Virus record (IMG/VR): IMGVR_UViG_2531839477_000018 | Length of the DNA: 37,133 nt | Direction: 5' to 3' (one strand) | Origin: a virus | Lineage: Duplodnaviria > Heunggongvirae > Uroviricota > Caudoviricetes | Shown: positions 1 to 37,133 of the stretch, one piece after another | How positions within the stretch are numbered: the stretch's first letter is position 1 | Layout: the number at the start of each line of letters is the position of its first letter | Notes under the pieces: generated by a model | What the model was told of the DNA's origin: nothing | Database searches by the model: none | What the model saw: only the letters and a program-made list of their open reading frames with translations | Translations under genes and position numbers: made by a program

Positions 1-1002
1 TTACCCTCTATTGTCAAAAGGGTTCAATTCAACAGCAGCCTCTAAATGACCTGGAGCAAAATGCGCATAACGCATAGTCATTTTTATATCGCTATGCCCC
101 AGTATTTTTTGCAACACAAGAATATTTCCGCCCCGCATCATAAAATGACTGGCAAACGTGTGACGTAGCACATGAGTTAATTGCCCATCAGGAAGCTCGA
201 TCTTCGCTCTCTTAATTGCAGCGTCAAAAGCCTCATAACATGGTGAAAATAGCGCTCCTCGTTTTTTGGGAAGCATAGCCTGCAATTGAGGTGAAATCGG
301 TACAGTGCGGTTCTTCTTTCCTTTAGTTTTAACAAATGTGATTCGACCGGGCAGTACTTGAGATTGCTTTAATCCTTCTGCTTCACTCCACCGAGCACCA
401 GTCGCAAGCCCAATACGGACAACAACCCCCAAATCTTTATTCCGTGACTCATCACACGCAATCAGAAGGCGTTCAATCTCATCTACATACAGAAACGCCA
501 GTTCCTTTTCTTCCTCACGAAACTTGCGAATACCAGTCAGGGGGTTTTCACCAGACCACTCCCCAAGGCGCTTCAGTTCGGCAAAAACAGCATGTAGATA
601 TGACTGCTCGCGATTAACGGTTGCTTCACTAAGTTTTTTCTTCCCCTTGGGATTCCACTCTCCTGATAACCTTCTTTCCCGATAAGTGGCAAACATATTT
701 TTGTCAAACTGAGAAGCAAATGGATCTCCCAGCCTGGAACAAATCGCCTCAAGTTTGACTTTGCGCTCTGCACCAGAGGACAAGGTTTTACCGTACATCT
801 CAAACCAACGAGCAATCAACTCAGAAAGACGAGGACCAGAACCATCTTGAAACTCGTCTCCAACTCTACTATTCATTAAACGGCGCTCATAAGAGAGCGC
901 CTCACTTTTTGTCGCAAACTGTTTACGAATGCGTTTTCCCGATGCCCCGTAGGGATAACATTCGCAAAGCCATTTACCTGATGGAATCTTACGAACCGAC
1001 AT
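1..1002 (-). CDS. int: Tyrosine recombinase / phage integrase (P2-like)
   Basis: 333-aa ORF with C-terminal catalytic region typical of tyrosine integrases (..LRHTFASHF.., ..LGHSDIKMTMRYAH..); stop codon is at window position 1-3; first gene of a P2-like gene order. Confidence 0.9.
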   Translation of the reverse strand: MSVRKIPSGKWLCECYPYGASGKRIRKQFATKSEALSYERRLMNSRVGDEFQDGSGPRLSELIARWFEMYGKTLSSGAERKVKLEAICSRLGDPFASQFDKNMFATYRERRLSGEWNPKGKKKLSEATVNREQSYLHAVFAELKRLGEWSGENPLTGIRKFREEEKELAFLYVDEIERLLIACDESRNKDLGVVVRIGLATGARWSEAEGLKQSQVLPGRITFVKTKGKKNRTVPISPQLQAMLPKKRGALFSPCYEAFDAAIKRAKIELPDGQLTHVLRHTFASHFMMRGGNILVLQKILGHSDIKMTMRYAHFAPGHLEAAVELNPFDNRG

Positions 1003-1007
1003 TTTAG

Positions 1008-1355
1008 TTACTTATCACATAAATCAAATGCAGCCTTAGTGACATCCCCCAGGCTCTTTTTTAACCCTGGGGCGGCATCATTATCTAGCCAAAATGGATT
1101 ATTGTTATCTAACGGTAACGCACCAAATGTTTTACCTTTTATTCGAGCCAAACCTGTAAGTGCATATAACTTATTATCGTCAAAATTCATCACATAAGGA
1201 TTACCATCAAGACACTGTAATTGAACCTCATCAGTATTAAATGGCCATACCCCATTGAAACTCTCACGTTCAATAGTTTTAAAAGGCATTGCGACGGCGG
1301 AAAAAGAAAACATAGATAAAAAAGTAACTAATAGTTGAACCTTTTTTACTTTCAT
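1008..1355 (-). CDS. Hypothetical secreted protein (N-terminal signal peptide), lysogeny-side cargo
   Basis: 115-aa ORF; hydrophobic N-terminus MKVKKVQLLVTFLSMFSFSAVAMP; AT-rich relative to phage structural genes; same strand as repressor and integrase. Confidence 0.5.
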   Translation of the reverse strand: MKVKKVQLLVTFLSMFSFSAVAMPFKTIERESFNGVWPFNTDEVQLQCLDGNPYVMNFDDNKLYALTGLARIKGKTFGALPLDNNNPFWLDNDAAPGLKKSLGDVTKAAFDLCDK

Positions 1356-1384
1356 ATCATTACCTCAATTTAGCTCAAGTAAGA

Positions 1385-2035
1385 TTACAAATTAAAAAAC
1401 GCCCTAGAAATGACACCGCCTACCAAAACCCCTACGCAGATAAAGAATATTATTTCTTTTGGATAAAGTCGGATTAATTCTGAAGCACGAAGTCGGACTT
1501 CTGGTAAGGTCGAACTCTCTGTGTGGCTTGATGCCGATTGTTGCTCTAACCACGACAATGCAGACTGTAACTGAGAACGAGTAAGATCGTTTAAACGTCC
1601 TGTACCGAAATTGATATGGCAATACCGCAGAAGTTTTTGTCGAAGTCCACAGTCTTCACTGTTACGTAGTAATAAACTTACAAGAGCCTTACAGGCATCA
1701 TGATCTTTACATCGCTCAAGCATTGCATGCAGAAAACTCTCCGCTGTTTTATATTGATTTACTGTCATATCATCAATACCAGCTACACCAATCTCCGCAT
1801 GTACTTTTTGCCAAATAATAAACGCTTCAGTATTGCTAGCTTCTGCAATAGCAGCAACCAAGCTATTTAGCTCCTTACGCTGAGCCTTAAGCAAAGGGCG
1901 ATCGTCATCATCATTATTCGAAGGGATTGCGATATTGACGGTATGAGAACCATCATATCGCTCTATCTGAATATTCTTTTCGTGAAAATCACGCCCAGCA
2001 ACGCGATTGTTTGAACCGTTTGAGTTGACGGCCAT
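1385..2035 (-). CDS. Hypothetical protein with C-terminal transmembrane anchor, immediately downstream of the repressor
   Basis: 216-aa ORF; C-terminal hydrophobic helix IIFFICVGVLVGGVI; N-terminus NNRVAGRDF echoes the repressor C-terminus; 15-bp gap after repressor stop. Confidence 0.5.
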   Translation of the reverse strand: MAVNSNGSNNRVAGRDFHEKNIQIERYDGSHTVNIAIPSNNDDDDRPLLKAQRKELNSLVAAIAEASNTEAFIIWQKVHAEIGVAGIDDMTVNQYKTAESFLHAMLERCKDHDACKALVSLLLRNSEDCGLRQKLLRYCHINFGTGRLNDLTRSQLQSALSWLEQQSASSHTESSTLPEVRLRASELIRLYPKEIIFFICVGVLVGGVISRAFFNL

Positions 2036-2050
2036 GTCACCTCCCTACTA

Positions 2051-2455
2051 TCACCTACCCTTAGTTTCGTTATAGTCACGACCAGCGATACGGTTATTAC
2101 CACCAGAAATATTTAACTCACGTCCTGATGGCTGAGTTTCCTTTTCACTGATCGCACCTTTTAAAGCCCCAATCACCGCGTTTTTCACATCTAACGAAGC
2201 TGCTCGAAAGCGAGTAATCAACTCCTGCTCATCATCGTTATAAGTTTCAGGTGAGTGAATTCCCAACACAACATACTGAACATCAAGGCCAAAACGAGAC
2301 AGCGCTGCCAAATACGCAGCATCAGGAAAGCTATCTCCTTTCTCATATCTAAGCTGAGTTAGCTTTTTGACTCCACCAATGTCGCTCATGGCAACTTGAC
2401 TAAGTCCCAATCTTTCCCTTTCCTCACGCAACCGCTGACCAATATCATTTTTCAT
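2051..2455 (-). CDS. HTH (XRE-type) immunity repressor, CI-like
   Basis: N-terminal helix-turn-helix IGQRLREERERLGLSQVAMSD; ORF track gives 2051-2530 but the internal Met at MKNDIGQ (2455) is the likelier start; divergent from rightward early operon. Confidence 0.7.
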   Translation of the reverse strand: MKNDIGQRLREERERLGLSQVAMSDIGGVKKLTQLRYEKGDSFPDAAYLAALSRFGLDVQYVVLGIHSPETYNDDEQELITRFRAASLDVKNAVIGALKGAISEKETQPSGRELNISGGNNRIAGRDYNETKGR

Positions 2456-2531
2456 ACAAAAAACCTTGACATGTATCTTTTTTGATACCAAAATGATTTC
2501 ACGAGCTATTAGATGATCACAATATACCACT
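2456..2531. promoter_or_regulatory. Divergent early promoter/operator region between repressor and rightward early operon
   Basis: 76-bp AT-rich spacer containing a perfect TTGACA hexamer (about 2466-2471) between divergent genes; exact -10 elements and operators not resolved by eye. Confidence 0.4.
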
Positions 2532-2738
2532 ATGAAACAAGTTCTTCACGATACCAGATCACGCATTCCGCGTAACACCGCCACAGGTCCAAGACTGGCA
2601 CTTCGGCTGTCCCTCGAGGAGCGAGCCGTCATTGATGAAATGGCAGCTAAAGAACAACGCTCATCCTCTAACATGGCGCGCATGATCTTCCTTCGCGGCC
2701 TAGAGCTAACCCAGAAAGAACAAAACAAATCTTCCTGA
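2532..2738 (+). CDS. Small early regulator (Cro/Apl-like; possible ribbon-helix-helix)
   Basis: 68-aa basic ORF, first gene of rightward operon divergent from repressor; position as in the P2/186 immunity switch. Confidence 0.45.
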   Translation: MKQVLHDTRSRIPRNTATGPRLALRLSLEERAVIDEMAAKEQRSSSNMARMIFLRGLELTQKEQNKSS

Positions 2739-2754
2739 TCAGGAGGCTAGTGGG

Positions 2755-2958
2755 ATGTCAGGTATAACCATCAATATCAATGTGAATGCCCCCTATGTAT
2801 CCCTGCAGAAATATGCAGAGATAACAGGTATCCCTCTTAATACATGCAAAAAGATGTTGGCTGACGGTCGAATTATTATCCGCCCCAAACGCGCCAAAAT
2901 GGAAAAGCCTGAAGTAAACCTTGTGGCGATGTTAAAAGACGCTTTGGCTAACAGCTAA
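2755..2958 (+). CDS. Small HTH DNA-binding protein (CII- or excisionase-like)
   Basis: 67-aa ORF with HTH-like segment VSLQKYAEITGIPLNTCKKMLADGRI; preceded by GGAGG-type RBS. Confidence 0.45.
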   Translation: MSGITININVNAPYVSLQKYAEITGIPLNTCKKMLADGRIIIRPKRAKMEKPEVNLVAMLKDALANS

Positions 2959-2979
2959 AACAATGAACAGAGCACCATC

Positions 2980-3330
2980 ATGAAAAAAAACGCTAATAAT
3001 CCATACTCCAAATTTCGTAATAGCGTAGAACGCCATGTACACCACGTCGCTACCAGTGCATCACGTAGTAACAGTCGCTATAACCTGAACGAGACGCACG
3101 CAACACCGGATGGCCACGCTGTAAAACAAATCGGCGAGCATGCCTGGCTGATTGAGAAAGCTGGAATCGTGGTCCACAAATGCCCACGCAATCCGTTTAC
3201 CGGAAACCGCATTTTTGCATTGAACTGCGGCGACAATCACTTCGGGCAGGATTTCACATTATACGAAGCACTTCGCACGGTTGATCGTCTGCTTCGCGGG
3301 CAAAGTTTTATTAAACAGGCTGATTTATAA
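2980..3330 (+). CDS. Hypothetical early protein
   Basis: 116-aa ORF in early operon, no recognisable motif. Confidence 0.4.
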   Translation: MKKNANNPYSKFRNSVERHVHHVATSASRSNSRYNLNETHATPDGHAVKQIGEHAWLIEKAGIVVHKCPRNPFTGNRIFALNCGDNHFGQDFTLYEALRTVDRLLRGQSFIKQADL

Positions 3331-3340
3331 CAGGTGCTTT

Positions 3341-3619
3341 ATGACCAAAGAGCATGCACAAGGTGTATTTATCCGTTTTATTGATTTTCGCGGTGAACTG
3401 TTATTACGCGCATCAGCCATTGACGGAGTTGTTCCATCCGAAAAAAACGCAGCTACTTACGTTTATCTGAACGGTACGCGCCTGACTGTGGAGCTTCCGT
3501 ACCAGACCGTACGAGAAATCATTAGCGAAGCTGAAAAGGCACGTCAGGTTAATGGCGATGAACCCTATATCGAAATTATTTGTATGGATTCAGAAGCTGA
3601 AATTCAGAAAGCAGATTAA
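3341..3619 (+). CDS. Hypothetical early protein
   Basis: ORF track 3281-3619; start at MTKEHAQG (3341) avoids overlap with the previous gene. Confidence 0.4.
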   Translation: MTKEHAQGVFIRFIDFRGELLLRASAIDGVVPSEKNAATYVYLNGTRLTVELPYQTVREIISEAEKARQVNGDEPYIEIICMDSEAEIQKAD

Positions 3620-3630
3620 AGGGCGTTGCG

Positions 3631-3873
3631 ATGGGCAAAGAATATAAAACTCTCATTAACAAAGCACTTGAACGATTTTATTTTCGCTTAAGTGCATCAG
3701 GCGCTCATGCTGAACATGCAGCCCGTGACTCATTGACCAGGGCAATCCGGAGTTTGTATGACGTTGCTTTTTACGCTGATGATCTGGATGCACTTAACGA
3801 ACTTTCCGAGCTGATCTGTGCCGCAGAATGCGGGGAACACATTGAACCGTATAAGCTGGGGAATATCGCATGA
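3631..3873 (+). CDS. Hypothetical early protein
   Basis: 80-aa ORF in early operon. Confidence 0.4.
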   Translation: MGKEYKTLINKALERFYFRLSASGAHAEHAARDSLTRAIRSLYDVAFYADDLDALNELSELICAAECGEHIEPYKLGNIA

Positions 3874-3983
3874 GTATATTTATCTCATGGCTTGTTCTGA
3901 TTATTTCGGTGGCCTGCGCCATTGGGATTATGCGAATTATTCATTCAGTAAAAAAGATTGAACGCTTTTTTACTGACAAATAA
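3870..3983 (+). CDS. Small hydrophobic membrane peptide (37 aa), below ORF-track cutoff
   Basis: ATGA start/stop overlap with the preceding ORF suggests translational coupling; sequence MSIFISWLVLIISVACAIGIMRIIHSVKKIERFFTDK is one TM helix plus a basic tail. Confidence 0.35.
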   Translation: MSIFISWLVLIISVACAIGIMRIIHSVKKIERFFTDK

Positions 3984-4075
3984 CAGCTTAAACAAAACAC
4001 CAGATTAAACCCGAAAACCTGAAAACTATCCGCATTCGCGGAGGTATTCGCACACGTAAATAACGGAGATATAAA

Positions 4076-4492
4076 ATGAACGCAAAAGAAAAAAATATTA
4101 TCAATACATTAAAAATAGTGTCAGCAGAGCAAGACAAGCTGTCCAGGGCAGCCCAGAAAGATAATCAACATATGGCAGCGCTTTACGCACTGACCATCGC
4201 AATAGCCGCCTCTGAAGTAGCCAAAGTTATTGAGGAACAGAGCAAAGAAATCGACACTCTTAAAACACAGTCAACAGTTGCAGCCATGAATCCGTCCAGC
4301 ATTGGACGCTGCATTTATATTCTTGGTTCAGCAATGATGCTGCAATACACCATTATTGCCGAACTGCACGGCAAATACCTGATAACGCCTTACCACACAA
4401 AAGAGTCAGAGCTTCTGACAAATCTCCGCCTGATAGAACGCTCTCAAGCTGTATTCATTGATGACGCGCAATGTGCCGTATTTAACGCATAG
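4076..4492 (+). CDS. Hypothetical protein, AT-rich moron-like gene
   Basis: 138-aa ORF with GGAG RBS; preceded by an AT-rich spacer; composition differs from neighbours. Confidence 0.45.
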   Translation: MNAKEKNIINTLKIVSAEQDKLSRAAQKDNQHMAALYALTIAIAASEVAKVIEEQSKEIDTLKTQSTVAAMNPSSIGRCIYILGSAMMLQYTIIAELHGKYLITPYHTKESELLTNLRLIERSQAVFIDDAQCAVFNA

Positions 4493-4515
4493 GGTTACTG
4501 GACAAAGGGGGCGCA

Positions 4516-4719
4516 ATGGCAATTAAGCATTTTCCCGTCGTTCGCTTTACCTCCAGAGGGCGCGAATACGAGGTCGACGAACGCCTGATTACCACTATCG
4601 ACAAACATCGTTCGGAAAAGGATGCACACCACATCTACCTCACTGACGGCACTTACTTCTGCGCCACCAACGTGGCGCGGGTGAATCTTATCCGACAGGT
4701 ACAGGAGCCACGCAGATGA
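4516..4719 (+). CDS. Hypothetical early protein
   Basis: 67-aa ORF, GGGGG RBS, 4-bp overlap with next gene. Confidence 0.4.
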   Translation: MAIKHFPVVRFTSRGREYEVDERLITTIDKHRSEKDAHHIYLTDGTYFCATNVARVNLIRQVQEPRR

Positions 4720-4982
4720 CCATTCTGGACTACATCGCTACTCATCCGGGGTGTAGCGGCGGAGAGATCGCCGCAGCACTGAATACCCCAACCACAGCCA
4801 TTAATGCTGAGTTACGCCGACTTTGGCGCGGCGGCTTAGTCATCAGAACAAACCGCAGCACAGGTGGTCGCGCTCGCAAAACAGGAGGCCAGGCTTCTTA
4901 CCACGTAAACCCGATGCTGTTCGGGTGTAGCAATCCACTTACTCACATGTTTAACCAGCTACTGAAGGAAGCCAGAGCATGA
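4716..4982 (+). CDS. Hypothetical early protein (possible winged-helix)
   Basis: 88-aa ORF overlapping both neighbours by 4 bp (operon-like coupling). Confidence 0.45.
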   Translation: MTILDYIATHPGCSGGEIAAALNTPTTAINAELRRLWRGGLVIRTNRSTGGRARKTGGQASYHVNPMLFGCSNPLTHMFNQLLKEARA

Positions 4983-5278
4983 GCACCATCAACCACCAGA
5001 AGCTACGCGAACTGGCATTTGCCCTGCAACGAATGGCAACGCCTCAAAAATTACTGGCATTTCGCGCAATGCTCTCGCCGTCTGCTGTGCTGGCACTGCT
5101 GGATCAGCTGGAGCACGCCAGAACCACGGCTCCTGCCATTCGCCTCACGCTCCATCATGAAATCGCTGATTTCTGCGCAACGCTGGGGGCACCTGGCGAA
5201 CCGGAAACGCCGGAAGCAATGCAGCAAGAGCTGCTGCAACGCATCGATAACGTTTTTGATTTTTTTCTGAACCAGTAA
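4979..5278 (+). CDS. Hypothetical early protein
   Basis: 99-aa ORF, coupled to previous gene. Confidence 0.45.
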   Translation: MSTINHQKLRELAFALQRMATPQKLLAFRAMLSPSAVLALLDQLEHARTTAPAIRLTLHHEIADFCATLGAPGEPETPEAMQQELLQRIDNVFDFFLNQ

Positions 5279-5401
5279 GAAACCAGAACATGCACACACA
5301 AAAAAACCGCTTGCCATGCCTCAATCGGTCAGGTTACATTTCCGCTGCAGCTCATAAAACGGGTGCCGGGATTCTCAACCCGATACAGAGCAAAGCGCAT
5401 A

Positions 5402-5425
5402 ACCGCGCAAGCGGTTTTTTTGTGC
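5402..5425 (+). terminator. Putative rho-independent terminator
   Basis: ACCGC-GCAA-GCGGT hairpin followed by a run of seven T; an inverted copy of the same 15-mer lies at 5309-5323. Confidence 0.4.
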
Positions 5426-5600
5426 GTACTGTATTGCCACGTCTTTTTCGCGTCAGAATTATGGCGGGGCGTACGGGGCCGACTTCGGTCGGGCCGGATT
5501 CTTTGCTCTCCGGTGTTGAGAACCCTGTACGTCTCGCCACCCCGAGATTCTCAACTCTGGATGGTGAGTTATTTCTATCACCGAGCAAAGAGGCCACACC

Positions 5601-5831
5601 ATGGCAGACCGCAAACAGCACCGCACTATCGCGGAGCGTCGTCACATCCAGACTGAAATCAACCACAGACTTTCCCGCGCATCACGCGTCGCGCAAATCA
5701 TGCACATCAATATGCTGCATGAGCGCAGCCACGCACTATCAAACATTTATTCCGCCTCTGTTTTCAGCTATCTGGCGGATGATCTGCACGAGCTTCAACA
5801 GCTCATCCAGCAGCAAAACAAACTCCATTAA
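5601..5831 (+). CDS. Hypothetical small protein
   Basis: 76-aa ORF with AAGAGG RBS 8 nt upstream of ATG. Confidence 0.35.
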   Translation: MADRKQHRTIAERRHIQTEINHRLSRASRVAQIMHINMLHERSHALSNIYSASVFSYLADDLHELQQLIQQQNKLH

Positions 5832-5903
5832 TTCCTGTTCCGGGCCTTTCCTGCACCTTGCGGCGGGAGGCCTTCGCACATCTGTAACAAGAGGATTGCC
5901 GCA

Positions 5904-6269
5904 ATGATTCTCGCCAACGACTTTCTTGAATACCTGCTCAACACAGAGCGTGATCTTGCCGCTCGCGTACGTGATCGTTATGACATGTATCTGAAATCCC
6001 TGCCTGTACCGCAGCTCGCTGACGGAAAAATTGTTATTGATGGTCGCTACATGATTGACAGCCACGAGGGGAATTACAGGCTTTACCGCATTGAAGCCGG
6101 CACCCCGTCCGTTATTGGCATTTACCAGCGCCCATCCTCTGCGATCGTCGATGTGATTGCCGACAGCATCCGCATCACACACCACCATGCCGACACAGAA
6201 GACACTGTGCTGGAGATTCAGCGGCTGGCTGCCGTTTGCCGTGACACTCTGAACGGAATGACGAAGTAA
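5904..6269 (+). CDS. Hypothetical protein immediately upstream of replication gene A
   Basis: 121-aa ORF with AAGAGGA RBS; position analogous to P2 B but no recognisable similarity. Confidence 0.45.
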   Translation: MILANDFLEYLLNTERDLAARVRDRYDMYLKSLPVPQLADGKIVIDGRYMIDSHEGNYRLYRIEAGTPSVIGIYQRPSSAIVDVIADSIRITHHHADTEDTVLEIQRLAAVCRDTLNGMTK

Positions 6270-6275
6270 ATCAGT

Positions 6276-9098
6276 ATGACGACAGAGTACATCAGGGACT
6301 GGCAACAACCGCGCCACGCAGTAGGACGTGAAGGAACGGGGATCCCCGCACCTGAATCCGCACTTTCCTCCTGGCTGGATGCCTACCGGGCAGAGAACGA
6401 ACGCCGCCAGGAAATGGCTGATGCGGCGTTCTCCGCCACACCGCTGGGCAACCTGATTAATAAAAGCCTGGACGCACAGGAAAAACAGGACAAAACCATC
6501 ACACTGGCCAGAGAAGCCAGAAAACAGGCACGCGGCGCGGTGGATGAAGCCATGGCCTCGCTGCGCCTGCTGCCATCCTATCTGCGCGATCCGCTTATTC
6601 GCCACCTCTCCTTCCTGCGCAAAAAACAGGAATCTGACCGCCAGAAAGGTAAAAAGAACCAGCAGGCTGAACGCTACGCGCGCGGGACCCTGCGCAAAAT
6701 ATTCGAACGTCTGGACCGCACCGACCACCGCTGGCTGACACCGGGTTATCGCTCCCTTGCCGGACGCGAACGCCTGGATGATTTGCTTTACCTCCCGCAG
6801 CTCAACAAGCACCAGATACAGACGCTGGCCACCATGACGGCGGCGATGTTCAGCAGCACCTTCGAAAAACTCTGCGATGGCTTTGGCGCGACCGATGGCG
6901 AGCTGACCATGGATGTAACGCTGAAGGCGTATCAGATGCTGGCCCGCATGGCGTTACACCTGCACATCATGCCTCCACATTATGACGCACTGACAACAGA
7001 TAAAGACCGGAGGAACGAACCGGACACGGAGCTGCTGCCGGGCGCAATCCTTCGCCTGACCTGTGCGGAATGGTGGAAACGCAAACTGTGGCTGTTACGT
7101 TGCGAGTGGAGAGAAGAACAACTCCGCGCCGCCTGTCTGGTTTCCAGAAAAACATCACCCTATCTGAGCCAGGACGCGTTAAGCGAGTTTCGCGCACAGC
7201 GCGAGAAAACACGCGATTTCCTGAAAAGTTTCATGCTGGAAAATGAAGACGGATTCACGATTGATCTCGAGACAGTGTATTACGCGGGAGTAAGTAACCC
7301 GGTTCACCGTAAGGCAGAAATGATGGCCACCATGAAGGGGCTGGAACTTCTGGCCGAAGCCCGTGGCGACAAAGCGGTGTTTCTGACTGTCACCTGCCCG
7401 TCAAAATACCACGCCACAACAGAGAACGGTCATCCGAATCCCAAATGGAACGGGGCCACCATGCGCGACTCCAGCGATTACCTGGTTAACACGTTTTTTG
7501 CGGCGGTCCGCAAGAAACTGAACCGCGACGGCCTGCGCTGGTATGGCATCCGCACGGTGGAGCCTCACCATGACGGCACCGTGCACTGGCATATGATGGT
7601 CTTTGCTCATCCGGAAGAAATCGACAGCATCGTGGCCATCACCCGCGATATTGCCATTCAGGAAGACCGCCACGAGCTGGGCAATGACATAACTCCGCGC
7701 TTTAAGGCAGAGTACGTCGACGGTTCGAAAGGTACGCCGACCAGCTACATCGCCACCTACATCGGAAAGAACCTGGACAGCCGCGCCGTGGATGGCATTG
7801 ACCCGAAAACAGGCAAGCCACGCGTTGATCACGAAACCGGAAAATCAATGGCCGAGAGCGTGGAACGCGCCATCGGCTGGGCGCGCCTTCACCGCGTCCG
7901 CCAGTTCCAGTTCTTTGGTATCCCCTCCCGTCAGGTATGGCGTGAACTCCGCCGCCTTGCCAGTCAGATGGCCCGCAACCCGGAAGGTCCACAACGTCTG
8001 GAAAATGACGCAATGGATGCGGTACTCGCTGCCGCTGATGCCGGGTGTTTTGCCACCTACATTGAGAAACAGGGTGGCGTACTTGTTCCACGCAAGGATT
8101 ACCTGATTCGCACCGCCTACGACCTCGCAGAAGAGCTGAACGATTACGGCGAGCAAAGCGTACAGATTTACGGGATCTGGTCGCCACAAATCGGGGAATC
8201 TTCCCGCGTGTGCACGCCCCCGGATAACTGGAAGCTGGTAAGACGTAAACCGGAAGCGGAAGACAGCGCCCGCGAAAATGGTTTTGACCTTCAGGGCGGC
8301 CCTGCCGCCCCTTGGACTCGTGGCAATAACTGTCCCCGTGTACAGGAAACGGACAACAACGGGACAGAACAGCCGGAAGAACGGCCAGCACCGTGGCCGC
8401 AGCTCCCTGACGGCGTTGAAGTGAACGAATGGATGCGCTCACTGAAACGGCACGAACGCCGGGCGCTGATGCGTTCGCTTCGTGACAAACAGGCAAAAAA
8501 CAGCAGTGATGAAATGCAGAGCTGGACACAGAGCCGCAAACAGCAGCGGCCTTTGCCTGATAACCACGAATTACTCGCTAAAGAATGGCGGGAGTCTGCT
8601 GAATCTCTCGGCCTGCATATCGGTGAACAGCAGATGCAGCACCTGTTACGGGGCGGCAGTCTGTACGTTGACGGCAGCATCATTGCACCGCAGGGATTTG
8701 AAATTGTACGCAAACCGGATACCCGACCGGACAGCCGGATCACGCAGCTCTGGCAGCGCCTGAGCCGTAACCACGGCGTAAGCAGCACGGAGATCCGCCA
8801 TAACCCGGTCGCCAGCTATCTGGAACTGCTGGGGGCATCAGACCCCGAAGCCGCCGCACGCCTGGCATCCACACTTCAGCAAGACCAGAACACCATGAAA
8901 ACACCCGTTACCGTGCTTTCTGACATGCTGCGCGCCATCCGCGACGCAGAGCACGCACAGAGAATCAGTGAAACCACTGAACGCGCCCACCGCAAAGCAG
9001 ACCTGCTGCAGGGTGGCCTGACCAGTGGAAACAAAAAACAGACAGAAACGGGATTCACAAATCCCGTAAATGAGCAAAAAACGCGCCGCGATATATGA
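6276..9098 (+). CDS. A: Replication initiation protein A (rolling-circle endonuclease, P2 gpA-like)
   Basis: 940-aa ORF; HUH-type metal-binding motif (..GTVHWHMMVFA..); position downstream of early operon as in P2/186. Confidence 0.85.
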   Translation: MTTEYIRDWQQPRHAVGREGTGIPAPESALSSWLDAYRAENERRQEMADAAFSATPLGNLINKSLDAQEKQDKTITLAREARKQARGAVDEAMASLRLLPSYLRDPLIRHLSFLRKKQESDRQKGKKNQQAERYARGTLRKIFERLDRTDHRWLTPGYRSLAGRERLDDLLYLPQLNKHQIQTLATMTAAMFSSTFEKLCDGFGATDGELTMDVTLKAYQMLARMALHLHIMPPHYDALTTDKDRRNEPDTELLPGAILRLTCAEWWKRKLWLLRCEWREEQLRAACLVSRKTSPYLSQDALSEFRAQREKTRDFLKSFMLENEDGFTIDLETVYYAGVSNPVHRKAEMMATMKGLELLAEARGDKAVFLTVTCPSKYHATTENGHPNPKWNGATMRDSSDYLVNTFFAAVRKKLNRDGLRWYGIRTVEPHHDGTVHWHMMVFAHPEEIDSIVAITRDIAIQEDRHELGNDITPRFKAEYVDGSKGTPTSYIATYIGKNLDSRAVDGIDPKTGKPRVDHETGKSMAESVERAIGWARLHRVRQFQFFGIPSRQVWRELRRLASQMARNPEGPQRLENDAMDAVLAAADAGCFATYIEKQGGVLVPRKDYLIRTAYDLAEELNDYGEQSVQIYGIWSPQIGESSRVCTPPDNWKLVRRKPEAEDSARENGFDLQGGPAAPWTRGNNCPRVQETDNNGTEQPEERPAPWPQLPDGVEVNEWMRSLKRHERRALMRSLRDKQAKNSSDEMQSWTQSRKQQRPLPDNHELLAKEWRESAESLGLHIGEQQMQHLLRGGSLYVDGSIIAPQGFEIVRKPDTRPDSRITQLWQRLSRNHGVSSTEIRHNPVASYLELLGASDPEAAARLASTLQQDQNTMKTPVTVLSDMLRAIRDAEHAQRISETTERAHRKADLLQGGLTSGNKKQTETGFTNPVNEQKTRRDI

Positions 9099-9146
9099 AG
9101 CGCGCATAAAACAGGCAAAAACGGGATTTCAGAATCCCGTAAACGG
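9036..9146. repeat. Two copies of a ~30-bp unit with internal palindrome ACGGGATT-N-AATCCCGT (candidate ParR-binding centromere/operator)
   Basis: Copies at about 9036-9075 (inside the 3' end of gene A) and 9109-9146 (intergenic, just upstream of the parM-like gene). Confidence 0.4.
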
Positions 9147-9174
9147 TTAATTAATCAACATAAGGAAAAGCGAC

Positions 9175-10134
9175 ATGAAAATTTGTATCGATGACGGCTC
9201 CACCAACATCAAGCTGGCATGGACTGAGAACGGCGAACGCCGCAACGCCATCAGCCCGAACAGCTTCAAGTCGGAATGGTCTGCGCCGTTCGGTGGCACG
9301 CAGCCCGCGAACTACATGCTTGATGGCGTGCGCTATGGTTTTGATCCTGTCAGCGATCGCTTTGTCCAGACGACCGACACGCAATACCAGTACAGCGATG
9401 TGAATGTCATTGCCATTCATCACGCGCTGGTCAAATCAGGCATCACGCCACAGGCGGTGGATGTGGTTGTCACCCTGCCGCTGAGCGAGTATTTCGACAC
9501 AAACGCCCAGCCGGATATGACCAACATCAACCGCAAAAAAGCGAACGTTATGCGCCCGGTGGAGTACCAGAACGGTGAGGCATTCACTATCCGTAATGTA
9601 CGGGTTATGCCTGAATCCATTCCGGCAGGCTTTAAGGCACTGGCTGACATGAGTCCGTTTGAATCCCTGCTGATTGTGGATTTGGGCGGAACCACGCTGG
9701 ATGTGGCAAAGGTTCAGGGACAACTGGCAGGTATCAGCCAGGTGTTTTGCGATCCACACGTAGGCGTTTCCCTGATGGCCGATGCCGTACTGTCGGTGAT
9801 GGCCACTAACGGTATGCGTACCAGTCACCACATCGCCAATACCATTATCGAACATCGCCATGATGAAGCCTGGCTGCGCCAGCACATCCACAATGACGCG
9901 CATTACGCCAGCCTGATGGCGGTTATTCGTGAAAAGGAAGAAACACTGAAACAACGCGTGATCCGCGCGCTGGCGGGTTTTTCGGGTTACGGGCGGGTGA
10001 TGGTTGTCGGTGGCGGGACGGAGATTGTGGCACCCGCTATCCGCGAAGCCTGCGGAGTTAATGCGACTTTCATCGCGGACGGGGTGCCACAGTTTGCTCT
10101 GGTTAATGGGCTGTACGCAATGGACAAGGAGTAA
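9175..10134 (+). CDS. parM: ParM/StbA-family actin-like segregation ATPase
   Basis: N-terminus MKICIDDGSTNIKLAW matches the ParM/StbA phosphate-1 signature (R1 ParM begins MLVFIDDGSTNIKLQW); later ..DLGGTT.. and ..VVGGG.. ASKHA motifs; 319 aa. Confidence 0.75.
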   Translation: MKICIDDGSTNIKLAWTENGERRNAISPNSFKSEWSAPFGGTQPANYMLDGVRYGFDPVSDRFVQTTDTQYQYSDVNVIAIHHALVKSGITPQAVDVVVTLPLSEYFDTNAQPDMTNINRKKANVMRPVEYQNGEAFTIRNVRVMPESIPAGFKALADMSPFESLLIVDLGGTTLDVAKVQGQLAGISQVFCDPHVGVSLMADAVLSVMATNGMRTSHHIANTIIEHRHDEAWLRQHIHNDAHYASLMAVIREKEETLKQRVIRALAGFSGYGRVMVVGGGTEIVAPAIREACGVNATFIADGVPQFALVNGLYAMDKE

Positions 10135-10138
10135 ACCA

Positions 10139-10450
10139 ATGACGACACCAACCAGACGGATAAGTTTCTATCTGAAGCCCGCCGCCGTCAAGAACGAAGG
10201 CGAAGCATGCGCCTGGCTGGACAGCCTTACACCAGAAGCCCGCAAAAGCGGCCAACGCGTGGCTTTTCTGGCCGGGCTGGCACTTCTGAAAATGAATCCG
10301 GCAGAGGCTTACCGACTGGCTGCATGGGCTGACGATGAAGCGTTATCCCTGACACAAACCAGGACAGAACGCCCCGTGTCACAGCCAGCACCAACCGCAC
10401 AGATAACCAGTCAGATGGCCGGAAATATCCGGGCGTTATTTCCTGAATAA
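10139..10450 (+). CDS. parR: ParR/StbB-like small DNA-binding adaptor
   Basis: 103-aa ORF just downstream of parM with AAGGAG RBS; ISFYLKP..AGLAL..ALFPE resembles R1 ParR (IAFKLNP..AGLAL..SLFPKE) as recalled from memory. Confidence 0.5.
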   Translation: MTTPTRRISFYLKPAAVKNEGEACAWLDSLTPEARKSGQRVAFLAGLALLKMNPAEAYRLAAWADDEALSLTQTRTERPVSQPAPTAQITSQMAGNIRALFPE

Positions 10451-10513
10451 CACAACGTCAGGGCGAGTTCGTCCTGATCTCCACCTCAGAGCATAAACAA
10501 GGAGAACGACATA

Positions 10514-10948
10514 ATGAGCGAAATCAACTATCAGGCATTACGTGAGGCGGCACAAAACTATCAATCGACGCTGGCGTGGTATGAGGCCATCACGGATAAC
10601 CCAAATGCTGAGCAGGATTGTAGCGAAGCAGTGGCGGCGTTTAAGCGTCAAATCCGTCATCAGGAAATGGACATTATCGCCGAGCTACTGGAAGAGCTGG
10701 AAACCAAAGACAACAGGATCGCTGAACTGGAAAAAATCGCCACTGACCATGCACTGAAATTCCAGAAAGCACAGGACGCATTAAAGTATGCCGCTTTGCT
10801 GCATAGCCAGACGGCGCAACAAACAAATAATTTTTCAGTATCGCTTCCGGACATAAGCGAATATTTCATTAATGACGTATTTCAGCACCTGCGATACGAG
10901 CGGGATGTTGAAAGAGCCATCATAAAGGCTGGCGGAAAAGCATTGTGA
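10514..10948 (+). CDS. Hypothetical coiled-coil protein in the A-to-packaging variable region
   Basis: 144-aa ORF with AAGGAG RBS; acidic, helical, no recognisable domain. Confidence 0.5.
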   Translation: MSEINYQALREAAQNYQSTLAWYEAITDNPNAEQDCSEAVAAFKRQIRHQEMDIIAELLEELETKDNRIAELEKIATDHALKFQKAQDALKYAALLHSQTAQQTNNFSVSLPDISEYFINDVFQHLRYERDVERAIIKAGGKAL

Positions 10949-11179
10949 CAGAAGAAACACGAGGACAGAACGCATCAGTCCTGCGATGTAAATCGTGGAT
11001 GGTTTAGCCCACTAACGACAGATAAAAATAACACCTGATCCCCCTCAAACCAGGGCGATAATCGCGCATCGCCCTTCTGCACAATAGCGCACAAATTTGC
11101 ACAATTTTTTTGAACGACTTTTTACCCTTCCGGCCCGCATGACGGCTGGATCCGTCAAGGATCCGTGCGTGCACAAAAA

Positions 11180-11260
11180 AACGCGCTTTTTCTGCGCGCA
11201 GGTGACGGGGGAACAGCCCGCGTTTCAGGGGGTAAATAGCATCCCCTGAACGATGTCGCA
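11180..11260. other. Candidate cos / packaging-site region (inferred)
   Basis: 600-bp non-coding gap before portal gene; GGTGACGGGGGAACAGCCC at about 11201-11219 resembles the P2/186 cohesive end GGCG(A/T)GGCGGGGAAAGCA(C/T) as I recall it (13 of 19); adjacent palindromes CTGCGCGCAG and TCAGGGG..CCCCTGA. Confidence 0.25.
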
Positions 11261-11528
11261 GCGACACAACAGAATGGCTGTATTTCTCACGCTGAGCGTG
11301 AAAAAGACGTGAGGGCTTTTGATTTGACGGGGTGGCAGATAAGGCCGTCAAAATCGCACTGAGGCGGCGAGAACATACAGTCAACGCGGTGGGATTGCGT
11401 AAGAGTCTGACCGTCAATGGTGGCGATAAACTGGAAGGCGTCGTGAAATTATCTGACTGATACAGGAGCTGGAGAGTCGGGGCATAAATTTTTTATGCCC
11501 CGGCGAAGCAGCAGACAAGCGAAGCGCG

Positions 11529-12575
11529 TCAGGATGTGGGCTGGGTGTCTAACAGTGCGTAAGGGTTAAAGCGGATCACCTCTTCGCCAAGCCAGTCATT
11601 GATGTGCTTCATGGCCTCCATGACGGGCATCAGCTCGTTAATTGCGTAAACCCGCGCGGCCTTCTCCACATCACCAAACGCACTTTTTTCGCCCGGCATC
11701 GCCCCCATCAGTTGCGGCGGAACGCGGTGCGCAGCCAGCACATCATCACGGGATGCCGCCTTAACATTCATGAACTCATCCTTTGCGGTGATCTGCTGGA
11801 ACGGCAAAATTTGCACACCTTCTTTGCCCCCGTTGGGCGCATGGATGAGCACGTTTTTAAACGCACCACCACCACGTGCACCCTGTAGCGTTTCTTTCAG
11901 GGAGTCCATGCTTTCGCGGTTTACCTGCGCTGCACCGATGTAGATGATGCACCCGGCATGGGATCCGTTGTCGTAATACAGTTTTCTGAACATGTCCGCC
12001 GAATGAGACAGGCTGGCCGCGAGTAATGCGCCGAGATATTCCGGCATGCCGTAGATTTCCTGGTTAATGTCAGGATTCATCAGGTGGCACACTTTGCCAG
12101 GGCGAAACTGAAACGCATCCTTGCCATCCTGCACATACCACCATGATTCAAGATCGCTTCCGCGTCGCATGTATTTCGCCAGGGCGTGCCGTAATTTAAG
12201 CGGTTCGCCGAGCATATTGCTCCGAAGCTCAAGGAATGCGTTACCGAACACAAACCAGTCCAGCGCCAGCGCCGAGAAATCCTGCCGGGAAAGCAGCGGG
12301 TGCGGAATATAGCAACCGAGCAATACATTGCGCTTAAAGTAAAGCGCAGACTGATGCCAGGACGTTTGCCGGGCAGCTCTTGCCAGACCGTACCAGTCCA
12401 CCGGGGTTTCATACCACCGCCCGTTATCAGCACAGTACATATTGTCCAGCAGGTCATGCCCGGTCAGGCGATAAGGACCATCAAATGTGAATGCACTGAG
12501 CGATGATTCTTTCCTGAGCGCATCAGCAAGATCAATGCGTGAACTCATGCGCACTTTTTTATTTTTTCTGCTCAT
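11529..12575 (-). CDS. Q: Portal protein (P2 gpQ-like)
   Basis: 348-aa ORF, size and position match P2 Q; overlaps start of terminase gene; head-gene synteny. Confidence 0.85.
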   Translation of the reverse strand: MSRKNKKVRMSSRIDLADALRKESSLSAFTFDGPYRLTGHDLLDNMYCADNGRWYETPVDWYGLARAARQTSWHQSALYFKRNVLLGCYIPHPLLSRQDFSALALDWFVFGNAFLELRSNMLGEPLKLRHALAKYMRRGSDLESWWYVQDGKDAFQFRPGKVCHLMNPDINQEIYGMPEYLGALLAASLSHSADMFRKLYYDNGSHAGCIIYIGAAQVNRESMDSLKETLQGARGGGAFKNVLIHAPNGGKEGVQILPFQQITAKDEFMNVKAASRDDVLAAHRVPPQLMGAMPGEKSAFGDVEKAARVYAINELMPVMEAMKHINDWLGEEVIRFNPYALLDTQPTS

Positions 12576-14326
12576 CAGAACTCCATAACCGTGAAACGCT
12601 CGTTTTCTCCTTCGCCGCCAATTGGTTCGTTAATGACAGCAAGCATGGTTGCCCACGCAAGGTCGCCGTGGCTGATCCCCCTCGCGCGGTCCGTTTCGTA
12701 AGTGATAAAGCCGCCCGGTGTTTTCACCTTACGCACGGCGTTAAAGGCCGCGACCAGTTCGCGTTCGGCGCGATCGTATTCCCACCGCCCGGCACGCATT
12801 ATTTGGAGCATTTTCAGTACCAGCGACCGTTTTGATGACAGCGTGAAGGTGTACGGAATAGCTGCAGGGAAAAACCGTTTCACTATCTGATAAACAGCCT
12901 CCCCGTTCCCGCCCGTCACATCAATACCGATGTGTTCCACGTTGTAGCGACACGTGAACTCTTCAATGACTCTGGCCTGTTCTTCAAACTCCAGCCCCTG
13001 AACGCGTCGCGTCTCCACCGTTCGAAAACGGCCACCAGGAACAGCCGGAGGAACAACTACGGACACAGCGCCGCTGTCGCCGTTGCCACTGCTGCCGTTT
13101 GCGTCATACCCAATCCATACCGGACGATTCCCCATCGGGCGGGGAGCAAAAGGTTTCCAGTCTTTCCAGTCGTCGTATCCGTCAACACCGCAGCCAATCA
13201 GGATATTCAGGTTAAATGCCGATTCCCCTTCGCGGACAAACTCACACATATAGAGATTGAGGAACTCGTCTTCGGTGTTTTCATCACGAATTTCGTCGAT
13301 ATCGGTGTGTTTCCAGCCGTGATTAACCACATCTTCCAGCGTGACAATTTGCCGCCACGTCCGGTCAGGGCAGATAAGCCCGTTATGCAGCGTTTTCCAG
13401 TCCACAGAAAAACGCTGGCGTTTATGCGTGGCCTTTTTCTCGTTCCAGCGGTCGCCGTTCCAGTAGGCGTATGCCTCGTGCGTTTCGGTGGATGGCGTGG
13501 AGAAGTAGGTGCGCCGCAGTCCGCTGAGGGTTGCCATAGCGCCAGCCACCTTGCGCAGTTCAGCAAAGCGGCTGACCCAGAAAAATTCATCAAAATAAAA
13601 ATTGCCCGTGTAGGACTGTGCCGACGCAGCAGAAGTGCCGAGAAAATGCAGCTCTGCGCCGTTGGAGAGGATGATTTTATCGCCCCCTTTCAGCTCCACA
13701 TCAACTTCAGATGCAGCCTTCTGAATAATACTTTTAAACTGGAACGCCTGACGACGCGACGCAGACAAAAAAATCTGGTTACGCTGGTAAGGTTGTGCCA
13801 CATCGTCACGCAGCGCCATCAGCAGTGCTTCCTGTGCAAAATACCAGGTCGCCCCAATCTGTCGGGATTTCAGGATCATCCTGTTACGTATCCCGGCTTC
13901 CCTGCAAAGGGTCAGGGAGTCAAACCAGCCCCGCTGATGCCACTCCAGCCTGCTGATGATTTTTTCCCGCAGTGCGGCAATCTGTTCCGGCGTGAAATGA
14001 TTTTTAAGTTTTTTCGCCCGGCTTTTCTTTCCTGTGGCCGTCGCATCCGGCTGGCCATCATGCAGTTTTTTAAGCTGCCGGGTCAGCAGGTCTATTTCCT
14101 TGAAGTCACCACCTGTTTTATTCTGTTTTTCAGTAAGCTGGATGAGGCGCCCATCGATGGACTGCGTGACACGCTGCACGGGTGGCGTTTCATCCCACTG
14201 ATCGCGTTTTTTCCACGCATAAATCGTGTTCGGGTTTATTCCCATCAGACGTGATATTTCTGCGGGCGGATAACCCTGCCAGTAAAGTTGCCGCGCACGC
14301 TGGCGCACAAAAGCGTCCTGAATCAT
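12575..14326 (-). CDS. P: Terminase large (ATPase) subunit (P2 gpP-like)
   Basis: 583-aa ORF divergent from the capsid operon, as P2 P; size matches. Confidence 0.85.
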   Translation of the reverse strand: MIQDAFVRQRARQLYWQGYPPAEISRLMGINPNTIYAWKKRDQWDETPPVQRVTQSIDGRLIQLTEKQNKTGGDFKEIDLLTRQLKKLHDGQPDATATGKKSRAKKLKNHFTPEQIAALREKIISRLEWHQRGWFDSLTLCREAGIRNRMILKSRQIGATWYFAQEALLMALRDDVAQPYQRNQIFLSASRRQAFQFKSIIQKAASEVDVELKGGDKIILSNGAELHFLGTSAASAQSYTGNFYFDEFFWVSRFAELRKVAGAMATLSGLRRTYFSTPSTETHEAYAYWNGDRWNEKKATHKRQRFSVDWKTLHNGLICPDRTWRQIVTLEDVVNHGWKHTDIDEIRDENTEDEFLNLYMCEFVREGESAFNLNILIGCGVDGYDDWKDWKPFAPRPMGNRPVWIGYDANGSSGNGDSGAVSVVVPPAVPGGRFRTVETRRVQGLEFEEQARVIEEFTCRYNVEHIGIDVTGGNGEAVYQIVKRFFPAAIPYTFTLSSKRSLVLKMLQIMRAGRWEYDRAERELVAAFNAVRKVKTPGGFITYETDRARGISHGDLAWATMLAVINEPIGGEGENERFTVMEF

Positions 14327-14479
14327 TGCTCCCCCTGAGTAATTACAGGAAGATTACCCGCGCGCGAAACCGTTCTCCTTAACCCCCTGTTCTGGCCGTT
14401 TTCTTACAACAAAAGCCCTTTGTATCAGCCTGTTACGCTTTGCCATCATGACTGAAGAACCAGTCAGAGGGGCAAAACT
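14327..14479. promoter_or_regulatory. Divergent late promoter region (PP / PO equivalents)
   Basis: 153-bp spacer between divergent terminase and scaffold operons; I could not confirm a canonical TGT-N12-ACA Ogr box by eye. Confidence 0.35.
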
Positions 14480-15316
14480 ATGGTTAATGAAAAAAAGACA
14501 TCCCGCAAAAAGTTTCGCGTGGCTGTCTCCGGATCAACTGTTGATGGCCGCGAAATCAGCCCGGTACATCTGCGTGAAGCCGCCGAGAACTTCAACCCGG
14601 ATGTTTACGCTGCCCGCGTGAACGTTGAGCACTATCTCTCGCCATGCCCGTCAAGCGAATTTTCCGCAATGGGCGATGTCACCGCGCTGAGTACGGAAGA
14701 TATTACGGAAGGCCCGCTGGCCGGACGTACTGCGCTGTATGCAGAAATCGAACCGACCGAGCGCATGAAGCAGCTTGTCGCTGACGGCAAGAAAATCTAT
14801 TCCAGTATCGAACTGCACCCGCAGTTCTCCGTTAACGGGCGCGCCTATCTGGTCGGGCTGGCGATGACCGACACTCCGGCAAGCCTGGGCACTGAGCGCC
14901 TGAAATTCACGGCACAGCAACGTCAGGCGGTGATGACGTTCAACAGTATCCAGGGTGAAGCACCGCTTATCTCCGAAGCCATCGAGTCTGAAATCATCGA
15001 AATGGCAGAACAACGCCAGGAAGAAGGCACCCAGTGGTTTAACCGCGTAATGGGGATTATTGGTCGTGGCCGCAAAGCGGATGACGCCAGTTTCTCCCGT
15101 ATTCAGGAAGCGGTGGAAGGTGTCGCAACGTCACAGGCCGACATTATCGACCGTTTTAATACACTGGAAACCCGCCATCAGCAGGACAGCCAGAAAATCA
15201 CTTTACTGACCACAGAGCTGGCAGCATTGAAGGAAAAACTGCGCACGCAGGACGGCGATCCGCAGAACCGGTTCACCGCAACAGGTGCAGCCTCCGACCA
15301 GCTGGCTGACTTCTGA
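14480..15316 (+). CDS. O: Capsid scaffolding protein (P2 gpO-like)
   Basis: 278-aa acidic ORF preceding the major capsid gene; size matches P2 O. Confidence 0.8.
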   Translation: MVNEKKTSRKKFRVAVSGSTVDGREISPVHLREAAENFNPDVYAARVNVEHYLSPCPSSEFSAMGDVTALSTEDITEGPLAGRTALYAEIEPTERMKQLVADGKKIYSSIELHPQFSVNGRAYLVGLAMTDTPASLGTERLKFTAQQRQAVMTFNSIQGEAPLISEAIESEIIEMAEQRQEEGTQWFNRVMGIIGRGRKADDASFSRIQEAVEGVATSQADIIDRFNTLETRHQQDSQKITLLTTELAALKEKLRTQDGDPQNRFTATGAASDQLADF

Positions 15317-15339
15317 TAAGACAAAGGAGCAAATTTTTT

Positions 15340-16392
15340 ATGAATCTGGTGATGTCAGATATTACCCGCAACAAGCTGGGGTGCTATATGGCGCAGCAGG
15401 CGTCGCTTAACAATATCCCGGTTTCCGCACTGGTATCGCGATTTACCGTGGAACCCTCGGTGCAGCAGCGTTTTGAAAACGCCTCAAAGGAAAGCACCGA
15501 ATTTACAAAAAGAATTAACGTGATCGGCGTGACCGACCAGAAAGGCGAAAAAATCCTCCTGGATACCACCGGACCGATTGCGCGCACAAATACCAGTTAT
15601 GACGGCACAAAACGCCGTAACCCGAATAACGTGGTTGATCTGAAAAACCGCAAATACCAGTGCGAACAGGTGAACTACGACACGTTTATTTCATATCCGC
15701 AGCTTGATGCCTGGGCGGCACACCCTGATTTTCAGTCCCGCATCAGCGCACAGATTGCCCGACAGGTGGCGCTTGACCGCATCATGATCGGTTTCAACGG
15801 CACGTCTCACGCGGATGAGTCCAACTTCAGCACCAACAAGCTGCTTCAGGACGTTAACGTGGGATGGCTGGAGCACATCAGAACCGACGCCAGCGAACGC
15901 GTTATGAATGACGTGACGCTGACCTCCCGCAACATGGACAACACCGTGGCGCACGCGGGTAAGTATGCGAACGCTGATGCACTGGTACAGGACGCGCGTT
16001 CATCCCTGCTGGATGAATGGCACAAGGAAGCTGACGACCTTGTGGTGATTATGGGGCGCAACCTGTTTAACTCGCTGCGTCTGCCCGTGCTGAACAGCAT
16101 CAGCGGCCAGAATCCCAATGCGGAATTACTTGCCGGGCAGCTCATCCTGTCATCGCGCACCATTGGCGGGCTGGGCGTGTTCCTTGCGCCGTTCTTCCCG
16201 GATGCAACGATGCTGATCACCTCGTTCAACAACCTGTCGATTTACTGGCAGAAAGGTTCAATGCGTCGTCTGATGAAAGACGAACCGGAATACAACCGCA
16301 TCGCCACCTACCAGTCCATCAATGACGCTTATGTCGTTGAAGACTATGGCAAGTGCGCGATGGTCACTGGCCTGAAGTTCGCCGACAGCTAA
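15340..16392 (+). CDS. N: Major capsid protein (P2 gpN-like)
   Basis: 350-aa ORF after scaffold; size and order match P2 N. Confidence 0.85.
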   Translation: MNLVMSDITRNKLGCYMAQQASLNNIPVSALVSRFTVEPSVQQRFENASKESTEFTKRINVIGVTDQKGEKILLDTTGPIARTNTSYDGTKRRNPNNVVDLKNRKYQCEQVNYDTFISYPQLDAWAAHPDFQSRISAQIARQVALDRIMIGFNGTSHADESNFSTNKLLQDVNVGWLEHIRTDASERVMNDVTLTSRNMDNTVAHAGKYANADALVQDARSSLLDEWHKEADDLVVIMGRNLFNSLRLPVLNSISGQNPNAELLAGQLILSSRTIGGLGVFLAPFFPDATMLITSFNNLSIYWQKGSMRRLMKDEPEYNRIATYQSINDAYVVEDYGKCAMVTGLKFADS

Positions 16393-16437
16393 TCAACCCA
16401 CGGCGGGCATCATGCCCGCCTGTAACGGAGAGAACAA

Positions 16438-17238
16438 ATGATTACTCCTGCACAGCAACACTGGCAGAACGTGATGGCACAGCGCGCAGGCCGGGCGAAT
16501 GAAGGCGTGGACCACGCCGCGCGTACCGCGCATGAAGAGGTGCTGTATCGTCTGCGTCTGGCACAGGCCCGGCTTAAGGGCGTACAGGCCAGAAGCGCGA
16601 AAGCCGCCATCAAAAAAGAGTTGTTGCCGGATTTTTCCGGCTGGATTGAGGGAACGCTGGAGGCTGACGGCGGGCAGCAGGATGAAGTGATTGCCACGCT
16701 GATGGTGTGGGCGATTGACTGCGGCGATCTTCCGCTTGCGCTGCGTATTGGTGCGTATGTGGTCCGTCACAACCTCATCATGCCGGATAACTTTGGCCGT
16801 ACTGCTGCCACGGTACTGACCGAAGAAATCTGCAACCCGGTACTGATACAGGCCGGGACGGATGCCGACGCGGATTTGTCCACCTTTATCGAACCACTGG
16901 ACACACTTTGGGAAATTGTCGCCAACCAGGATATGCCGGACGAAGTGCGCGCCAAATTATGCAAGGCGTGCGCCTTTGCCCGCCGTGGCCTGAGCGATGC
17001 GGACGGCATGGCCTCATCACTGAAGCTGCTGCGCGAAGCGATGCACCTGAACCCGAACGCAGGTGTGAAACGCGAGATTGCAACCCTTTCCCGCGCCCTG
17101 AAAAAAGCTGATTCCGCAGCCGCACCAGAAGATACCAGCACACCGCAGACGCAGGACGAAAGCAGCAAAAGTAAAAAGACAACGCGGAAGCCTGCAACAC
17201 GAAAAACCACCGCGACGCAGAAGGCGAAGCGCGGTTAA
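16438..17238 (+). CDS. M: Terminase small (endonuclease) subunit (P2 gpM-like)
   Basis: 266-aa ORF with basic Lys/Thr-rich C-terminal tail; order O-N-M. Confidence 0.8.
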   Translation: MITPAQQHWQNVMAQRAGRANEGVDHAARTAHEEVLYRLRLAQARLKGVQARSAKAAIKKELLPDFSGWIEGTLEADGGQQDEVIATLMVWAIDCGDLPLALRIGAYVVRHNLIMPDNFGRTAATVLTEEICNPVLIQAGTDADADLSTFIEPLDTLWEIVANQDMPDEVRAKLCKACAFARRGLSDADGMASSLKLLREAMHLNPNAGVKREIATLSRALKKADSAAAPEDTSTPQTQDESSKSKKTTRKPATRKTTATQKAKRG

Positions 17239-17330
17239 CGACTGACCCCGTCAGCGGGCGGCGTGCGCGGTGTTCCGGTTTGACTCCGTGACCGTTTACA
17301 CCGCGCACCCACCGCCCGATTTTTTCAGGA

Positions 17331-17834
17331 GTGAACCCCATGAGTATGGTTGCCAGAACCAACCCCGGACCCGCAGAGAACGACATCACCGATACCGATG
17401 ATGGTGATACCCGTATTTCAGCGGGCGCATTCTGGCCGGATATTGTGCTGCGCGAGCTGCGTCTGGCGATACGACTGCCGGGCCGTGTGACCACCTCCCG
17501 CCTGCTGCATACCGCCACCGGGGCCGTGGCACACGTTACCCGCGAGCTGGAAGCGTGGCAGCAGGAACAGCAGGCGGCTGGCCATCAGACGCTGGCCGAT
17601 GTTCCGGCACCCGTAATTAACGGAGAAAGCGTCAATCTCTGGCACTGGCGCAATGCTGTTTATACCGCCACACGCGCCCTGATTCTGGAGCGTTACCGCG
17701 ATGCGGACACAACGGACAAGGGCGACCGCCGGGCGGACGCACTGGATATACAGACATCAGATTTGTGGCGCGATGTGAGCTGGGCCATCTCTGACATTCT
17801 GTGCCGCCCGCGAATCTTTGCGGAGTTGTGCTGA
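17331..17834 (+). CDS. L: Head completion/stabilisation protein (P2 gpL-like)
   Basis: 167-aa ORF, position after M. Confidence 0.8.
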   Translation: MNPMSMVARTNPGPAENDITDTDDGDTRISAGAFWPDIVLRELRLAIRLPGRVTTSRLLHTATGAVAHVTRELEAWQQEQQAAGHQTLADVPAPVINGESVNLWHWRNAVYTATRALILERYRDADTTDKGDRRADALDIQTSDLWRDVSWAISDILCRPRIFAELC

Positions 17835-18034
17835 TGAAAGTGAAGGCACTGGAAGGCGACACCGTGGATTCGCTCTGTTTCCGGTACTACGGCACGACGC
17901 AGGGCGTCACCGAAAAGGTGCTGGATGCCAACCCCGGACTCTGTCAGCAGGTATTTCTGGACGCCGGGCAGGAAGTGGAGATGCCGGAGCCGGAGAAGAA
18001 GAAACGAGAAATGATTCAGTTGTGGGGGGAGTAG
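17834..18034 (+). CDS. X: Tail protein X (LysM-like, P2 gpX)
   Basis: 66-aa ORF MKVKALEGDTVDSLCFRYYG..; ATGA overlap with L stop. Confidence 0.7.
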   Translation: MKVKALEGDTVDSLCFRYYGTTQGVTEKVLDANPGLCQQVFLDAGQEVEMPEPEKKKREMIQLWGE

Positions 18035-18036
18035 CA

Positions 18037-18360
18037 GTGAACACCATTCAAACAGGGATCACAGAGCAGGTTATTGCATGGCTCTTTGACCACCTGCCAA
18101 CGGTGTATGCAGTAGGCGCGGCGGTCAGCATTTCCGCGCTGATGAGTCTTTATGACGGGCGAACACTGGTTCAGACCGTAACGGGATCGCTGGCGTGCGG
18201 CGTTCTTGCCATGGCCGTGGCCGGGTCGTTGCGCTTCTTCGGGTTTCCTGAAGATGCTGTGACGTTTATCGGCGCATCAATCGGTTTTATGGGGGCAGAG
18301 AAAGCACGCGACAAGGTTATTGCGGCCTTTAATCGCAGGGTGAAGGAGAAGGACGAATGA
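18037..18360 (+). CDS. Putative holin
   Basis: 107-aa product from GTG at 18037 with two hydrophobic helices; precedes endolysin; the ORF-track 17818-18360 call is the same frame read from an upstream start. Confidence 0.55.
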   Translation: MNTIQTGITEQVIAWLFDHLPTVYAVGAAVSISALMSLYDGRTLVQTVTGSLACGVLAMAVAGSLRFFGFPEDAVTFIGASIGFMGAEKARDKVIAAFNRRVKEKDE

Positions 18361-18749
18361 GCAACACATTTAAATTCAGCAGCCGGAGCGAAAATAATTT
18401 GCAGGGCGTAAATCCTGATCTGGTGAAAGTGACCCGGCGGGCACTGGAAATCTCGGAAGTGGATTTTGGTATCACCGAAGGGTTGCGCAGCCGTTACCGC
18501 CAGAAGCAACTGGTGGCCACGGGTAAGAGCCAGACCATGAACAGCCGCCACCTTACGGGTCATGCCGTGGATGTTGTGGCTTATATCGGCAGCCAGGTGT
18601 CATGGGAATGGCCGCTGTACGAAAAAATCGCAACCGCATTCAGACAGGCCAGCCGGGAACTGAATATTCCGGTGGAATGGGGCGGCGACTGGAAGACCCT
18701 GAAAGACGGACCGCATTTTCAGTTACCACACGGAGCCTATCCGGCATGA
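18357..18749 (+). CDS. Endolysin, peptidase M15 family (L-alanyl-D-glutamate endopeptidase type)
   Basis: 130-aa ORF with ..SRHLTGHAVDV.. and ..WGGDW.. motifs typical of M15 zinc peptidases; ATGA overlap with holin. Confidence 0.75.
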   Translation: MSNTFKFSSRSENNLQGVNPDLVKVTRRALEISEVDFGITEGLRSRYRQKQLVATGKSQTMNSRHLTGHAVDVVAYIGSQVSWEWPLYEKIATAFRQASRELNIPVEWGGDWKTLKDGPHFQLPHGAYPA

Positions 18750-19153
18750 AGCTCTGGCCCACGCTTGGCGTCGCTTTCCTTCTGATTGCCGCATGGGGAA
18801 CATCCATGCGTCTGTCGTGGTCGCTGGGCCGGGAGAACGCCAGAAACGAAGCGCAGGCCAGCACCCTGAAAGGTACCGTCGACACCCTGAATATCATCAG
18901 CACCGGGGTACAGGATATGCAGAAGGTGCTGGCGCAACTCCGCGTGGAAAATCAGCAACGCAATCAGGACGGAGAGGCCAGACGTGAACAGCTACGCAAC
19001 GATATTGCAAAAGATGAATGCGCCCACGCTTTGCCTGACGCTCGTTTTACTGACAGGTTGCGCAGGCACGCAGAACGCGCCACGGCCAGCGCCGTCAGTC
19101 CGGCTTATACCGCAGACGCTGACCATACCGGTAACGCCTCCCCCCTTCCCTGA
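18746..19153 (+). CDS. Spanin inner-membrane subunit (LysB/Rz-like)
   Basis: Start MKLWPTLGVAFLLIAAWG (N-terminal TM) overlapping the endolysin stop; coiled-coil body; ORF-track 18602 start is probably too long. Confidence 0.6.
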   Translation: MKLWPTLGVAFLLIAAWGTSMRLSWSLGRENARNEAQASTLKGTVDTLNIISTGVQDMQKVLAQLRVENQQRNQDGEARREQLRNDIAKDECAHALPDARFTDRLRRHAERATASAVSPAYTADADHTGNASPLP

Positions 19154-19304
19154 TACTCCCACATGGGGAAATCTCGGTATATGGGGCGACCGCCTTCTGG
19201 ATGCACTGGAAACCTGTAACGCGGATAAACGGGCCATTGAATTACTGGAACAGCGCAGGCTGCAACGACTGAACAACGAGGATAACAACCATGCTGAAAA
19301 CTGA
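19014..19304 (+). CDS. Spanin outer-membrane lipoprotein (LysC/Rz1-like)
   Basis: Lipobox LTGC after a signal peptide (MNAPTLCLTLVLLTGC); reading frame overlaps the 3' end of LysB in another frame, as in P2 lysB/lysC. Confidence 0.5.
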   Translation: MNAPTLCLTLVLLTGCAGTQNAPRPAPSVRLIPQTLTIPVTPPPFPDTPTWGNLGIWGDRLLDALETCNADKRAIELLEQRRLQRLNNEDNNHAEN

Positions 19305-19758
19305 TTCCCTGCGTGAAGCCATGACCCGTTCATGCCGATGGTGTCAGGCCAACCCGGAAAAATTCACCATTTTCGTGGAGAGCGGCAACATTGAAACGAC
19401 CGGAGAAACGCCCTCGTTTGTTTACCGCTATCAGATGGTGATGTTTGTCATGGATTACGCAGGAGAGCTGGACGACCTCACGCTACCGCTGCTGGCGTGG
19501 TTATCCGAAAATCAGCCACAGTTGTTGCTCAATCCGGAGCGTAATCAGGACATCAAATTTTCCGCCGTTATCAATGACGATGACAGCGCCGATCTCCTGT
19601 TTACGCTCCCCCTGCGGGAACGCGTTCGCATCACGCGCAACAGTCAGGGCACACCGCAGGCAGAACACCTGCCGGAGCCAAAACCCCGTCTGCCCTCTTC
19701 CGAAGGCGACTGGTCGCATGTATTCCAGGATGTGACGTGGGGTGAAAGCGATGGATAA
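19291..19758 (+). CDS. R: Tail completion protein (P2 gpR-like)
   Basis: 155-aa ORF, synteny after lysis cassette. Confidence 0.75.
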   Translation: MLKTDSLREAMTRSCRWCQANPEKFTIFVESGNIETTGETPSFVYRYQMVMFVMDYAGELDDLTLPLLAWLSENQPQLLLNPERNQDIKFSAVINDDDSADLLFTLPLRERVRITRNSQGTPQAEHLPEPKPRLPSSEGDWSHVFQDVTWGESDG

Positions 19759-20386
19759 GACATTCACCCGCGTGGATGAAACCTTTGAGGCCATCCGCGA
19801 CAGCCTGAATCAGCAGGCCATCAATAACATCGCCAGAAAGCTGGCACAGGATTTACGCCGCGCCCAGCAGGCGCGTATCCGGTCACAGAAAGCGCCGGAC
19901 GGGACCGCGTGGACACCACGCAGACGCCGCGTAACCCGGATACAGGAACGCATTCGCTTTATCTGGAATAACGAAGCACGCACGCTGAAAAACTGGCATC
20001 ACGACACGGGGAAATACGGGCGAACCATTACCGGGTGGGATGAGGATAAAAACAATATCCGCACGTTTTACCGGGATGACATCGACCGCTTTCTGGAAAT
20101 ACGCACCCGGCGCATCAACCAGGACAGCACAAAGCGCGTCCCCATGTTCGTAAAACTGCGCACCGCCCGCTACCTGAAAGCCCGTGCAGATGCTTCCGGT
20201 GTGACGGTGGGTTACAGCGGCGTGGCCGCACGTATTGCCCGCGTTCATCAGTTCGGTGAGCGCGATCAGGTTGCGCCGGGCATTTTCACCGATTACCCGG
20301 TACGTGAGCTGCTGGGTATCAGCCAGGCAGATGAGCACCTGATTTATAACACGGTGCTGGGCCGGATTGCGGAGGCTGTACGGTGA
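19742..20386 (+). CDS. S: Tail completion protein (P2 gpS-like)
   Basis: 214-aa ORF overlapping R end; synteny; start may be the ATG at 19751. Confidence 0.75.
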   Translation: MKAMDKTFTRVDETFEAIRDSLNQQAINNIARKLAQDLRRAQQARIRSQKAPDGTAWTPRRRRVTRIQERIRFIWNNEARTLKNWHHDTGKYGRTITGWDEDKNNIRTFYRDDIDRFLEIRTRRINQDSTKRVPMFVKLRTARYLKARADASGVTVGYSGVAARIARVHQFGERDQVAPGIFTDYPVRELLGISQADEHLIYNTVLGRIAEAVR

Positions 20387-20964
20387 GCGCAGAACTCATG
20401 CGACTGCTGAGCAATATCATCCGCACCGGGATCATCTCTGAAGTTGATGAGAAGTCCTGGCGCGTGCGCGTTCGCAGCGGCGAACTGGAAACAGGCTGGT
20501 TGCGCTGGAACACCACGCGCGCGGGAGCCTTCAATGTGTGGCTGCCGCCATCACCAGGCGAACAGGTGGTAATTGCCTGCATTGGCGGCAACCCGGAAAC
20601 CGCCATGATAATTGGCAGCCTGTGGAGTGATGCCAATCCGGCACCCGGCAAAAGCCTGAAAGAAATCGTGATCAGCGCGCCGGACGGCGCGGTGTTCCGC
20701 TACGACGCGGACGCAGGCGCACTGAGCGCCAGCGGCATGAAAACGGCCACTTTACAGGCATCCGTCAGCGTGAAACTGGATACGCCCGTCGTGGAATGCA
20801 CAAACCGTCTGAGAACGGCGACGCTTGACGTCACAAAAGGGGGAAAGATGAGCGGCAATATCACGCACAGCGGCGGCAATTTCACCTCAAACGGCATCAC
20901 AGTGCATACGCATAAACACGGTGGCGTTAAAGGTGGCAGCGATTCGACAGGAGGCCCGCAGTGA
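20383..20964 (+). CDS. V: Baseplate spike/assembly protein (P2 gpV-like)
   Basis: 193-aa ORF, ATGA-coupled to neighbours; synteny. Confidence 0.8.
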   Translation: MSAELMRLLSNIIRTGIISEVDEKSWRVRVRSGELETGWLRWNTTRAGAFNVWLPPSPGEQVVIACIGGNPETAMIIGSLWSDANPAPGKSLKEIVISAPDGAVFRYDADAGALSASGMKTATLQASVSVKLDTPVVECTNRLRTATLDVTKGGKMSGNITHSGGNFTSNGITVHTHKHGGVKGGSDSTGGPQ

Positions 20965-21311
20965 CAACCCGCTACACAGGAATGAACCCGGACGGAACGG
21001 GAAACCTGAACGATATGGAGCACCTGAAACAGTCAGTCAGGGACATCCTGACCACCCCGCTGGCAAGCCGGGTTATGCGACGGGAATATGGCAGCCTTGT
21101 GCCTGATTTGATTGACGAACCCATGAATAACACCACGCGTCTGCAATGCATGAGTGCTGCCGTGATTGCGCTGACACGATGGGAACCCCGCATTGCCCTG
21201 GATGCCATCGACGTTGTCTGGAAGGCAGGAGGCCGCGCCGGGGTGACGCTGTCGGGCACTGTCATGCAGACCATGCAGAATGTTGAATTAACCATCACGC
21301 TGAGGGAGTAA
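20961..21311 (+). CDS. W: Baseplate wedge protein (P2 gpW-like)
   Basis: 116-aa ORF; synteny V-W-J. Confidence 0.8.
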   Translation: MTTRYTGMNPDGTGNLNDMEHLKQSVRDILTTPLASRVMRREYGSLVPDLIDEPMNNTTRLQCMSAAVIALTRWEPRIALDAIDVVWKAGGRAGVTLSGTVMQTMQNVELTITLRE

Positions 21312-21314
21312 ATC

Positions 21315-22211
21315 ATGCCTGCCGTTGACCTTTCACAGTTACCGGAACCCGCCATCATCGCGGAGCCTGACTTTGAGGCAATTCTGGCTGACACAAAGGC
21401 CATGATGATTGCGTCCTATCCCGCCGAACAGCGTGAAGCCGTTTCCGCCGCGCTGGAGCTGGAATCGGAACCCCTTAACGTTATCGCTCAAACCATGTCG
21501 TTTCGTGAAATGCTGTTACGCCAGCGGGTCAATGAGGGTGCACGCGCCTGCATGCTAAGCCACAGCGCCGGGACAGACCTGGACAACCTCGCGGGCAATA
21601 TGAACACAAAGCGCCTGGTTATCACTCCGGCAACGGATACCACCGACGCGGTGATGGAGAGCGACACCTCGCTGAGACTGCGGGCGCAACGGGCGTACGA
21701 CGGCCTGAGTGTTGCTGGCCCGTCAGGTGCATACGAGTATTTTGCCCGCAGCGCCAGCGGTCTGGTGCGTGATGCGCGGGCTATCAGTCCGTCTCCGGCA
21801 AATGTGACGGTTTCCATCCTGTCCACTGAAGGCGACGGCACAGCAACGGAGGCGTTGCTTAATACCGTTCGCGCCGTTCTGAATGCAGAGGATACCCGCC
21901 CGGTGGCCGACCGCCTGACCGTACAGAGCGCCAGCATCGTGACATGGCGGCTGAATGCAAAACTGTACTTTTACCCCGGCCCGGAATCCGAACCTATTCT
22001 GGCCGCGGCTGAATCGTCATTCAGGAAGTGGCTGGCTGAACAGGGGCTTATCGGTCAGGACGTGGCGTTGTCCGCCATTGCTGCCGCACTGCATGTGCAC
22101 GGTGTGCAACGCGTGGAGATAATCGAACCTACACAGAATATGGCCATCAGCGACATACAGGCGGCGCGCTGTGAGTCATTCACCATCAGCGAAGGTGGAC
22201 GCAATGAGTAA
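21315..22211 (+). CDS. J: Baseplate protein (P2 gpJ-like)
   Basis: 298-aa ORF; synteny. Confidence 0.8.
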   Translation: MPAVDLSQLPEPAIIAEPDFEAILADTKAMMIASYPAEQREAVSAALELESEPLNVIAQTMSFREMLLRQRVNEGARACMLSHSAGTDLDNLAGNMNTKRLVITPATDTTDAVMESDTSLRLRAQRAYDGLSVAGPSGAYEYFARSASGLVRDARAISPSPANVTVSILSTEGDGTATEALLNTVRAVLNAEDTRPVADRLTVQSASIVTWRLNAKLYFYPGPESEPILAAAESSFRKWLAEQGLIGQDVALSAIAAALHVHGVQRVEIIEPTQNMAISDIQAARCESFTISEGGRNE

Positions 22212-22734
22212 TTCGTTGTTACCACCATCAGCCAGCAATTTCATGCGTTGTGCCGAAGCCGTCGGAACACGCATTACAGACATTCCGGTAGACCTCAACA
22301 CGCTGTGGTCGCCGGACACCTGCCCGGTGCATCTGCTGCCTTATCTCGCCTGGGCGTTTTCCGTTGACCGCTGGGATCGCAACTGGCCGGAAGAGACAAA
22401 GCGACAGGTTATTCGTGATGCATGGCTGATACACCGACACAAGGGAACCATCAGCGCACTGCGCCGGGCCATTGAGCCGCTGGGATACCTCATTCGTGTG
22501 TCTGAGTGGTGGGAGTTCGGCGGAGAACCGGGAACATTTACCGTTGAAGTGGGCACGCTGGACAGTGGCGTGACGGAGGAAATGTATCTGGAAATGGAGC
22601 GGTTGATTGCTGATGCCCGCCCGGTCAGCCGCCACATGACAGGGCTGAATATCATTCAGGAGATCCCGGGAGATATTTTCGCGGCGGCAGCAACTTACGA
22701 CGGTGAAGTCATTACCATTTATCCGGACGATTAA
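22204..22734 (+). CDS. I: Baseplate protein (P2 gpI-like)
   Basis: Start at MSNSLLPP overlapping J stop; 176 aa; precedes tail fibre. Confidence 0.75.
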   Translation: MSNSLLPPSASNFMRCAEAVGTRITDIPVDLNTLWSPDTCPVHLLPYLAWAFSVDRWDRNWPEETKRQVIRDAWLIHRHKGTISALRRAIEPLGYLIRVSEWWEFGGEPGTFTVEVGTLDSGVTEEMYLEMERLIADARPVSRHMTGLNIIQEIPGDIFAAAATYDGEVITIYPDD

Positions 22735-22736
22735 GC

Positions 22737-24902
22737 ATGAGTACCACAACACGAAAATTTAAAACCGTTATCACCGATACGGGTGCCAAAAAATTAGCTC
22801 AGGCAGCCGCGCCAGATGGTAAGCCTGTCCGCCTGACTCATATGGCCGTGGGCGACGGTGGCGGTACATTGCCCACACCAGACAGTAAGCAGACCCGTCT
22901 GGTGCATGAGGTGTGGCGACATACTGTTAATCGCGTCTTCCTGGACGCAACACATCAGAACCGCATTATTGCGGAGCTGGTTATTCCTCCTGAAACGGGC
23001 GGATTCTGGATCCGGGAAATTGGTGTATTTGATGAGCACGGCGATTTGATCGCGGTTGGCAATACAGCCGAAAGTTACAAGCCAACCGTTGCCGAAGGGT
23101 CAGGACGTGCACAAACATTTCGCACCATTCTGACCGTCTCCAGCACTGCCACTGTGGCGCTTACCGTGGATAACACCATGGTTATGGCCACAGTGGATTA
23201 CGTGAATGACAAACTGAAAGAACATGAACAGTCACGACGTCACCCGGACGCCTCGCTGACCGCAAAAGGCTTTGTTCAACTCAGTAGCGCCACTAACAGC
23301 GTGTCTGAAACGCAGGCTGCAACGCCGAAAGCAGTAAAGGCCGCATATGATCTTGCTAAAGGTAAATATACTGCGCAGGATGCCAGCACGACGCGAAAAG
23401 GCCTTGTCCAGCTCAGTAGCGCCACCAACAGCACGTCTGAAACACTGGCCGCGACATCGAAAGCGGTTAAGGCGGTAATGGATGAAACGAACAAGAAAGC
23501 GCCCTTAAACAGTCCTGCGCTGACCGGAACGCCAACAACGCCAACTGCGCGACAGGGAACGAATAATACCCAAATCGCAAGCACGGCTTTCGTTATGGCT
23601 GCGATTGCCGCCCTTGTAGATTCGTCACCTGACGCACTGAATACGCTGAACGAGTTAGCGGCGGCGCTGGGAAACGACCCGAATTTTGCGACCACCATGA
23701 CTAACGCGCTTGCGGGTAAGCAACCGAAAGATGCCACCCTGACGGCGCTGGCCGGGCTTGCTACTGCGGCAGACAGGTTTCCGTATTTTACGGGGAATGA
23801 TGTCGCCAGCCTGGCAACCCTGACAAAAGTCGGGCGGGATATTCTTGCGAAATCGACTGTTGCTGCCGTTATCGAATACCTCGGTTTACAGGAAACGGTA
23901 AACAAGGCTGGTAACGCCGTCCAAAAGACAGGCGATATCTTGTCCGGTGGGCTTACTTTTGAAAACGACTCAATCCTTGCCTGGATTCGGAATACTGACT
24001 GGGCAAAGATTGGTTTTAAAAATGATGCCGACAGCGATACTGATTCATACATGTGGTTTGAAACAGGCGACAACGGCAATGAATATTTCAAATGGAGAAG
24101 CCGCCAGAGCACCACAACAAAAGACCTGATGAATCTTAAATGGGATGCTTTGTATGTTCTTGTTAAAGCTCTTTTCAGCCGTGAAGTAAAAATATCGACA
24201 GTCAATGCACTGAGGATATTTAATTCATCTTTTGGTGCTATTTTTCGCCGTTCTGAAGAATGCCTTCATATCATCCCTACCCGAGAAAATGAGGGGGAAA
24301 ATGGCGATATAGGGCCACTACGCCCCTTTACGCTTAATCTCAGAACTGGTCGCATAACTATGGGGCATGGTCTGGATGTTACAGGAGATATATTTGCAAA
24401 CCGTTTTTTAATTAACAGCAGTACAGGCATGTGGATTCATATGCGTGACCAGAACGTTATTATGGGACGTAATGCGGTATCCACTGATGGTGCTCAAGCT
24501 TTGCTTCGTCAGGACCATGCCGACCGCAAATTTATGATTGGCGGTCTGGGAAATAAGCAATTTGGCATCTACATGATTAATAATTCAAGGACAACCAATG
24601 GCACCGATGGTCAGGCGTACATGGATAATAACGGGAACTGGCTTTGCGGCTCGCAAGTTATTCCCGGCAACTATGGCAATTTTGATTCCAGATATGTGAA
24701 AGATGTTCGACTTGGTTCACAGCAATATTATGGAGTGAACAACTGGCAAACATGGAATTTCCAGTGCCCGTCAGGTCATGTATTGTCTGGTATTAATGTT
24801 CAGGATACAGGGTCCAACTCTGCCGATAATATAGCGGGCGTTTATTACAGACCCGTTCAAAAGTATATAAATGGCACCTGGTATAATGTAGCGAGCGTTT
24901 AA
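22737..24902 (+). CDS. H: Tail fibre protein (P2 gpH-like); constant N-terminal part to about 23894, variable C-terminal part 23895-24902 in the expressed orientation
   Basis: 721-aa ORF with internal ~30-aa tandem repeats ([11 protein letters not shown].. / [11 protein letters not shown]..); recombination site embedded at 23869-23894. Confidence 0.85.
23869..23894. repeat. Invertase crossover site, left (gix/hix-like), inside the tail-fibre gene
   Basis: TTATCGAATACCTCGGTTTACAGGAA; inverted partner at 26941-26966; matches the Gin/Hin site pattern TTATC..AAACC-TC-GGTTTACAGGAA. Confidence 0.8.
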
Positions 24903-24903
24903 T

Positions 24904-25431
24904 ATGATGCACTTAAAGAACATAAAAGCGGGTAACGCTAAAACACTGGAACAGTATGAGTTAACAAAGAAACACGGAGTTATCTGGCTTTACTCTGAGG
25001 ACGGAAAAAACTGGTATGAGGAAGTGAAGAACTTTCAGCCAGACACAATAAAGATTGTTTACGATGAAAATAATATTATTGTCGCTATCACCAGAGATGC
25101 TTCAACGCTTAATCCTGAAGGTTTTAGCGTTGTTGAGGTTCCTGATATTACCTCCAACCGACGTGCTGACGACTCAGGTAAATGGATGTTTAAGGATGGT
25201 GCTGTGGTTAAACGGATTTATACGGCAGATGAACAGCAACAACAGGCAGAATCACAAAAGGCCGCATTACTTTCCGAAGCGGAAAGCGTTATTCAGCCAC
25301 TGGAACGCGCTGTCAGGCTGAATATGGCGACGGATGAGGAACGTGCACGACTGGAGTCATGGGAACGCTACAGCGTTCTGGTCAGCCGTGTGGATACGGC
25401 AAATCCTGAATGGCCACAAAAGCCTGAATAA
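24904..25431 (+). CDS. G: Tail fibre assembly chaperone (P2 gpG-like), expressed orientation
   Basis: 175-aa [17 protein letters not shown].. immediately after H. Confidence 0.8.
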
Positions 25432-25459
25432 AAATTAAGGCCCGCTATCGGGCCTTGTC

Positions 25460-25993
25460 TCATTCAGGTTGTTCGGGAAATGTTACTGGCAGGCTGGAGG
25501 TGTCTGTAGATTCGACTTTCTGCGCATAGAGCATCCACTCGGTTAATTTTTGTTTATTCTCGTCGGAAATGATGCCCAGCCGTAGCTGTGAGTCCCATAG
25601 CTGGGTTTTATCCCTGACAAGTTGCAACAGGCTTTGCTTTTCATTCTCTGCCTGCTGCCTCTGTTCCTCCTCGGTATAAGTTCGCTTTATCACTACGCCA
25701 TCTTTGAACATCCATTTACCCGAAATATCAGCCCAGCGATTTGCTGTAATATCAGGAACCTCAACGACGCTTGCGCCTTCTGGATTAATTGCTGAAACAT
25801 CCTTTTCAATACAAATAATAACGCCGTTGTAGTCATAGACCATTTTCAACGTATCAGTCTGGAAATTCTTTTGTTCCTCATACCAGTTTTTTCCATCCTC
25901 TGTATAAAGCCATTTGATGTTAAATTGTTTCGTTAGCTGGTATTGCTCTTTTGTTTTAGGGTTGCCAGCTGTAATATTTTTTAAGTGCATCAT
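25460..25993 (-). CDS. Alternative tail fibre assembly chaperone (G'), silent orientation
   Basis: 177-aa ORF MMHLKNITAGNPKT.. paralogous to G, on the opposite strand inside the invertible segment. Confidence 0.75.
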   Translation of the reverse strand: MMHLKNITAGNPKTKEQYQLTKQFNIKWLYTEDGKNWYEEQKNFQTDTLKMVYDYNGVIICIEKDVSAINPEGASVVEVPDITANRWADISGKWMFKDGVVIKRTYTEEEQRQQAENEKQSLLQLVRDKTQLWDSQLRLGIISDENKQKLTEWMLYAQKVESTDTSSLPVTFPEQPE

Positions 25994-25995
25994 AA

Positions 25996-26940
25996 TTAAA
26001 TACTCCCCGCGTTATACCACGTTCCATTAATGCAATACTGAATTGGCCTTGCCTGTGTTGTATCAATTAATTCATCACGGTTTCCGTTAACTGAACCCGT
26101 AACGACATAACCTGACCTGTCAGACCAGCCGGGACCATTCCATGTCTGAACAGATGACAGACCGCCAAGACGAATACCTGTAATAAACCTTGAGTTACAT
26201 TCTGCCTGCGTATATGCACCAACATCTCCCGCTGATGGCTTACGTGTTGTGGTGTAAATTTCTGACCAGTCAGCTTCGAATCCGTAACCATCACGCGCTG
26301 AACGATAAAAAATACCGCCGTTCCTGTAATTCACACGGAACTGTACGGCAGGGCAACTCCCCGTATTCATATTGAAGTGGAGGATTAATGTCGATGCGCC
26401 ACCAATATTTGCGTTATAGACCCCGCTATTCCAGTTCCAGCCAACAGCTTTATCATTTCCGACAGTGCTTCCTGTTTGCCCTAAAGCAAATGCAGGCTGC
26501 TGGTTTTTCGTGTTGTAGTCTCGTCGCCAGCCAGGAGCATAAGCATCACCATGATTAATATAAGTGAATTGAGCGTTAGTGATTCCGCCACCGCTGGACG
26601 TGCTCGGCGTGGTAACACGTATGGTCATTGCGCCGCGAGTGCCAATAACTTCCACCACAGCACCTGCAAGACAAATATTTCCGCAACCTGTATCTGTAAT
26701 GACCTTATTATTTGCATAAGCCCATGAGCCTTTGCACATCCAGTAAGGATGGTTAAATGCCCCCTGACTCTCCAGCCACGAAATAAATTGCACAGTTGTC
26801 CAGACCTGACTATCGCCACCAATATCCACCCATGCGCTATATGCGCGACAGGCCCCAATATTTTTGGTGAAGGTATCTTTTCCCGGAATATCTGCGCCGT
26901 TCTGGTTTTTCTGTAATGCGCCAGAAGCCTGATTTACCGT
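25996..26940 (-). CDS. Alternative tail fibre variable C-terminal segment (H'), promoterless, fused to the constant part only after inversion
   Basis: Minus-strand frame is open from the right crossover site and stays in frame with the H constant region across the site (..[14 protein letters not shown]..); ORF-track 25996-26829 is its Met-initiated tail. Confidence 0.65.
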   Translation of the reverse strand, partial: TVNQASGALQKNQNGADIPGKDTFTKNIGACRAYSAWVDIGGDSQVWTTVQFISWLESQGAFNHPYWMCKGSWAYANNKVITDTGCGNICLAGAVVEVIGTRGAMTIRVTTPSTSSGGGITNAQFTYINHGDAYAPGWRRDYNTKNQQPAFALGQTGSTVGNDKAVGWNWNSGVYNANIGGASTLILHFNMNTGSCPAVQFRVNYRNGGIFYRSARDGYGFEADWSEIYTTTRKPSAGDVGAYTQAECNSRFITGIRLGGLSSVQTWNGPGWSDRSGYVVTGSVNGNRDELIDTTQARPIQYCINGTWYNAGSI

Positions 26941-26966
26941 TTCCTGTAAACCGAGGTTTTAGATAA
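26941..26966. repeat. Invertase crossover site, right (gix/hix-like)
   Basis: TTCCTGTAAACCGAGGTTTTAGATAA, reverse complement of the left site apart from flank mismatches; ~55 bp upstream of the invertase gene. Confidence 0.8.
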
Positions 26967-27020
26967 TGGCCGTTTCCGGCCTGCATGGCATGATTTGCGC
27001 TTTTGGACGGGAGATTCAGC

Positions 27021-27608
27021 GTGCTGATTGGCTATGTAAGGGTATCAACAAATGACCAGAATACAGACCTGCAACGAAACGCTCTTGTTTGTGCAGGATG
27101 TGAACAAATATTTGAAGATAAATTAAGCGGGACAAAGACAGACCGACCGGGATTAAAACGCGCTTTAAAGCGCCTTCAAAAAGGTGACACGCTGGTTGTC
27201 TGGAAACTGGATCGCCTCGGGCGAAGCATGAAACATCTGATTTCTCTCGTCGGGGAACTACGGGAGCGAGGGATTAATTTTCGCAGTCTGACCGACAGCA
27301 TAGATACATCTTCTCCAATGGGGCGTTTTTTCTTCCACATGATGGGTGCCCTGGCTGAAATGGAACGTGAATTAATTGTTGAACGTACACTGGCCGGACT
27401 GGCGGCAGCGCGCGCACGGGGGCGCACAAGCGGACGTCGACCGAAGCTGACAAAAGAACAGCATGAGCAAATAGCAAGGCTGATCAAAAACGGGCACGAC
27501 AGAAAACAACTGGCAATAATTTACGGCATTGGTATATCGACGATTTATCGTTACCACCCCGCAGGAGAATCAAGCGGAACAATTGAGAAGAGTCAGGAAA
27601 CAAAATAA
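27021..27608 (+). CDS. Serine site-specific DNA invertase (Pin/Gin/Hin/Cin family)
   Basis: Probable GTG start giving ..LIGYVRVSTNDQNTDLQRNAL.. (catalytic Ser in VRVST); closely resembles E. coli e14 Pin as recalled; C-terminal HTH; ORF-track start 27003 is an upstream in-frame ATG. Confidence 0.9.
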   Translation: MLIGYVRVSTNDQNTDLQRNALVCAGCEQIFEDKLSGTKTDRPGLKRALKRLQKGDTLVVWKLDRLGRSMKHLISLVGELRERGINFRSLTDSIDTSSPMGRFFFHMMGALAEMERELIVERTLAGLAAARARGRTSGRRPKLTKEQHEQIARLIKNGHDRKQLAIIYGIGISTIYRYHPAGESSGTIEKSQETK

Positions 27609-27636
27609 CCGCTAATCTGGCCATTAGCGGTTTTTG
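27608..27636. terminator. Hairpin terminator between invertase and U (possibly bidirectional)
   Basis: ACCGCTAAT-ctggcc-ATTAGCGGT perfect 9-bp stem followed by TTTTT. Confidence 0.5.
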
Positions 27637-27643
27637 TGTTAAA

Positions 27644-28138
27644 TCAGAACAGCCCTTTAACTGAACTGGCCGCACTGTTAAGAGATGATGTCACCTTATC
27701 TTTGAAGCCGGACAGCATATCGCTGAATGATGAGGATTGCAGGCGCTCCCGCAAATCCTCATCACAGCGTTCAAGGGTCAGTGAAAATTCTATCTTTTTC
27801 GCCTTACCGTAGCGATCAAACTCGGAACGGGTCGTATTCGTTTCAGTCAGCACATACATGCCGTAAATCTGCCCGACACCATCAATCAGAGGCCAGGGGC
27901 GTCCTGTATATGCCTGCGTGGTCAGCAACGAAAGCGACACTTCGCCACCTGTAATTTCAGGATAAAGCACGCCGGAAAGCACAATGCGATCATCACCTGC
28001 ACCGATATACTGCCAGCTTGCTGAACGGTTAACGCGTTCATTTTTCACATGCCGCCAGCTTTTGTTTTGCTGTAACTGCTGATGCGGCAGTGTGCGCAGC
28101 TCAAAAACAAACATGCCGTAGATCATCATCATGGCCAT
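27644..28138 (-). CDS. U: Tail protein (P2 gpU-like)
   Basis: 164-aa ORF; remembered similarity to P2 U (..SWRHV.ND.RV.RSA..QY.G.G.D.I.LSG.LYPE.TGG.VSLSLL..); last gene of the T-U order on the minus strand. Confidence 0.8.
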   Translation of the reverse strand: MAMMMIYGMFVFELRTLPHQQLQQNKSWRHVKNERVNRSASWQYIGAGDDRIVLSGVLYPEITGGEVSLSLLTTQAYTGRPWPLIDGVGQIYGMYVLTETNTTRSEFDRYGKAKKIEFSLTLERCDEDLRERLQSSSFSDMLSGFKDKVTSSLNSAASSVKGLF

Positions 28139-28144
28139 GACTCC

Positions 28145-30988
28145 TCAATCTTTATCGTAAAAACTGCCACGCCCGGCACGGGCGCGCCGTTCCATTTCTG
28201 CCCTGACCATTTCACCGACCAGTTTCGCCAGTTCGCGGGGATTCTGCGTAACAACGTTATGCAGATGAACATGAATTTCACCACCAAATCCGGAGGCAAC
28301 AGGCTCCCGGTTACGGGAAGTTACAGGAACTGATGCCACTGGCGATCGTATGGCCTCCGCCACCGGGCGGGAGCTGGCCGCAACAACAGGGACCAGCGCC
28401 GGAGGCAGCGGAGCCGGGACTACGGGTGTGATATTAATTGCGGGGGCAGGCTTACTGACCTGCGCAATCTTCCGCTCCTGCCACTCCCCACGAACAGCAA
28501 GTGCGCGGGGCAGGTTCTTAAAGACAATATCGCCGGGGCCAATGCGTTTTTTCGTCTCATCAACCAGCTTACCTGTGTTATCAGCAATTTTGCTGAGTCT
28601 GCGCAGCGTCCCGGTATTGCTGTCTGTGAGCGGTTTGTTGTCTTTGGGGTTATCACCTCCGGTGCCATTGCCATTTTCCACAGGCTTCGGCGGATTGATT
28701 TTCGCCAGGTCCCCCTGAAGCAAGGCAACCTTGTCCTGAAGAATGGCCGCACGCTGTGCGTCTTCGATTTTCTTGCGCGCCCTTTCCGCTTCATCCGGAA
28801 GGACGCCAAGTTTTTCAAGTATCCACGCCAGCGTATCCAGCAGCATTTTTGCAGGTGTCAGAACAAGTTGTAACGCACCGCCAAGAACGTTACCGAATAT
28901 CTCGCCAGCACTGGTACATTTATCCAGCGTTTCCTTGCTGGACTCCATCGGTGACAGCAGCGATTTAAAACAGTTAAACACCTGGCTGATCCCGCTTCCG
29001 ATTGCGTCAAAAACAGGGCCAAACCGTTCAAAGGTTTCAAGCAACGGGTTCAGCCTTTCCATAATCCCGCTGAACACCCCGGCAAAAAATGCCCTGATGG
29101 GATCCCAGTATTTCCAGATAAGAACGGCAGCTCCGGCAAGCGCAGCCACGATAAGACCAACGGGACTGAACAGCGCCCCGATAGCGCCTCCCAGCAAAGA
29201 AACGGAACCCGTCACCATTCCCCACAGCGCAGGCAACACCCTGACGACATTCATTGACCGGGTAAGAATGTCAAAACCAAGACGCAGGGTGGCCAGCTTC
29301 CCGTAAAGCACCCCAATAACCAGCGACAACGAGCCAATCGTTGCAGTCATTGCCAGCAACGCACCGCCTGCTATCAGTAGCTGGCGCGTCAGTACCGGAT
29401 GGGCCTGCGCCAGCGAGGTGATTTTTTCAAGCACCCGCGTGAGCCACTGCGTGACAGAACGCAGCGGACCGTCAACCAGATCACTGATGCGAATACGAAG
29501 ACCTTCCCATGCGCTGTCGAGATTTTTCAGGTCCCCATCAAGATTATCGGCCATTACTTTTGCAACGCGATCGGCCTCTCCCCTTGCCCCCTGCAATTCT
29601 CTGGTCAGTTTTTGCAGCTCTCCCGAACCAGCCGCCGCAACAAGCGTCTGCAAACCAACGAACGCCTCTTCTCCGGCGATGTCCTTGAAGAAGGAGACCT
29701 GGTCCACCTGTCCGTATTTTTGTGTCGCCTTATAGAGATCAAGCAGCACATCCTCCATCGGGCGCATTTTGCCTCTGGCGTCAGCAACTGACACCCCCAG
29801 CTCTTTCAGTGCATCAGCCGCAGCTTTTGGCGGTGATGCAAGGCGGGACAGACTTGCGCGCATGGCCGTGCCAGCATCGCTTCCGCGAAGACCATTATTG
29901 GCAAGCATCCCGGCCATGGCCGCCGCTTCTTCAAGACTGATACCAAGTTTTGCGGCAACCGGACCGGTATACTTCATGGTTTCGCCCAGCGAGCGTAAAT
30001 CAGTATTGGTCCGGGTAAATGCTGCTGTCAGCGTATCGCCCACCCGGCCCATTTGATCGGCTGTCAGGTTGAACTGTGTGAGGATATTGGAGCCTATATC
30101 AGCCGTCTCGCCGAGTTCGACGCCACCTGCCAGCGCCATATTAAGAACACCGGGCAATGCGGCCTGAATGGCCTGCGGAGTAAAACCAGCCATTGCCAGA
30201 AAGCTCTGCCCACTGGCGGCATCACTCGCAGTAAACTGTGTTTCAGAGCCAAGTTTTAACGCCTGCTCACGCAGCGCCTTAAACTGCGGGCTGTTTTTGT
30301 CGATTCGCGTCAGTGCCTGAACGCGGGACATCTCTTTGCCGAACCCGATCGCAGGCTGCAAAAAACGCCCGGCAGCATAGCCGCCCGCCACTGCCGCACC
30401 AGTTGCCAGCGCACCACCTGTTTTCAGTTTTCCAGCGGTTTCCTGCGCACGCGAATACCGCTCACGCGCCCGCGTTACACGCGCAAGCGCCTGCCGTTCG
30501 CGTTCAAGCTGGTTGTTGTATTGTTCGGTGCGTCTGATAGCCTGCTGGATGGTGTTATCGCTGCCTGTCAGGGAAATGCCGTGGCGTTTCAGTTCTCCGC
30601 CAAGCTCCCGCATTTTCTGAATTTCCCGTGTGCGCGATTCATTCAGGCGTTCAAGCCGGGTGCTTAACTGCTGCATCAGCTTTTGTTGTTTTTCGCTGAG
30701 CACTGTACCCGTGCGTTGTAACTGATTAAGGGCGTTAAGCTGGCGTCGTGCTTTCACGATACCCGCATCCGCTTTACTGACAGCGTCGCGGGCGCGCTCA
30801 AATGAACGCGCCTGACGCTCGAGATTTTTGATCGCCCCCTGCGTTCGCTGGATGGAGTCACCAAACTGCCCCATCAGGCGGCGGGCGTTTTCGGCAGGCC
30901 GGGTCAGCCTGTCAACGGCGCTGAAAGCGACCCGGATATCAAGAGTCTTCATTGTCTGCACTCCCGCTGCGAAGTGCCGCCCGCTCAC
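28145..30988 (-). CDS. T: Tail tape measure protein (P2 gpT-like)
   Basis: 947-aa ORF, Ala/Gly-rich with long helical N-terminal part and TM-like central segments; downstream of E/E'. Confidence 0.85.
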   Translation of the reverse strand: MSGRHFAAGVQTMKTLDIRVAFSAVDRLTRPAENARRLMGQFGDSIQRTQGAIKNLERQARSFERARDAVSKADAGIVKARRQLNALNQLQRTGTVLSEKQQKLMQQLSTRLERLNESRTREIQKMRELGGELKRHGISLTGSDNTIQQAIRRTEQYNNQLERERQALARVTRARERYSRAQETAGKLKTGGALATGAAVAGGYAAGRFLQPAIGFGKEMSRVQALTRIDKNSPQFKALREQALKLGSETQFTASDAASGQSFLAMAGFTPQAIQAALPGVLNMALAGGVELGETADIGSNILTQFNLTADQMGRVGDTLTAAFTRTNTDLRSLGETMKYTGPVAAKLGISLEEAAAMAGMLANNGLRGSDAGTAMRASLSRLASPPKAAADALKELGVSVADARGKMRPMEDVLLDLYKATQKYGQVDQVSFFKDIAGEEAFVGLQTLVAAAGSGELQKLTRELQGARGEADRVAKVMADNLDGDLKNLDSAWEGLRIRISDLVDGPLRSVTQWLTRVLEKITSLAQAHPVLTRQLLIAGGALLAMTATIGSLSLVIGVLYGKLATLRLGFDILTRSMNVVRVLPALWGMVTGSVSLLGGAIGALFSPVGLIVAALAGAAVLIWKYWDPIRAFFAGVFSGIMERLNPLLETFERFGPVFDAIGSGISQVFNCFKSLLSPMESSKETLDKCTSAGEIFGNVLGGALQLVLTPAKMLLDTLAWILEKLGVLPDEAERARKKIEDAQRAAILQDKVALLQGDLAKINPPKPVENGNGTGGDNPKDNKPLTDSNTGTLRRLSKIADNTGKLVDETKKRIGPGDIVFKNLPRALAVRGEWQERKIAQVSKPAPAINITPVVPAPLPPALVPVVAASSRPVAEAIRSPVASVPVTSRNREPVASGFGGEIHVHLHNVVTQNPRELAKLVGEMVRAEMERRARAGRGSFYDKD

Positions 30989-31468
30989 GCCAGCTAACCA
31001 CTTCGCCGGGCGTCATCATGAAGATTTCGGCGGGCGACCAGTTAAAAATAACGGCAATATCTGCCACAAAGTCTTCTATGTGCTCAAAGCACACAACCGT
31101 GATCAGGCTTCCGTCGCCTGTTCGTTCTTCCCGCCAGAGTCCGCACCGCTCAAAAAATTTACGGCAACCACACATAACTGAATAAAGTCACGGGATGCCA
31201 TTTTTTTGATCGTCACTTCATCCAGTCGCGGTGATGTCACGCGTGACAGCAGCGTAAACATGGATTCCGCTTTCAGATTCAGCACATCAGACAGCGACAA
31301 ATCTCGCAGAGATCCAGCCTGCTCAATAGCTCCGGTGATCTCCACATACGTGATTTTTTCGCCGCCTCGCTCAATTGGTTGGGTAAGTTTTACGCCACGC
31401 TCACTGGTTTCTTTCACAGTGTCAGCAACGACCGTGTTTTCGGTATCGATGTTTTTCGTCTCTTTCAT
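30939..31468 (-). CDS. E: Tail assembly chaperones E and E+E' (programmed -1 frameshift product)
   Basis: E frame 31103-31468; E' frame 30939-31175 overlaps it; slippery heptamer TTTTTTG on the minus strand at 31151-31157 lies in the overlap, as in P2 E/E'. Confidence 0.7.
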
Positions 31469-31522
31469 CAGGAAACTCCTTTCAGTCAGAGGCGACGCAC
31501 TGCGCCGCCTGCATATTACTTA

Positions 31523-32035
31523 TCAGCCAAGCCCGAGCGCGGAACGGATGCGATCGGGCACAATGTCCTTGCCGTCCTTCCGGTAAATGAAGTTCAGCAG
31601 GTCAATCTCCCACAACGGGCGATCGTTAACACTCAGCTTGTAATAGGTGTTTTTAATGGCGTAAGTGTGTGATGTGGCTTCGCCCTGTTTGGCTTCCCCC
31701 ATATCAATTTCCGTCACACGTCCGCGCATTTCGACTTCATACAGGTCGCTTTCTGCATCGGTGTAGTATTCACCCGCAAAACGCAGCAGCGTGCCGTCAA
31801 TCGTGCCGCCATACTTAAGGAACAGCTCACGAACTGCGCCCCCCATGACAAAGCTCGCATCAAGCGCGGAGTCGTCCAGACCGAGATCAATACTTACCGC
31901 ACCCATCATGCCGCCCCCCCGGTAGCTGTCGGTTTTGCGCGTCAGTTTGGGCAGAGTGACGGACGTCACCTTACCCACTTCGTTTTCACCATCCACAAAC
32001 AGCGTAAAAAAGCGAAGATGTTTTGGCACAGCCAT
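31523..32035 (-). CDS. FII: Tail tube protein (P2 gpFII-like)
   Basis: 170-aa ORF directly after sheath gene; size and order match. Confidence 0.85.
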   Translation of the reverse strand: MAVPKHLRFFTLFVDGENEVGKVTSVTLPKLTRKTDSYRGGGMMGAVSIDLGLDDSALDASFVMGGAVRELFLKYGGTIDGTLLRFAGEYYTDAESDLYEVEMRGRVTEIDMGEAKQGEATSHTYAIKNTYYKLSVNDRPLWEIDLLNFIYRKDGKDIVPDRIRSALGLG

Positions 32036-33219
32036 CAGGCACCTCCCAGCACCGCAAATGCGGGTTCAAAGTATTCATCAGTAAACGTCTGGTAAAGCTC
32101 CATGTCTTCCAGTGGCGGAACGGGCGTATATTTGTAGCGAATACGCACACGCCCCTGACGTAAATCCGTGGTGCTGTTATCCACCACGTCATACCAGCAC
32201 TCCGCGCCAATCAGTTTCCCGGCAGTAACCAGTGAGTCCAGTTTTGCCCTGATGGCACTGATAACATCCTTCACGTTCGCAGGCGTCAGTGGACTGTCGA
32301 TGGTTTCAAACTGCGCTTCCGCAATTGAATCAGCCAGCACCTGTGCGGTTCGGGTATACACCTCAAAGATGTAGGCGTTCGTTTCCGGTGTGCGGTTGCC
32401 CCAGAAGCGGAACCCGTTGCGACGAATAATGGTCGTGATTTCTTTGTTGTTGAGGCTGTTGGCATCGCTGTCTTCGGCCTGCAACGACCAGAACACATGC
32501 CTCGACATCCCCAGCACATTTTTAACCGGAACGTTGGACAGTGATTTGTGCCAGCCCTGCTCATGGTCAATGTACGCACGAAGGCCGCACGCATAGGCAG
32601 GCGCGGGGAACGTTTCGTTTTTGCCACTTTTCGGGTTGTAGGCAATGAAGTCAGGCCATAAGAGCATCACCTCACGTTCGTTGAATTTCTGGCGGTAGGT
32701 AATCGCCTCAGCCATCGTGTTACAGCCGTGACATGAGGCATACACAAACGCGCGCAATTTACCCGCAATCACGCACAGGGATTTTGTCACCGCCTCCGTA
32801 TCCAGCTCCGGCGCGGCCAGAATACGCGGACGGTATCCGATGCTTTCATCCTGCTCTGCAACAAGCAGCGCATACATCCCCGTATAGCTGCCGTCATCCT
32901 CAGAACCACCGATAACCAGTTGATCCTGCGTCTTTCCGTCTTCTTCTTTGTGTTCAGCCACGCGAACGACGATCACCTTTGTGCTCACCTGGTCTGCGAT
33001 GGCCTTAAGCGCACGATAAAGCGTCCCCGTTGTTCCGCATTTTCCCAGCACGTCATTGACGCGGGTCAGCAGTGTGGGCTTGTTCAGCGGGAACAGCTTC
33101 GCGTCCGCATCATCCGCCGTTGCCACGATACCGATAACGCTGGAATCAACATCGTTAATCGCTGTTACCAGGTCGGTATTTTCCGTAACACGGGCACCAT
33201 GAAAACGAGTTTCACTCAT
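32035..33219 (-). CDS. FI: Tail sheath protein (P2 gpFI-like)
   Basis: 394-aa ORF with remembered similarity to P2 FI (..FPLNKP.L..V.......GTL...L.AIADQ..); overlaps FII start. Confidence 0.85.
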   Translation of the reverse strand: MSETRFHGARVTENTDLVTAINDVDSSVIGIVATADDADAKLFPLNKPTLLTRVNDVLGKCGTTGTLYRALKAIADQVSTKVIVVRVAEHKEEDGKTQDQLVIGGSEDDGSYTGMYALLVAEQDESIGYRPRILAAPELDTEAVTKSLCVIAGKLRAFVYASCHGCNTMAEAITYRQKFNEREVMLLWPDFIAYNPKSGKNETFPAPAYACGLRAYIDHEQGWHKSLSNVPVKNVLGMSRHVFWSLQAEDSDANSLNNKEITTIIRRNGFRFWGNRTPETNAYIFEVYTRTAQVLADSIAEAQFETIDSPLTPANVKDVISAIRAKLDSLVTAGKLIGAECWYDVVDNSTTDLRQGRVRIRYKYTPVPPLEDMELYQTFTDEYFEPAFAVLGGA

Positions 33220-33376
33220 AGCTTCAGCCCCTTGTATCCGTTAAATGATTCAGCAACAATCATCACCCACCACGCGCGTAATCTCACCCCTGCGCTATTC
33301 TCCCGCCATGGCGACAACAAAAAGCAGTAACCCACTCCGCACGCACATGCGACCATGCCGCACAGGGAGGGAACAG
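33220..33376. promoter_or_regulatory. Divergent control region between FI (leftward) and D (rightward)
   Basis: 157-bp spacer flanked by divergent start codons; must hold promoters for both units; no canonical TGT-N12-ACA box found by eye. Confidence 0.35.
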
Positions 33377-34486
33377 ATGACCGACACCACCATGCAATTG
33401 CTCAGTCAGGGCACAGACCCCGTGAAAATGCCGGATTTTGATATTCTCGCGGAGGGTAAAACGCTGTCCGGCGTGGCAGAGCGCCTGATGAGCCTGTCGC
33501 TGACCGACAACCGGGGATTTGAGGCGGACCAGCTCACCATCACGCTGGATGATGCCGATGGCCAGTTGCAGCTACCGCCACGGGGCGCGCGTCTGACGGT
33601 TCTCATTGGCTGGAAAGGGGAACCGCTGACAGAAAAAGGCACTTACATTGTTGATGAAATCGCTCACGAAGGACCGCCGGACAGGCTGACTGTTTCAGCC
33701 AGAAGCGCAGATTTTCGGGATGAATTTAACGTTAAACGTGAGGTGTCCTGGCATGATGTGACCGTTGAGCGTGTGGTATCCGCCATCGCTCATCGGTACG
33801 GTCTGAAACCGCAAATCAGCGAAATGCTGATGGATATCGAAATCGACCACGCCGACCAGACCGAAGAAAGCGACATGTCCTTTCTTACGCGCATGGCGGA
33901 AATGCTGGGCGCAATCACCACGGTAAAAAGCGGTAATCTGTTATTCATTATGCCAGGCGGTGGCGTGAACGCACAGGGCCAGCCGTTGCCATCGTTCGCC
34001 ATCACGCGCAGCAGTGGCGATCGCCATCAGTTCCGCATTGCTGACCGCGAAGCGTATACGGGGGTACGCGCTTACTGGCTTGATCTTAATTACGGGAAAA
34101 AGAAAAAAGTCAGCGTGAAACGCCGCAAACCGCCAAAACCCAAAAAGGAGAAAAGCAGCAGCCGTGAAGGTGATTATATGGAAGGTGCGGAAGGCAATGT
34201 GTTTGTGTTACGCAAGACTTATCAGAACGAGCAGGCAGCAAGACGCGCAGCGGCGGCAAAGTGGCAACAACTACAACGCGGAGCCGCATCATTCTCCATC
34301 ACGCTGGCACGTGGACGAGCAGAACTCTACCCCGAAATGCATGGCACGGTAACAGGATTTAAAAGCGAGATTGATAATCAGGACTGGATTATTGCAAAAG
34401 CCGAGCACACCATTGATAACAGCGGCTTTACCACGCAGCTTGAGCTTGAGGCAAAAATCCCGGAATGGATAGCGGAAACAGAGTGA
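33377..34486 (+). CDS. D: Tail protein D (P2 gpD-like)
   Basis: Start at MTDTTMQLLSQG with GGGAGG RBS 7 nt upstream; the ORF-track start at 33245 adds a low-complexity leader that is probably not translated. Confidence 0.8.
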   Translation: MTDTTMQLLSQGTDPVKMPDFDILAEGKTLSGVAERLMSLSLTDNRGFEADQLTITLDDADGQLQLPPRGARLTVLIGWKGEPLTEKGTYIVDEIAHEGPPDRLTVSARSADFRDEFNVKREVSWHDVTVERVVSAIAHRYGLKPQISEMLMDIEIDHADQTEESDMSFLTRMAEMLGAITTVKSGNLLFIMPGGGVNAQGQPLPSFAITRSSGDRHQFRIADREAYTGVRAYWLDLNYGKKKKVSVKRRKPPKPKKEKSSSREGDYMEGAEGNVFVLRKTYQNEQAARRAAAAKWQQLQRGAASFSITLARGRAELYPEMHGTVTGFKSEIDNQDWIIAKAEHTIDNSGFTTQLELEAKIPEWIAETE

Positions 34487-34528
34487 GCAACTTAGAATAG
34501 CGGCAGCACCACGTTAAAGGAGGTCGCT

Positions 34529-34789
34529 ATGTTCCGTTGTCCGCTTTGTGGCGCATCTGCCCGTATCCGCACCAGTCGTCCGGAAAATGATTCAAACACC
34601 GTGCGGCAAAAGTATTACCAGTGTAACAACCTGGAATGCGGCGTATGCTTCTCAACACTGGAAGCTTTCCATAAATTCACATCGAAACACGCCTCCGGCG
34701 TTCACTCATCAGAAGGTATCCCGTGGCATGAGCTGCCAGCTTCACACAGGGGAAACAATCAGATGAGTTTGCCTTTACCTCAGAATTAA
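34529..34789 (+). CDS. ogr: Late gene transcriptional activator, Ogr/Delta zinc-finger family
   Basis: MFRCPLCGASARIRTSR...YYQCNNLECGVCFST matches the P2 Ogr pattern MFHCPLC....RTSR...YHQC.N..C...F (four Cys zinc finger); last phage gene. Confidence 0.85.
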   Translation: MFRCPLCGASARIRTSRPENDSNTVRQKYYQCNNLECGVCFSTLEAFHKFTSKHASGVHSSEGIPWHELPASHRGNNQMSLPLPQN

Positions 34790-34978
34790 CAGGCAGAATT
34801 GCCGGAGTAACAAAAAAGCGATAGATTACGTGCGGGTGCCTTTCGGCTGATGGTCGGAGGGAATACCCGAAGGCCGGATGTGGAAAGGCCCCGGAAAACA
34901 TTTCTGTTTAACCGAGGCCCTAACCCGTCAACCTAGCAAGTGATAGGTTAGCGCCTCTCCAACAAAGGAGCAAGCGCT

Positions 34979-35119
34979 ATGTCGCAAAAATCGCTTACGG
35001 CCATCACGTTCTGCGTGACGGTAATCCTCATCATCTGGATGCTGCACGGTTCGCTGTGTGAAATACGGATGAGCTTCTGGGGAGCGGAGTTTGCGGCGTT
35101 CTTACAGTGTAAGCAGTAA
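34979..35119 (+). CDS. Hok/Gef-family small membrane toxin (46 aa), not in the ORF track
   Basis: MSQKSLTAITFCVTVILIIWMLHGSLCEIRMSFWGAEFAAFLQCKQ: N-terminal TM helix and C-terminal LCEIR...AAFL signature of Hok/Gef; AAGGAG RBS 8 nt upstream; structured leader and hairpins around it. Confidence 0.65.
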   Translation: MSQKSLTAITFCVTVILIIWMLHGSLCEIRMSFWGAEFAAFLQCKQ

Positions 35120-35207
35120 GGAAACCGCGACGGGGAGGCAACTCCCCGTCAATCGGTTGCCGGGGTAAGGCCGATAAGGCACCCTATCTCATAGGCATGA
35201 ATAACAA

Positions 35208-35240
35208 CCCCGCAGCGTAAAAACTGCGGGGTTTCTTTTT
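35208..35240 (+). terminator. Rho-independent terminator downstream of the hok-like gene
   Basis: CCCCGCAG-cgtaaaaa-CTGCGGGG stem-loop followed by TTTCTTTTT. Confidence 0.6.
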
Positions 35241-35308
35241 GGAACTCTCACTAGCTAGTGAGCCGTTAACTGCACATAATGCTCGCACAACAAATCAGTT
35301 AAAAGAGA

Positions 35309-35704
35309 TTACTCAGCATTCTCCTGCTTCCATTGCCGGATCATTTCATCGGTAACATCACTTTCATAACATACCACGTCATACCCTCCAGTACGGCTAT
35401 ATGCACTGCGTCCACCACATCTACTACCATTCCTTGCATGATTATACGGACACGCACAATTGCCTGGATAAGATTCAATGGATTCTTTAATTATTTCTTT
35501 CTTGATCTGAGCATCTGACTTTCCTGTTGCTGCATACCCACTAAAAGATACCAAACAAAGGCAGATTGCCATTAATAAACCACATCGCATACCGATACAC
35601 TCTATTACTAACCAATCATAGCCCACATCATAAAATCGAGATGAGGAGTACAACACCTTTAACAAGAAGGTGCCATCACGATAATATGCCGTGCAATTCA
35701 TCAA
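35309..35704 (-). CDS. Hypothetical cysteine-rich secreted protein
   Basis: ORF with internal signal-peptide-like segment (MRCGLLMAICLCLVSFSGYAATG) followed by a Cys-rich ~70-aa region; weak RBS at either candidate start (35704 or about 35590); AT-rich surroundings. Confidence 0.35.
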   Translation of the reverse strand: MMNCTAYYRDGTFLLKVLYSSSRFYDVGYDWLVIECIGMRCGLLMAICLCLVSFSGYAATGKSDAQIKKEIIKESIESYPGNCACPYNHARNGSRCGGRSAYSRTGGYDVVCYESDVTDEMIRQWKQENAE

Positions 35705-35840
35705 AAAAAAGATCTATATCAAAGAGATAGAGTTATTATCAGTGCTGCAGACATCAGCATTCGAGGCAGCAGAAAGACAGTAAATCTAACGAATTTGTCT
35801 TTTTCTCAGGATGTTGTCAGATTAAAAAAGATAGAGTAGC

Positions 35841-35925
35841 GCAGACACCTTTTGGTGGATGGTAGGAGGAAAAATGAAGTTGAGTGGGAAGATCCCAGAA
35901 AAAACTTTGGTTTAACCAAGGCCCT
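35841..35925 (+). repeat. Degenerate second copy of the hok-type leader (imperfect direct repeat of 34841-34925)
   Basis: ~70-75% identity over ~85 bp with the leader upstream of the hok-like gene, including a short mok-like leader ORF; no intact toxin ORF follows. Confidence 0.4.
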
Positions 35926-36063
35926 AGTTCAATATGCGAAATGCAGATGAGTTGCAGGAGAGTTTTGCTTCACCCTTAGAGTTTAAACAGACGTGTACTA
36001 TCATTATTTCTGCATATCGCCACACCATCGCCACTTTACCGCCATTTAACAAAATACAAATAC

Positions 36064-36087
36064 AAAAAAACCACCCGAAGGTGGTTT
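36064..36087 (-). terminator. Rho-independent terminator of the glyW-cysT-leuZ operon
   Basis: Minus-strand AACCACC-ttcg-GGTGGTT hairpin followed by TTTTTTT, just downstream of leuZ. Confidence 0.6.
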
Positions 36088-36130
36088 CACGACACTGCTT
36101 ATTGCTTTGATTTTATTCTTATCTTTCCCA

Positions 36131-36217
36131 TGGTACCCGGAGCGGGACTTGAACCCGCACAGCGCGAACGCCGAGGGATTTTAAATCCCTTGTGTCTACC
36201 GATTCCACCATCCGGGC
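36131..36217 (-). tRNA. leuZ: tRNA-Leu (anticodon UAA)
   Basis: Reverse complement reads GCCCGGATGGTGGAATCGGTAGACACAAGGGATTTAAAATCCCTCGGCGTTCGCGCTGTGCGGGTTCAAGTCCCGCTCCGGGTACCA, 87 nt with CCA end. Confidence 0.95.
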
Positions 36218-36229
36218 TCGGGAAGAAAG

Positions 36230-36303
36230 TGGAGGCGCGTTCCGGAGTCGAACCGGACTAGACGGATTTGCAATCCGCTACATAACCGCTTTGTTAACGC
36301 GCC
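36230..36303 (-). tRNA. cysT: tRNA-Cys (anticodon GCA)
   Basis: Reverse complement reads GGCGCGTTAACAAAGCGGTTATGTAGCGGATTGCAAATCCGTCTAGTCCGGTTCGACTCCGGAACGCGCCTCCA, 74 nt. Confidence 0.95.
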
Positions 36304-36357
36304 AAATTCTTCAGGCCTTTCAGCCAGACATCCGCTTGAGGCCGATGTCTTTTAAAC

Positions 36358-36433
<76 letters not shown>

Positions 36434-36584
36434 ATTCATCAAGCAATCAGTTAATCACTTGATTTTATTATCGTCTGGCAATCAGTGCCGCCGTTCGATG
36501 CGTTGCATTCTACTTACCTGGCGCGATGAGTCAACGATATTTTTCACCACTTTTGATCGTTTGCTGAAAATTGCGCCGAAACGA

Positions 36585-37133
36585 TCACTGATCAAGCAAA
36601 TCTGCACGCGCAGCGCTCAAATATTGCAACATTGACCACAGAGTCAGTACCGCAGCCACAAAGAAAAGTGCAATACCGGCGTACTCAACCCAAATGTTCG
36701 GACGCCACAGCAGCCAGGCCAACGCCACCATCTGGGCAGTGGTTTTCACTTTCCCAATCCAGGAGACAGCCACGCTACTGCGTTTACCCAACTCCGCCAT
36801 CCATTCGCGTAGCGCAGAAATAATAATTTCACGGGCGATCATCGTTGCCGCCGGTAGGGTCACCCACCAGCTGTGATAATGCTCGGTTACCAGCACCATG
36901 GCGATAGCCACGAGAACTTTATCTGCTACAGGGTCAAGGAAAGCACCAAACCGGGTACTCTGGTTCCAGCGGCGTGCCAGAAAACCATCGAACCAGTCAG
37001 TCACCGCCGCGACGCAGAAAATGAGCGCGGCGGCAAACGGCGACCAGGTGACAGGCAGATAAAAGACCAATACAAAGAATGGGATAAGGATGACACGGAA
37101 CAGTGTAAGCAACGTAGGGATATTAAATTGCAT
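36585..37133 (-). CDS. pgsA: CDP-diacylglycerol--glycerol-3-phosphate 3-phosphatidyltransferase
   Basis: 182-aa [30 protein letters not shown].. with the CDP-alcohol phosphotransferase motif D-G-x2-A-R...D-x3-D (..[19 protein letters not shown]..); conserved E. coli neighbourhood pgsA-glyW-cysT-leuZ; start is the last codon of the window. Confidence 0.95.

What the first reader, a model, noticed from the sequence alone, without database searches (positions are those of the whole stretch)
1008..2455. Repressor is followed on the same strand by two cargo genes: a C-terminally anchored membrane protein and a secreted protein
Between the CI-like repressor and the integrase, where P2 has nothing, sit a 216-aa protein with a single C-terminal transmembrane helix and a 115-aa signal-peptide protein. 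They are co-oriented with the repressor and so would be expressed in the lysogen, the same logic as lambda cI-rexA-rexB or sieB. The region is AT-rich compared with the structural genes. These are candidates for a superinfection-exclusion, abortive-infection or lysogenic-conversion function with no family I can name from sequence.
Basis: inference. Interest (0 to 1): 0.6.

Follow-up and report, generated by a model that had tools for sequence, protein, structure and literature searches.

The report
Repressor's membrane partner plus periplasmic cargo
In this P2-like E. coli prophage the gene after the repressor is probably not free cargo: it encodes a membrane-anchored protein whose first residues copy the repressor's last residues, which suggests an undescribed membrane link to the lysogeny switch, while the next gene is ordinary swappable cargo for a secreted YebY-like protein.

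Summary
On the minus strand the genes run repressor (2455-2051), a 216-aa protein with one C-terminal membrane helix (2035-1385), a 115-aa signal-peptide protein (1355-1008) and integrase (1002-1). The gaps are 15, 29 and 5 nt, with no terminator-like site between them.

- **115-aa protein: real cargo.** It is a YebY/DUF2511 periplasmic protein. It sits in a slot that holds at least ten unrelated gene families in related prophages.
- **216-aa protein: not swappable cargo.**
  - It has a Flk_N domain and a C-terminal membrane anchor, and it always accompanies this repressor type: 93 of 93 loci in P2-like prophages, plus six distinct Mu-like repressor–partner pairs examined.
  - Its disordered N-terminus (GSNNRVAGRDFHE) repeats a motif in the repressor's disordered C-terminal tail (GGNNRIAGRDYNE).
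  - The two copies change together between phage lineages.
  - A related repressor without the tail has no such neighbour.
  - Where the partner is a different protein, the motif and the membrane anchor are both kept.

My best reading is a membrane-tethered modulator of the repressor that acts through motif-to-motif pairing. This is inference; nothing was tested in cells. I found no paper describing the module.

The parts
2051..2455 (-). Prophage repressor, 134 aa. It has an XRE-type helix-turn-helix (residues 1-66), two further helices (74-106) and a disordered tail (107-134).
   Evidence: Weak HTH_31/HTH_3 matches and phrog_8. RefSeq annotates this start. The structure model is confident for residues 1-106 and below pLDDT 50 for 107-134. 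The fold resembles P22 c2 and SinR.
2066..2104 (-). Motif in the repressor's C-terminal tail: GGNNRIAGRDYNE (residues 118-130), followed by the basic end TKGR.
   Evidence: It aligns with residues 3-19 of the next protein (BLASTP E 2e-5). The columns G118, R122, A124, G125, R126, D127 and E130 are invariant in 18 diverse pairs. It is one of only two matches to the motif in all six frames of the window.
1385..2035 (-). Gene for the 216-aa tail-anchored inner-membrane protein of the Flk_N family, the conserved partner of the repressor.
   Evidence: phrog_5825 at 4e-103. Flk model PRK10715 at E 8.6e-16 over residues 37-166. PF27202 Flk_N in the precomputed annotation. In 93 of 93 loci it follows a repressor carrying the tail motif.
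1979..2017 (-). N-terminal copy of the motif: GSNNRVAGRDFHE (residues 7-19), inside a disordered N-terminal segment (residues 1-44).
   Evidence: pLDDT 50-59 for residues 1-40. Five of the nine residues identical between the two copies use different codons, so the protein sequence is what is conserved, not the DNA.
1511..1903 (-). Cytoplasmic all-helical Flk_N domain (residues 45-175).
1391..1462 (-). C-terminal transmembrane anchor (residues 192-215).
   Evidence: Hydropathy and a helix at 192-215 in the model. Most full-length members of the family place their most hydrophobic stretch within 0-3 residues of the C-terminus.
1008..1355 (-). Gene for the 115-aa secreted YebY/DUF2511 protein, the occupant of the variable cargo slot.
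   Evidence: PF10709 scores 28.4 bits against a cutoff of 21. phrog_2950 at 8.7e-40. PDB 7n0j (YebY) at E 0.0027, with Trp37, Cys48 and Cys113 aligned. GC is 0.356.
1290..1355 (-). Signal peptide of the 115-aa protein (residues 1-22, predicted cleavage AVA|M).
   Evidence: Hydropathy and the -3/-1 rule read from the sequence. No signal-peptide predictor was run.
1..1002 (-). P2-type tyrosine integrase, the last gene of the leftward operon.
   Evidence: Int_N at 5e-32 and Phage_integrase at 2.5e-22. Its ATG lies 5 nt after the stop codon of the 115-aa gene.
2456..2958 (.). Switch region with the divergent early genes: an Arc-like ribbon-helix-helix gene (2532-2738, +) and a Cox-like excisionase/repressor gene (2755-2958, +).
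   Evidence: phrog_3431 at 1e-28 and phrog_575 at 1.2e-27. A rightward promoter-like site lies at 2466-2494.

Best explanation
The two genes are different kinds of thing.

**The 216-aa protein** is a tail-anchored inner-membrane protein. Its Flk_N helical domain and its roughly 44-residue disordered N-terminus face the cytoplasm. I propose that it is a membrane-tethered partner of the prophage repressor. The N-terminal motif GSNNRVAGRDFHE would pair directly with the near-identical motif at the end of the repressor's disordered tail. Pairing would let the membrane protein capture, hold or change the assembly state of the repressor, so that the lysogeny switch is tied to something sensed at the inner membrane.

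The operon logic resembles a repressor made together with its own signal-responsive antagonist, as with ImmR/ImmA. The mimicry resembles SinI/SinR, where the antagonist copies the repressor's own interaction segment. Whether the partner weakens or stabilises repression, and what signal it reads, is unknown.

**The 115-aa protein** is separate cargo: a periplasmic, disulfide-stabilised YebY/MlbQ-fold protein made in the lysogen. Its most likely role is to bind a small ligand or peptide in the periplasm, as a lysogenic-conversion or exclusion function.

**Shown:** gene layout, protein families, topology features, the shared motif, its co-variation and the strict co-occurrence. **Inferred:** the physical interaction, any regulatory effect, and expression in the lysogen.
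For: **Strict linkage.** In 93 of 93 loci with an intact Flk_N gene, a repressor carrying the motif in its last 25 residues lies 8-25 nt upstream.

**Linkage persists across different DNA-binding domains.** The same tail and partner accompany visibly different helix-turn-helix N-terminal sequences. That these represent different immunity types is my inference.

**The same pair occurs in Mu-like prophages.** These come from a Pectobacterium genome, a Gilliamella genome, contigs carrying a Pseudomonas aeruginosa-type repressor, and metagenomes.

**Co-variation.**
- Class A pairs use NRxAGRDY. Other lineages use QxFxGxVGQ..GDIxN variants in both proteins.
- Tail against N-terminus alignment scores are 33-79 within a class and 11-31 between class A and the other classes.
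- Cognate pairs score 33-58, against shuffled-sequence maxima of 32-42; five of the seven exceed the maximum, and the L104 and L108/109 pairs do not.

**Selection acts on the protein.** Five of nine residues identical between the two copies use different codons.

**Both copies sit in disordered termini**. The motif occurs nowhere else in the window.

**Loss together.** A related E. coli P2-like repressor without the tail (P0316, 239 contigs) has no Flk_N neighbour; cargo genes follow it directly.

**Partner replaced, motif and anchor kept.** In L022 and L023 the downstream protein is a zinc-ribbon protein with two C-terminal membrane helices. It still starts with the motif.

**Anti-repressor resemblance.**
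- 21 of 37 family members match phrog_245 'anti-repressor Ant' (best E 2.3e-8), and 9 of 37 match phrog_2127.
- phrog_17822 is matched by the repressor at profile positions 5-103 and by a Flk_N member at positions 136-198. This hints at a fused form.

**Cargo status of the 115-aa gene.**
- At least ten unrelated families occupy that slot.
- The gene has the lowest GC of the operon.
- It matches YebY, with the conserved Trp37, Cys48 and Cys113 (PMC8689200).
Against: - No interaction, localisation or expression data exist.
- Flk_N has no known biochemical activity, and its fold gave no informative solved relative.
- The anti-repressor similarity covers a roughly 60-residue helical module of unknown role, and PHROG names are annotations, not tests.
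- A shared motif could instead be a common docking site for a third factor.
- An antagonist made constitutively alongside its target needs an unidentified activating signal.
- Co-variation is clear between the two large motif classes but only partial among the finer classes; for example, the L105 and L110 tails score as well against class D N-termini.
- The locus set is redundant: about half of the 93 loci are near-identical E. coli copies.
Confidence: 0.5

Rival explanations
1. Both genes are independent lysogen-expressed cargo. The 216-aa membrane protein would block DNA entry or trigger abortive infection (like SieB, Rex or Imm), and the motif shared with the repressor would have no functional meaning.
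For: The genes are placed and oriented like lambda rexAB or sieB. The protein is membrane-anchored. phrog_6521, labelled 'moron ... membrane protein', matches residues 5-110. The region between integrase and primase is a minor defence hotspot in P2-like phages (PMC13586616).
Against: The gene is not variable. It is fixed next to this repressor type in 93 of 93 loci and across two phage families, while the true variable slot lies after it. This reading does not explain the co-varying motif, or why motif and partner are lost together. No PADLOC model matched.
Confidence: 0.17
2. The shared motif is a docking site or degradation signal for a third factor, such as a host protease, chaperone or adaptor. 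The membrane protein would act as a decoy or competitor that protects or titrates the repressor, much as lambda CIII protects CII from the membrane protease FtsH.
For: Both motif copies lie in exposed, disordered termini. The decoy would sit at the inner membrane, where FtsH works. Regulated proteolysis of phage regulators is well established (general knowledge).
Against: The motif differs strongly between lineages while staying matched within each pair. That fits direct pairing better than recognition by a conserved host factor. No third motif-bearing protein is encoded in the window. One motif copy is C-terminal and the other N-terminal, which would be unusual for a terminus-specific degradation signal.
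Confidence: 0.15
3. The 216-aa protein mimics the host protein Flk and alters flagellar type III export or flagellar assembly in the lysogen. That would be a lysogenic conversion, for example against flagellum-dependent phages.
For: The Flk_N domain and the C-terminal anchor match the architecture of Flk. Some database records name homologues 'flagella biosynthesis regulator'.
Against: The score is 58 bits against the Flk model's cutoff of 353, so this is not an orthologue. The protein is about 120 residues shorter than Flk and carries an N-terminal motif that host Flk proteins lack. This reading does not explain the link to the repressor.
Confidence: 0.05

Closest known systems
Flk (flagellar biosynthesis regulator of Salmonella and E. 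coli; NCBIfam PRK10715; Pfam Flk_N PF27202)
   Same: Both have a cytoplasmic Flk_N helical domain followed by a linker and a single C-terminal membrane anchor.
   Different: Host Flk is 330-410 aa, starts MQPxSGPG and has no NRxAGRDY motif. The window protein scores far below the Flk model's cutoff (58 against 353 bits). It is prophage-encoded and always follows a repressor.
YebY (E. coli, PDB 7n0j) and MlbQ (lantibiotic self-resistance protein), family DUF2511
   Same: Both have a signal peptide and are about 90 residues when mature. Trp37, Cys48 and Cys113 are conserved, and in YebY the two cysteines form a disulfide (PMC8689200).
   Different: The window gene is not in the yobA-yebZ-yebY copper operon; it is prophage cargo. 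PMC8689200 already noted yebY homologues lying between a recombinase and a phage CI-type repressor in Enterobacteriaceae, but gave no function.
SinI/SinR of Bacillus subtilis
   Same: An XRE-type repressor is controlled by the product of an adjacent gene that copies the repressor's own C-terminal interaction segment. The SinR-SinI complex is among the best structural matches to the repressor model (1b0n).
   Different: In SinR the shared segment is a folded helical hook, not a disordered terminal motif. SinI is small and soluble, not membrane-anchored. There is no sequence relationship.
Paired amyloid-signalling motifs (fungal HET-S/NWD2; bacterial BASS1-10; Bab/Agp BASS11 in an E. coli prophage hotspot)
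   Same: A short motif sits at the C-terminus of the upstream gene's product and at the N-terminus of the adjacent, same-strand downstream gene's product. The motif varies between lineages.
   Different: In the known pairs, a large sensor protein (an NLR or a TPR protein) activates a membrane-damaging effector. Here the C-terminal copy is on a DNA-binding repressor and the N-terminal copy is on a small membrane protein. The class A motif is rich in charged residues. Amyloid formation was not tested.
ImmR/ImmA-type modules (a repressor co-transcribed with its own antagonist)
   Same: An XRE repressor and its proposed regulator share the lysogenic operon (established knowledge for ICEBs1 and many prophages).
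   Different: ImmA is a soluble metalloprotease that cleaves the repressor. The 216-aa protein has no protease domain and is membrane-bound.
Repressor inactivation by sequestration or aggregation (RstC/RstR of CTXphi, Qtip/cI of VP882)
   Same: These show that a phage repressor can be switched off by being drawn into an assembly rather than cleaved (my own knowledge). The repressor's helix-turn-helix gives a weak RstR-family match.
   Different: Those antagonists are small, soluble and separately regulated. No shared terminal motif is known for them.
Glo of Vibrio phage K139; lambda rexAB and sieB
   Same: These are lysogen-expressed accessory genes beside the immunity region. Glo is a periplasmic protein of a P2-like phage and is described as the K139-family immunity gene (PMC4870250).
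   Different: No sequence similarity was detected, and no exclusion phenotype is known for the window's proteins.

Membership tests
Flk_N-domain tail-anchored proteins (Pfam PF27202; phrog_5825) | Flk_N helical domain | tested here: met
   phrog_5825 at 4e-103 over the full length. PF27202 is the precomputed annotation on all close homologues. The model gives a confident helical domain at residues 45-175.
Flk_N-domain tail-anchored proteins (Pfam PF27202; phrog_5825) | Single transmembrane helix at the extreme C-terminus | tested here: met
   Hydropathy and the structure model. The same holds for most full-length representatives.
Flk proper (NCBIfam PRK10715, equivalog) | Whole-protein score above the curated cutoff (353 bits) and a length of about 330 aa | tested here: not met
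   The score is 58.1 bits, covering only residues 37-166 against profile positions 20-149 of 339. The protein is 216 aa.
Flk proper (NCBIfam PRK10715, equivalog) | Control of flagellar export specificity and FlgM secretion | not testable with these tools
   This needs genetics. No flagellar genes lie nearby; the context is a prophage.
YebY / DUF2511 (PF10709) | Pfam score above the gathering threshold | tested here: met
   28.4 bits against a cutoff of 21, covering profile positions 2-87 of 87.
YebY / DUF2511 (PF10709) | Export signal plus the two conserved cysteines (a disulfide in YebY) and the conserved tryptophan | tested here: met
   The signal peptide was read from the sequence. Trp37, Cys48 and Cys113 align with those of YebY in 7n0j (residue roles from PMC8689200). 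The disulfide itself was not tested.
YebY / DUF2511 (PF10709) | Location in the yobA-yebZ-yebY copper operon | tested here: not met
   The gene lies between a Flk_N gene and a phage integrase. This context is not required for family membership.
Paired amyloid-signalling motifs (BASS/FASS) | The same short motif at the C-terminus of one protein and the N-terminus of the product of the adjacent same-strand gene | tested here: met
Paired amyloid-signalling motifs (BASS/FASS) | A large sensor (NLR, STAND or TPR protein) paired with a cell-death effector domain (Bell, HeLo, TIR and others) | tested here: not met
   The partners here are an XRE repressor and a Flk_N or zinc-ribbon membrane protein.
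Paired amyloid-signalling motifs (BASS/FASS) | The motif forms cross-beta fibrils and one copy templates the other | not testable with these tools
Known anti-phage defence systems (PADLOC-DB 2.0) | A match to any defence-protein model | tested here: not met
   No match for the 216-aa or 115-aa protein at E up to 0.1.
Variable accessory or defence hotspot of P2-like prophages | Unrelated genes at the same position between conserved flanking genes | tested here: met
   This holds for the slot containing the 115-aa gene: at least ten unrelated families, in groups of 0-3 genes. Some carry BRCT, WYL-like or PDC-S48-like domains. It does not hold for the 216-aa gene.
Ant-type phage anti-repressors (phrog_245, phrog_2127) | Full-length similarity, including the Bro-N/KilA-type N-terminal domain | tested here: not met
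   Only a module of about 60 residues (about 37-106) matches profile positions about 146-229. This is seen in 21 of 37 family members.

The most novel reading that the evidence does not exclude
The repressor tail and the partner's N-terminus could form a templating pair, like the amyloid-signalling motifs of Bab/Agp or HET-S/NWD2. Clustering or a conformational change of the membrane-anchored protein, triggered for example by envelope damage or by a superinfecting phage, would nucleate an ordered assembly. That assembly would recruit the repressor tails and switch the prophage. The result would be a self-propagating, membrane-triggered lysogeny switch shared by P2-like and Mu-like phages.
Probability: 0.15. 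Interest if true: 0.9.

Novelty: new variant of a known kind. Interest (0 to 1): 0.66.

Why it matters
How P2-like and many Mu-like prophages that lack a self-cleaving repressor decide to leave lysogeny is poorly understood. A conserved membrane-anchored protein that copies the repressor's own tail would give these phages a direct line from the cell envelope to the switch.

The idea can be tested with simple genetics: delete either motif copy and measure immunity, spontaneous induction and repressor location. The module is common. It is present in about 10% of complete E. coli genomes and also occurs in Klebsiella, Salmonella, Pectobacterium, Gilliamella and Pseudomonas.

It would also widen the 'same motif on two neighbouring proteins' principle from cell-death systems to transcription control. 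It may also point to a phage origin for the host protein Flk.

Separately, the position just upstream of the integrase is a cargo slot. It could be mined for accessory or defence genes.

Tried and rejected
- **Two-chain structure test.** I built an alignment of fused repressor-plus-partner sequences (A3) to see whether the two motifs pair.
- **Profile search against PDB sequences.** Nothing significant.
- **PADLOC.** No hit for either protein.
- **Promoter and terminator scan.** It found fewer promoter-like sites than expected by chance and no leftward promoter, so the promoter driving the operon is not located.
- **Read-through fusion of the repressor and the 216-aa gene.** Rejected. Three consecutive in-frame stop codons (TGA TAG TAG) separate them, and the gap length varies from 8 to 25 nt across loci.
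- **A DNA-level repeat as the source of the motif.** Rejected because the identical residues use different codons.
- **Cultured phages.** A protein search of 50,697 phage records found only phage 520873 and weak Ralstonia hits. In phage 520873 the match is split into three pieces, and the gene is not annotated.
- **Literature.** Searches for the RefSeq protein accessions, for Flk with prophage, and for membrane-anchored anti-repressors found nothing on this module.
Full report
**1. What is in the sequence**

The window is a P2-like prophage. Its first 3.4 kb is 97% identical to Escherichia phage 520873 (family Peduoviridae, genus Xuanwuvirus).

On the minus strand the ORFs run in this order:
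- repressor, 2455..2051 (134 aa; the ORF extends to 2530, but RefSeq annotates the ATG at 2455);
- a 216-aa ORF, 2035..1385;
- a 115-aa ORF, 1355..1008;
- the integrase, 1002..1.

The gaps are 15, 29 and 5 nt, and both middle genes have good Shine-Dalgarno sequences. No terminator-like site lies on that strand.

The 216-aa protein has a single hydrophobic stretch at its very end. The 115-aa protein begins with a typical Sec signal peptide (MKVKK, hydrophobic core, AVA|M).

GC content is 0.356, 0.413, 0.440 and 0.451 for the 115-aa gene, the 216-aa gene, the repressor and the integrase. The structural genes are at 0.549.

The 1.5-kb segment occurs in 521 of 5,426 complete E. coli genomes, mostly at 99% identity or more.

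**2. The 115-aa protein**

It matches DUF2511/YebY above Pfam's threshold (28.4 against 21 bits). It also matches the crystal-structure sequence of E. coli YebY (7n0j, E 0.0027), with Trp37, Cys48 and Cys113 aligned.

In YebY these two cysteines form a disulfide. The protein is periplasmic, and its fold matches the lantibiotic-binding protein MlbQ (PMC8689200). The same paper already remarks that yebY homologues lie between a recombinase and a phage CI-type repressor in Enterobacteriaceae.

Close homologues form a small group in Enterobacterales. In Klebsiella and Citrobacter they occupy the same position.

**3. The slot it occupies is variable**

I collected loci encoding relatives of the 216-aa protein from one genome per species and from viral contigs. 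I then tabulated the genes between that protein and the integrase.

The slot holds 0-3 genes from at least ten unrelated families:
- DUF2511;
- a 288-295-aa BRCT protein with a WYL-like region;
- a 292-298-aa TerB-like protein with a C-terminal region matching PADLOC candidate PDC-S48 (E 3e-9);
- an acidic protein of about 100 aa, and a protein of about 120 aa with paired cysteine motifs;
- a tail-anchored coiled-coil protein, and several others.

[quoted passage not shown] The 115-aa gene is therefore genuine, swappable cargo.

**4. The 216-aa protein is not swappable**

It belongs to phrog_5825 (4e-103). It carries the Flk_N domain (PF27202 in the precomputed annotations). It gives a partial match to the Flk model PRK10715: E 8.6e-16, but only 58 bits against a cutoff of 353.

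An exhaustive search of 1.84 billion representative proteins found only 92 relatives. Two groups stand out among them: phage-type proteins of 180-230 aa, and host Flk proteins of 330-410 aa. In most full-length members the hydrophobic helix lies within 0-3 residues of the C-terminus.

The structure model has three parts:
- a disordered N-terminus (residues 1-44);
- a very confident all-helical domain (45-175, pLDDT about 98);
- a linker and a terminal membrane helix (192-215).

No solved structure is informatively similar.

In 93 of 93 loci with an intact copy, the gene sits 8-25 nt downstream of a repressor of the same type.

**5. The shared motif**

The repressor ends ...LNISGGNNRIAGRDYNETKGR. 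The 216-aa protein begins MAVNSNGSNNRVAGRDFHEKNI (BLASTP E 2e-5).

- **Not a DNA repeat.** Five of the nine residues identical between the two copies use different codons.
- **Unique in the window.** The motif occurs nowhere else in any of the six reading frames.
- **Both copies are in disordered termini.** The repressor model is confident for residues 1-106 and below pLDDT 50 for 107-134. The partner's residues 1-40 have pLDDT 50-59.
- **Conserved where the flanks are not.** Across 18 diverse pairs the motif columns are invariant, while the adjacent Ser/Ala-rich linker varies. The helix-turn-helix N-terminal sequences also differ between loci, which I take to reflect different immunity types.

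**6. Co-variation, joint loss and partner replacement**

More distant Flk_N proteins and repressor homologues come from Mu-like prophages, recognised by a transposase on one side and holin or Mu gp27 genes on the other. There both proteins carry a different motif, and the two copies still match each other:

| Locus (source) | Repressor tail | Partner N-terminus |
|---|---|---|
| L112 (metagenome) | NQTFHGSVGQSVAGSITN | SQDFHGEVGQAAGGDINN |
| L106 (Pectobacterium) | QIFNGDISGQFAGNQIIN | QEFNGTAQGQFSSRDIIN |
| L105 (metagenome) | QQFNGPVGTVTTGDVVN | QQFHGAVEQVAAGDIKN |

Cognate scores are 33-58, against shuffled-sequence maxima of 32-42; five of the seven pairs exceed the maximum, and the L104 and L108/109 pairs do not. 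In a 12 × 12 matrix, tails scored against N-termini of their own class give 33-79. Class A against the other classes gives 11-31. The finer classes (B to E) cross-match in part, so co-variation is firm only between class A and the rest.

A related E. coli P2-like repressor that lacks the tail (P0316, seen on 239 contigs) has no Flk_N gene after it. Cargo genes follow it directly.

In two loci (L022 from Pinirhizobacter, L023 from Pectobacterium) the downstream protein is not Flk_N. It is a zinc-ribbon protein with two C-terminal membrane helices. It still begins with the motif found at the end of its upstream repressor. The constant features are therefore the matched motif and the membrane anchor.

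**7. Hints about activity**

- 21 of 37 family members match phrog_245 'anti-repressor Ant' (best E 2.3e-8), and 9 match phrog_2127. The matches lie in a roughly 60-residue helical module, about residues 37-106.
- phrog_17822 is matched by the repressor at profile positions 5-103 and by a Flk_N member at positions 136-198. This could mean that a natural fusion of the two exists, but the evidence is weak.
- The repressor's fold resembles P22 c2 and SinR.

**8. Most likely mechanism**

The evidence fits a membrane-tethered partner that engages the repressor's tail through direct pairing of the two motif copies. It would be co-transcribed with its target, as ImmA is with ImmR. It would copy the repressor's own terminal segment, as SinI does with SinR.

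The gene order and the polarity of the motif copies (C-terminal copy upstream, N-terminal copy downstream) also match the amyloid-signalling pairs. One of these, Bab/Agp, works in an E. coli prophage defence hotspot. That resemblance is a lead, not a demonstration: the partner domains differ, and class A motifs are rich in charged residues.

The direction of the effect, whether antagonist or stabiliser, is unknown. So is the signal it would respond to. I put about 0.5 on the regulatory-partner reading.

The rivals are:
- independent exclusion or abortive-infection cargo (0.17);
- a shared docking or degradation signal with the membrane protein as decoy (0.15);
- a Flk mimic acting on flagella (0.05).

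**9. Novelty**

Both families have names, and the YebY context has been noted in print. I found no paper on the repressor/Flk_N pairing or on terminal-motif sharing that involves a transcriptional repressor.

Among 50,697 phage records, only phage 520873 carries the gene. There the match is split into three pieces and the gene is not annotated.

I rate this a new variant of known kinds (repressor-antagonist modules and paired-motif signalling), supported by comparative evidence only.

Noticed in passing
window 2036-2053: The repressor gene and the 216-aa gene are in the same reading frame here, separated by three consecutive stop codons (TGA TAG TAG) and then GGAGGTGAC ATG. In other loci the gap is 8-25 nt and often not a multiple of three, so read-through fusion is unlikely.
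   Followed up: yes
window 2532-2738 (+): A 68-aa Arc-like ribbon-helix-helix ORF (phrog_3431, E 1e-28) opens the rightward early operon. It is not annotated in the RefSeq record examined, which instead calls a 45-aa ORF on the opposite strand (L002 5544-5681).
   Followed up: partly
window 9175-10134 (+) and 10514-10948 (+): A ParM/StbA actin-like segregation protein (E 1e-81) and an Ead/Ea22-like protein lie between the replication gene and the portal gene. That is the main accessory hotspot of P2-like phages. A plasmid-partition ATPase in an integrated prophage is unusual.
   Followed up: no
window 25460-27608: A serine invertase (Resolvase + HTH_7, 27003-27608, +) lies next to minus-strand copies of a tail-fibre C-terminal gene and a tail-fibre assembly gene (25460-26829). 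This looks like an invertible host-range cassette of the Mu Gin or P1 Cin type.
   Followed up: no
window 36585-37133 (-): A CDP-alcohol phosphatidyltransferase gene, probably host pgsA, lies at the end of the window far from the integrase. In Klebsiella and Citrobacter relatives this gene lies just beyond the integrase (L003, L119, L122).
   Followed up: no
L117 767-2801 (Salmonella enterica): Three repressor-type HTH genes in tandem (141, 124 and 121 aa) precede one Flk_N gene. Two keep the tail motif. The third has a decayed tail (…ISDARNISDTGNNENK).
   Followed up: partly
L105 3990-4862 (Mu-like prophage, metagenome): A 290-aa TIR-domain protein lies two genes downstream of the repressor/Flk_N pair. 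The position after the pair may therefore hold defence-type cargo in Mu-like phages too.
   Followed up: no
proteins P0160-P0204: Host Flk proteins (330-410 aa, starting MQPxSGPG) share the Flk_N domain and the tail anchor but lack the N-terminal motif. Flk could be a domesticated relative of the phage protein, or the phage protein could derive from Flk.
   Followed up: no
phrog_17822: This 267-position phage family is matched by the window's repressor at positions 5-103 and by a Flk_N protein (P0143) at positions 136-198. It may be a natural fusion of the two partners. I could not retrieve its members.
   Followed up: partly
L001 (NC_049344, phage 520873) 1039-3485: In the only 'phage' record that carries this module, the integrase is annotated as two fragments. 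The 216-aa and 115-aa genes are not annotated at all, and the protein search matches the 216-aa gene in three pieces. The record probably contains frameshift errors.
   Followed up: partly
L012 and L020 (Symbiopectobacterium): In these insect-symbiont genomes the Flk_N gene is split into two ORFs and the integrase is fragmented, consistent with decaying prophages. The repressor tail motif is still intact.
   Followed up: no

What the first reader, a model, noticed from the sequence alone, without database searches (positions are those of the whole stretch)
1981..2110. Shared NNR(I/V)AGRD(Y/F) motif at the repressor C-terminus and the N-terminus of the next protein
The repressor ends ..NISGGNNRIAGRDYNETKGR and the adjacent 216-aa protein begins MAVNSNGSNNRVAGRDFHEKN.. 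The DNA encoding the two copies is only about 70% identical with mostly synonymous differences, which argues for conservation at the peptide level rather than a recent duplication. A short shared linear motif on a DNA-binding repressor and a membrane protein could be a common protease or adaptor recognition tag or a mutual interaction motif, for example linking induction to the membrane protein.
Basis: seen in the sequence. Interest (0 to 1): 0.5.

Follow-up and report, generated by a model that had tools for sequence, protein, structure and literature searches.

The report
Matched peptide links prophage repressor, membrane protein
A prophage repressor ends with the same short peptide that begins the membrane protein encoded next to it. 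This matched pair recurs and co-varies across many temperate phages, so the two proteins probably dock on each other, which could be an unreported way of controlling lysogeny.

Summary
The 134-aa XRE-type repressor (2051-2455, minus strand) ends ..LNISGGNNRIAGRDYNETKGR. The next gene (1385-2035, minus strand) begins MAVNSNGSNNRVAGRDFHEKN. Nine of 13 residues are identical, against 69% DNA identity.

It is not chance. The alignment score is 62, against 18.9±3.8 for shuffled sequences.

It is not a recent duplication. Across 23 related loci, identical residues share a codon no more often than codon usage predicts (96 observed, 94.9 expected).

The pair is a widespread two-gene module in P2-like, Mu-like and lambdoid prophages of Gamma- and Betaproteobacteria. 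It occurs in the isolated phages B3, BcepMu and KS10. The repressor body is conserved (52% identity) while the tails diverge (11%). Each tail nevertheless stays matched to its own neighbour (permutation test, 0 of 20,000).

A motif profile searched against 1.84 billion proteins gave 59 prokaryotic hits. All lie at an extreme terminus: 40 at C-termini (helix-turn-helix proteins wherever scanned) and 19 at N-termini (mostly small membrane proteins).

In AlphaFold2 models both copies fall in low-confidence, unstructured termini.

Best reading: a like-with-like docking peptide couples a non-SOS repressor to a mostly membrane-anchored partner. This resembles SinI/SinR mimicry, or amyloid-signalling gene pairs. 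Binding and its consequence are inferred, not shown. I found no prior description.

The parts
2051..2455 (-). Repressor gene (134 aa; stop codon at 2051-2053). It has an XRE-type helix-turn-helix domain, a helical hairpin and a disordered tail, and no S24 peptidase domain.
   Evidence: ORF list. RefSeq CDS WP_000786769. Pfam HTH_31/HTH_19/HTH_3 and PHROG transcriptional regulator or repressor families. AlphaFold2 model. Sequence matches to the P22 C2 repressor and ICEBs1 Xre-family regulator HTH domains. Structural match to SinR over 105 columns.
2264..2455 (-). Helix-turn-helix DNA-binding domain, residues 1-64.
   Evidence: pLDDT 83-94 with five helices. Pfam HTH hits at residues 5-80. Foldseek match to P22 C2 at 2.1 A rmsd.
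2150..2236 (-). Helical hairpin, residues 74-102 (DEQELITRFRAASLDVKNAVIGAL..). It is conserved in all tail-bearing relatives and probably serves dimerisation.
   Evidence: Helices 74-85 and 88-102, mean pLDDT 79-89. Conserved columns in alignment A1. An equivalent 'PPDEQLLLEAYR..RKxLLAxLLTG' helix precedes the same tail on Phage_CI_repr-type HTH proteins.
2054..2140 (-). Disordered C-terminal tail of the repressor, residues 106-134. It carries motif copy 1: core GGNNRIAGRDYNE at 2066-2104, extended match LNISGGNNRIAGRDYNE.
   Evidence: pLDDT about 40 with no secondary structure. Motif coordinates. Tail conserved in about 60 homologues.
2040..2044 (-). GGAGG Shine-Dalgarno sequence of the partner gene. 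It lies 4 nt before the ATG at 2035 and inside the 15-nt gap after the repressor's stop codon.
   Evidence: Read directly from the sequence. No terminator-like site lies between the repressor and the integrase.
1385..2035 (-). Partner gene (216 aa; phrog_5825; Pfam PF27202 in the public annotation). It has an N-terminal motif, a Flk-like helical domain and a C-terminal tail anchor.
1913..2035 (-). Disordered cytoplasmic N-terminus of the partner, residues 1-41. It carries motif copy 2 (core GSNNRVAGRDFHE at 1979-2017), followed by a degenerate second unit (..ERYDGSHTVNIAIPS).
   Evidence: pLDDT 42-48. Coordinates. N-terminus conserved in all but a few of the 120 listed homologues. A clearer second GRD unit occurs in relatives L004, L016 and L020.
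1538..1927 (-). Flk-like helical cytoplasmic domain, residues 37-166.
   Evidence: NCBIfam NF007987 (Flk), E 8.6e-16, 58 bits against an equivalog cut-off of 353. Helices at pLDDT 83-92. No significant solved structural relative.
1388..1477 (-). C-terminal transmembrane tail anchor, residues 187-216. It places the N-terminal motif in the cytoplasm.
   Evidence: Hydropathy segment 187-216. Helix 192-215. Flk itself is a tail-anchored protein (PMC6794478; PMC13344023).

Best explanation
The repressor's disordered C-terminal tail and the partner's disordered N-terminus are two copies of one like-with-like (homotypic) association peptide. It is probably beta-prone, with short strands broken by Gly/Asn turns around an AGRD turn.

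The two genes share one lysogenic operon: repressor, partner, DUF2511 gene, integrase. A lysogen should therefore make both proteins. The partner is tail-anchored in the inner membrane with its motif facing the cytoplasm.

I propose that the two copies pair directly. The membrane protein would then dock or titrate the repressor, or cap a tail that otherwise joins repressor dimers to one another. This is mimicry of the repressor's own association element, as SinI does to SinR.

The repressor has no LexA-like cleavage domain, so this would give it a post-translational control point. That point could serve as an input to induction or immunity strength, and rapid divergence of the motif would keep co-resident prophages insulated from one another.

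Shown here: the motif pair, its conservation, its strictly terminal position, co-variation within pairs, selection at the peptide level, its low-confidence unstructured context in the models, the membrane topology, and its position in prophage immunity regions.

Inferred: physical pairing, its structural form, and the direction and outcome of regulation.
For: 1. The match is far beyond chance and lies at the stated coordinates.

2. It is conserved on both sides. All but a few of 120 partner homologues and about 60 repressor homologues carry it.

3. Of 68 related loci that had a downstream ORF to compare, 35 have a tail-bearing repressor directly followed by a gene whose product starts with the matching peptide. 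Repressor homologues without the tail lack such a neighbour.

4. The pair co-varies. Mean cognate score is 43.2 against 24.0 for non-cognate pairs. The cognate partner ranks first in 12 of 25 non-redundant loci. No permutation of 20,000 reached the observed sum.

5. There is no DNA-level homogenisation: 96 identical codons against 94.9 expected.

6. Repressor bodies average 52% identity while tails average 11%. Cognate motif segments are 207/385 identical. What the tail recognises therefore changes along with the partner's N-terminus, not with the repressor's conserved folded domains.

7. The partner's body is interchangeable (Flk-like tail-anchored, zinc-ribbon plus transmembrane, or two transmembrane segments), but the N-terminal motif is constant.

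8. A motif profile searched against 1.84 billion representatives gave 59 prokaryotic hits. All are terminal: 40 at C-termini and 19 at N-termini. Of 30 C-terminal carriers scanned, 19 match HTH_3 and 9 match Phage_CI_repr. Of 14 full-length N-terminal carriers, 13 have a transmembrane segment.

9. Both motifs fall in low-confidence, unstructured termini next to confident folds.

10. The module sits in the immunity regions of P2-like, Mu-like and lambdoid prophages, and in the isolated phages B3 (ORF18/ORF20), BcepMu (gp17/gp18) and KS10 (gp13/gp12).

11. The repressor model superposes on SinR, including the helical hairpin. SinR is the classic repressor antagonised by a neighbouring gene product that copies its association element.
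Against: No interaction was measured or modelled, because the tools offered no multimer prediction.

At least four tail-bearing loci (L017, L027, L029, L031) have no detectable partner. The tail must therefore have some function of its own.

KS10 gp12 has the motif but no obvious transmembrane segment, and several other partners (L010, L013, L021, L022, L030, L034, L059) scored below the hydropathy threshold. Membrane anchoring is common but not universal.

Co-variation of two linked genes could also arise if both bind a fast-evolving third factor.

It is not obvious why a phage would co-express a repressor and its own titrator. The direction of control could be the reverse.
Confidence: 0.55

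Rival explanations
1. Amyloid-like (prion-like) signalling. The N-terminal motif of the membrane protein, once clustered by a signal, adopts a cross-beta fold. That fold templates the repressor tails, aggregates the repressor and derepresses the prophage. This follows the logic of fungal HET-S/NWD2 and bacterial BASS pairs such as Bab/Agp.
For: The gene-pair anatomy is the same: one motif at the C-terminus of gene 1 and at the N-terminus of the adjacent gene 2, about 20 residues long, rich in G/N/Q with alternating hydrophobic residues, and lying in disordered termini. Selection for similarity rather than complementarity is what in-register stacking predicts. Some partners carry 2-3 pseudo-repeats. 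BASS11 works in an E. coli prophage defence island (bioRxiv 10.1101/2024.11.07.622273).
Against: Neither an NLR/STAND or TGP-type sensor nor a Bell/TIR/CHAT effector is involved, and none appeared among the 59 profile hits. The conserved R and D would stack like on like in a parallel in-register amyloid. No amyloid predictor, fibril assay or multimer model was available. An irreversible aggregating switch co-expressed constitutively with its target would need tight control.
Confidence: 0.2
2. Toxin-antitoxin or abortive-infection logic with the direction reversed. The membrane protein is the effector (toxic or excluding when free or self-assembled through its N-terminal motif). The repressor's tail caps it. 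Loss or titration of the repressor releases the membrane protein.
For: The layout is that of type II antitoxins: an upstream HTH protein with a disordered C-terminal neutralising tail, and a downstream gene 15 nt away or overlapping it. There are weak HTH-level hits to MqsA and HipB models. Lambda cI-rexAB is an established precedent for exclusion genes that are co-transcribed with a repressor and include a membrane protein (RexB). Partners are small membrane proteins without enzymatic domains.
Against: There are no hits to any PADLOC defence model or to a known toxin family. Partner bodies are very diverse, and one lacks a transmembrane segment. Tail-only loci exist. Flk, the only characterised relative of the cytoplasmic domain, is regulatory rather than toxic (PMC13344023).
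Confidence: 0.15
3. Common third factor. Both peptides are recognition tags for the same protease, adaptor, chaperone or phage-encoded antirepressor. The membrane copy acts as a decoy or as a co-regulated substrate.
For: The motifs are terminal and disordered. Repressor tails end in basic residues (..NENKK..KKNK..RKRKR), which recalls C-terminal ClpX tags of the MuA type (from memory, not tested).
Against: The motif differs greatly between phages of closely related hosts, which argues against a conserved host factor. Only the two genes travel together across P2-like, Mu-like and lambdoid backbones, so no third co-varying gene is evident. No annotated antirepressor was found in the window.
Confidence: 0.08
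4. No present function. The match is a relic of a junction duplication or gene fission, or reflects a DNA-level element (an operator or RNA structure) present twice.
For: The two copies flank a gene junction. A fission with a duplicated junction could create such a pair.
Against: Synonymous sites are not conserved beyond codon-usage expectation. The peptide persists and co-varies across Gamma- and Betaproteobacteria and across several phage types. It is strictly terminal in 59 of 59 hits. No fused HTH-motif-partner protein was seen.
Confidence: 0.02

Closest known systems
SinR / SinI repressor-antirepressor pair of Bacillus subtilis (PDB 1b0n)
   Same: An XRE-type HTH repressor with a C-terminal association element is antagonised by the product of the adjacent gene, which carries a copy of that element. 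The repressor model here aligns with SinR over 105 columns, including the helical hairpin.
   Different: Here the shared element is not the helical hook. It is a G/N-rich, apparently unstructured peptide at the extreme termini. The partner is usually membrane-anchored and has its own domain. Antagonism is not shown.
Amyloid signalling gene pairs: fungal HET-S/NWD2, bacterial BASS1-10 (bioRxiv 10.1101/2020.01.06.895854), and BASS11 Bab/Agp in E. coli (bioRxiv 10.1101/2024.11.07.622273)
   Same: A short motif is shared between the C-terminus of one protein and the N-terminus of the protein encoded next to it. The motif lies in disordered termini, comes in many sequence families and is matched within pairs. 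Bab/Agp also lies in a prophage region.
   Different: The carriers here are a transcription repressor and a small membrane protein, not a cell-death effector and an NLR- or TGP-type sensor. The conserved core is charged (GRD). Amyloid formation is untested.
Flk (Fluke/RflH), the tail-anchored flagellar export regulator of Salmonella and E. coli
   Same: The partner's residues 37-166 match the Flk model (E 8.6e-16), and both proteins are C-terminally tail-anchored with a cytoplasmic body (PMC6794478, PMC13344023).
   Different: The score is far below the equivalog cut-off (58 bits against 353). The partner is 216 aa, against a 339-position Flk model. It is phage-borne, has the N-terminal motif and has no flagellar context.
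Type II toxin-antitoxin antitoxins with an XRE HTH domain (HigA, MqsA, HipB)
   Same: A DNA-binding HTH protein with a disordered C-terminal tail, encoded immediately upstream of its partner in one operon.
   Different: In those systems the tail binds a folded toxin rather than a copy of itself. The downstream protein here matches no toxin or defence family.
Antirepressors that inactivate non-cleavable phage repressors by sequestration or aggregation (VP882 Qtip, CTXphi RstC, arbitrium AimX; PDB 9sf2 and 9iaq appear among the structural neighbours)
   Same: Post-translational control of an HTH phage repressor that lacks a RecA-dependent cleavage domain.
   Different: Those antirepressors are small soluble proteins made on a signal. 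They are not co-transcribed membrane proteins and do not share a terminal peptide with the repressor. (The Qtip and RstC roles are cited from memory.)

Membership tests
Amyloid signalling motif gene pairs (BASS / HET-s type) | The same short motif lies at the C-terminus of one protein and at the N-terminus of the protein encoded by the adjacent gene. | tested here: met
   Window; 35 related loci; phages B3, BcepMu and KS10.
Amyloid signalling motif gene pairs (BASS / HET-s type) | The motif lies in a flexible terminal extension outside the globular domain. | tested here: met
   pLDDT about 40 for repressor residues 106-134 and 42-48 for partner residues 1-40, next to confident folds.
Amyloid signalling motif gene pairs (BASS / HET-s type) | The N-terminal carrier is an NLR/STAND (or TGP) sensor, and the C-terminal carrier is a cell-death or immune effector (Bell/HeLo, TIR, CHAT). 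| tested here: not met
   The carriers are HTH repressors and small membrane proteins. No such domains occur in the window proteins or among the profile hits: Pfam was scanned on 30 of the C-terminal carriers, and the rest were judged by length and sequence.
Amyloid signalling motif gene pairs (BASS / HET-s type) | The motif forms cross-beta fibrils and templates its partner (prion-like behaviour). | not testable with these tools
   No multimer modelling or amyloid predictor was available. The composition (G/N/Q, alternating hydrophobic residues, pseudo-repeats) is compatible but proves nothing.
SinR/SinI-type repressor and mimic antagonist | The repressor is an XRE HTH domain plus a C-terminal helical association domain. 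| tested here: met
   AlphaFold2 model. Foldseek match to SinR in 1b0n: 105 columns, probability 1.00, E 1.1e-3.
SinR/SinI-type repressor and mimic antagonist | The adjacent gene product shares the repressor's association element and heterodimerises through it. | tested here: inconclusive
   A shared element exists and co-varies. It is the terminal peptide, not the helical hook, and heterodimerisation was not tested.
Flk (flagella biosynthesis regulator) orthologues | A full-length match above the NCBIfam equivalog cut-off, in a flagellar role. | tested here: not met
   58.1 bits against a cut-off of 353, covering only residues 37-166, in a prophage context. It shares a domain with Flk but is not an orthologue.
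Type II toxin-antitoxin modules | The downstream gene encodes a recognised toxin, and the upstream gene an HTH antitoxin with a neutralising tail. | tested here: not met
   The upstream half fits. The downstream protein matches no toxin or defence family in Pfam, NCBIfam or PADLOC.
LexA / lambda CI-type SOS-cleavable repressors | A C-terminal S24 peptidase autocleavage domain. | tested here: not met
   Only HTH families hit. The model shows an HTH domain, a helical hairpin and a disordered tail. The single LexA-box-like match, at 8330, is at chance level.

The most novel reading that the evidence does not exclude
The pair may be a prion-like switch for lysogeny. On a membrane or envelope cue, clustering of the tail-anchored partner would nucleate a cross-beta fold in its N-terminal motif. 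That fold would template the repressor tails, aggregate the repressor at the membrane and induce the prophage without the SOS response. Motif diversification would give each prophage a private channel. To my knowledge this would be the first amyloid-type signalling onto a transcription factor in bacteria and a new class of induction mechanism. It is testable in phages B3, BcepMu and KS10 and in E. coli P2-like prophages.
Probability: 0.2. Interest if true: 0.9.

Novelty: new variant of a known kind. Interest (0 to 1): 0.72.

Why it matters
Many temperate phages, including P2-like and Mu-like ones, have repressors that RecA cannot cleave. How such lysogens sense when to switch is often unknown.

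This work identifies a portable two-gene immunity cassette. The repressor carries a fast-evolving terminal peptide, and a mostly membrane-anchored neighbour displays the same peptide. The cassette is present in about 10% of complete E. coli genomes (525 of 5426) and in model phages B3, BcepMu and KS10.

If the peptides pair, this gives a direct physical link between the inner membrane and the lysogeny switch. It would also offer a likely basis for insulation between co-resident prophages. The shared-terminal-motif logic, known so far from NLR and cell-death systems, would extend to transcription control.

It also supplies a simple genomic signature for mining further protein-protein couplings: a C-terminal peptide matching the N-terminus of the next gene's product.

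Tried and rejected
1. DNA-level repeat or gene conversion. Rejected by the codon test.

2. Wrong start codon for the 216-aa protein. Rejected on the Shine-Dalgarno sequence, the first-start position and the conserved N-terminus.

3. Known defence system. No PADLOC hit for the partner, and only weak HTH-level RmrA-type hits for the repressor.

4. Solved structural relatives of the partner. Foldseek against the PDB gave nothing significant; the best hit was E 0.7 to SaPI2 Stl.

5. Natural fusions of the repressor and the partner. None were seen among the longer repressor homologues.

6. A search with the second motif class (QxFHGxVGQVxxGD) through the word-indexed protein database, to look for NLR or TIR carriers. 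The rerun gave only 2 short hits and was uninformative. Association of that class with NLRs therefore remains untested.

7. SOS control. Only one LexA-box-like site was found, inside the replication gene and at chance frequency. No PHROG antirepressor label fell on the early-region ORFs.

8. Literature. Searches on amyloid signalling plus HTH, prophage repressor plus membrane protein plus shared motif, Flk, P2-like immunity, and B3/BcepMu/KS10 found no description of this pair.

9. The two strongest hits of the motif profile (2754 aa and 1162 aa) are eukaryotic repeat proteins. One is an Ig-domain protein with YKCEANNIAGRDFHEIKLNV. I treated both as chance matches amplified by repeats.
Full report
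**Context**

The window is a P2-family (Peduoviridae, Xuanwuvirus) prophage. It is 97.8% identical over the switch region to Escherichia phage 520873, and matches occur in 525 of 5426 complete E. coli genomes.

The lysogenic operon runs on the minus strand:
- an XRE-type repressor (2051-2455, 134 aa)
- a 216-aa protein (1385-2035)
- a DUF2511 protein (1008-1355)
- the integrase (1-1002)

An Arc-like gene and a Cox-like gene diverge on the plus strand. No terminator-like site separates the operon genes.

**Observation**

The repressor ends ..ELNISGGNNRIAGRDYNETKGR. The next protein begins MAVNSNGSNNRVAGRDFHEKN. The cores are encoded at 2066-2104 and 1979-2017.

Nine of 13 residues are identical, with 27/39 nucleotides identical. 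Six of the nine identical residues use different codons. The ungapped score is 62, against 18.9±3.8 in 5000 shuffles (maximum 39).

The partner's ATG is the first start after a stop. A GGAGG sequence lies 4 nt upstream, and the repressor's TGA lies 15 nt upstream.

**Conservation**

All but a few of the 120 listed homologues of the 216-aa protein (Escherichia, Klebsiella, Serratia, Enterobacter, Erwinia and others) begin xVNSxGxxNRxAGRDFxEN. About 60 repressor homologues end INVSGxGNRVAGRDYNENKK.

More distant repressor homologues keep the HTH domain and a helical hairpin but carry other G/N/Q-rich tails. Examples are QIFNGDISGQFAGNQIINNG, NISNNTIRGEGQIAGGNIY and TFHGSVGQSVAGSITN.

**Co-variation**

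A scan of one genome per species returned 80 loci, of which 68 (counting the window) had a downstream ORF to compare. In 35 of these, the tail-bearing repressor is followed on the same strand by an ORF that starts between 22 nt before and 63 nt after its stop. That ORF begins with the same variant as the tail:

| Locus | Repressor tail | Partner N-terminus |
|---|---|---|
| L013 | PQIFNGDISGQFAGNQIINNG | MRQEFNGTAQGQFSSRDIINIH |
| L014 | GQQINGPISGGVAGRDFVQG | MKQEINGDVEGGIAGRDIVRQ |
| L019 | YTVDYGNAQIGQASAGDIVNKN | KTVSFGGAQIDQAAAGDINNYY |
| L034 | MQFTQHGSGMQVGHVSAPV | WRFEQTGSGTQFGQVSGDV |

Homologues without a tail, such as the many Pseudomonas genes next to a response regulator, score at background.

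In 25 non-redundant modules the mean cognate score is 43.2, against 24.0 for non-cognate pairs. The cognate partner ranks first in 12 of 25. No permutation of 20,000 reaches the observed sum.

Repressor bodies average 52% identity while tails average 11%. Cognate motif segments are 207/385 identical. Those identical residues share a codon 96 times, against 94.9 expected from codon usage.

The similarity is therefore kept by selection on the peptides, not by gene conversion. What each tail is matched to changes with its neighbour's N-terminus, not with the repressor's own conserved domains.

**Distribution of the motif**

A 28-position profile of the window-type motif was searched against 1.84 billion representative proteins. 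It gave 61 hits at E ≤ 1e-3.

Two hits are eukaryotic repeat proteins and are chance matches. In the other 59 the motif is always terminal:
- 40 at the extreme C-terminus
- 19 at the extreme N-terminus
- none internal

Of 30 C-terminal carriers scanned, 19 match HTH_3 and 9 match the unrelated Phage_CI_repr HTH family. All share a helix (..DEQLLLEAYR..RKxLLAxLLTG..) before the tail.

The N-terminal carriers are small proteins. Of the 14 that are full length, 13 have a transmembrane segment and 8 have a CxxC..CxxC zinc ribbon. Among the fetched loci, about half of the partners have the Flk-like domain and the rest are unrelated small membrane proteins. The peptide is the constant feature, and the bodies are interchangeable.

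**Anatomy of the two proteins**

AlphaFold2 gives the repressor an HTH domain (residues 1-64), a helical hairpin (74-102) and a tail with no predicted structure (106-134, pLDDT about 40). No S24 peptidase domain is present. Solved relatives cover only the HTH domain. The model aligns with SinR over 105 columns.

The partner has an N-terminus with no predicted structure (1-40, pLDDT 42-48), a helical domain (46-174) and a C-terminal transmembrane helix. Residues 37-166 match the Flk model at E 8.6e-16, far below the equivalog cut-off. Flk is a tail-anchored cytoplasmic regulator (PMC6794478, PMC13344023). The tail anchor puts the N-terminal motif in the cytoplasm with the repressor.

**Genomic setting elsewhere**

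The module lies in several kinds of immunity region:
- P2-like, with the integrase and the gpA-like replication gene nearby
- Mu-like transposable phages, with a transposase (phrog_310) and a transcriptional regulator (phrog_1368)
- lambdoid-type regions, with CII-like and Rha-like genes

It is also present in isolated phages:

| Phage | Repressor tail | Partner N-terminus |
|---|---|---|
| Pseudomonas B3 | ORF18 ..GISVTGDGNRTAGRDFHERKE | ORF20 VNIEVTGSNNIVAGRDFIENH.. (hydrophobic C-terminal half, seemingly two transmembrane segments) |
| BcepMu | gp17 ..QEQVFHGSVGQAVKVEGNLDQQGISFF.. | gp18, annotated membrane protein, ..KQEFNKPVGQAIQAGEANIADRSVNIRAG.. |
| KS10 | gp13 ..MVASGSGITQVGSRVRI.. | gp12 ..TMSASGFGIIQVAGDLSI.. 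(no transmembrane segment) |

KS10 and BcepMu co-reside in B. cenocepacia J2315 (PMC2628397) and carry different motif classes.

**Mechanism**

The data point to direct like-with-like pairing of the two terminal peptides. Four lines of evidence support this:
- similarity, not complementarity, is what is selected
- the motif diversifies while the repressor's folded parts do not
- only the two genes travel together
- related hosts carry different variants, which argues against a shared host factor

I commit to a mimicry and tethering model. The tail is a self-association peptide of the repressor; loci with a tail but no partner suggest it has its own role. The neighbour displays a membrane-anchored copy that docks, titrates or caps the tail. 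This would give a non-SOS repressor a post-translational control point.

The closest regulatory precedent is SinI/SinR. The closest anatomical precedent is the amyloid-signalling gene pair (HET-S/NWD2, BASS, Bab/Agp). I cannot file the module as a BASS member. The carrier domains that define that family are absent, and amyloid formation is untested.

Whether the pairing is a soluble beta-augmentation or a templated cross-beta assembly is open. So is the direction of control: partner controlling repressor, or repressor restraining a membrane effector as in toxin-antitoxin or abortive-infection systems. Binding itself is inferred.

**Novelty**

Full-text searches on this theme found no description of this pair. 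The KS10 genome paper, for example, lists gp12 as having no significant match.

I rate the finding a new variant of a known kind. The shared-terminal-motif logic and mimic antagonists are both known. What is new is the carriers (a prophage repressor and a membrane protein), a new motif superfamily, and a role at the lysogeny switch.

Noticed in passing
window 5347-5544 (+): Rfam hits above gathering score: an isrK Hfq-binding RNA (5347-5421, 59.5 bits) and a C4 antisense RNA (5457-5544, 78.5 bits). They lie just upstream of small ORFs at 5601-5831 (phrog_3688) and 5904-6269 (phrog_3237), ahead of the replication gene. In P1/P7, C4 RNA controls the icd-ant antirepressor operon, so this may be a second, RNA-controlled input to the switch.
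   Followed up: partly
window 36134-36433 (-): Three tRNA genes lie at the far end of the window. They are either prophage-borne or at the host junction.
   Followed up: no
window 1008-1355 (-): A DUF2511 protein with a hydrophobic N-terminus (possible signal peptide) is encoded between the partner gene and the integrase. It was not found in the related P2-like loci (L002, L004, L016, L020), so it looks like variable cargo rather than part of the module.
   Followed up: partly
window 2532-2738 (+) versus 2546-2683 (-): PHROGs strongly supports an Arc-like repressor ORF on the plus strand (E 1e-28). RefSeq instead annotates a 45-aa hypothetical protein on the opposite strand over the same DNA. 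This is probably a mis-call in the RefSeq annotation.
   Followed up: partly
window 2444-2497: A 20-nt inverted repeat (ATCATTTTTCATACAAAAAA / TTTTTTGATACCAAAATGAT) overlaps a promoter-like site (TTGACA at 2466) between the repressor and the Arc-like gene. It is a candidate operator and early promoter.
   Followed up: no
L082 (NC_049344, phage 520873) 1039-3080: In the deposited phage genome the integrase is split into two CDSs, and the stretch matching the partner and DUF2511 genes carries no annotation. This suggests frameshifts or sequencing errors in that record. Frameshifted partner variants that lose the tail anchor also occur in public data (P0005, P0031).
   Followed up: no
P0241 (2754 aa, from the profile search): An animal Ig-repeat protein carries YKCEANNIAGRDFHEIKLNV nine times, with AGRD seemingly in the F-G turn of the Ig fold (position judged from memory). 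It is a chance match, but it hints that xNR[IV]AGRD[FY]xE favours a beta-hairpin with AGRD at the turn.
   Followed up: no
window 9175-10134 (+): A partition-protein-like ORF (phrog_691, E 5e-89) lies just after the replication gene of this P2-like prophage.
   Followed up: no

Follow-up and report, generated by a model that had tools for sequence, protein, structure and literature searches.

The window, a stretch of DNA of 37,133 nucleotides, is made up mostly of a P88-type prophage of the P2 family (Peduoviridae, Xuanwuvirus) from E. coli. Its left edge (1-1002) carries an integrase gene on the minus strand. Its right edge (36131-37133) carries genes for tRNA-Leu, tRNA-Cys and tRNA-Gly, at 36131-36433, together with a gene for a CDP-alcohol phosphatidyltransferase (probably pgsA), which shows that the window ends in host DNA on this side. 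ARAGORN reports just these three host tRNAs, and a tRNA-like gene in the interval described below was thus discarded as a candidate.

This interval, positions 5290-5600, lies between two groups of early genes. Upstream of it are accessory genes of the early operon, including a MarR-like gene and an Ead/Ea22-like gene, the latter ending at 5278. Downstream follow, in this order, a gene of 76 amino acids, ORF121 and the 940-aa replication gene A. Directly 3' of gene A, as in P88, is a gene for a ParM/StbA-type segregation ATPase (9175-10134; 273 and 228 bits), a plasmid-style partition function inside a P2-family prophage. The features of the interval and of the genes next to it are listed in Table 1.

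Table 1. Features identified in the interval and downstream of it, in window coordinates.
Feature	Coordinates	Strand	Evidence and remarks
Ash/Eta-like through-ORF, 205 aa	5290-5907	+	ATG 5290, 11 nt past the stop of the upstream gene
5' arm of 15-nt long-range inverted repeat	5300-5314	+	Exact partner 5407-5421; chance expectation 0.00 matches
Promoter-like site	5311-5340	+	-35 TTGCCA, 18-nt spacer, -10 TACATT (consensus scan)
IsrK/seqA-like leader RNA	5347-5421	+	Rfam RF01394, 59.5 bits (threshold 50), model 1-77/77
b1 box	5372-5379	+	In a hairpin loop of the leader; complementary to b'
a1 box	5387-5395	+	In the leader; complementary to a'
Intrinsic terminator	5401-5421	+	GCAA-loop hairpin and T7 (terminator scan)
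C4/CI-like antisense RNA	5457-5544	+	Rfam RF01695, 78.5 bits (threshold 45), model 1-87/87
UUCG hairpin of C4	5477-5492	+	Inside the long closing stem
Third hairpin of C4 with loop a' AUUCUUUGCUCU	stem ~5493-5514, loop 5498-5509	+	
Single-stranded b' segment GUUGAGAA	5515-5522	+	Complementary to b1 and b2
b2 target box GATTCTCAAC	5546-5555	+	5548-5555 complementary to b'
a2 target box GAGCAAAGA	5583-5593	+	5583-5591 complementary to a'; overlaps SD AAGAGG
Epsilon-like 'derepression protein' gene, 76 aa	5601-5831	+	Pfam PF25738 (Derepression), 34.2 bits (threshold 27)
ORF121 and replication gene A	5904-6269; 6276-9098	+	Phage_GPA, 439 bits for the 940-aa ORF

Two RNA families in the interval

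We scanned the whole window with Rfam at the curated gathering thresholds, and a repeat of the scan returned the same two matches in the interval. One is a leader RNA of the IsrK/seqA family, the other an antisense RNA of the C4/CI family. The minimum-energy fold of the C4 segment is the consensus structure of its family (-47.6 kcal/mol, z = -4.9), and none of 200 shuffled sequences folds as well. The Rfam model c4-a1b1 (RF03163) gave no match in the window, with E values allowed up to 1; the isrK model spans the segment concerned.

A reading made earlier from the letters of the window, here called the sequence-only reading, had proposed a regulatory RNA or terminator cluster that splits the early operon at this place. 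The two full-length Rfam matches above curated thresholds, obtained by the covariance search that it had suggested, and the covarying boxes bear this out. All the elements that it listed exist, at coordinates shifted by 1-9 nt. The repeated box GATTCTCAAC is real and lies at 5370-5379 and 5546-5555 (placed at 5375 and 5547), and its complement GTTGAGAA is at 5515-5522, matching the position given. The inverted 15-mer is AAAAAAACCGCTTGC at 5300-5314, with its reverse complement at 5407-5421 (placed at 5309-5323 and 5402-5425). What had been described as a GNRA hairpin with a T7 terminator is a GCAA-loop hairpin with a run of seven T at 5401-5421, and the UUCG hairpin is GGCCGAC-TTCG-GTCGG at 5477-5492. 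A second triple of boxes had been overlooked: two copies of GAGCAAAG, at 5388 and 5583, and the stretch complementary to them at 5501-5508. The box GATTCTCAAC is found exactly twice in the 37-kb window, and 0 of 100 shuffles give at least two matches.

Existing annotation is silent on both RNAs. In the RefSeq and P88 records that we inspected, no ncRNA is annotated over the module, and in the E. coli RefSeq record the region is devoid of any annotated feature. P88 (NC_026014) has a 62-aa hypothetical CDS, SF19_gp13, on the minus strand at 5033-5221, opposite the IsrK and C4 RNAs; this CDS call is probably spurious. Such records, with no ncRNA in RefSeq or in GenBank phage entries, would agree with a plain intergenic spacer that holds a terminator and chance repeats, and no regulatory RNA. 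Against it stand the two Rfam matches over curated thresholds, repeats beyond chance expectation, covariation above that of all 500 shuffles (see below), and the match to window 5200-5700 in 1157 of 5426 complete E. coli genomes. We regard a plain spacer as exceedingly improbable. By nucleotide comparison, a stretch of 501 nt around the module is ~88% identical in P88 and its relatives.

The promoter-like site in front of the leader (TTGCCA-18-TACATT) agrees with the consensus at 9 of 12 positions, and its predicted start is at ~5347. The hexamers are unchanged in a four-sequence alignment (A1). P4 carries the hexamers TTGCCT/TATAGT in the same place relative to its own isrK match, which we take to be the PLE promoter. 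A second promoter-like site at 5434-5462 is unlikely to matter: its start would fall in the closing stem of C4, and its -35 hexamer is unconserved.

The long-range inverted repeat (5300-5314/5407-5421) has one arm where the module begins and the other over the terminator's 3' half with its U-tract. In the minimum-energy fold of 5296-5425 it forms an 18-bp helix that replaces the terminator hairpin. Its 5' arm spans about -47 to -33 of the predicted promoter, with an A-tract at about -47 to -41, and coincides with codons 4-8 of the 205-aa frame. The repeat is kept as 10-12 nt in most epsilon-type relatives and shows no covariation; the arm is invariant in the relatives. The repeat might act as an UP-type promoter element together with the -35 region, as an antiterminator, or by masking the start at 5290. 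Of these, the role of antiterminator is not supported. The fold would permit it, but position 3 of the terminator loop varies uncompensated (GCAA, GCCA, GCTA, GCGA), and the apparent P4-like counterpart, GACGCATG, falls in the coding end of the upstream gene.

Loop-target pairing and covariation

The a' loop and the b' segment of C4 are complementary to boxes on both sides of it, a1 and b1 in the leader and a2 and b2 downstream. In four relatives of ~88% identity the stems are the same and the a' and b' loops differ, with a1/a2 and b1/b2 altered to match. The C4 of P88 differs in its loops, with GUUCUGUAGUUG as a' and GUGGAAA as b'.

More modules were collected from IMG/VR by a pattern search on the C4 stem, which gave 120 loci, 119 of them usable. 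This DNA pattern was far more productive than a contig scan with a single epsilon-like protein, which returned 2 loci only. The 119 modules, all exact matches to one C4 stem and hence a set of close relatives, hold 22 a' loops and 10 b' loops in 27 combinations, with cognate complementarity at fixed offsets.

Covariation was computed on an alignment (A2) of 22 type representatives. The C4 closing stem is 100% paired in the 22 relatives, with compensatory changes at 2 pairs. Taken together, the C4 stems and the a'-a2 and b'-b2 helices have 97.8% of cells paired and a covariation score of 0.280, against 0.087 in shuffles. Both sides are changed in 6 of the 11 a'-a2 pairs (95.9% of cells paired) and in 4 of the 8 b'-b2 pairs. 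The upstream helices, a1-a' and b1-b', are 96.0% paired and score 0.684, against 0.124 in shuffles; 7 of the 9 pairs of a1-a' are doubly changed. Each loop-target helix thus has 4 to 7 doubly changed pairs, and for neither set does any of 500 shuffles reach the observed score. When the partner is slid by 1-3 columns, pairing drops to 26-54%. This control retains the relatedness of the sequences yet fails, which counters the caveat of shared ancestry. Cognate duplexes have mean energies of -13.1 (a) and -10.1 (b) kcal/mol, versus -5.7 and -3.4 for non-cognate ones. The duplexes of the window itself come to -14.3 (a'-a2) and -10.2 (b'-b2), then -12.2 and -9.8 kcal/mol.

The sequence-only reading had named a protein-coding frame conserved through the region with no covariation as the pattern that would speak against it, and had pointed to compensatory changes in a comparative alignment as the check. 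Such changes are present, and because the covariation is strong, that pattern is not what the alignment displays.

Box a2 overlaps the Shine-Dalgarno (SD) sequence AAGAGG at 5588-5593, 7 nt ahead of the ATG at 5601. The overlap between a2 and the SD occurs in every type of alignment A2.

Between types, the b' loops show mutual complementarity above chance: 5 pairs reach at least 6 nt, versus 0.49 expected from shuffled loops. Examples are the P88-type GUGGAAA with the P4-like UUUCCAC, and the GUUGAGAA of the window with UUCUCAC of P4. The loci involved are the window (5515-5522), P88 (L002), P4 (L005) and three further loci, L017, L019 and L036. This could reflect an evolutionary swap of loop and target, or cross-talk among co-resident elements.

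The epsilon-like gene and the through-frame

The 76-aa protein encoded behind a2 is 30% identical to P4 epsilon over 66 aa (BLASTP, E = 2e-10), and P4 epsilon itself scores 170 bits against PF25738. In RefSeq the product is named 'derepression protein'. The sequence-only reading had suggested gene A as the controlled gene. This part has to be revised, as the gene with its SD inside box a2 is the epsilon-like one, which is presumed to be the direct, regulated target of the module. We infer that any effect on gene A is indirect, via polarity; ORF121 and gene A are possibly affected by polarity or by translational coupling from the module, by analogy with related systems.

Identical C4 types and epsilon variants are found alongside two unrelated classes of repressor, encoded up to 6 kb upstream (loci L006-L125): one is P2 C-like, 31-100% identical to P88 C, the other is the unrelated HTH repressor of the window (2051-2455). 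The epsilon-like protein may therefore not match the phage's own repressor. The activity associated with the Derepression family is to bind and inactivate an immunity repressor of the P2 C type. The cassette of C4 and epsilon appears to recombine freely, and its occurrence with both repressor classes argues against tuning to the repressor of the phage that carries it.

According to the sequence-only reading the interval has no convincing ORF. This stands for the 104-aa ORF on the minus strand, which is spurious: minus frames are open in at most 14 of 75 relatives, and the ORF has no family matches. A 97-aa ORF starting with GTG was likewise discarded, with no family matches and a frame that is seldom open in relatives. 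The judgement does not stand for the 205-aa ORF, whose frame is kept open and whose position resembles that of P4 eta and the Pfam Ash family.

In 74 of 75 unique relatives no stop interrupts the 205-aa frame across the module, whereas the other two plus frames are free of stops in 9 and 2. Among 62 variants of the variable boxes, none has a stop in this frame, versus 15 and 8 in the other two. At least 7 distinct upstream junctions retain an in-frame ATG 9-12 nt before the A-tract. At its other end, the TGA at 5905-5907 overlaps the ATG of the next gene at 5904 (ATGA), an ending that is found in most relatives. In most epsilon-type relatives the frame runs on across the epsilon-like gene, shifted by one base, up to that ATGA. 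Of 56 unique epsilon genes, 55 leave the shifted frame open, for which random synonymous recoding yields only P = 0.02-0.38 per lineage.

These observations give good, not conclusive, evidence from sequence that the frame is translated for regulatory reasons. They could also be taken to mean that the functional product is a protein: a regulator encoded by the 205-aa Ash-like ORF, whose conservation as coding sequence would produce the RNA-family matches as a side effect. The open frame in 74 of 75 relatives and the start codon kept across differing junctions fit this, as do the matches at E ~1e-13 to 1e-14 to PHROG 995, 6928 and 821, families that contain P4 eta and are labelled 'transcriptional regulator/repressor'. 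However, the variation is confined mostly to six short boxes that change together for base pairing and not for amino acids, while the stems are invariant in nucleotides. The C-terminal half of the ORF overlaps the epsilon-like gene off-frame and is low-complexity and rich in Ser, Thr and Cys. Against Pfam PF10554 (Phage_ASH) the ORF scores 19.2 bits, under the threshold of 26, where P4 Eta scores 82.2; we therefore call it Ash/Eta-like by position and not as a family member. Its Gifsy-1 equivalent, orf45, is conserved as nucleotides and not as protein (PMC4825925). The through-ORF does not look like a protein with a function of its own, and we hold a protein product as the basis of the module to be very improbable.

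The epsilon-like gene, with its ATG at 5601, uses another frame than the through-ORF, so there is no same-frame nesting of the kind seen with kil/Icd-like genes. In Rha-type and Icd-type relatives the downstream gene is in frame, with its ATG at +125 and +122, respectively. The C4 scaffold of these relatives is that of the window, UUCG hairpin included, and it stands before other cargo, namely Rha/Bro-like genes of ~185 aa (L014, L015, L007) or, in a P4-like context, Icd-like genes of 64 aa (L017, L052, L109). Both kinds of cargo share the frame of the through-ORF, as kil, nested in eta, does in P4.

Related systems and a proposed mechanism

IsrK and C4 are structural homologs of seqA and CI of P4 (PMC3632133), and systems of this kind are also described for P1, P7, N15 and lambdoid prophages (PMC3632133; also PMC10111431, PMC4825925). 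Scanned like the window, P4 gives a C4 match of 74.9 bits at 8420-8507 (CI) and an isrK match of 60.8 bits at 8615-8692 (seqA). Promoter-like hexamers, b1, a1, terminator, C4, b2 and a2 on an SD follow one another in the same order in both. Both have an epsilon homolog downstream and an open frame through the module, which in P4 is eta: an ORF of 214 aa that spans isrK and C4 and ends in an Icd-like domain. Its translation from an upstream promoter prevents termination in P4 (PMC10111431). A helper-type phage here shows the P4 layout, seqA - CI - ... - epsilon - ... - replication gene.

The two also differ. The element in the window is a full P2-like phage with gene A, whereas P4 is a satellite with the alpha primase. 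After a2 the window has the epsilon-like gene directly, whereas P4 has a kil/Icd-like ORF; accordingly a2 of P4 (TTCACAGGAGG) sits on the SD of that ORF and a2 of the window on the SD of the epsilon-like gene. In the window the regulated gene and the through-ORF are in different frames, in P4 in the same one. Between ORF121 and P4 orf151 no similarity was found.

The immI region of P1 and P7 (c4 - icd - ant) has the Rfam family RF01695 in common with the window. As in the window, each of its loops a' and b' has two targets, one upstream (a1, b1) and one downstream (a2, b2), and the target on the downstream side extends into the ribosome-binding site of the first gene, a small one; variation of loop and target sets the specificity of immunity. 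Unlike P1 and P7, the window has an epsilon-type gene and not icd-ant downstream, and its upstream targets are within an IsrK-like terminated leader, in the setting of a P2-family early operon.

In Gifsy-1, a lambdoid prophage of Salmonella, the mechanism involves isrK, orf45 (STnc1160) and anrP (PMC4825925). There orf45 starts at a conserved AUG at the 5' edge of a C4-like element and is coupled through AUGA to the antirepressor gene, and a short IsrK RNA lifts the block (PMC4825925). Gifsy-1 and the window both have an IsrK family match above threshold, with short terminated and read-through forms of the RNA expected, and both have an antirepressor-type gene downstream. The window has a comparable AUG at 5461-5463, at the 5' edge of C4 and in frame with the ORF whose AUGA end overlaps the next gene. 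The orf45 of Gifsy-1 has 45 aa and is coupled directly to anrP; the frame in the window counts 148-205 codons, passes over the epsilon-like gene and has its coupling with ORF121.

We propose that 5290-5600 is an RNA immunity module of the type of P1 c4, P4 seqA-CI and Gifsy-1 IsrK and, by analogy with these, works as follows, with a probability of roughly 80%. The computations establish the family memberships, the fold, the loop-target complementarity with its covariation, the overlap of a2 with the SD, the homology to epsilon and the frame kept open; for promoter use, for processing of the RNA, for repression and polarity, and for what the epsilon-like protein does, we extrapolate from P1, P4 and Gifsy-1. 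The promoter inside the module (~5311-5340) would start the leader at ~5347. Transcripts would either end at the terminator (5401-5421), as an RNA of ~75 nt that holds b1 and a1, or continue into the C4/CI-like RNA (5457-5544), which by analogy may be excised, by RNase P, from the longer transcript as a stable RNA of ~80 nt. Its exposed a' and b' would pair with a2 and b2 just downstream on the mRNA. Since a2 contains the SD of the epsilon-like gene, the pairing would block translation of this gene and, by polarity, probably lower the expression of ORF121 and gene A. The upstream copy, a1/b1, may act as a second binding site or as a decoy. Transcripts from the early promoter would carry the ATG at 5290, and translation of the Ash/Eta-like frame from there probably overrides the terminator and the RNA control, as does eta in P4, handing ribosomes to ORF121 through the ATGA overlap.

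Besides the promoter match at 9 of 12 positions, the lack of an annotated ncRNA, the occurrence with two unrelated repressor classes and the close kinship of the covariation sample, all given above, two points count against this explanation. One is the frame of the regulated gene, which is unlike that in P4 and in the Rha- and Icd-type relatives. The other is that the outcomes differ among the model systems: in P4 it is premature termination, for which the upstream a1/b1 copy is required, and in P1 translational repression with Rho polarity. In Gifsy-1 it is activation by the short RNA (PMC4825925). The sequence is compatible with each balance.

It is possible, though we think it doubtful, that the P4 outcome prevails here, with the C4/CI-like RNA mainly causing premature termination on the nascent transcript through a1/b1 and a2/b2, and with ORF121 and A as the key targets. 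The module lies directly upstream of the replication genes and has an intrinsic terminator between a1 and C4, and P4, for which this mechanism is described (PMC10111431; PMC4825925), has homologs of its RNAs and of its epsilon gene. Against this, a2 lies over the SD in every type, which points to a block of translation as the first event, and no terminator was identified downstream of a2. Moreover, in Forti 1999 and Biere 1992, termination in P4 and P1 is itself reportedly a consequence of blocked translation.

The kind of system is well known, and this instance is recognised by existing curated models; the current understanding of how such modules work is unchanged. We found no paper that describes such a module in P88-like phages, where it is likely to be the switch that silences an epsilon-type derepressor. 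It links a P2-family phage to the immunity system of the satellite P4. Annotating both RNAs would correct records that leave the region blank or fill it with small hypothetical ORFs, and the variety of loops and targets offers a ready set of apparently orthogonal RNA-RNA specificities.

More speculatively, and in our view unlikely to hold as a whole, P2-family helpers would share the RNA-immunity and epsilon cassette of satellite P4 as a loop barcode, with at least 22 a' and at least 10 b' loops, unlinked to the repressor and serving in phage-phage or helper-satellite conflict. The translated, non-protein-like frame over epsilon would then be a conduit for ribosomes past the RNA block to the replication genes. 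If so, the cassette would control a derepressor aimed at other resident elements, and the complementarity between loops of different types would make RNA-RNA cross-talk between co-resident elements conceivable.

Two further occurrences of the module stand apart. It is present at ~90% identity to its Escherichia and Salmonella counterparts, with an epsilon-like protein that is 86% identical, on a 226-kb contig of a supposed Firmicute (NZ_JBQPOM010000071.1, L004, labelled Vagococcus sp. WN89Y), which may be a case of assembly contamination or misassignment. In the Citrobacter phage Shae_phiSM (OR565851, 31144-32196), the match to window 5204-5692 is in two pieces across 1053 nt, which implies an insertion of ~560 bp within or beside the module there.

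Follow-up and report, generated by a model that had tools for sequence, protein, structure and literature searches.

A ParM/ParR partition cassette with candidate parC palindromes is a fixed part of the P88-like prophage backbone

The prophage in the window (the whole 37,133-nucleotide stretch of DNA analysed here) encodes, directly behind its replication gene A, a full-length ParM-family ATPase and a small ParR-family adaptor, preceded by two palindromic repeats that may act as their parC site. We give an even chance to the reading that this cassette is a genuine type II (ParM/ParR/parC-like) DNA segregation module of the P88-like backbone, one that would segregate or position extrachromosomal phage circles. 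The cassette is a standard, annotated and published feature of a common group of E. coli phages, and with both its existence and the hypothesis of plasmid maintenance already in the literature or annotation, our analysis adds constraints and no discovery. These constraints are a lineage-fixed cassette, probable expression from the early operon, a minimal palindromic site and mosaic ParR alleles.

Results

The prophage is P88-like (Xuanwuvirus, P88-like Peduoviridae) and belongs to the P2 family, with a P2-type gene order and DNA near-identical to that of P88 or P884B11. Identity to P88, P884B11 and phiSM is 96.5-98.6% over the cassette DNA, and gpA is 96-97% identical. The prophage is integrated at tRNA-Leu, within the tRNA-Leu/Cys/Gly-pgsA insertion site, and its integrase is intact. 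The cassette lies between gene A and the packaging genes, as had been proposed from a first reading of the sequence (Table 1), and P2-type late genes are annotated in a related prophage. We infer that gene A, which is separated from parM by a spacer of 76 nt, belongs to the same transcription unit. Residues ~800-940 of its product form a C-terminal extension found in the P88-like lineage only, the gpA alignments of other P2-family phages stopping at residue ~796-856. An Rfam scan of 8500-12000 gave a single chance match, below threshold.

Table 1. Coordinates of the partition cassette and of other features of the prophage in the window
Feature	Position	Strand	Basis
Gene A (P2-type replication initiator, 940 aa)	6276..9098	+	PF05840 9e-132
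Repeat unit 1, parC-like site	9032..9070	.	A-rich leader + perfect palindrome ACGGGATTcacaAATCCCGT (9048-9067)
Repeat unit 2, parC-like site	9105..9143	.	palindrome ACGGGATTtcagAATCCCGT (9121-9140) in A-parM spacer
parM (actin-fold ATPase, 319 aa)	9175..10134	+	Pfam StbA_N 1e-81
parR (StbB-type adaptor, 103 aa)	10139..10450	+	Pfam PF10784 2.2e-24
Portal + terminase genes	11529-14326	-	annotation in related prophage
Hok/Gef post-segregational-killing-type toxin	34979-35119		

The identification of the parM product, whose N-terminus reads MKICIDDGSTNIKLAW, as a ParM/StbA protein was confirmed throughout its length. Beyond the N-terminal Pfam domain, its C-terminal ParM domain was matched at 5.6e-68, PHROG 691 ('partition protein') at 5e-89 and ParM of plasmid R1 (PDB 1mwk) at 2e-91 over residues 2-316 (315 residues). 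The nucleotide-binding motifs expected of the ParM of a type II partition system are conserved (DDGSTNIK, MPESIPAG with E148, and DLGGTTLD with D170). All 86 of the 86 parM ORFs compared are intact at 319 aa, and with a dN/dS of ~0.05 at dS values up to 0.24 the gene is under strong purifying selection. These data identify the protein as a full-length, selectively maintained ATPase of the actin fold. Plasmid ParMs are ~46-52% identical to it, and since the nearest of them reaches no more than 51.7%, the gene is not a recent import from a plasmid.

The start codon of parR lies 4 nt past the parM stop codon and 9 nt past an AAGGAG (10124-10129), and parR is translationally coupled to parM, in agreement with the original prediction of a ParR-like partner with a coupled ribosome-binding site. 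The PF10784 match of its product exceeds the 25-bit cut-off and is shared by IncF plasmid ParRs and StbB of phage D6; PHROG 2515 was matched over the full length at 3.4e-58. When the phage ParR family was compared with the PDB as a profile, the top match was pB171 ParR/StbB (2JD3, E=0.0014) in the N-terminal domain. An AF2 monomer model based on an alignment of 22 sequences had a pLDDT of 54 and was too poor for a fold search; the identity of ParR therefore rests on the Pfam and PDB profile matches, and its ribbon-helix-helix fold is a prediction. Its architecture is the usual three-part one, with a conserved N-terminal domain (an RRISFYLKP strand followed by helices), a variable linker (~65-95) and a conserved C-terminus, where a predicted helix carries the motif NIRALFPE in all ParR alleles, resembling NIKNLFPDDE of an IncF ParR. 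Together, these sequence features place the small protein directly downstream of parM in the plasmid ParR/StbB family.

The parR ORF has the expected length (102-104 aa) in 83 of 86 cases; some of the short ORFs may be clipped at contig ends. Its alleles fall into two types, A and B, that are ~52-58% identical, and no coevolution of allele type with ParM residues or palindrome variants was found. A scan of GTDB species representatives for ParR returned only four loci, and distant relatives for covariation analysis were therefore unavailable. By tblastn (E<=1e-3), no plasmid ParR was found outside P88-like insertions.

Upstream of parM, the two predicted palindromes were found where they had been placed, the first wholly within the 3' end of the gene A coding sequence. 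Both are perfect over 20 bp (ACGGGATT-N4-AATCCCGT) and each lies within a 39-nt direct-repeat unit, the units being 82% identical and 73 bp apart from start to start. When up to 3 mismatches are allowed, the pattern occurs at these two places only in the window, against 0.08 occurrences expected by chance. Relatives, among them E. albertii and IMG/VR loci, retain the position and have an almost invariant CGGGA...TCCCG core, and the pair is kept beside both ParR allele types. Most relatives have one or two arm mismatches, and among 71 distinct relatives, diverged by only ~3%, the arms are conserved no better than the flanking DNA. A simple consensus match, which a weak or non-sigma-70 promoter could escape, found no sigma-70-like promoter in 8800-9175, and no plus-strand terminator was found between A and parM; parMR thus probably rides the early replication operon. 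The repeats may be parC, as centromere or operator. Of that original proposal the expected position stands, while the limited number of palindromes, the lack of a detected promoter and a terminator-like appearance on the minus strand fit it less well. The candidate site offers two palindromes (four half-sites) instead of many direct iterons, and so few might not allow a ring-like ParR/parC complex.

Of 5426 complete E. coli genomes, 1308 (~24%) carry the cassette, as compared with 1328-1576 that have the cognate gpA. Rather than on an extrachromosomal low-copy replicon, the cassette is found on the chromosome in 1454 of 1456 copies in these genomes, as in the window, where the prophage sits at tRNA-Leu. 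The survey of P2-like phages that had been called for gave ParM in 14 of 14 P88-like phage records and in 0 of 368 other gpA-bearing records. While parMR is constant, the interval from parR to the portal gene ranges from 986 to 3069 bp. The cassette is a fixed backbone component of the P88-like lineage, not swappable cargo, and variable cargo starts downstream of parR; the earlier view of the cassette as variable-region cargo was right about the gpA-gpQ interval, yet it is the stretch past parR that varies. Separately, the record 'Escherichia phage 520873', considered as a candidate episome, proved to be an excerpt of a decayed, integrated prophage and was rejected.

A partition system in a P2-like phage had also been called unexpected, which it is not. 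RefSeq annotates the cassette as ParM plus a partitioning/stability family protein, and phage records annotate it as well. A putative partitioning system was reported in roughly one in four P2-like phages, with 'StbA + Plasmid_stab_B' arrangements listed in Table S5A and plasmid maintenance suggested as the role (Rousset et al. 2022), which is the episomal idea also raised in the first reading. The original prediction had allowed that the cassette might prove to be common and annotated in this phage group and to have a known non-partition role: the first part holds, and no non-partition role is known. A literature search found no functional study of P88 or P2-like ParM.

Discussion

The position of the cassette at the distal end of what would be the early (replication) operon suggests that ParM and ParR are made upon infection or induction and not under lysogen immunity. 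Dimers of ParR would bind at the A/parM junction, to the two palindromic units that are the motif's sole copies in the phage, and the C-terminal NIRALFPE helix may then capture growing ParM filaments, which would push apart the circular phage genomes bound by ParR. When gpA replicates P2 DNA, the products are monomeric circles, which also serve as the packaging substrate. Such circles could present the ParM/ParR machine with a plasmid-like cargo, and the likely gain would be the spatial spread and inheritance of extrachromosomal circles during replication and ahead of integration or packaging. The AlpC/AlpA pair of prophage CGP3, without which viral DNA is not replicated efficiently, is our proposed functional analogue. 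More tentatively, and at somewhat less than even confidence, ParMRC may be described as an early-operon phage cytoskeleton that separates or positions the rolling-circle genomes made by gpA, or that carries a transient plasmid through cell divisions until integration, acting after infection or induction through a minimal centromere of two palindromes, one of which lies in the replication gene.

The main rival to the segregation of phage circles is facultative plasmid maintenance, already suggested in the literature, in which the cassette would let a non-integrated genome persist as a low-copy plasmid, for example where attB is absent or occupied (Rousset et al. 2022). We consider this unlikely, although the partition gene set is complete, the same prophage carries a toxin of the Hok/Gef post-segregational-killing type, one complete circular P88-like genome of 34.5 kb is filed as plasmid pZ1323PEC0009-2, and D6, a plasmid prophage of the P1-like type, relies on a homologous StbA/StbB pair whose ParM is 47% identical. 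The circular record may be merely the excised form, and the intact integrase, the tRNA insertion in the window and the almost exclusively chromosomal location of the cassette in E. coli all argue against a plasmid state. A query from the circular record located no contiguous attP junction in 442 genomes, with the qualification that circles opened at the junction escape detection. Plasmid prophages require par expression under immunity, whereas no autonomous parMR promoter was found. Nor was a plasmid-type copy-controlled replicon seen in the prophage, whose sole replication initiator is the early-operon gpA.

A second alternative concerns the palindromes only and appears rather improbable to us: they could form hairpins working as intrinsic terminators of leftward (minus-strand) transcription, which would shield gene A from antisense transcripts, or be structures in the mRNA, with ParR binding elsewhere or acting only as a regulator. 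On the minus strand, both palindromes do have terminator-like scores, each consisting of an 8-bp stem and then a T-run; hairpins of ~-10 to -11 kcal/mol are predicted for both strands, and in several natural variants, such as GCGGGATT...AATCCTGT, pairing survives only as plus-strand G-U. Other variants break plus-strand pairing, however, and no clear strand bias is evident among the 71 relatives, at their divergence of only ~3%. The sequence at 11181-11199, which leftward transcription from the portal operon would reach ~2 kb earlier, makes a better terminator for that operon, and one of the palindromes falls within gene A coding sequence. That the two 39-nt direct repeats are ~7 helical turns apart and immediately precede parM, as par sites do in known systems, also speaks against this reading, and the parallel changes seen in both copies within single genomes (L037, L049 and L036) fit two sites for one protein, or gene conversion.

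It is also quite doubtful that parMR is an accessory expressed in the lysogen, acting in anti-phage defence, in plasmid exclusion or incompatibility, or on chromosome segregation. The idea draws on the location of the cassette in the gpA-gpQ interval, a documented hotspot for defence and other cargo (Rousset et al. 2022), and on its listing by Citrobacter rodentium authors as a possible 'fitness' gene. The defence role that had been envisaged gained no support: PADLOC matched neither ParM nor ParR, and neither the variable presence nor the similarity to defence proteins that characterise anti-phage cargo of the P2 hotspot was found, the cassette being fixed in one phage lineage where hotspot cargo is shuffled. 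No promoter for expression in the lysogen was found, and cross-talk with resident plasmids is unlikely because of the divergence of the nearest plasmid ParM and the failure of tblastn to find a plasmid ParR outside P88-like insertions. Finally, although an integrated element has no obvious use for a partition system, the notion of a decaying, functionless relic of plasmid-phage recombination is barely credible and already contradicted by the selection on parM, by its conserved ATPase motifs, by the intact length of nearly all parM and parR ORFs and by the lack of recent plasmid import.

With P88-like prophages that carry the cassette in roughly one quarter of complete E. coli genomes, this would be a widespread and strongly selected actin-like segregation system. 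If it does organise replicating circles, the phage-cytoskeleton idea developed for CGP3 AlpAC would extend to a major enterobacterial phage family, and an integrative Gram-negative phage would be the first one shown to use a type II plasmid segregation machine in its life cycle. If a plasmid state is instead the explanation, the boundary between integrative phages and phage-plasmids would be blurred.

Comparison with known systems

The ParMRC system of R1/NR1 (the parA/stb locus) shares with the phage cassette full-length ParM homology with conserved nucleotide-binding motifs, a small, translationally coupled ParR-family adaptor downstream and a repeated DNA site directly upstream of parM, but it resides on a plasmid and the phage cassette on an integrative P2-family phage. 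R1 parC consists of ten 11-bp direct iterons and contains an autoregulated promoter. The putative phage centromere, by contrast, has two 20-bp palindromes, one of them inside the upstream gene, and no detected promoter; IncF upstream regions, like R1-type parC loci, carry many direct iterons. The pB171 par1 ParR (StbB) and the IncF partitioning/stability proteins have PF10784 in common with phage ParR, and an IncF ParR has a similar C-terminal N-I-x-x-L-F-P motif, whereas phage ParR, at 103 aa, falls short of their 112-140 aa and pairwise identity is only ~20%.

Outside the P88-like group, D6 alone among deposited phages has a close ParM, and its annotators remarked on the similarity of its StbA to that of P88. 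D6 is a true plasmid prophage while P88-like phages are integrative, and multiple direct TTCTCAA-type repeats, not palindromes, lie upstream of its stb genes. The gpA-gpQ hotspot cargo (old, tin, retrons and others) occupies the same interval as the cassette (Rousset et al. 2022), which is, unlike such cargo, constant within one lineage and without a defence-family match.

The integrated prophage CGP3 of Corynebacterium glutamicum encodes the actin-like filament protein AlpC and the DNA-binding adaptor AlpA, which binds sites (alpS) upstream of its own operon; the alp genes are induced early, and without them the excised circular phage DNA does not replicate efficiently (Donovan et al. 2015, PMC4446434). 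AlpC comes from a Gram-positive host and belongs to a distant actin-like family; its likeness to phage ParM is one of fold class, and gene order and adaptor family differ from those of parMR. By analogy, AlpC/AlpA/alpS may nonetheless be the closest functional model for the ParMR cassette of P88-like phages.

Results

The window is an integrated P2-family prophage, with the P2-type packaging, head, lysis and tail genes recovered downstream of gene A from the window's own ORFs and the annotation of a related prophage. Its integration site is a tRNA. Another prophage, whose parMR cassette is 100% identical, occupies a site flanked by pdxB and flk, and its immunity region differs; the cassette thus moves across different integration and immunity modules. 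About 580 bp of the variable stretch 10451-11528 has no convincing ORF and, by analogy with P2 gene order, probably holds cos. The two hairpins in this stretch are probably terminators of the leftward packaging operon. With parMRC and a hok/sok-type post-segregational killing gene, this phage has homologues of both classical stability loci of plasmid R1; a Hok/Mok-like gene also follows ogr in the circular record L002 and in the record named phage 520873.

Features of the prophage, the partition cassette and the flanking host DNA
Feature	Coordinates	Strand	Remarks
Tyrosine integrase	1-1002	minus	intact
Gene A	6276-9098	+	940 aa; PF05840 9e-132; closes early rightward gene block
Palindrome 1, ACGGGATT-N4-AATCCCGT	9048-9067		perfect; wholly within gene A coding sequence
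Palindrome 2, ACGGGATT-N4-AATCCCGT	9121-9140		perfect; in 76-nt A-parM spacer
parM	9175-10134	+	319 aa, start MKICIDDGSTNIKLAW; directly 3' of gene A
parR	10139-10450	+	103 aa; begins 4 nt past parM stop; AAGGAG 9 nt before ATG
Ead/Ea22-like gene	10514-10948		PF13935 8.5e-16; within variable stretch 10451-11528
Terminator-like hairpin	11181-11199	minus
Perfect hairpin, CGGGGCATAAA-TTTTTT-ATGCCCCG	11477-11503		just past portal gene stop at 11529
ogr	34529-34789		right part of window
Hok/Gef-family toxin gene	34979-35119	+	PF01848 3.7e-07; adjoins ogr, near right prophage end
tRNA-Leu(taa), tRNA-Cys, tRNA-Gly	36131-36433		host DNA, right end
CDP-alcohol phosphatidyltransferase gene (pgsA-like)	36585-37133		host DNA, right end

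The assignment of the 319-aa protein as ParM, as the original prediction had proposed, is strongly supported by profile comparison. Both the StbA_N domain (1e-81) and the ParM C-terminal domain (5.6e-68) of Pfam are matched end to end, plasmid R1 ParM (PDB 1mwk and others) aligns over residues 2-316 at 2e-91, and the phosphate-binding and catalytic motifs DDGSTNIK, MPESIPAG and DLGGTTLD are kept. The parM ORF is intact at 319 aa in all 86 loci examined, parR has its expected length (102-104 aa) in 83 of 86, with contig ends possibly truncating some of the three short ones, and the mean dN/dS of parM is about 0.05 at dS of up to 0.24. The intact ORFs and low dN/dS indicate that the cassette is under selection; these data contradict a reading of it as a relic.

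The predicted partner, a ParR-like protein of 103 aa with a coupled AAGGAG ribosome binding site, is likewise borne out, and its assignment as ParR is strongly supported by homology. It matches PF10784 (Plasmid_stab_B, 2.2e-24), a family that also takes in StbB of phage D6 and the ParRs that two IncF plasmids encode after parM, and along its whole length it matches PHROG 2515 (partition protein). A profile built from 22 phage ParR homologues had the pB171 ParR/StbB structure 2JD3 as its top PDB match (E=0.0014, N-terminal domain). In the alignment, helices come after an invariant N-terminal RRISFYLKP, about residues 65-95 form a hypervariable linker, and the C terminus carries the invariant motif NI(R/Q)x(L/F)FP, which is similar to the NIKNLFPDDE terminus of an IncF ParR. 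The protein thus appears to have the standard ParR layout of a DNA-binding domain, a flexible linker and a predicted ParM-binding tail, parts whose roles are established for the R1 and pB171 proteins. The AF2 monomer is of low confidence (pLDDT 54), with helices at 20-29, 32-35, 38-52, 54-61 and 89-100.

Two mosaic allele types of ParR, sharing about 52-58% identity, were found (L009, L020, L028, L036, L048 and other loci). They diverge after residue ~17, through the latter half of the DNA-binding domain, the linker and slightly the tail (NIRALFPE versus NIQAFFPE/K), and both sit with one ParM (98-99% identical) and the same palindromes. The invariance of RRISFYLKP, the putative DNA-reading strand, fits an unchanged site despite the two alleles. 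Diversification is confined to the adaptor, with its ParM partner near-constant. Near-identical parR genes in two Firmicutes-labelled assemblies, L006 (Vagococcus sp. WN89Y, 97%) and L008 (Fredinandcohnia humi, a 229-bp contig, 90%), most likely represent enterobacterial contamination.

The two palindromes, one of them in the 3' end of gene A, were found as originally described in every detail. Each lies inside a 39-nt direct-repeat unit, the units being 82% identical and 73 bp apart, a spacing of about seven helical turns, and a search of the 37-kb window allowing up to three mismatches found no copies beyond these two (0.08 expected by chance). Their position immediately 5' of parM is canonical for a type II centromere, and on this sequence evidence they are a plausible parC. 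They are kept in Salmonella, E. albertii and IMG/VR relatives; in most relatives the arms are imperfect and near-invariance is limited to the core CGGGA...TCC(C/T)G, with arm conservation no higher than that of flanking DNA among these shallowly diverged sequences. In the relative loci L037, L049 and L036 the copies have changed in parallel: ACAGGATT in both; AAAACCCGT and AAAACCCCGT; GGGGTT and AACCCC. These changes suggest concerted evolution of the two sites and fit either gene conversion or recognition of both copies by a single protein. The R1 centromere consists of ten direct 11-bp iterons around the promoter. The regions upstream of parM in the IncF plasmids examined and in phage D6 likewise contain many direct repeats, whereas the P88-like site consists of two palindromes. 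Both palindromes also fit the intrinsic-terminator pattern on the minus strand, with hairpins of about -10 to -11 kcal/mol on either strand, but a role as terminators rather than as a centromere is less likely because leftward transcription has a better terminator at 11181-11199, one hairpin falls inside the gene A coding region, and the palindromes form a tandem repeat unit.

We found no sigma-70-like promoter in 8800-9175 and no plus-strand terminator between gene A and parM, such that co-transcription of parMR with gene A from the early promoter would be the simplest reading. The P88-like gpA is longer at its C terminus by about 140 aa (residues ~800-940, ~8680-9098), a part that is absent from other P2-family gpA proteins, whose alignments end at residue ~796-856. 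This extension contains palindrome 1 and co-occurs with parMR, and a functional tie between gpA and the partition module is conceivable.

Fourteen phage records, including Escherichia phage P88, Xuanwuvirus P884B11 and Citrobacter phage phiSM, match the 1.5-kb cassette at 94.6-98.6% identity; annotated records mostly name ParM or a partition protein, a few have 'hypothetical' or 'recombinase', and two are unannotated. Chromosomal E. coli prophages carry 100% identical copies that PGAP labels 'plasmid segregation protein ParM' and 'plasmid partitioning/stability family protein'. The cassette is present in 1308 of 5426 complete E. coli genomes (1454 of 1456 copies chromosomal), against 1328-1576 with the cognate gene A, and is encoded by 249 IMG/VR stretches. 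P88-type gpA (>80% identity) occurs in 14 of the 382 phage records with a gpA homologue; the same 14 carry this ParM and the other 368 are without it. Across 57 loci reaching the portal gene, parMR is constant but the parR stop lies anywhere from 986 to 3069 bp away from that gene, with at least 39 length classes represented, which indicates that the variable hotspot begins after parR. The cassette is lineage-fixed and not hotspot cargo: the original prediction placed it in the correct gpA-gpQ interval, but its status there as variable cargo does not hold, since it is constant in 14/14 P88-type records. Nor is it unexpected, being known, annotated and very common in Xuanwuvirus prophages. Rousset et al. 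(2022) surveyed exactly this interval and describe a putative partition system in roughly a quarter of P2-like phages, and their locus table has StbA + Plasmid_stab_B arrangements; the cassette and the main hypothesis of the original prediction are thus already on record. Our literature search found no published functional test of it.

Beyond the 14 P88-type records, a close ParM occurs in just one deposited phage, the P1-like plasmid prophage D6 (47% identity). Among plasmid ParMs the nearest reaches no more than 51.7% identity, with none between 60% and 95%, and tblastn found no plasmid ParR outside P88-like insertions, which together argue against recent plasmid import. The ICTV species exemplar L091 (NC_049344.1, 'Escherichia phage 520873') is a linear prophage excerpt with a host yecA fragment; its integrase, gpA and tape-measure genes are split and an IS100 interrupts the tail sheath gene, with parM and parR intact.

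Discussion

Our analysis reveals, at the level of sequence, that the replication operon of a normally integrating phage ends with a ParM that looks functional and an adaptor of the ParR family, together with a repeated site that occurs nowhere else in the phage. P2-type replication yields monomeric circles that are the packaging substrate, and such circles would be suitable cargo for a segregation module. We propose that the module is expressed whenever the early operon is active and that its target is phage DNA in its extrachromosomal circular form. ParM filaments would be captured by ParR seated at the A/parM junction and could in turn push phage circles apart.

The main rival is facultative plasmid maintenance, proposed for this cassette by Rousset et al. 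(2022). The completeness of the partition system, the Hok/Gef gene in the same prophage and one 34.5-kb circular genome deposited as a plasmid are all consistent with that proposal. However, the location of the cassette is overwhelmingly chromosomal, the integrase is intact with integration at a tRNA, parMR has no promoter of its own that we could find, and there is no plasmid-type replicon. The suggested defence or exclusion role found no support, with no PADLOC match for either ParM or ParR.

For a module that would segregate excised phage circles, the closest functional precedent is the AlpC/AlpA system of the Corynebacterium glutamicum prophage CGP3 (Donovan et al. 2015, PMC4446434), which is likewise carried by an integrated prophage. 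That system is induced early in the process and binds DNA sites 5' of the operon that encodes it, and without it the excised circle does not replicate efficiently.

Follow-up and report, generated by a model that had tools for sequence, protein, structure and literature searches.

The locus at positions 22,737-27,608 is almost certainly a site-specific inversion switch of the Gin type, with two states, that acts on the tail-fibre operon of a P88-like (P2-like) Escherichia coli prophage. It lies within the window, the term used here for the whole stretch of viral DNA that was analysed (37,133 nucleotides; IMG/VR record IMGVR_UViG_2531839477_000018). Apart from the enhancer, which is predicted, all structural elements of a Gin/Cin/Pin-type fibre switch were found intact in the window, and the switch is real, intact and evidently active. 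Its mechanism is already known, the Mu-type textbook case, and no new mechanism is added. A previous sequence-only reading of the same DNA had assigned the locus to a known type (Mu G, P1 C and e14 P), and this assignment is upheld by the complete G-segment layout.

The window represents a P88-like Xuanwuvirus (P2-like) prophage of E. coli that adjoins tRNA-Leu and pgsA. P88 and phage 520873 cover 83-88% of its first 25 kb at ~96% identity, and the order of its fibre, invertase and tail genes matches that of P88. The Xuanwuvirus relatives compared here (P88, phage 520873, P884B11 and Citrobacter phage Shae_phiSM) share with the window a ~96% identical backbone, the gene order and the place of the invertase.

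The split fibre gene and its crossover sites

As assembled, the tail-fibre gene (22,737-24,902, plus strand) encodes 721 amino acids and is made up of Sc (22,737-23,881) and Sv (23,882-24,902). This open reading frame has hits to PHROG tail-fibre families and to the Pfam domains Phage_tail_fib and Phage_fiber_2. The C-terminal 347 residues of the fibre match Mu S (PDB 5yvq, E 9e-146), with a distal tip that differs; the DNA encoding the middle and tip of Sv is 55-80% identical to that of Mu S. The fibre gene is followed in the expressed orientation by U, a tail-fibre assembly chaperone of 175 amino acids (24,904-25,431, plus strand; PHROG 136 and Pfam Caudo_TAP). U is 92% identical to Mu U and matches PDB 5yvq_B at E 3e-104.

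The minus strand holds a second chaperone and a second fibre end, both silent in the present orientation. The alternative chaperone U' (25,460-25,993; 177 amino acids; PHROG and Pfam matches) is 97.7% identical to Mu U' and 56.6% identical to U. Between U and U', which converge, lies a GC-rich hairpin (25,437-25,456), followed by a T-run on the minus strand only. Sv', the alternative fibre C-terminus (25,996-26,953; 318 codons), is an open frame that extends up to the right crossover site and has neither a start codon nor a promoter of its own. It matches PDB 8ju3 (Mu S/S') at E 9e-220 and shares 314/318 residues with the variable portion of Mu S'. All four differences fall within the first 54 residues, and the distal 264 are identical to Mu S'. 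The segment between the sites measures 3.07 kb and has Sv-U and Sv'-U' on opposite strands; the proposed 3-kb segment with two fibre C-termini and two opposed chaperone paralogues is therefore accounted for by Sv, U, U' and Sv'.

Both 26-bp crossover sites were found at the coordinates first assigned to them. The left, gixL-type site (23,869-23,894) lies inside the fibre reading frame, where its central dinucleotide TC (23,881-23,882) forms part of a Leu codon. The right, gixR-type site (26,941-26,966) has the central dinucleotide GA (26,953-26,954). Relative to Mu gix, the left site carries two mismatches (read on the minus strand) and the right site one (plus strand). Matches to gix appeared in 0/100 dinucleotide-preserving shuffles, and none is expected by chance. 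Taken from outside to inside, the asymmetric 2-bp core reads TC at both sites, and the two are in inverted orientation. The exact inverted core is 25 bp long (23,878-23,902 versus 26,933-26,957) and the classical 34-bp inverted repeat is matched at 32/34 positions, which makes the earlier description of a "~35-bp inverted repeat" a fair one. A looser repeat of 62 nt shows 79% complementarity.

When the segment was inverted in silico at the central dinucleotide, the 721-amino-acid fibre became an in-frame fusion of 700 amino acids, directly followed by U'. This agrees with the suggestion that the minus-strand alternative stays in frame with the constant region. The gene is split accordingly: its 5' part is constant and lies outside the segment, which supplies either of two in-frame 3' parts, each with its own chaperone.

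Loci with more than two fibre variants, such as multi-site shufflons of the Min/p15B type or the three-repeat locus of EPEC E2348/69, are known in P2-like E. coli prophages (PMC4272514). The probability that the window holds a locus of this kind is negligible, however, as it contains two gix-like sites, two fibre C-termini and two chaperones, and nothing more. No third gix-like site was found in the window, where the next-best 26-mers have 9/26 mismatches, and the segment contains no further copy of the AAACC-NN-GGTTT core. A two-state switch is the reading followed below.

The adjacent invertase and its predicted enhancer

Outside the right site lies the gene for a serine DNA invertase of 195 amino acids (27,021-27,608, plus strand; GTG start), with Pfam Resolvase (E 5e-51) and HTH_7 (E 2e-13) domains. 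The protein had been labelled "Pin-like", a label that should be replaced by Gin-type: it is closer to Gin (155/193 identical residues overall) than to Pin (139/184) or Cin (131/186). Its structure matches are to Gin (4m6f and 3uj3, E 1e-99 to 1e-100). The reading frame is full length, and Ser9 and other catalytic-domain residues are as in Gin. Residues 1-103 are as in crystallised Gin at 102/103 positions, while the C-terminal DNA-binding third agrees at just 53/90. The gap between the right site and the GTG at 27,021 is 54 bp, equal to that in Mu and close to the ~55 bp estimated before. At the other end of the gene, a bidirectional terminator-like hairpin (27,607-27,632) lies between the invertase and the convergent gpU tail gene.

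The full-length frame and the Gin-like catalytic domain with Ser9 argue against the possibility that the switch is a relic. According to this explanation, the invertase allele or its expression would be defective in this lysogen, and other orientations would reflect past events or inter-phage recombination. It draws on two private substitutions in the invertase, V107M (helix E) and G135S (linker arm), which occur neither in Gin, Pin or Cin nor in the P88-type relatives compared. It also draws on a consensus scan of the 54-bp spacer and right site, which gave no sigma-70-like promoter for the invertase gene, and on the single orientation present in the window. Taken together with the genomic comparisons described in the next section, a relic is considered very improbable, and an intact Gin-type switch is preferred.

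A recombinational (Fis) enhancer is predicted within the 5' end of the invertase gene (27,039-27,110), from the position of the P1 cin enhancer. The latter is annotated at nt 19-90 of its gene, a stretch that falls inside the first 110 nt of the window's invertase gene, which are 100% identical to Mu gin. The degenerate Fis pattern GNNYRNNWNNYRNNC is non-diagnostic here, with two matches each in the window and Mu and one each in P1 and e14.

Gin, Cin, Pin and Hin are mutually complementing, and several such loci are common in a single E. coli genome. For instance, junction queries matched up to 7 places in a genome, with a median of 1, and e14 pinE provides an example of such a locus. Inversion might then depend chiefly on a Din-family invertase encoded elsewhere in the host and acting in trans, for example a cryptic-prophage Pin or the Cin or Gin of a co-resident phage. 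This is extremely improbable as the main route, given that an intact cognate gene and its predicted enhancer are present in cis, arranged as in Mu, and that there is no sign that the adjacent invertase is dispensable. Action in trans would also alter which enzyme acts, not the nature of the element.

For a Gin-type switch driven by its own invertase, the likely course of inversion can be drawn from Gin and Hin, which form a synaptic complex on supercoiled DNA in a Fis-enhancer-dependent manner. By analogy, invertase dimers would bind the two crossover sites, and host Fis at the enhancer in the invertase gene would build the synaptic complex on supercoiled DNA. Cleavage of the 2-bp core by Ser9 would be followed by a 180-degree turn of one dimer pair and by religation of the TC/GA overhangs, which match.

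Both orientations among public genomes

The sequence-only reading was to be given up if only one orientation were ever observed in deep sequencing, or if the invertase gene were inactive. Public assemblies with the identical invertase allele show both. The exact invertase protein of the window is present on 16 public contigs; among the loci with this allele, L010 and L018 are flipped, while L011-L015 and L019 are oriented as in the window. DNA is 99.8% identical between opposite-orientation loci that carry exactly the same 195-amino-acid invertase, and the fibre of L010 agrees with the predicted flipped fusion at 699/700 residues. One assembly (GCA_000357585.2, contig APYA01000044.1) matches the window at 100% identity across 12.6 kb, and a contig of GCA_000357025.2 begins precisely at position 26,933.

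A further example comes from E. coli 2020N21-110 and its derivative -15, between which the segment is precisely reverse-complemented and itself 100% identical. In this pair the flanks show 100% identity along 4335 nt and 3331 nt, and the outer half-sites remain with them. The breakpoints fall inside the sites. A mis-polished mixed culture was considered as the source of the 8 mismatches in the inverted alignment of the pair and was rejected, with all 8 lying in the immobile outer half-sites. The prophage that flipped in 2020N21-110 has an invertase identical to that of the window at 192/195 residues. The Ser near residue 185 is Ile in the 2020N21-110 protein, a position at which the window's invertase differs from that one only. 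The right site and 54-bp invertase spacer are identical in the two prophages, and the left site differs by 1 nt. The occurrence of one and the same invertase protein beside both orientations, together with the near-identity of sites and spacer in a prophage that did flip, argues further against a relic.

Phage 520873 was deposited in the orientation opposite to that of the window and P88, and inner half-site polymorphisms move with the segment among relatives. In a junction survey of 5,426 complete E. coli genomes, the Sc-Sv junction was found in 355 and the Sc-Sv' junction in 126. Phase variation of invertible fibre loci has also been demonstrated experimentally in P2-like E. coli prophages, with sequencing and PCR showing coexisting orientations in clonal cultures of EPEC E2348/69 (PMC4272514). 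From the identical or near-identical elements, we infer that the window's own lysogen probably switches as well. The orientation in an assembly may be arbitrary if the culture was mixed, though a mixture would itself imply switching.

Relation to known fibre switches and predicted host range

The closest known system is the Mu G segment, which shares the layout of a constant fibre part outside, gix, Sv-U, U'-Sv', gix, a 54-bp spacer and an outward-reading invertase. The left site marks the exact onset of homology to Mu, and from there as far as nt ~390 of the gene for the invertase the DNA is ~90-100% identical. The cassette carried is essentially Mu G-gin. The carrier differs: Mu is a transposable Muvirus, whereas the window is a P2-like prophage (Peduoviridae, Xuanwuvirus). 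The constant part of its fibre belongs to the P2 gpH type, carrying Phage_tail_fib and fibre repeats, unlike that of Mu, and the invertase is followed by tail genes instead of Mu's com or mom.

Among the Xuanwuvirus relatives, P88 has identical gix sites, an invertase identical at 191/195 residues and one extra copy of a 132-nt repeat in its fibre. Shae_phiSM and 520873 have a shorter and different Sv' region, and their sites differ slightly from those of the window. The P88 paper (PMC5285337), checked for a prior description in P88 or Xuanwuvirus, mentions neither inversion nor an invertase.

The P1 C and e14 P segments resemble the window in their Din-family serine invertases, 26-bp sites, alternative fibre ends and chaperones. 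Across Sv, U, U' and Sv', the DNA of P1 C shares 79-88% identity with the window, but cin, unlike the window's gene, points toward the segment, with its 3' end abutting cixL. The fibre genes of e14 have no DNA relation to those of the window, and one is a pseudogene. The loci of EPEC E2348/69, likened to the window by description, are also in P2-like prophages, but one is a three-repeat shufflon (Goldberg et al. 2014, PMC4272514) where the window has two sites.

Ogr-activated late transcription would enter via the constant part, so that only the proximal pair of fibre end and chaperone would be expressed. A count of P2-type late-promoter dyads (TGT-N12-ACA) was below chance expectation and uninformative. 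In the window, Sv-U follows Sc, consistent with the expressed orientation given in the first reading, and the expressed pair is S and U, as in the Mu reference record. In that record, S and U are annotated as expressed, and S' and U' as G(-) products.

The two orientations probably confer different host ranges, judging from Mu, whose G(+) and G(-) host ranges are summarised in PMC4406740. The targets of Mu G(-) are E. coli C, Citrobacter, Enterobacter, Serratia, Erwinia and Shigella sonnei (PMC4406740). After a flip, the distal 264 residues of the window's fibre would equal those of Mu S'. The Sv tip expressed at present differs from that of Mu S, and Mu therefore gives no guide to its receptor. 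A lysogen population would release two kinds of particle and thereby hedge its host range; the prediction is that induced lysates of the window's lysogen contain two particle types, one with the Mu G(-) receptor-binding tip.

A broader, and unlikely, proposal is that the gix-bounded cassette is a portable module swapped among unrelated co-resident phages (Mu-like, P1-like and P2-like), with gix as one recombination joint. Three observations are compatible with it: homology to Mu begins at the left site and stops inside the invertase gene; the Sv' tip is 100% identical to Mu and the Sv tip is not; and the inner half-sites carry polymorphisms that travel with the segment. If true, invertase-mediated intermolecular exchange would act besides homologous recombination, and a P2-like prophage could gain the Mu G(-) tip wholesale and reach non-E. 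coli hosts.

For annotation, the locus gains in precision, as pipelines call the invertase just "recombinase family protein" and label the promoterless Sv' fragment as a truncated "tail fiber protein". The switch also accounts for assemblies of such strains that differ in orientation or break at the locus.

The Mu-type cassette and its crossover sites

Judged by sequence, this invertible fibre locus shares its mechanism, sites and proteins with the Mu G/Gin system, at 90-100% identity, and the finding is not new. GenBank includes the carrier phage type and annotates its invertase, and published work describes phase variation at loci of this kind in P2-like prophages of E. coli (PMC4272514). 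Inversion is not discussed in the paper describing P88 (PMC5285337), and the explicit coordinates and orientation given here are therefore a useful annotation rather than a discovery.

Alignments identify the carrier as a P2-like prophage of the genus Xuanwuvirus, with ~96% identity to phages 520873 and P88 over 83-88% of the window's first 25 kb. It is integrated in E. coli, adjoining tRNA-Leu(taa), tRNA-Cys, tRNA-Gly and pgsA, and many E. coli chromosomes match its right flank at 99.9% identity. Between the left crossover site and roughly nt 390 of the invertase gene, the DNA matches the Mu G-gin cassette, with homology in BLAST beginning exactly at 23869. Identity to Mu DNA is 96-100% across the alternative fibre C-terminus Sv' and most of the chaperone gene U', 86-97% across the first two thirds of the invertase gene, and 55-80% across the middle and tip of the other C-terminus, Sv, and the start of its paralogous chaperone gene U. 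The segment faces the same way as in the Mu reference record, which gives S and U as the expressed genes and labels S' and U' as G(-) products.

The two 26-bp sites proposed by the sequence-only reading are present. The left site, TTCCTGTAAACCGAGGTATTCGATAA (23869-23894, minus strand), differs from Mu gix at 2 nt, and the right site, TTCCTGTAAACCGAGGTTTTAGATAA (26941-26966, plus strand), at 1 nt; shuffled sequence yielded no gix-like match with up to 3 mismatches allowed. The exact inverted-repeat core spans 25 bp (23878-23902 and 26933-26957), while the classical 34-bp inverted repeat is matched at 32/34 positions. A looser repeat of 62 nt (79%) reaches inward from the sites, because Sv and Sv' both start with the homologous residues LQETVNxA. 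Read from outside to inside, both sites carry the asymmetric core dinucleotide TC (23881-82 and 26953-54), and an identical core dinucleotide is required for religation after a 180-degree rotation. No third gix-like site was found in the whole window; a multi-site shufflon is excluded by the count of two sites and is scarcely credible.

Fibre, chaperone and invertase genes

The fibre ORF (22737-24902, plus strand; 721 aa) runs without a frame break through the left site, which encodes VIEYLGLQE, and is directly followed by U (24904-25431, plus strand; 175 aa). U' (25460-25993; 177 aa) and Sv' (25996-26952), an open frame of 318 codons that lacks a start codon and reaches the right site, lie on the minus strand, which agrees with the predicted pairs of alternative C-termini and opposed chaperone paralogues. 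Exchange in silico at the central dinucleotide produced a 700-aa fibre with U' immediately after it, so the proposed in-frame alternative holds. Sv' and the variable part of Mu S' agree at 314/318 residues, and all four differences fall within the first 54, so that the distal 264 residues are identical. U' and U share 97.7% and 92% protein identity with their Mu counterparts. The expressed Sv aligns with Mu S along its full length but differs at the distal tip.

The fibre matches PHROG tail-fibre families and Pfam Phage_tail_fib and Phage_fiber_2, and both chaperones match Caudo_TAP; close solved structures are Mu S with U (5yvq) and Mu S/S' (8ju3). The constant part of the fibre contains a 132-nt tandem repeat (23264-23341 and 23396-23473; 78 nt aligned, 82%) corresponding to Phage_fiber_2 repeats. 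P88 has one extra 132-nt copy and a fibre of 764 aa rather than 721 aa. Between the convergent U and U' lies a GC-rich hairpin (25437-25456) with a T-run on the minus strand only, in a region 93% identical to Mu. It resembles a terminator for S'-U' transcripts, not for S-U transcripts, and with the segment as it now lies, late transcription might continue past it, antisense, toward the invertase gene.

The invertase gene (27021-27608, plus strand) has a GTG start and begins 54 bp past the right site, as in Mu and close to the ~55 bp first estimated. A hairpin resembling a bidirectional terminator (27607-27632) stands between it and the convergent gpU gene. Its product matches Resolvase and HTH_7, with Gin (4m6f, 3uj3) as close structure matches. 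Overall identity is 155/193 to Gin of Mu, 139/184 to Pin of e14 and 131/186 to Cin of P1; the label "Pin-like" is therefore better replaced by "Gin-like". Residues 1-103 are identical to Gin at 102/103 positions, Ser9 included, whereas residues 104-195 match at only 53/90. In Gin, Ser9 was demonstrated to form the phosphoserine link, according to work in the reference list of PMC3575834. The gene's first 110 nt are identical to Mu gin and cover the stretch where the enhancer is annotated in P1 cin (nt 19-90), and from this we infer that the putative Fis enhancer is intact. V107M and G135S are specific to the window's allele, Gin, Pin, Cin and the compared P88-type relatives having V and G; a Ser near position 185 is shared with P88 and differs from strain 2020N21-110.

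Both orientations in public sequences

Four independent lines of public-sequence evidence bear on switching, drawn from assemblies rather than read counts and including no read set of the window's own strain. An invertase identical over all 195 aa is encoded on 16 public contigs. Among the ten of these listed, six (L011-L015 and L019) have the window's arrangement, L011 being 100% identical to it along 12,588 nt, and two (L010 and L018) are flipped, with DNA 99.8% identical. The L010 fibre is 700 aa long and matches the predicted fusion at 699/700 residues. A frozen switch, in which the segment no longer inverts, is thus very unlikely, since this one allele accompanies the segment in either orientation. 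Inversion catalysed in trans by a different Din invertase is also improbable, and would leave the element's identity unchanged. Contigs with this allele from two independent assemblies (L016, GCA_000357025.2; L017, GCA_002507985.1) begin exactly at window position 26933, the inner edge of the exact-repeat core, which is the break expected if reads supported both junctions.

E. coli 2020N21-110 and its derivatives -15 and -24 share one prophage, with an invertase identical to the window's at 192/195 residues and an identical right site and spacer. In 2020N21-110 and -15 the flanks are 100% identical (4335 and 3331 nt), and one segment is the reverse complement of the other. All 8 apparent mismatches fall in the outer half-sites, which do not leave the flanks. 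This makes the flip exact and places the crossover inward of the penultimate base preceding the core. In 2020N21-110-24 (NZ_CM125672.1, 7363-9533), the annotation of the flipped segment includes three frameshifted genes, and its alignment to the parent contains 33 gaps; these may reflect consensus error from a mixed-orientation culture rather than real mutation.

Phage 520873 was deposited in the orientation opposite to that of the window and P88, and inner half-site polymorphisms move with the segment, as exchange at the core predicts. More broadly, 800-nt queries at no less than 80% coverage detected the junction of the constant fibre part (Sc) with Sv in 355 of 5,426 complete E. coli genomes, and the Sc-Sv' junction in 126. 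Experiments on the invertible fibre loci of P2-like prophages in EPEC E2348/69 have shown the two orientations side by side in clonal cultures (PMC4272514).

Predicted switching, host range and neighbouring genes

Sites, frames, enzyme and arrangement are all in place in this prophage, and both states occur among near-identical elements. By analogy with the Gin and Hin literature, invertase dimers would bind both sites, the Fis-bound enhancer would assemble a synaptic complex on supercoiled DNA, and Ser9 would cut at the 2-bp core, followed by subunit rotation and religation. Transcription would come in from the upstream late operon, so that only the proximal Sv-chaperone pair would be made; positions 34529-34789 encode an Ogr-type activator. 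E. coli K-12 is the host of Mu G(+) particles, and the G(-) form targets E. coli C, Citrobacter, Enterobacter, Serratia, Erwinia and Shigella sonnei (PMC4406740). By tip identity, the flipped prophage should share Mu G(-) specificity, while that of the expressed Sv cannot be read off Mu.

Other genes were also observed. A ParM/StbA-type actin-like plasmid-segregation gene (9175-10134, plus strand; StbA_N E 1e-81, ParM_N E 6e-68) closely follows the replication gene gpA in the early region, and a partition ATPase is unexpected in an integrating phage. Between ogr and the tRNA-Leu attachment end sit a Hok/Gef-family toxin ORF (34979-35119, plus strand; Pfam E 4e-7), named likewise in RefSeq relatives, and a 131-aa ORF without a family (35309-35704, minus strand); both look like cargo genes.

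The canonical P2 tail order is FI-FII-E-T-U-D. Here, the block of gpU, tape measure, gpE/E', tube and sheath is inverted relative to P2, lying on the minus strand between the invertase and gpD (27644-33219, minus strand, and about 33377-34486, plus strand). No gix-like site was found flanking it. The same order occurs in P88, Shae_phiSM, 520873 and the E. coli prophages examined, and so is a genus trait.

Follow-up and report, generated by a model that had tools for sequence, protein, structure and literature searches.

By comparison with its relatives, the inverted tail block of the window (the whole stretch of phage DNA analysed, 37,133 nucleotides) follows an order of genes that is normal for a large group of P2-like prophages and is not the product of a recent event. 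The explanation we favour, at a probability of about 0.9, would be a single ancient inversion whose gene order became fixed across a clade, with a promoter shared via an Ogr box and with the neighbouring invertase cassette as a separate and later acquisition. The inverted arrangement can be seen in many annotated public genomes; it goes unmentioned in the papers on P88 (PMC5285337), SEN4/5 (PMC5261728) and phiSM (PMC6456863), in the global survey of P2-like diversity (PMC13100340), in the paper on Burkholderia P2-like phages (PMC3091744) and in the papers on Xenorhabdus tailocins (PMC13280938, PMC8855722).

Gene content and orientation of the tail block

The genes of the block and its immediate surroundings were assigned as follows.

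27021-27608, plus strand: Gin/Cin-type serine DNA invertase (Pfam Resolvase and HTH_7; PHROG DNA invertase; 98% identical to the P88 invertase)
27607-27632, no strand: two-way intrinsic terminator hairpin in the gap between the invertase gene and U (10-pair stem, T-run on both strands)
27644-28138, minus strand: gpU tail protein, last gene of the inverted operon (Pfam Phage_P2_GpU; 99% identical to P88, 46% to P2)
28145-30988, minus strand: gpT tape measure protein (PHROG tape measure; 94% identical to P88, 33% to P2)
30939-31157, minus strand: E' extension via a predicted -1 frameshift at TTTTTTG (31151-31157; slippery heptamer and open -1 frame)
31103-31468, minus strand: gpE tail assembly chaperone (PHROG 103 tail protein; 32% identical to P2 E)
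31523-32035, minus strand: gpFII tail tube (Pfam Phage_tube)
32035-33219, minus strand: gpFI tail sheath, first gene of the inverted operon (Pfam sheath domains, Phage_sheath_1; 99.7% identical to P88, 46% to P2)
33220-33376, no strand: FI-D spacer of 157 bp, putative bidirectional Ogr-dependent late promoter region
33377-34486, plus strand: gpD, baseplate hub protein, divergent from FI (Pfam Phage_GPD; identities of 97-99.7% with D of Xuanwuvirus and 48% with D of P2)
34529-34789, plus strand: ogr, Ogr/Delta-type zinc-finger late activator, CX2C-X24-CX4C (Pfam Ogr_Delta, 52 bits)

H, G, the invertase gene, D and ogr are encoded on the plus strand, and U, T, E/E', FII and FI on the minus strand (27644-33219), the block from FI to U amounting to 5576 bp. 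Phage_sheath_1, Phage_tube, Phage_P2_GpU and Phage_GPD all scored above the Pfam cut-offs, and homologues of a P2-like contractile tail are therefore present. The canonical F operon has FI-FII-E-T-U-D colinear on one strand; in the window FI to U lie on the minus and D on the plus strand. The initial annotation had described the block as flipped relative to P2 with its gene content and internal order intact, and both points held: the strands of all genes were as described, the P2 annotation has FI-FII-E-T-U-D-ogr colinear behind pF, and the Pfam and PHROG assignments bear out content and order. It was also right that FI and D diverge over 157 bp (33220-33376), that D, separated from pF, would require a promoter of its own and that U ends 35 bp from the invertase gene at a common hairpin. 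With the stop codon of the invertase gene ending at 27608 and that of U lying at 27644-27646, the gap is 35 bp, and the hairpin at 27607-27632 was scored as a terminator in both directions.

P2 has these genes in the same internal order, and so do 186, Fels-2 and Cartapus; in these phages the F operon FI-FII-E/E'-T-U-D lies behind pF. Like P2, the window has TTTTTTG as the site of the E/E' frameshift, D is followed by a gene for an Ogr-type activator, and upstream of FI there is a candidate box of the TGT-N12-ACA type (TCT in the window). The E' frame is open from this P2-type slippery site to approximately 30939 on the minus strand, so frameshifting is predicted, and a small CDS equivalent to E' is present in the P88 annotation. 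Unlike P2, the window has FI to U flipped and D split off as a divergent transcription unit of its own, and its S and V genes overlap, leaving no separate pV spacer. Protein identities between the window and P2 range from 32 to 54%. The block was considered as a foreign module, which was rejected: the distance of its proteins from P2 is like that of the other late proteins (identities of 32-47% and 38-54%, respectively).

Relationship to P88

From nucleotide and protein comparisons, the window is a P88-like phage of the genus Xuanwuvirus in the Peduoviridae. Positions 24900-34800 align to P88 in one megablast piece with 95.3% identity, and over the whole window the alignment to P88 covers 84% of the length with 95.35% identity, which corresponds to a similarity of approximately 80%. 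By ICTV convention, a genus unites phages whose nucleotide similarity to the type phage is about 70% or more across the genome; at about 80%, the window belongs to the same genus as P88 and probably to a different species. Gene order and strands from H to ogr are identical to the window in P88 and the other Xuanwuvirus phages (P884B11, 500465-2, PhiR44_2, Chuche and Citrobacter phiSM), the 157-bp FI-D spacer and the terminator hairpin are the same, and the late proteins are 94-100% identical. Differences were found elsewhere: the first ~3 kb of the window (integrase/immunity) and the last ~1.9 kb have no match in P88, the integrase is only 39% identical to that of P88 but 56-57% identical to the integrases of Fels-2 and Cartapus, and H is 86% identical to P88 H. 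Some members of the Xuanwuvirus type (Chuche and a Salmonella prophage) have no invertase cassette.

Distribution of the inverted arrangement

The layout is the same in P88 and in every other Xuanwuvirus record, and it was also found in five other lineages of the Peduoviridae, namely Novemvirus (phiT5282H), Reginaelenavirus (3LV2017), Reipivirus (ST16-OXA48phi5.4), Senquatrovirus (SEN4/SEN5) and Serratia phage KSP20. In the phage collection, which contained 48 records with a D protein of at least 60% identity, FI and D were adjacent and on opposite strands in every listed record with a D at least 63% identical. The checked records with a D of at most 53% identity, that is P2, Fels-2, Cartapus, vB_YenM_42.18, ENT90 and ST437-OXA245phi4.1, were colinear. 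The same division was seen in species-representative bacterial genomes: all 62 loci with a D at least 61% identical, from more than 25 genera of Enterobacterales, were inverted, and all 18 loci with a D at most 53% identical were canonical. Of 5426 complete E. coli genomes, 1358 (about a quarter) had a contiguous FI-D junction and 621 a contiguous invertase-U junction; more than ten phage records likewise carry the block junctions. Only one orientation was seen among relatives with a D at least 61% identical, with no sign of switching. The initial annotation had proposed a comparison of the orientation across relatives as a check; all close relatives share it, as expected of a stable lineage arrangement, and promoters are predicted from sequence conservation in the spacer.

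Origin of the inversion

Neighbour-joining trees were calculated for D, which lies outside the block, and for FI, which lies inside it. Both were built from tblastn segments and rooted on P2, and in both the inverted loci, a set that includes four degraded loci, were monophyletic in 100 of 100 bootstraps. More distant outgroups (Pseudomonas Dobby, Mannheimia phiMhaA1, Vibrio MAR and Burkholderia KS5) are colinear. Since the inverted loci form one clade and the outgroups are canonical, we infer the polarity and a single, old origin of the inversion. The event would have taken place in the common ancestor of the clade, with its ends upstream of pF and at the U/D boundary, and would have been inherited since. 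It would have brought the pF promoter with its Ogr-binding box next to D, and where the invertase gene or G, read rightward, meets U, read leftward, the two-way terminator would close both ends. The Gin-type invertase with the invertible fibre segment would be a separate, much later import that happens to adjoin the block.

P2-like phages are mosaic, and exchange could account for part of the spread of the FI-U-D-ogr module, which would then not have been strictly vertical. In the extreme form of this idea the arrangement is old, but FI-U together with D-ogr travelled as a mobile tail module between P2-like phages that are otherwise unrelated, with no vertically inherited clade behind it. The mosaicism speaks for it, as do the integrase of the window, at 39% identity to that of P88 despite late genes that are 94-100% identical, and the fibre cassette, which was clearly exchanged with Mu and P1. 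However, the FI tree and the D tree each recover the inverted set with full bootstrap support, and in the full genomes examined other late proteins follow the same relationships, J, W and V being about as similar to those of SEN5 and the Klebsiella phages as the tail genes are. We therefore regard it as improbable, and with or without exchange of modules the arrangement would be typical of the module and its origin single.

If the single ancient inversion is correct, it is a shared derived character of a deep subgroup of Peduoviridae that extends across the Enterobacterales. Gene order serves as a reliable marker that splits a deep clade (Xuanwuvirus, Novemvirus, Reginaelenavirus, Reipivirus, Senquatrovirus and relatives) from phages of the P2, 186 and Fels-2 types. 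As a rearrangement the inversion carries little weight: a very common group of prophages has this layout as its standard.

The invertase and the fibre cassette

The invertase gene belongs to a cassette that lies to the left of the block.

23869-23894, minus strand: left-hand gix site, within H, bounding the invertible tail-fibre segment (26-nt gix, 2 mismatches; 0 matches expected by chance)
24949-27400, plus strand: Mu/P1-type G-segment cassette with G, G', an alternative H' C-terminus and most of the gin-like gene (94.2% nucleotide identity to Mu; 94-95% to D108 and P7)
26941-26966, plus strand: right gix site TTCCTGTAAACCGAGGTTTTAGATAA (gix sequence match)

The invertase most likely starts at the GTG at 27021 (MLIGYVRVST..., as in the P88 annotation) rather than at the TTG at 27003. 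The segment 23869-26966, which has gix sites and alternative fibre ends and is accompanied by a Gin-like invertase, is a genuine representative of the Gin-Cin systems known from the Mu G and P1 C segments, with ~94% identity to Mu. The 5.6-kb tail block is outside the system: its ends have no gix and its orientation is invariant in relatives. The two gix sites flank the tail-fibre segment and not the block. No further gix-like site was found in the whole window, in agreement with the earlier observation that there is none at the block ends. A search for inverted repeats, suggested with the initial annotation for the two junctions, found none pairing the block ends at 27.6 kb and 33.3 kb; the only feature at the junctions was the terminator hairpin.

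An invertase was present in only seven of the 62 inverted loci. Most inverted relatives are without one, among them SEN5, phiT5282H and a Salmonella prophage whose D is 99% identical and in which G directly abuts U; the G-segment cassette is missing from the closest invertase-less relatives. Judged by these comparisons, the invertase cassette is a recently imported module. Its identity of ~94% to Mu makes it far younger than an arrangement common to phages with 61-80% identity in D.

The initial annotation had read the block as a recent, clean in-place inversion in the genome of the window and had raised a role for the adjacent serine invertase. Such an event, possibly by the Gin-type enzyme acting on secondary sites, might be suspected from the mere 35 bp between the invertase gene and the block, and serine invertases can use pseudo-sites. 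Nevertheless, this is very improbable. The same junctions are present in P88, in all other Xuanwuvirus records, in the five further lineages, in all 62 loci and in the 1358 E. coli genomes, so that the orientation is the same throughout close relatives, both phages and bacterial loci; 55 of the 62 inverted loci do without an invertase, the cassette is far younger than the arrangement, and neither block end has a gix-like site or an inverted repeat. Misorientation of the 5.6-kb block during assembly, which had also been considered at the outset and for which, apart from the general possibility, only the position of the block ends in short intergenic regions could be adduced, is the least probable of all, since both junctions recur in independent complete genomes (FI-D in 1358, invertase-U in 621) and in isolated phages, the work of many laboratories, with more than ten phage records carrying them, the block ends have no repeats that might mislead an assembler, and the conserved regulatory architecture of the FI-D spacer makes sense in the present orientation only. 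For annotators and for genome scans it follows that neither the layout nor the adjacent invertase is a sign of recent recombination or misassembly.

The FI-D spacer as a putative late promoter region

The consensus of P2 late promoters is TGT-N12-ACA (PMC3931495). The exact motif matched four times in the window, which is below chance, and none of the matches was in a late spacer; therefore, a box with one mismatch, TCT in place of TGT, was sought. This gave the following candidate elements.

14391-14408, no strand: matching candidate box in the divergent P-O (terminase/scaffold) spacer, with AGATTA at -40 to -35 and CATCAT at +53 to +58
33259-33264, minus strand: predicted -10 hexamer of pFI, GATGAT, with a predicted start at ~33252 (conserved block at -40 to -35 from the box start in 51 spacers)
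33299-33316, no strand: candidate Ogr-type activator box TCTCCCGCCATGGCGACA (TCT-N12-ACA), followed by ACAAAAAGC (pattern match and conservation)
33351-33356, plus strand: predicted -10 hexamer of pD, GACCAT, with a predicted start at ~33363 (conserved block at +52 to +57 from the box start in 51 spacers)

In the window, the 25-nt pattern TTCT-N12-ACAACAAAA is restricted to two sites, one in each of the divergent late spacers FI-D and P-O; the pattern was derived from these two sites and the count is not independent of them, the independent test being conservation across phages. T(G/C)T-N12-ACA was kept in 50 of 52 unique spacers of relatives, 78.5-88.5 nt from the FI start codon, and the spacers of SEN5, KSP20 and Kp4871-3 contain the exact TGT-N12-ACA. 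A third box-like match, inside T (28867-28886), was treated as chance. The -10-like hexamers are weak (GACCAT 3/6, GATGAT 4/6) and are located ~48.5 nt from the box centre on either side, the predicted starts ~55.5 nt from it. A consensus scan of the FI-D spacer revealed no sigma-70 promoter, which is compatible with activator-dependent promoters but does not prove them.

P2 offers a precedent: pP and pO are annotated with a single activator site (3057-3087), and their starts lie 56 and 55 nt from its centre. Like pP/pO, the FI-D spacer of the window has one central candidate box between divergent genes and no -35 consensus, and the predicted distance from start to box centre, ~55.5 nt on both sides, is nearly that of P2; box and hexamers are at the same positions in the P-O spacer of the window. 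The box differs from that of P2 by its TCT, and the FI/D pairing of promoters, whose function is predicted from sequence, is without counterpart in P2. An Ogr_Delta protein is encoded downstream of D, and Ogr, bound once at the mid-spacer box, would drive FI to U leftward and D, possibly with ogr, rightward. Thus, Ogr at a single box plausibly serves FI-U and D from the 157-bp spacer in the manner of P2 pP/pO, and the promoter problem of D appears to be solved by the conserved Ogr-type box with its symmetric -10-like hexamers. The case would illustrate why an inversion need not be harmful: through a symmetric activator site, D, although cut off from its operon, would make use of the promoter region carried along with the block. 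We lean, with some reserve, towards the wider proposal that the spacer is a minimal bidirectional late promoter, that the whole late regulon is served from two box-bearing divergent spacers (P/O and FI/D) and that the inversion is a derived character marking the clade. Only two spacers with a candidate box are evident in the window, compared with three activator sites in P2.

Gene content and strand order of the late region

Gene calls, PHROGs and Pfam identified the window as the genome of a P2-like temperate phage with the following layout:

Left end of the window, integrase
Minus strand, Q and P
14480-25431, plus strand, O through G
Between G and the invertase, invertible fibre segment
27021-27608, plus strand, Gin-type invertase (Pfam resolvase family)
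27644-33219, minus strand, the block of U, T, E/E', FII and FI
33377-34486, plus strand, D (Pfam GPD)
34529-34789, plus strand, ogr (Pfam Ogr_Delta)

The family assignments for the genes of the block, D, ogr and the invertase are firm. All Pfam matches (sheath, tube, GpU, GPD, Ogr_Delta and resolvase) exceeded the cut-offs and the tape measure protein was named by PHROGs. Furthermore, the E gene contains a P2-type slippery site, TTTTTTG, at 31151-31157, where the -1 frame is open, and the protein encoded just 3' of D is an Ogr_Delta zinc-finger protein (CX2C-X24-CX4C). As described in the initial annotation, the block lies on the minus strand and D and ogr on the plus strand, and the block is inverted relative to P2, whose annotation is colinear. 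The distances given there, 157 bp for the FI-D spacer and 35 bp for the invertase-U gap with its hairpin, were exact; the hairpin (27607-27632) has a terminator score on both strands.

The inverted order is shared by a large prophage clade

The inversion had been regarded as an event in this genome, or else as a possible assembly artefact. Alignment with relatives argues against both. Nucleotides 24900-34800 matched Escherichia phage P88 (Xuanwuvirus) in one megablast piece with 95.3% identity and with identical strands in the P88 annotation; the overall alignment covered 84% of the window (95.35% identity). The D and FI proteins were then used as queries against a phage collection, with comparison of positions and strands. 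The collection contained 48 records with a D of at least 60% identity. In every listed record whose D was at least 63% identical, FI and D were adjacent and divergent; among these are Xuanwuvirus (all records), Novemvirus (Enterobacter phage phiT5282H), Reginaelenavirus (Klebsiella phage 3LV2017), Reipivirus (Klebsiella phage ST16-OXA48phi5.4), Senquatrovirus (Salmonella phages SEN4 and SEN5) and Serratia phage KSP20. In SEN5, Kp4871-3, Kp4847-1, phiT5282H, KSP20 and ST16-OXA48phi5.4, annotation or tblastn verified the complete U-T-E-FII-FI / D-ogr layout. P2, Fels-2, Cartapus, vB_YenM_42.18, ENT90 and ST437-OXA245phi4.1, with D at most 53% identical, are colinear.

A D alignment was used to scan species-representative bacterial genomes, and the 80 loci that it yielded were typed by tblastn. 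The block was inverted in all 62 loci with a D at least 61% identical, and the canonical order was found in all 18 with at most 53%. The inverted loci span more than 25 genera of Enterobacterales, including Salmonella, Serratia, Erwinia, Pantoea, Klebsiella, Yersinia, Xenorhabdus, Photorhabdus, Providencia and Morganella. The orientation is, therefore, lineage-typical and not recent. Of 5426 complete E. coli genomes, 1358 have a contiguous FI-D junction and 621 a contiguous invertase-U junction, so that an artefact is excluded for practical purposes. The window has a block order that is ordinary, ancient and typical of a clade of very common prophages.

Some records in these searches deserve mention. 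Contig NZ_JBQPOM010000071.1, labelled Vagococcus sp. WN89Y, carries a prophage whose D is 96-98% identical to that of the window; Vagococcus is Gram-positive, and the assembly is probably contaminated or mislabelled. In the P88-like prophages NC_049344 (520873) and NC_049341 (503458), IS100 (IS21-family) insertions are found in the tail gene region and the sheath and D matches are split; both are likely defective copies. Virions of Citrobacter phage phiSM were reported to have siphovirus-like, non-contractile tails (PMC6456863), but a complete sheath, tube and baseplate set is encoded in its genome (OR565851), which has 93% identity to this region, so that morphology and gene content do not fit.

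Age and origin of the inversion

Two neighbour-joining trees, one of D (outside the block) and one of FI (within the block), were rooted with P2; in each, all 100 bootstrap replicates united the inverted loci in a single clade. The distant relatives Pseudomonas phage Dobby, Mannheimia phiMhaA1 and Burkholderia KS5 are colinear, as is the non-Peduoviridae Vibrio phage MAR, and therefore the inverted state is derived; the inversion appears to be one old event. Identity to P2 was 32-47% for block proteins and 38-54% for other late proteins. Because the block is as diverged from P2 as the other late proteins, it was presumably flipped in place in an ancestor, and replacement by a foreign module was rejected on the same grounds. 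U and D abut or overlap in canonical phages (P2 annotation), which places one breakpoint exactly at the U/D boundary; the other would lie upstream of the promoter pF.

The adjacent serine invertase had been suspected to be involved. However, an invertase lies beside U in only 7 of the 62 inverted genomic loci and is absent from SEN5, phiT5282H and the Klebsiella phages, although their block is inverted. In a Salmonella prophage with a 99% identical D, G directly abuts U and homology to the window starts at the U stop codon. The initial annotation had found no gix-like site at the block ends; indeed, the only gix sites in the window are at 23869-23894 and 26941-26966, and a search for inverted repeats pairing the two block junctions also found none. 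The cassette at 24949-27400, which comprises G, G', the alternative end of H' and the greater part of the gin-like gene, has ~94% nucleotide identity to the Mu, D108 and P7 G/C segments, indicating recent import; some relatives that are nearly identical elsewhere lack it. It has the appearance of a host-range module that was exchanged recently, whereas the block order is common to phages with D proteins just 61-80% identical. The invertase is a bystander, unrelated to the block inversion.

A predicted bidirectional promoter between FI and D

The proposal that D requires its own promoter was correct. A scan of the FI-D spacer found no sigma-70 consensus promoter. The spacer contains TCT-N12-ACA followed by ACAAAAAGC (33299-33316), a predicted site for the late activator Ogr. 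A 25-nt pattern, TTCT-N12-ACAACAAAA, has exactly two matches in the window, one here and the other at 14390-14414 in the divergent P-O spacer. This pattern was built from those two sites themselves and, therefore, conservation across relatives is the independent test: T(G/C)T-N12-ACA was kept in 50 of 52 unique relatives' FI-D spacers, 78.5-88.5 nt from the FI start codon, and SEN5, KSP20 and Kp4871-3 have exactly TGT-N12-ACA, the consensus for the four Ogr-dependent late promoters of P2 (PMC3931495).

Alignment of 51 unique spacers on the box revealed two -10-like hexamers conserved amid otherwise diverged sequence, one toward FI (-40 to -35 from the box start; ATaaTc, read GAttAT toward FI) and one toward D (+52 to +57; aA.caT). 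Both end 48.5 nt from the box centre, which predicts starts 55.5 nt to either side of the centre, in the window at ~33252 (minus) and ~33363 (plus). In P2, a single annotated activator site (3057-3087) serves pP and pO, whose mapped starts are 56 and 55 nt away from the centre of the site, and the hexamer offsets in the P-O spacer of the window equal those in the FI-D spacer. The most economical reading of these sequences would be a bidirectional FI/D promoter with a shared box: the inversion would have put the symmetric Ogr site of pF beside D, D would then have gained a -10 element mirroring that of FI in position, and the outcome would be a second late promoter of the pP/pO kind. Deposited annotations plainly show the inverted arrangement, which went uncommented in publications on P88, SEN4/5, phiSM, global P2-like diversity, Burkholderia P2-like phages and Xenorhabdus tailocins; only the putative shared-box promoter is mildly new.

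A conserved GC-rich run (CGCGCG) lies between box and hexamer, in the window on the FI and P sides (33271-33278 and 14373-14382) and in most relatives' spacers on the D side (+41 to +47 from the box). Unlike in P2, S and V overlap (20383-20386) without a separate pV spacer. Since only two box-bearing spacers are evident in the window (14391-14408 and 33299-33316), O through G may be a single late transcript of ~11 kb. Besides, a sigma-70-like site, GTAACA-18-GATAAT (34349-34378), within the 3' end of D and ~150 bp upstream of ogr, is equivalent in place to the ogr promoter of P2 and is a candidate ogr promoter.

Lysogeny region and cargo genes

Nucleotides 1-3027 and 35241-37133 have no match in P88. 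The integrase is 39% identical to that of P88 and 56-57% to those of Fels-2 and Cartapus, which suggests that the integration and immunity module was swapped relative to P88. By colinearity, the ORF at 9175-10134 is the counterpart of P88 gp17, annotated as plasmid segregation protein ParM, and is followed by a partition protein, an unusual cargo for an integrating P2-like phage. Just downstream of ogr, P88 is annotated with a hok/gef-family (MokW-like) host-killing peptide (34928-35068), and the equivalent stretch is present at ~34980-35120 in the window, again by colinearity.

Follow-up and report, generated by a model that had tools for sequence, protein, structure and literature searches.

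A Hok-family toxin gene and a predicted Sok-like antisense RNA in the cargo slot of a P88-like prophage

Just beyond ogr, near one end of a 37,133-nt stretch of caudoviral DNA (IMG/VR record IMGVR_UViG_2531839477_000018; the window), lies an open reading frame of only 46 codons. Is it the toxin gene of a hok/sok-type module, and how could such a toxin be held in check at a locus where no mok frame leads into hok? We conclude, with a probability of roughly 0.85, that the locus is a hok/sok-type type I toxin–antitoxin module that works by the mechanism proposed below and is carried as an autonomous cargo cassette (a "moron") in a P88-like prophage.

The hok gene and its prophage

The coding sequence and its ribosome-binding site are as follows.

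34979–35119, + strand: hok coding sequence, ATG at 34979 to TAA at 35117–35119, 46 codons plus stop, encoding a Hok/Gef-family membrane toxin
34965–34970, + strand: hok Shine–Dalgarno (SD) sequence AAGGAG, 8 nt 5' of the ATG

The sequence and the list of open reading frames give a 46-aa product, MSQKSLTAITFCVTVILIIWMLHGSLCEIRMSFWGAEFAAFLQCKQ. It matches Pfam PF01848 (HOK_GEF) with 30.1 bits (E = 3.7e-7; gathering score 22), residues 7–44 aligning to profile positions 5–42 of 42. In the PHROG library, which has no curated cut-off, PHROG 251 (MokW-like host killing) aligns residues 1–46 to profile positions 2–49 of 50 with 82.8 bits (E = 2.5e-23). The conserved residues of the Hok family logo are M1, C-x-T in the TM segment, L-C-E following the helix and, farther on, an E (bioRxiv 10.1101/2025.08.07.668861), and all of them are present (M1, C12-V-T14, L26-C27-E28 and E37). 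The match to Hok is above chance and, judged by its sequence, the 46-codon frame is a real Hok-family toxin gene. Scores against two narrower NCBIfam models fall below threshold (35.8 bits for NF007290, the HokA equivalog, with a cut-off of 89; 23.6 bits for NF007279, a Hok family subfamily, with a cut-off of 73), which places the peptide, a Hok relative, outside both groups. Although hokA–E of K-12 encode the same protein family, and HokA is the best NCBIfam match, the present gene is not an orthologue of any of them, because 35.8 bits is far below the equivalog cut-off. A sequence-only reading of this DNA had proposed a Hok/Gef toxin at 34979–35119 behind a strong ribosome-binding site; the profile matches, the LCEIR and E-AAF motifs and the AAGGAG sequence agree with it on both points.

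That reading also took the locus to be unannotated, which was true of its own ORF track only. The identical protein is RefSeq WP_000078920.1 ("Hok/Gef family protein"), where the identical DNA is annotated, PHROGs cover it, and P88 along with five further phage records of Xuanwuvirus type also has the gene. In the Hok catalogue by Escalera-Maurer et al., dated 2026 (bioRxiv 10.1101/2025.08.07.668861), the exact peptide appears in cluster 72 as sequence #1628. The term "MokW-like", which RefSeq phage records and PHROG 251 attach to the protein, is only a family label. Because the gene is already annotated and catalogued publicly, locating it is correct but ordinary, and carries little weight as a discovery. 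The catalogue was deliberately restricted to the Hok coding sequence, leaving mok, Sok and mRNA structure aside (bioRxiv 10.1101/2025.08.07.668861); the RNA anatomy of the 46-aa subfamily and its absence of mok are not stated there.

A P88-like (Xuanwuvirus, P2-like) prophage occupies leuZ, and the module is cargo within it, placed between ogr and attR and about 940 nt from the latter.

36062–36185, no strand assigned: attR, marking the right prophage end; a 124-nt repeat of attL that spans the 3' half of leuZ plus 3'ETS-leuZ

This repeat is 99.2% identical to positions 2271–2394 of L004, beside the integrase end of the same prophage type, and K-12 homology begins at 36062. The position of the locus inside the prophage bounded by the attL/attR repeats supports the early suggestion that it travels with the phage and leaves the companion suggestion of a small adjacent island unsupported. 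Inspection of the prophage-free leuZ locus of K-12, a comparison that the sequence-only reading had called for, found no hok module there. The region between ogr and attP is a variable cargo slot, in which the module stands beside other cargo genes. Its distribution is wide: of 5426 complete E. coli genomes, 1516 contain the 461-nt region with at least 80% identity. As many as 9 copies occur in a single genome.

The transcript, its predicted switch and a predicted antisense RNA

The toxin gene belongs to a self-contained module of about 440 nt (34799–35240) that has its own predicted promoter, structured leader, 3' stem-loops and terminator.

34799–34827, + strand: predicted hok promoter, −35 TTGCCG at 34799–34804, 17-nt spacer, −10 TAGATT at 34822–34827
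34834–35240, + strand: predicted full-length hok mRNA, about 405 nt, with a predicted start near 34834 and its 3' end at the terminator
35123–35158, + strand: stable 3' stem-loop, by analogy with R1 a candidate road-block to 3' exonucleolytic trimming
35206–35240, + strand: intrinsic terminator, stem at 35206–35233 followed by a T-run

Together with the strong ribosome-binding site, this is the hok/sok layout recognized at the outset. The structured leader is supported by predicted folds and by conservation of 34834–34978 that at least equals that of the coding region; the hairpins after the stop number three (35101–35120, 35123–35158 and 35159–35171), and an intrinsic terminator with its T-run is present. 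In the inner stem of the road-block candidate (35129–35137/35142–35150), pairing is 100% among 72 unique relatives, with four compensatory pairs in which both sides have changed. Its counterpart in R1 is the terminal stem of the truncated mRNA (PMC9841398, PMC1635323).

The predicted hok promoter is conserved although the DNA farther upstream is unrelated between genomic contexts. Among 76 unique relatives, T1, A2, A4 and T6 of the −10 hexamer are invariant and the TTG of the −35 hexamer is retained in 69–75. Transcription would begin near 34834, a position that we infer from the promoter and from the alignment of position 1 of the Rfam sok model there. A generic sigma-70 scan of 34700–35400 on both strands found no promoter. 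It misses the hok promoter because 8 of 12 consensus positions match and the scan needs 9 of 12. We do not take the blank as proof of absence, because the experimentally active Sok promoters of R1 and 933W have equally poor hexamers.

Five elements of the RNA would make up the switch.

34834–34848, + strand: tac-like 5' element, GGGUGCCUUUCGGCU, paired with 35169–35184 in the full-length minimum free energy (MFE) fold
34883–34894, + strand: ucb, or anti-SD-like, box, GAAAGGCCCCGG, paired in the full-length fold with the GAGG region 34912–34919
34914–34957, + strand: predicted Sok-target stem-loop, stems 34914–34925 and 34946–34957, loop 34926–34945
35091–35099, + strand: downstream box in the coding sequence, paired with the start-codon region 34979–34987 in a 9-pair long-range helix
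35169–35184, + strand: fbi-like 3' element, GGCCGAUAAGGCACCC, complementary to tac

The full-length mRNA has an MFE of −178.4 kcal/mol, with its 5' and 3' ends paired. The tac/fbi helix is predicted to have 15 pairs; the six terminal pairs form in 72 of 72 unique relatives with no compensatory changes, tac having been fixed by the search pattern that collected most of these relatives. The helix between ucb and GAGG (34914–34917, the counterpart of the R1 mok SD) contains a C34891/A34915 mismatch at the position of C74/A106 in R1 (PMC9841398). When the mRNA is folded in truncated form, 34834–34844 of tac re-pairs with ucb at 34883–34892 and the Sok-target hairpin forms, the unpaired probability of its loop rising from 0.27 to 0.49. 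The 11-pair helix of this hairpin is 99% paired across 72 relatives; its loop, complementary to the predicted Sok 5' tail, is the most variable part of the leader. The hok SD is partly sequestered by CUCC at 34957–34960 in the MFE fold. The downstream-box helix is common to the full-length and truncated MFE folds; over 72 relatives it is 99% paired, and all its changes are one-sided.

Taken over the 72 unique relatives, the switch helices are 96–100% paired, and the predicted folding matches the switch described for R1, in which the ends are closed and internal re-pairing then exposes the target hairpin. Covariation was considered as a test of tac/fbi and of the Sok stem and set aside: because these helices are nearly invariant, it neither supports nor refutes them. 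Folding does not reproduce the activation step in silico, because predicted accessibility hardly shifts between the full-length and truncated forms (0.34 to 0.37 for the hok SD and 0.23 to 0.27 for the AUG).

A covariance-model search, proposed in the sequence-only reading, gave a divided answer. In a local search, Rfam RF01794 (sok) aligns end to end on the sense strand at 34834–34989 with 47.3 bits (E = 2e-9), a score under the gathering threshold of 59. In practice this "sok" model describes the hok mRNA leader in hok-sense orientation. Eight tested relatives of the 46-aa subfamily all score 37–51 bits, compared with 87 bits for an R1-like locus and 113.5 bits for 933W. Current Rfam thresholds thus miss the RNA part of the whole 46-aa subfamily.

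Opposite the leader, the best reading of the minus strand is a Sok-like RNA.

34945–34973, − strand: predicted Sok promoter, −35 TTGCTC at 34973 to 34968, 17-nt spacer, −10 TAACCT at 34950 to 34945
34938 to 34883, − strand: predicted Sok-like antisense RNA of about 55 nt, with a single-stranded 5' tail of 13–17 nt, a hairpin at 34919 to 34887 and UUU

The promoter agrees with the consensus at only 6 of 12 positions and is unseen by the generic scan. Its arrangement is that upstream of the annotated sokW RNA of phage 933W (TTGCCT-17-TAACCT), with an identical −10; the corresponding sequence at the R1-like locus is TTGCGC-17-TATCCT. Across 76 relatives each hexamer is conserved to 90% or more, and two of the relatives have TTGACT as the −35. 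The RNA has a predicted fold of −24 kcal/mol (z = −3.1), and its R1 counterpart is a 64-nt RNA with a 5' tail plus hairpin (PMC1635323). The outer stem is conserved in 53 sequences, with no compensatory changes within the subfamily. In 50 of these 53 it contains a U-G wobble, which in the sense strand would become a C/A mismatch, an asymmetry that favours the minus strand as the RNA. The conserved hexamers, the sokW-identical −10 and the predicted tail and hairpin speak for the early expectation of a Sok opposite the leader, and the blank generic scan speaks against it.

We propose that the weak, constitutive promoter at 34799–34827 would yield a stable mRNA, about 405 nt long, in which the 5' tac (34834–34848) is clamped to the 3' fbi (35169–35184). 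In this closed form the internal box at 34883–34894 would cover the GAGG region, and the hok SD and AUG would be held in a local helix plus the long-range helix. Slow 3' trimming to the stem-loop at 35123–35158 would remove fbi, whereupon the 5' end could re-pair with 34883–34892 and the hairpin at 34914–34957 form with its loop exposed. A short, unstable Sok-like RNA (about 34938 to 34883), transcribed from the minus-strand TTGCTC-17-TAACCT, would dock its single-stranded 5' tail on that loop, and the resulting duplex would inactivate or destroy the mRNA, presumably through RNase III. If Sok synthesis stopped, whether by DNA loss, transcription shut-off or prophage induction, the trimmed mRNA would be translated and the 46-aa Hok peptide would damage the inner membrane.

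Much of this anatomy is shared with hok/sok (parB) of R1, whose hok mRNA is reportedly 398 nt long in the Gerdes-lab literature. Both loci encode a small toxin in which LCEIR and E-AAF motifs come after a TM helix. The remaining parallels are predictions on our side: an mRNA near 400 nt in length whose ends pair through tac and fbi, a ucb box that pairs with GAGG around the same C/A mismatch, tac/ucb refolding after 3' trimming, and an antisense RNA with 5' tail and hairpin, transcribed from a promoter that overlaps the hok ribosome-binding region (PMC9841398; PMC1635323). They differ in that R1 Hok has 52 aa rather than 46 (39% identity over 31 residues of the aligned core), the segment from target hairpin to hok SD is 9 nt shorter here, the Rfam sok scores are 87 and 47 bits, and the R1 module is on a plasmid whereas ours is on a prophage. 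A second relative, hokW-mokW-sokW of the Stx2 phage 933W and the Sakai prophage Sp5, is also a prophage-carried hok/sok, with identical Sok −10 (TAACCT) and spacing; that of Sp5 is an experimentally shown type I toxin–antitoxin system (PMC8621323). However, HokW has 51 aa, shares 34% identity with the present peptide over the aligned core and belongs to a different subfamily, its locus scores 113.5 bits on Rfam sok against 47.3 here, and its carrier is lambdoid rather than P2-like.

Control of hok in a locus without mok

The point at which the present locus departs from its relatives is mok. MokC of K-12 is an in-frame extension of HokC, and mokW is an in-frame N-terminal extension of hokW; neither arrangement exists here. 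The sequence-only reading had named a short "mok-like" leader ORF. Two short frames do lie upstream (34850–34936 and 34878–34943), but the label is unjustified, because the first ends 42 nt and the second 35 nt ahead of the hok ATG, and upstream-ORF frame and length vary freely among relatives. At the present locus no ATG, GTG or TTG upstream of hok opens a frame that reaches its SD or start, the hok frame is closed upstream by TAG at 34949–34951, and the frame that overlaps hok (34925–35061) has no start codon. Nor, in contrast to R1, does any start codon, near-cognates included, follow the conserved GAGG at the R1 mok position. Among 75 unique relatives, 43 have no ORF reading into hok and the remaining ones use different starts. 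Two further candidates were rejected: the near-cognate AUC/AUA starts of some relatives lead to frames that end at the conserved UAG and are absent from the present locus, and a 3-codon GTG mini-ORF (34940–34951) is lost in relatives having GTA.

Could one of the two leader ORFs nevertheless be mok, opening the hok ribosome-binding site in the canonical way while Sok blocks its translation? The ATG at 34878, with GAAGG 4–5 nt upstream, is present in essentially all relatives, and the ORF that it starts continues past the hok start codon in 11 of the 75 unique relatives, as does an ORF from +17 in about 11 others. Because the ORF ends only 35 nt from the hok ATG, a ribosome terminating on it could partly melt the hairpin at 34914–34957. 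Counter to this, ribosomes translating mok of R1 have to reach the hok SD or go beyond it (PMC9841398), whereas both present ORFs end before it. The ORF from the conserved ATG spans anything from 1 to 79 codons, in 24 combinations of length and end, with frames shifted by indels in variable loops. Conservation of this ATG needs no coding role, because it lies in the box that pairs with tac. Given also the relatives without an ORF into hok and the GAGG without a start codon, we consider canonical mok control improbable.

With no conserved mok frame, hok translation in the 46-aa subfamily must be initiated directly at the strong SD of hok itself, and the R1 scheme does not account for its block by Sok. 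We tentatively suggest, at somewhat less than even odds, that this mostly prophage-borne subfamily (cluster 72 and relatives) is a naturally mok-less hok/sok, which has kept the R1-type switch (tac/fbi, ucb/GAGG, target hairpin and Sok) and translates Hok directly. Sok might then act through duplex-triggered decay only, or by blocking a ribosome loading or standby region some 30–90 nt upstream. The predicted Sok duplex would stop 28 nt short of the hok SD. The type I system tisB/istR-1 has a ribosome standby site upstream, and its antisense RNA binds well 5' of the toxin RBS. This is a functional analogy only, with no sequence or structural relationship, and a standby mechanism at the present hok is speculation.

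Alternatively, mok loss may have left hok untranslatable, so that the locus is a silent remnant drifting towards decay. Pedersen and Gerdes are said to have found in 1999 that several chromosomal hok loci of K-12 are inactivated by insertion elements. The missing mok frame, the sub-threshold RNA model score and the partial pairing of the hok SD and AUG in every predicted fold would all fit such a remnant. Against this, promoter, leader, ORF length and 3' structures have been kept across relatives of 73–100% identity in many genomic contexts. The ORF is exactly 46 codons long in 71 of 75 unique relatives and is damaged in only 2 of 68 unique viral-contig copies. The gene is under purifying selection (dN/dS about 0.2–0.4), and a genome may hold up to nine copies. 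Furthermore, two cluster 72 representatives, 72_1589 and 72_1621 (one residue from the present peptide), were cloned for the catalogue's toxicity assay, in which 42 of 45 constructs were toxic and the three named as non-toxic came from clusters 19, 60 and 69 (bioRxiv 10.1101/2025.08.07.668861). Variant 72_1621 is thus outside the non-toxic three, and the exact present allele is probably toxic. Decay is highly improbable, and we retain the reading of an intact hok/sok-type module.

Possible roles and what the subfamily may reveal

What the module does for its carrier is a separate question. For post-segregational killing, or prophage addiction, the sole pertinent fact is position: the module lies inside a prophage and is absent from the empty K-12 leuZ site. 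The same module could instead promote lysis and phage release on induction, or guard against other phages by abortive infection or exclusion, and we give a role of this kind a little under an even chance. In Sp5, loss of sokW after mitomycin C leads to HokW production, and phage yield with the locus is about twice that without it; what was shown for hokW-sokW is help in phage release instead of addiction (PMC8621323). The R1 hok/sok lowers T4 plating, as cited in the same paper (PMC8621323), and hok genes are four-fold enriched in prophages (bioRxiv 10.1101/2025.08.07.668861). The place of the present module among other genes in a variable cargo slot is likewise consistent with such roles. Counter to this, HokW is from a different, mok-containing subfamily, the searched literature shows no experiment on the 46-aa subfamily in a P2-like phage, and the sequence does not discriminate between these roles.

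For annotation, the analysis flags a probably toxic small ORF and an unannotated, predicted antisense RNA gene at the cargo end of common P2-like E. coli prophages. The mok-less reading, if true, would run counter to the textbook account, in which mok coupling forms an integral part of hok regulation. If the absence of mok is confirmed, this abundant subfamily would offer a natural setting in which to test Sok control without translational coupling.

The hok gene and its family

The toxin gene and its ribosome-binding site, both read from the sequence, are placed as follows.

34979-35119, plus strand: hok ORF, a 46-codon frame from ATG at 34979 to TAA at 35117-35119
8 nt before the ATG at 34979, plus strand: hok Shine-Dalgarno (SD) sequence, AAGGAG

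The predicted product, MSQKSLTAITFCVTVILIIWMLHGSLCEIRMSFWGAEFAAFLQCKQ, carries the residues conserved in the Hok family (C-x-T in the helix, L-C-E and a later E; bioRxiv 10.1101/2025.08.07.668861). It exceeds the Pfam HOK_GEF gathering score of 22 (30.1 bits, E 3.7e-7) and matches PHROG 251, "MokW-like host killing", across all 46 amino acids (82.8 bits), bearing out the Hok/Gef toxin ORF with a strong ribosome-binding site proposed by the sequence-only reading. Identity over the aligned core reaches just 39% with R1 Hok and 34% with HokW, and the peptide scores far under the cut-offs of both the NCBIfam HokA and Hok-subfamily models. These low values indicate a member of the Hok family from a subfamily other than the classical ones.

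To gauge conservation, we used 75 unique relatives: BLAST supplied those from E. coli genomes and phages, and a degenerate 27-nt pattern those from IMG/VR contigs. The frameshifts in close relatives that had been raised as a counter-argument are rare: exactly 46 codons are kept in 71 of the 75, and damage among the 68 unique viral-contig copies comprises one C-terminal frameshift and one disrupted copy. Compared pairwise with the window allele, dN/dS is 0.18-0.46, and codon position 3 holds most of the differences. By these sequence comparisons, the hok ORF is a real gene under selection.

The locus had been called unannotated, which is true only of the ORF track then in use; RefSeq, phage records and a Hok catalogue already hold the gene. 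The same 461 nt occur, identical, in many complete E. coli genomes, and the ORF is the RefSeq "Hok/Gef family protein" WP_000078920.1. Relatives of at least 80% identity are present in 1516 of 5426 E. coli genomes, with up to 9 places per genome in a more sensitive search. Phage P88 and other Xuanwuvirus-type (P2-like) phage records have the hok locus directly after ogr. A 2026 preprint catalogue of 1264 Hok peptides, which reports a four-fold enrichment of hok in prophages, includes the exact window peptide as sequence #1628 of its supplementary alignment (bioRxiv 10.1101/2025.08.07.668861). Its table of cloned constructs lists 72_1589 and 72_1621, the latter one residue (V15A) off the window peptide; 42 of 45 constructs were toxic, and the three named as non-toxic come from clusters 19, 60 and 69 (bioRxiv 10.1101/2025.08.07.668861). 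The toxicity test proposed earlier has in effect already been performed, on a near-identical allele. The finding is in this sense ordinary: a prophage hok/sok module already annotated and catalogued, with cluster representatives cloned for toxicity assay.

Module boundaries and position in the prophage

Module copies from unrelated contexts were aligned to find the boundaries of the unit. The contexts were:

P2-like prophages, after ogr
lambdoid prophages, between gpJ and the tail fibre or adjoining lom
beside a type B L31 gene
beside serS
on a plasmid

Similarity among all aligned copies starts at the -35 box (34799) and fades after the fbi element or the terminator, at about 35185-35240. Because these boundaries are shared across unrelated contexts, the unit of about 440 nt is a self-contained cassette with its own promoter and terminator, and shows the signature of a moron. 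Its place in the prophage is set by the following feature.

36062-36185: attR, right end of the prophage; a 124-nt repeat with the 3' half of tRNA-Leu (leuZ) and 3'ETS-leuZ

This repeat is 99.2% identical to the attL copy at the integrase end of a prophage of the same type in a different genome (L004 2271-2394), and its position places hok within the prophage, about 940 nt from attR. In K-12, the unoccupied leuZ locus has the order leuZ, 3'ETS-leuZ, yecA and shows no similarity to the hok region, so the locus travels with the prophage. The small adjacent island entertained as another carrier is not supported.

The att repeat spans the 3' half of tRNA-Leu(UAA) leuZ and the whole 3'ETS-leuZ small RNA (about 36064-36130 in the window; K-12 b4759), and attP thus carries its own copy and supplies the leuZ-attached copy after integration. 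A single base in the terminator loop separates the attL copy from the attR copy. The prophage has a second cargo gene, located between the terminator of hok and attR on the minus strand (35309-35590; the longest ORF extends to 35704). Its 93-aa product has several cysteines and a hydrophobic, signal-peptide-like N-terminus, read by eye from the sequence; it is the RefSeq hypothetical protein WP_071529678.1 and matches PHROG 27544 (unknown function, 199 bits) and no Pfam family. The slot is filled differently in related phages: Citrobacter phage Shae_phiSM has a tagO-like gene there, and another E. coli genome has DUF4875. Strain FORC_031 has a shorter prophage with a truncated, rearranged version of the gpD-like tail gene that precedes ogr (L001 1834-2687 vs window 33245-34486); its hok region matches the window at 100% identity, and this partly degraded prophage has kept its hok end. 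In the early region of the P2-like prophage in the window, on the plus strand, Rfam isrK (5347-5421, 59.5 bits) adjoins a C4 antisense RNA (5457-5544, 78.5 bits), both above gathering thresholds; together they suggest an antisense element of the P1/P7 type that controls immunity or an antirepressor.

Predicted sense and antisense RNAs

34799-34827, plus strand: predicted hok promoter, TTGCCG-17-TAGATT, start at about 34834
34834-34848 with 35169-35184, plus strand: clamp between the 5' element tac and the 3' element fbi, predicted full-length fold
34887-34892, plus strand: GGCCCC box, paired with the GAGG region, predicted full-length fold
34979-34987 with 35091-35099 inside the CDS, plus strand: AUG-region helix, predicted full-length fold
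35123-35158, plus strand: stable 3' stem-loop, end point for 3' truncation in folding
34973 to 34968 and 34950 to 34945, minus strand: predicted Sok promoter, -35 TTGCTC and -10 TAACCT, 17 nt apart; layout shared with the sokW promoter
about 34938 to 34883, minus strand: predicted Sok-like RNA, with a 13-17-nt single-stranded tail, stable hairpin and UUU run

The invariant -10 positions of the hok promoter are kept in 76 of 76 relatives despite unrelated upstream DNA. Rfam model RF01794, "sok", aligns end to end on the sense strand (34834-34989; E 2e-9); the covariance search suggested earlier gives this full-length alignment at 47.3 bits, under the gathering score of 59. The model also matches the hok-sense strand at an R1-like locus (87 bits) and at 933W hokW (113 bits), and is therefore in effect a hok-leader model. 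Every 46-aa-subfamily member tested scores 37-51 bits, which is why the subfamily's RNA features go unseen in routine Rfam annotation.

When the full-length transcript (34834-35238) was folded in silico, the hok SD was partly paired, and a C/A mismatch in the GGCCCC/GAGG pairing fell at the position of R1 C74/A106, the repair of which locks R1 hok mRNA in its closed form (PMC9841398). After 3' removal to 35123-35158, the 5' end is predicted to re-pair with 34883-34892, and a hairpin at 34914-34957 appears, its loop accessibility rising from 0.27 to 0.49. This predicted refolding reproduces the tac/fbi-to-tac/ucb switch of R1. Switch helices formed in 96-100% across 72 unique relatives, in which compensatory changes occur only in the 3' stem-loops and some CDS-internal helices. 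The tac/fbi helix is invariant, and tac was also fixed by the search pattern used for collection; the helix is thus conserved rather than proven by covariation. The predicted folds uphold the structured leader and the hairpins after the stop codon described from sequence alone.

On the opposite strand, the arrangement in the window is that of 933W, where the annotated sokW RNA, detected experimentally (PMC8621323), is preceded by TTGCCT-17-TAACCT, 6 nt and the start; it also matches TTGCGC-17-TATCCT at the R1-like locus. The predicted hexamers are at least 90% conserved among relatives, with the -35 improved to TTGACT in two. The Sok-like RNA has a predicted fold of -24 kcal/mol (z -3.1) and the tail-plus-hairpin architecture of the 64-nt R1 Sok (PMC1635323). 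A U-G wobble is present in the outer stem of 50 of 53 sequences; on the sense strand it would be a C/A mismatch. The tail is complementary to the loop of hairpin 34914-34957, the most variable stretch of the leader, which fits diversification of Sok specificity among multiple copies in one genome. The antisense Sok and minus-strand promoter anticipated earlier are favoured by the conserved, sokW-like promoter and the stable fold, whereas a generic promoter scan found nothing at the locus; Sok here is a prediction well supported by homology.

Tandem 46-aa hok modules occur on single IMG/VR contigs (L224 5545-5956 and 6000-6411; L152 4318-4729 and 5040-5451). The copies differ in Hok peptide and Sok-tail sequence, consistent with antisense-specificity divergence between co-resident copies. 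933W also has, near ant, a match to Rfam sRNA-Xcc1 (L016 9137-9225, minus strand; 69.1 bits, gathering 53), which is unrelated to hok.

Translational control and biological role

In R1, the start codon of mok, the leader frame coupled to hok, lies 8 nt past GAGG, and ribosomes have to read this frame at least as far as the hok SD (PMC9841398). The mokW of 933W extends hokW in frame; the window has no counterpart of it. Here GAGG (34914-34917) is conserved and is followed by no ATG, GTG or TTG; TAG at 34949-34951 closes the hok frame upstream, and no start codon occurs in the hok-overlapping frame (open over 34925-35061). The proposed mok-like leader ORF fails, as the two leader ORFs end 42 and 35 nt short of the hok ATG. 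An upstream ORF reading into hok is absent in 43 of the 75 relatives; the other 32 have differing starts (leader positions +17, +45, +47 and about +101). In eight of these, reading into hok depends solely on a different start: the +101-type TTG in two, and in six a GTG/TTG at +103 to +144, for the most part just a few nt ahead of the hok ATG. Starting from the conserved +45 ATG, the ORF is between 1 and 79 codons long. Such variation indicates that the mok frame is not a conserved feature of the 46-aa subfamily. The catalogue authors write that they left mok/Sok assignment aside because it "is not trivial" (bioRxiv 10.1101/2025.08.07.668861).

An accessibility calculation on the predicted folds gave no clear opening of the hok SD or AUG. 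The one step that the R1 scheme leaves unexplained here is the unlocking of Hok translation and its block by Sok. Most likely, Hok translation would start directly at the strong SD once the mRNA is processed, and Sok would act via duplex formation and decay.

We have high confidence in the molecular reading, a type I toxin-antitoxin module of the hok/sok kind. Three biological roles are all compatible with the data, and the sequence has nothing to discriminate among them. By analogy with R1, the module may stabilize the prophage via killing of cured cells, as first suggested. It may instead aid lysis and release on induction, as shown for hokW-sokW in Sp5 (PMC8621323), or exclude other phages, given that R1 hok/sok is reported to be active against T4 (as cited in PMC8621323). 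What is mildly novel is that an abundant subfamily appears to be mok-less, yet keeps the rest of the R1-type RNA switch.
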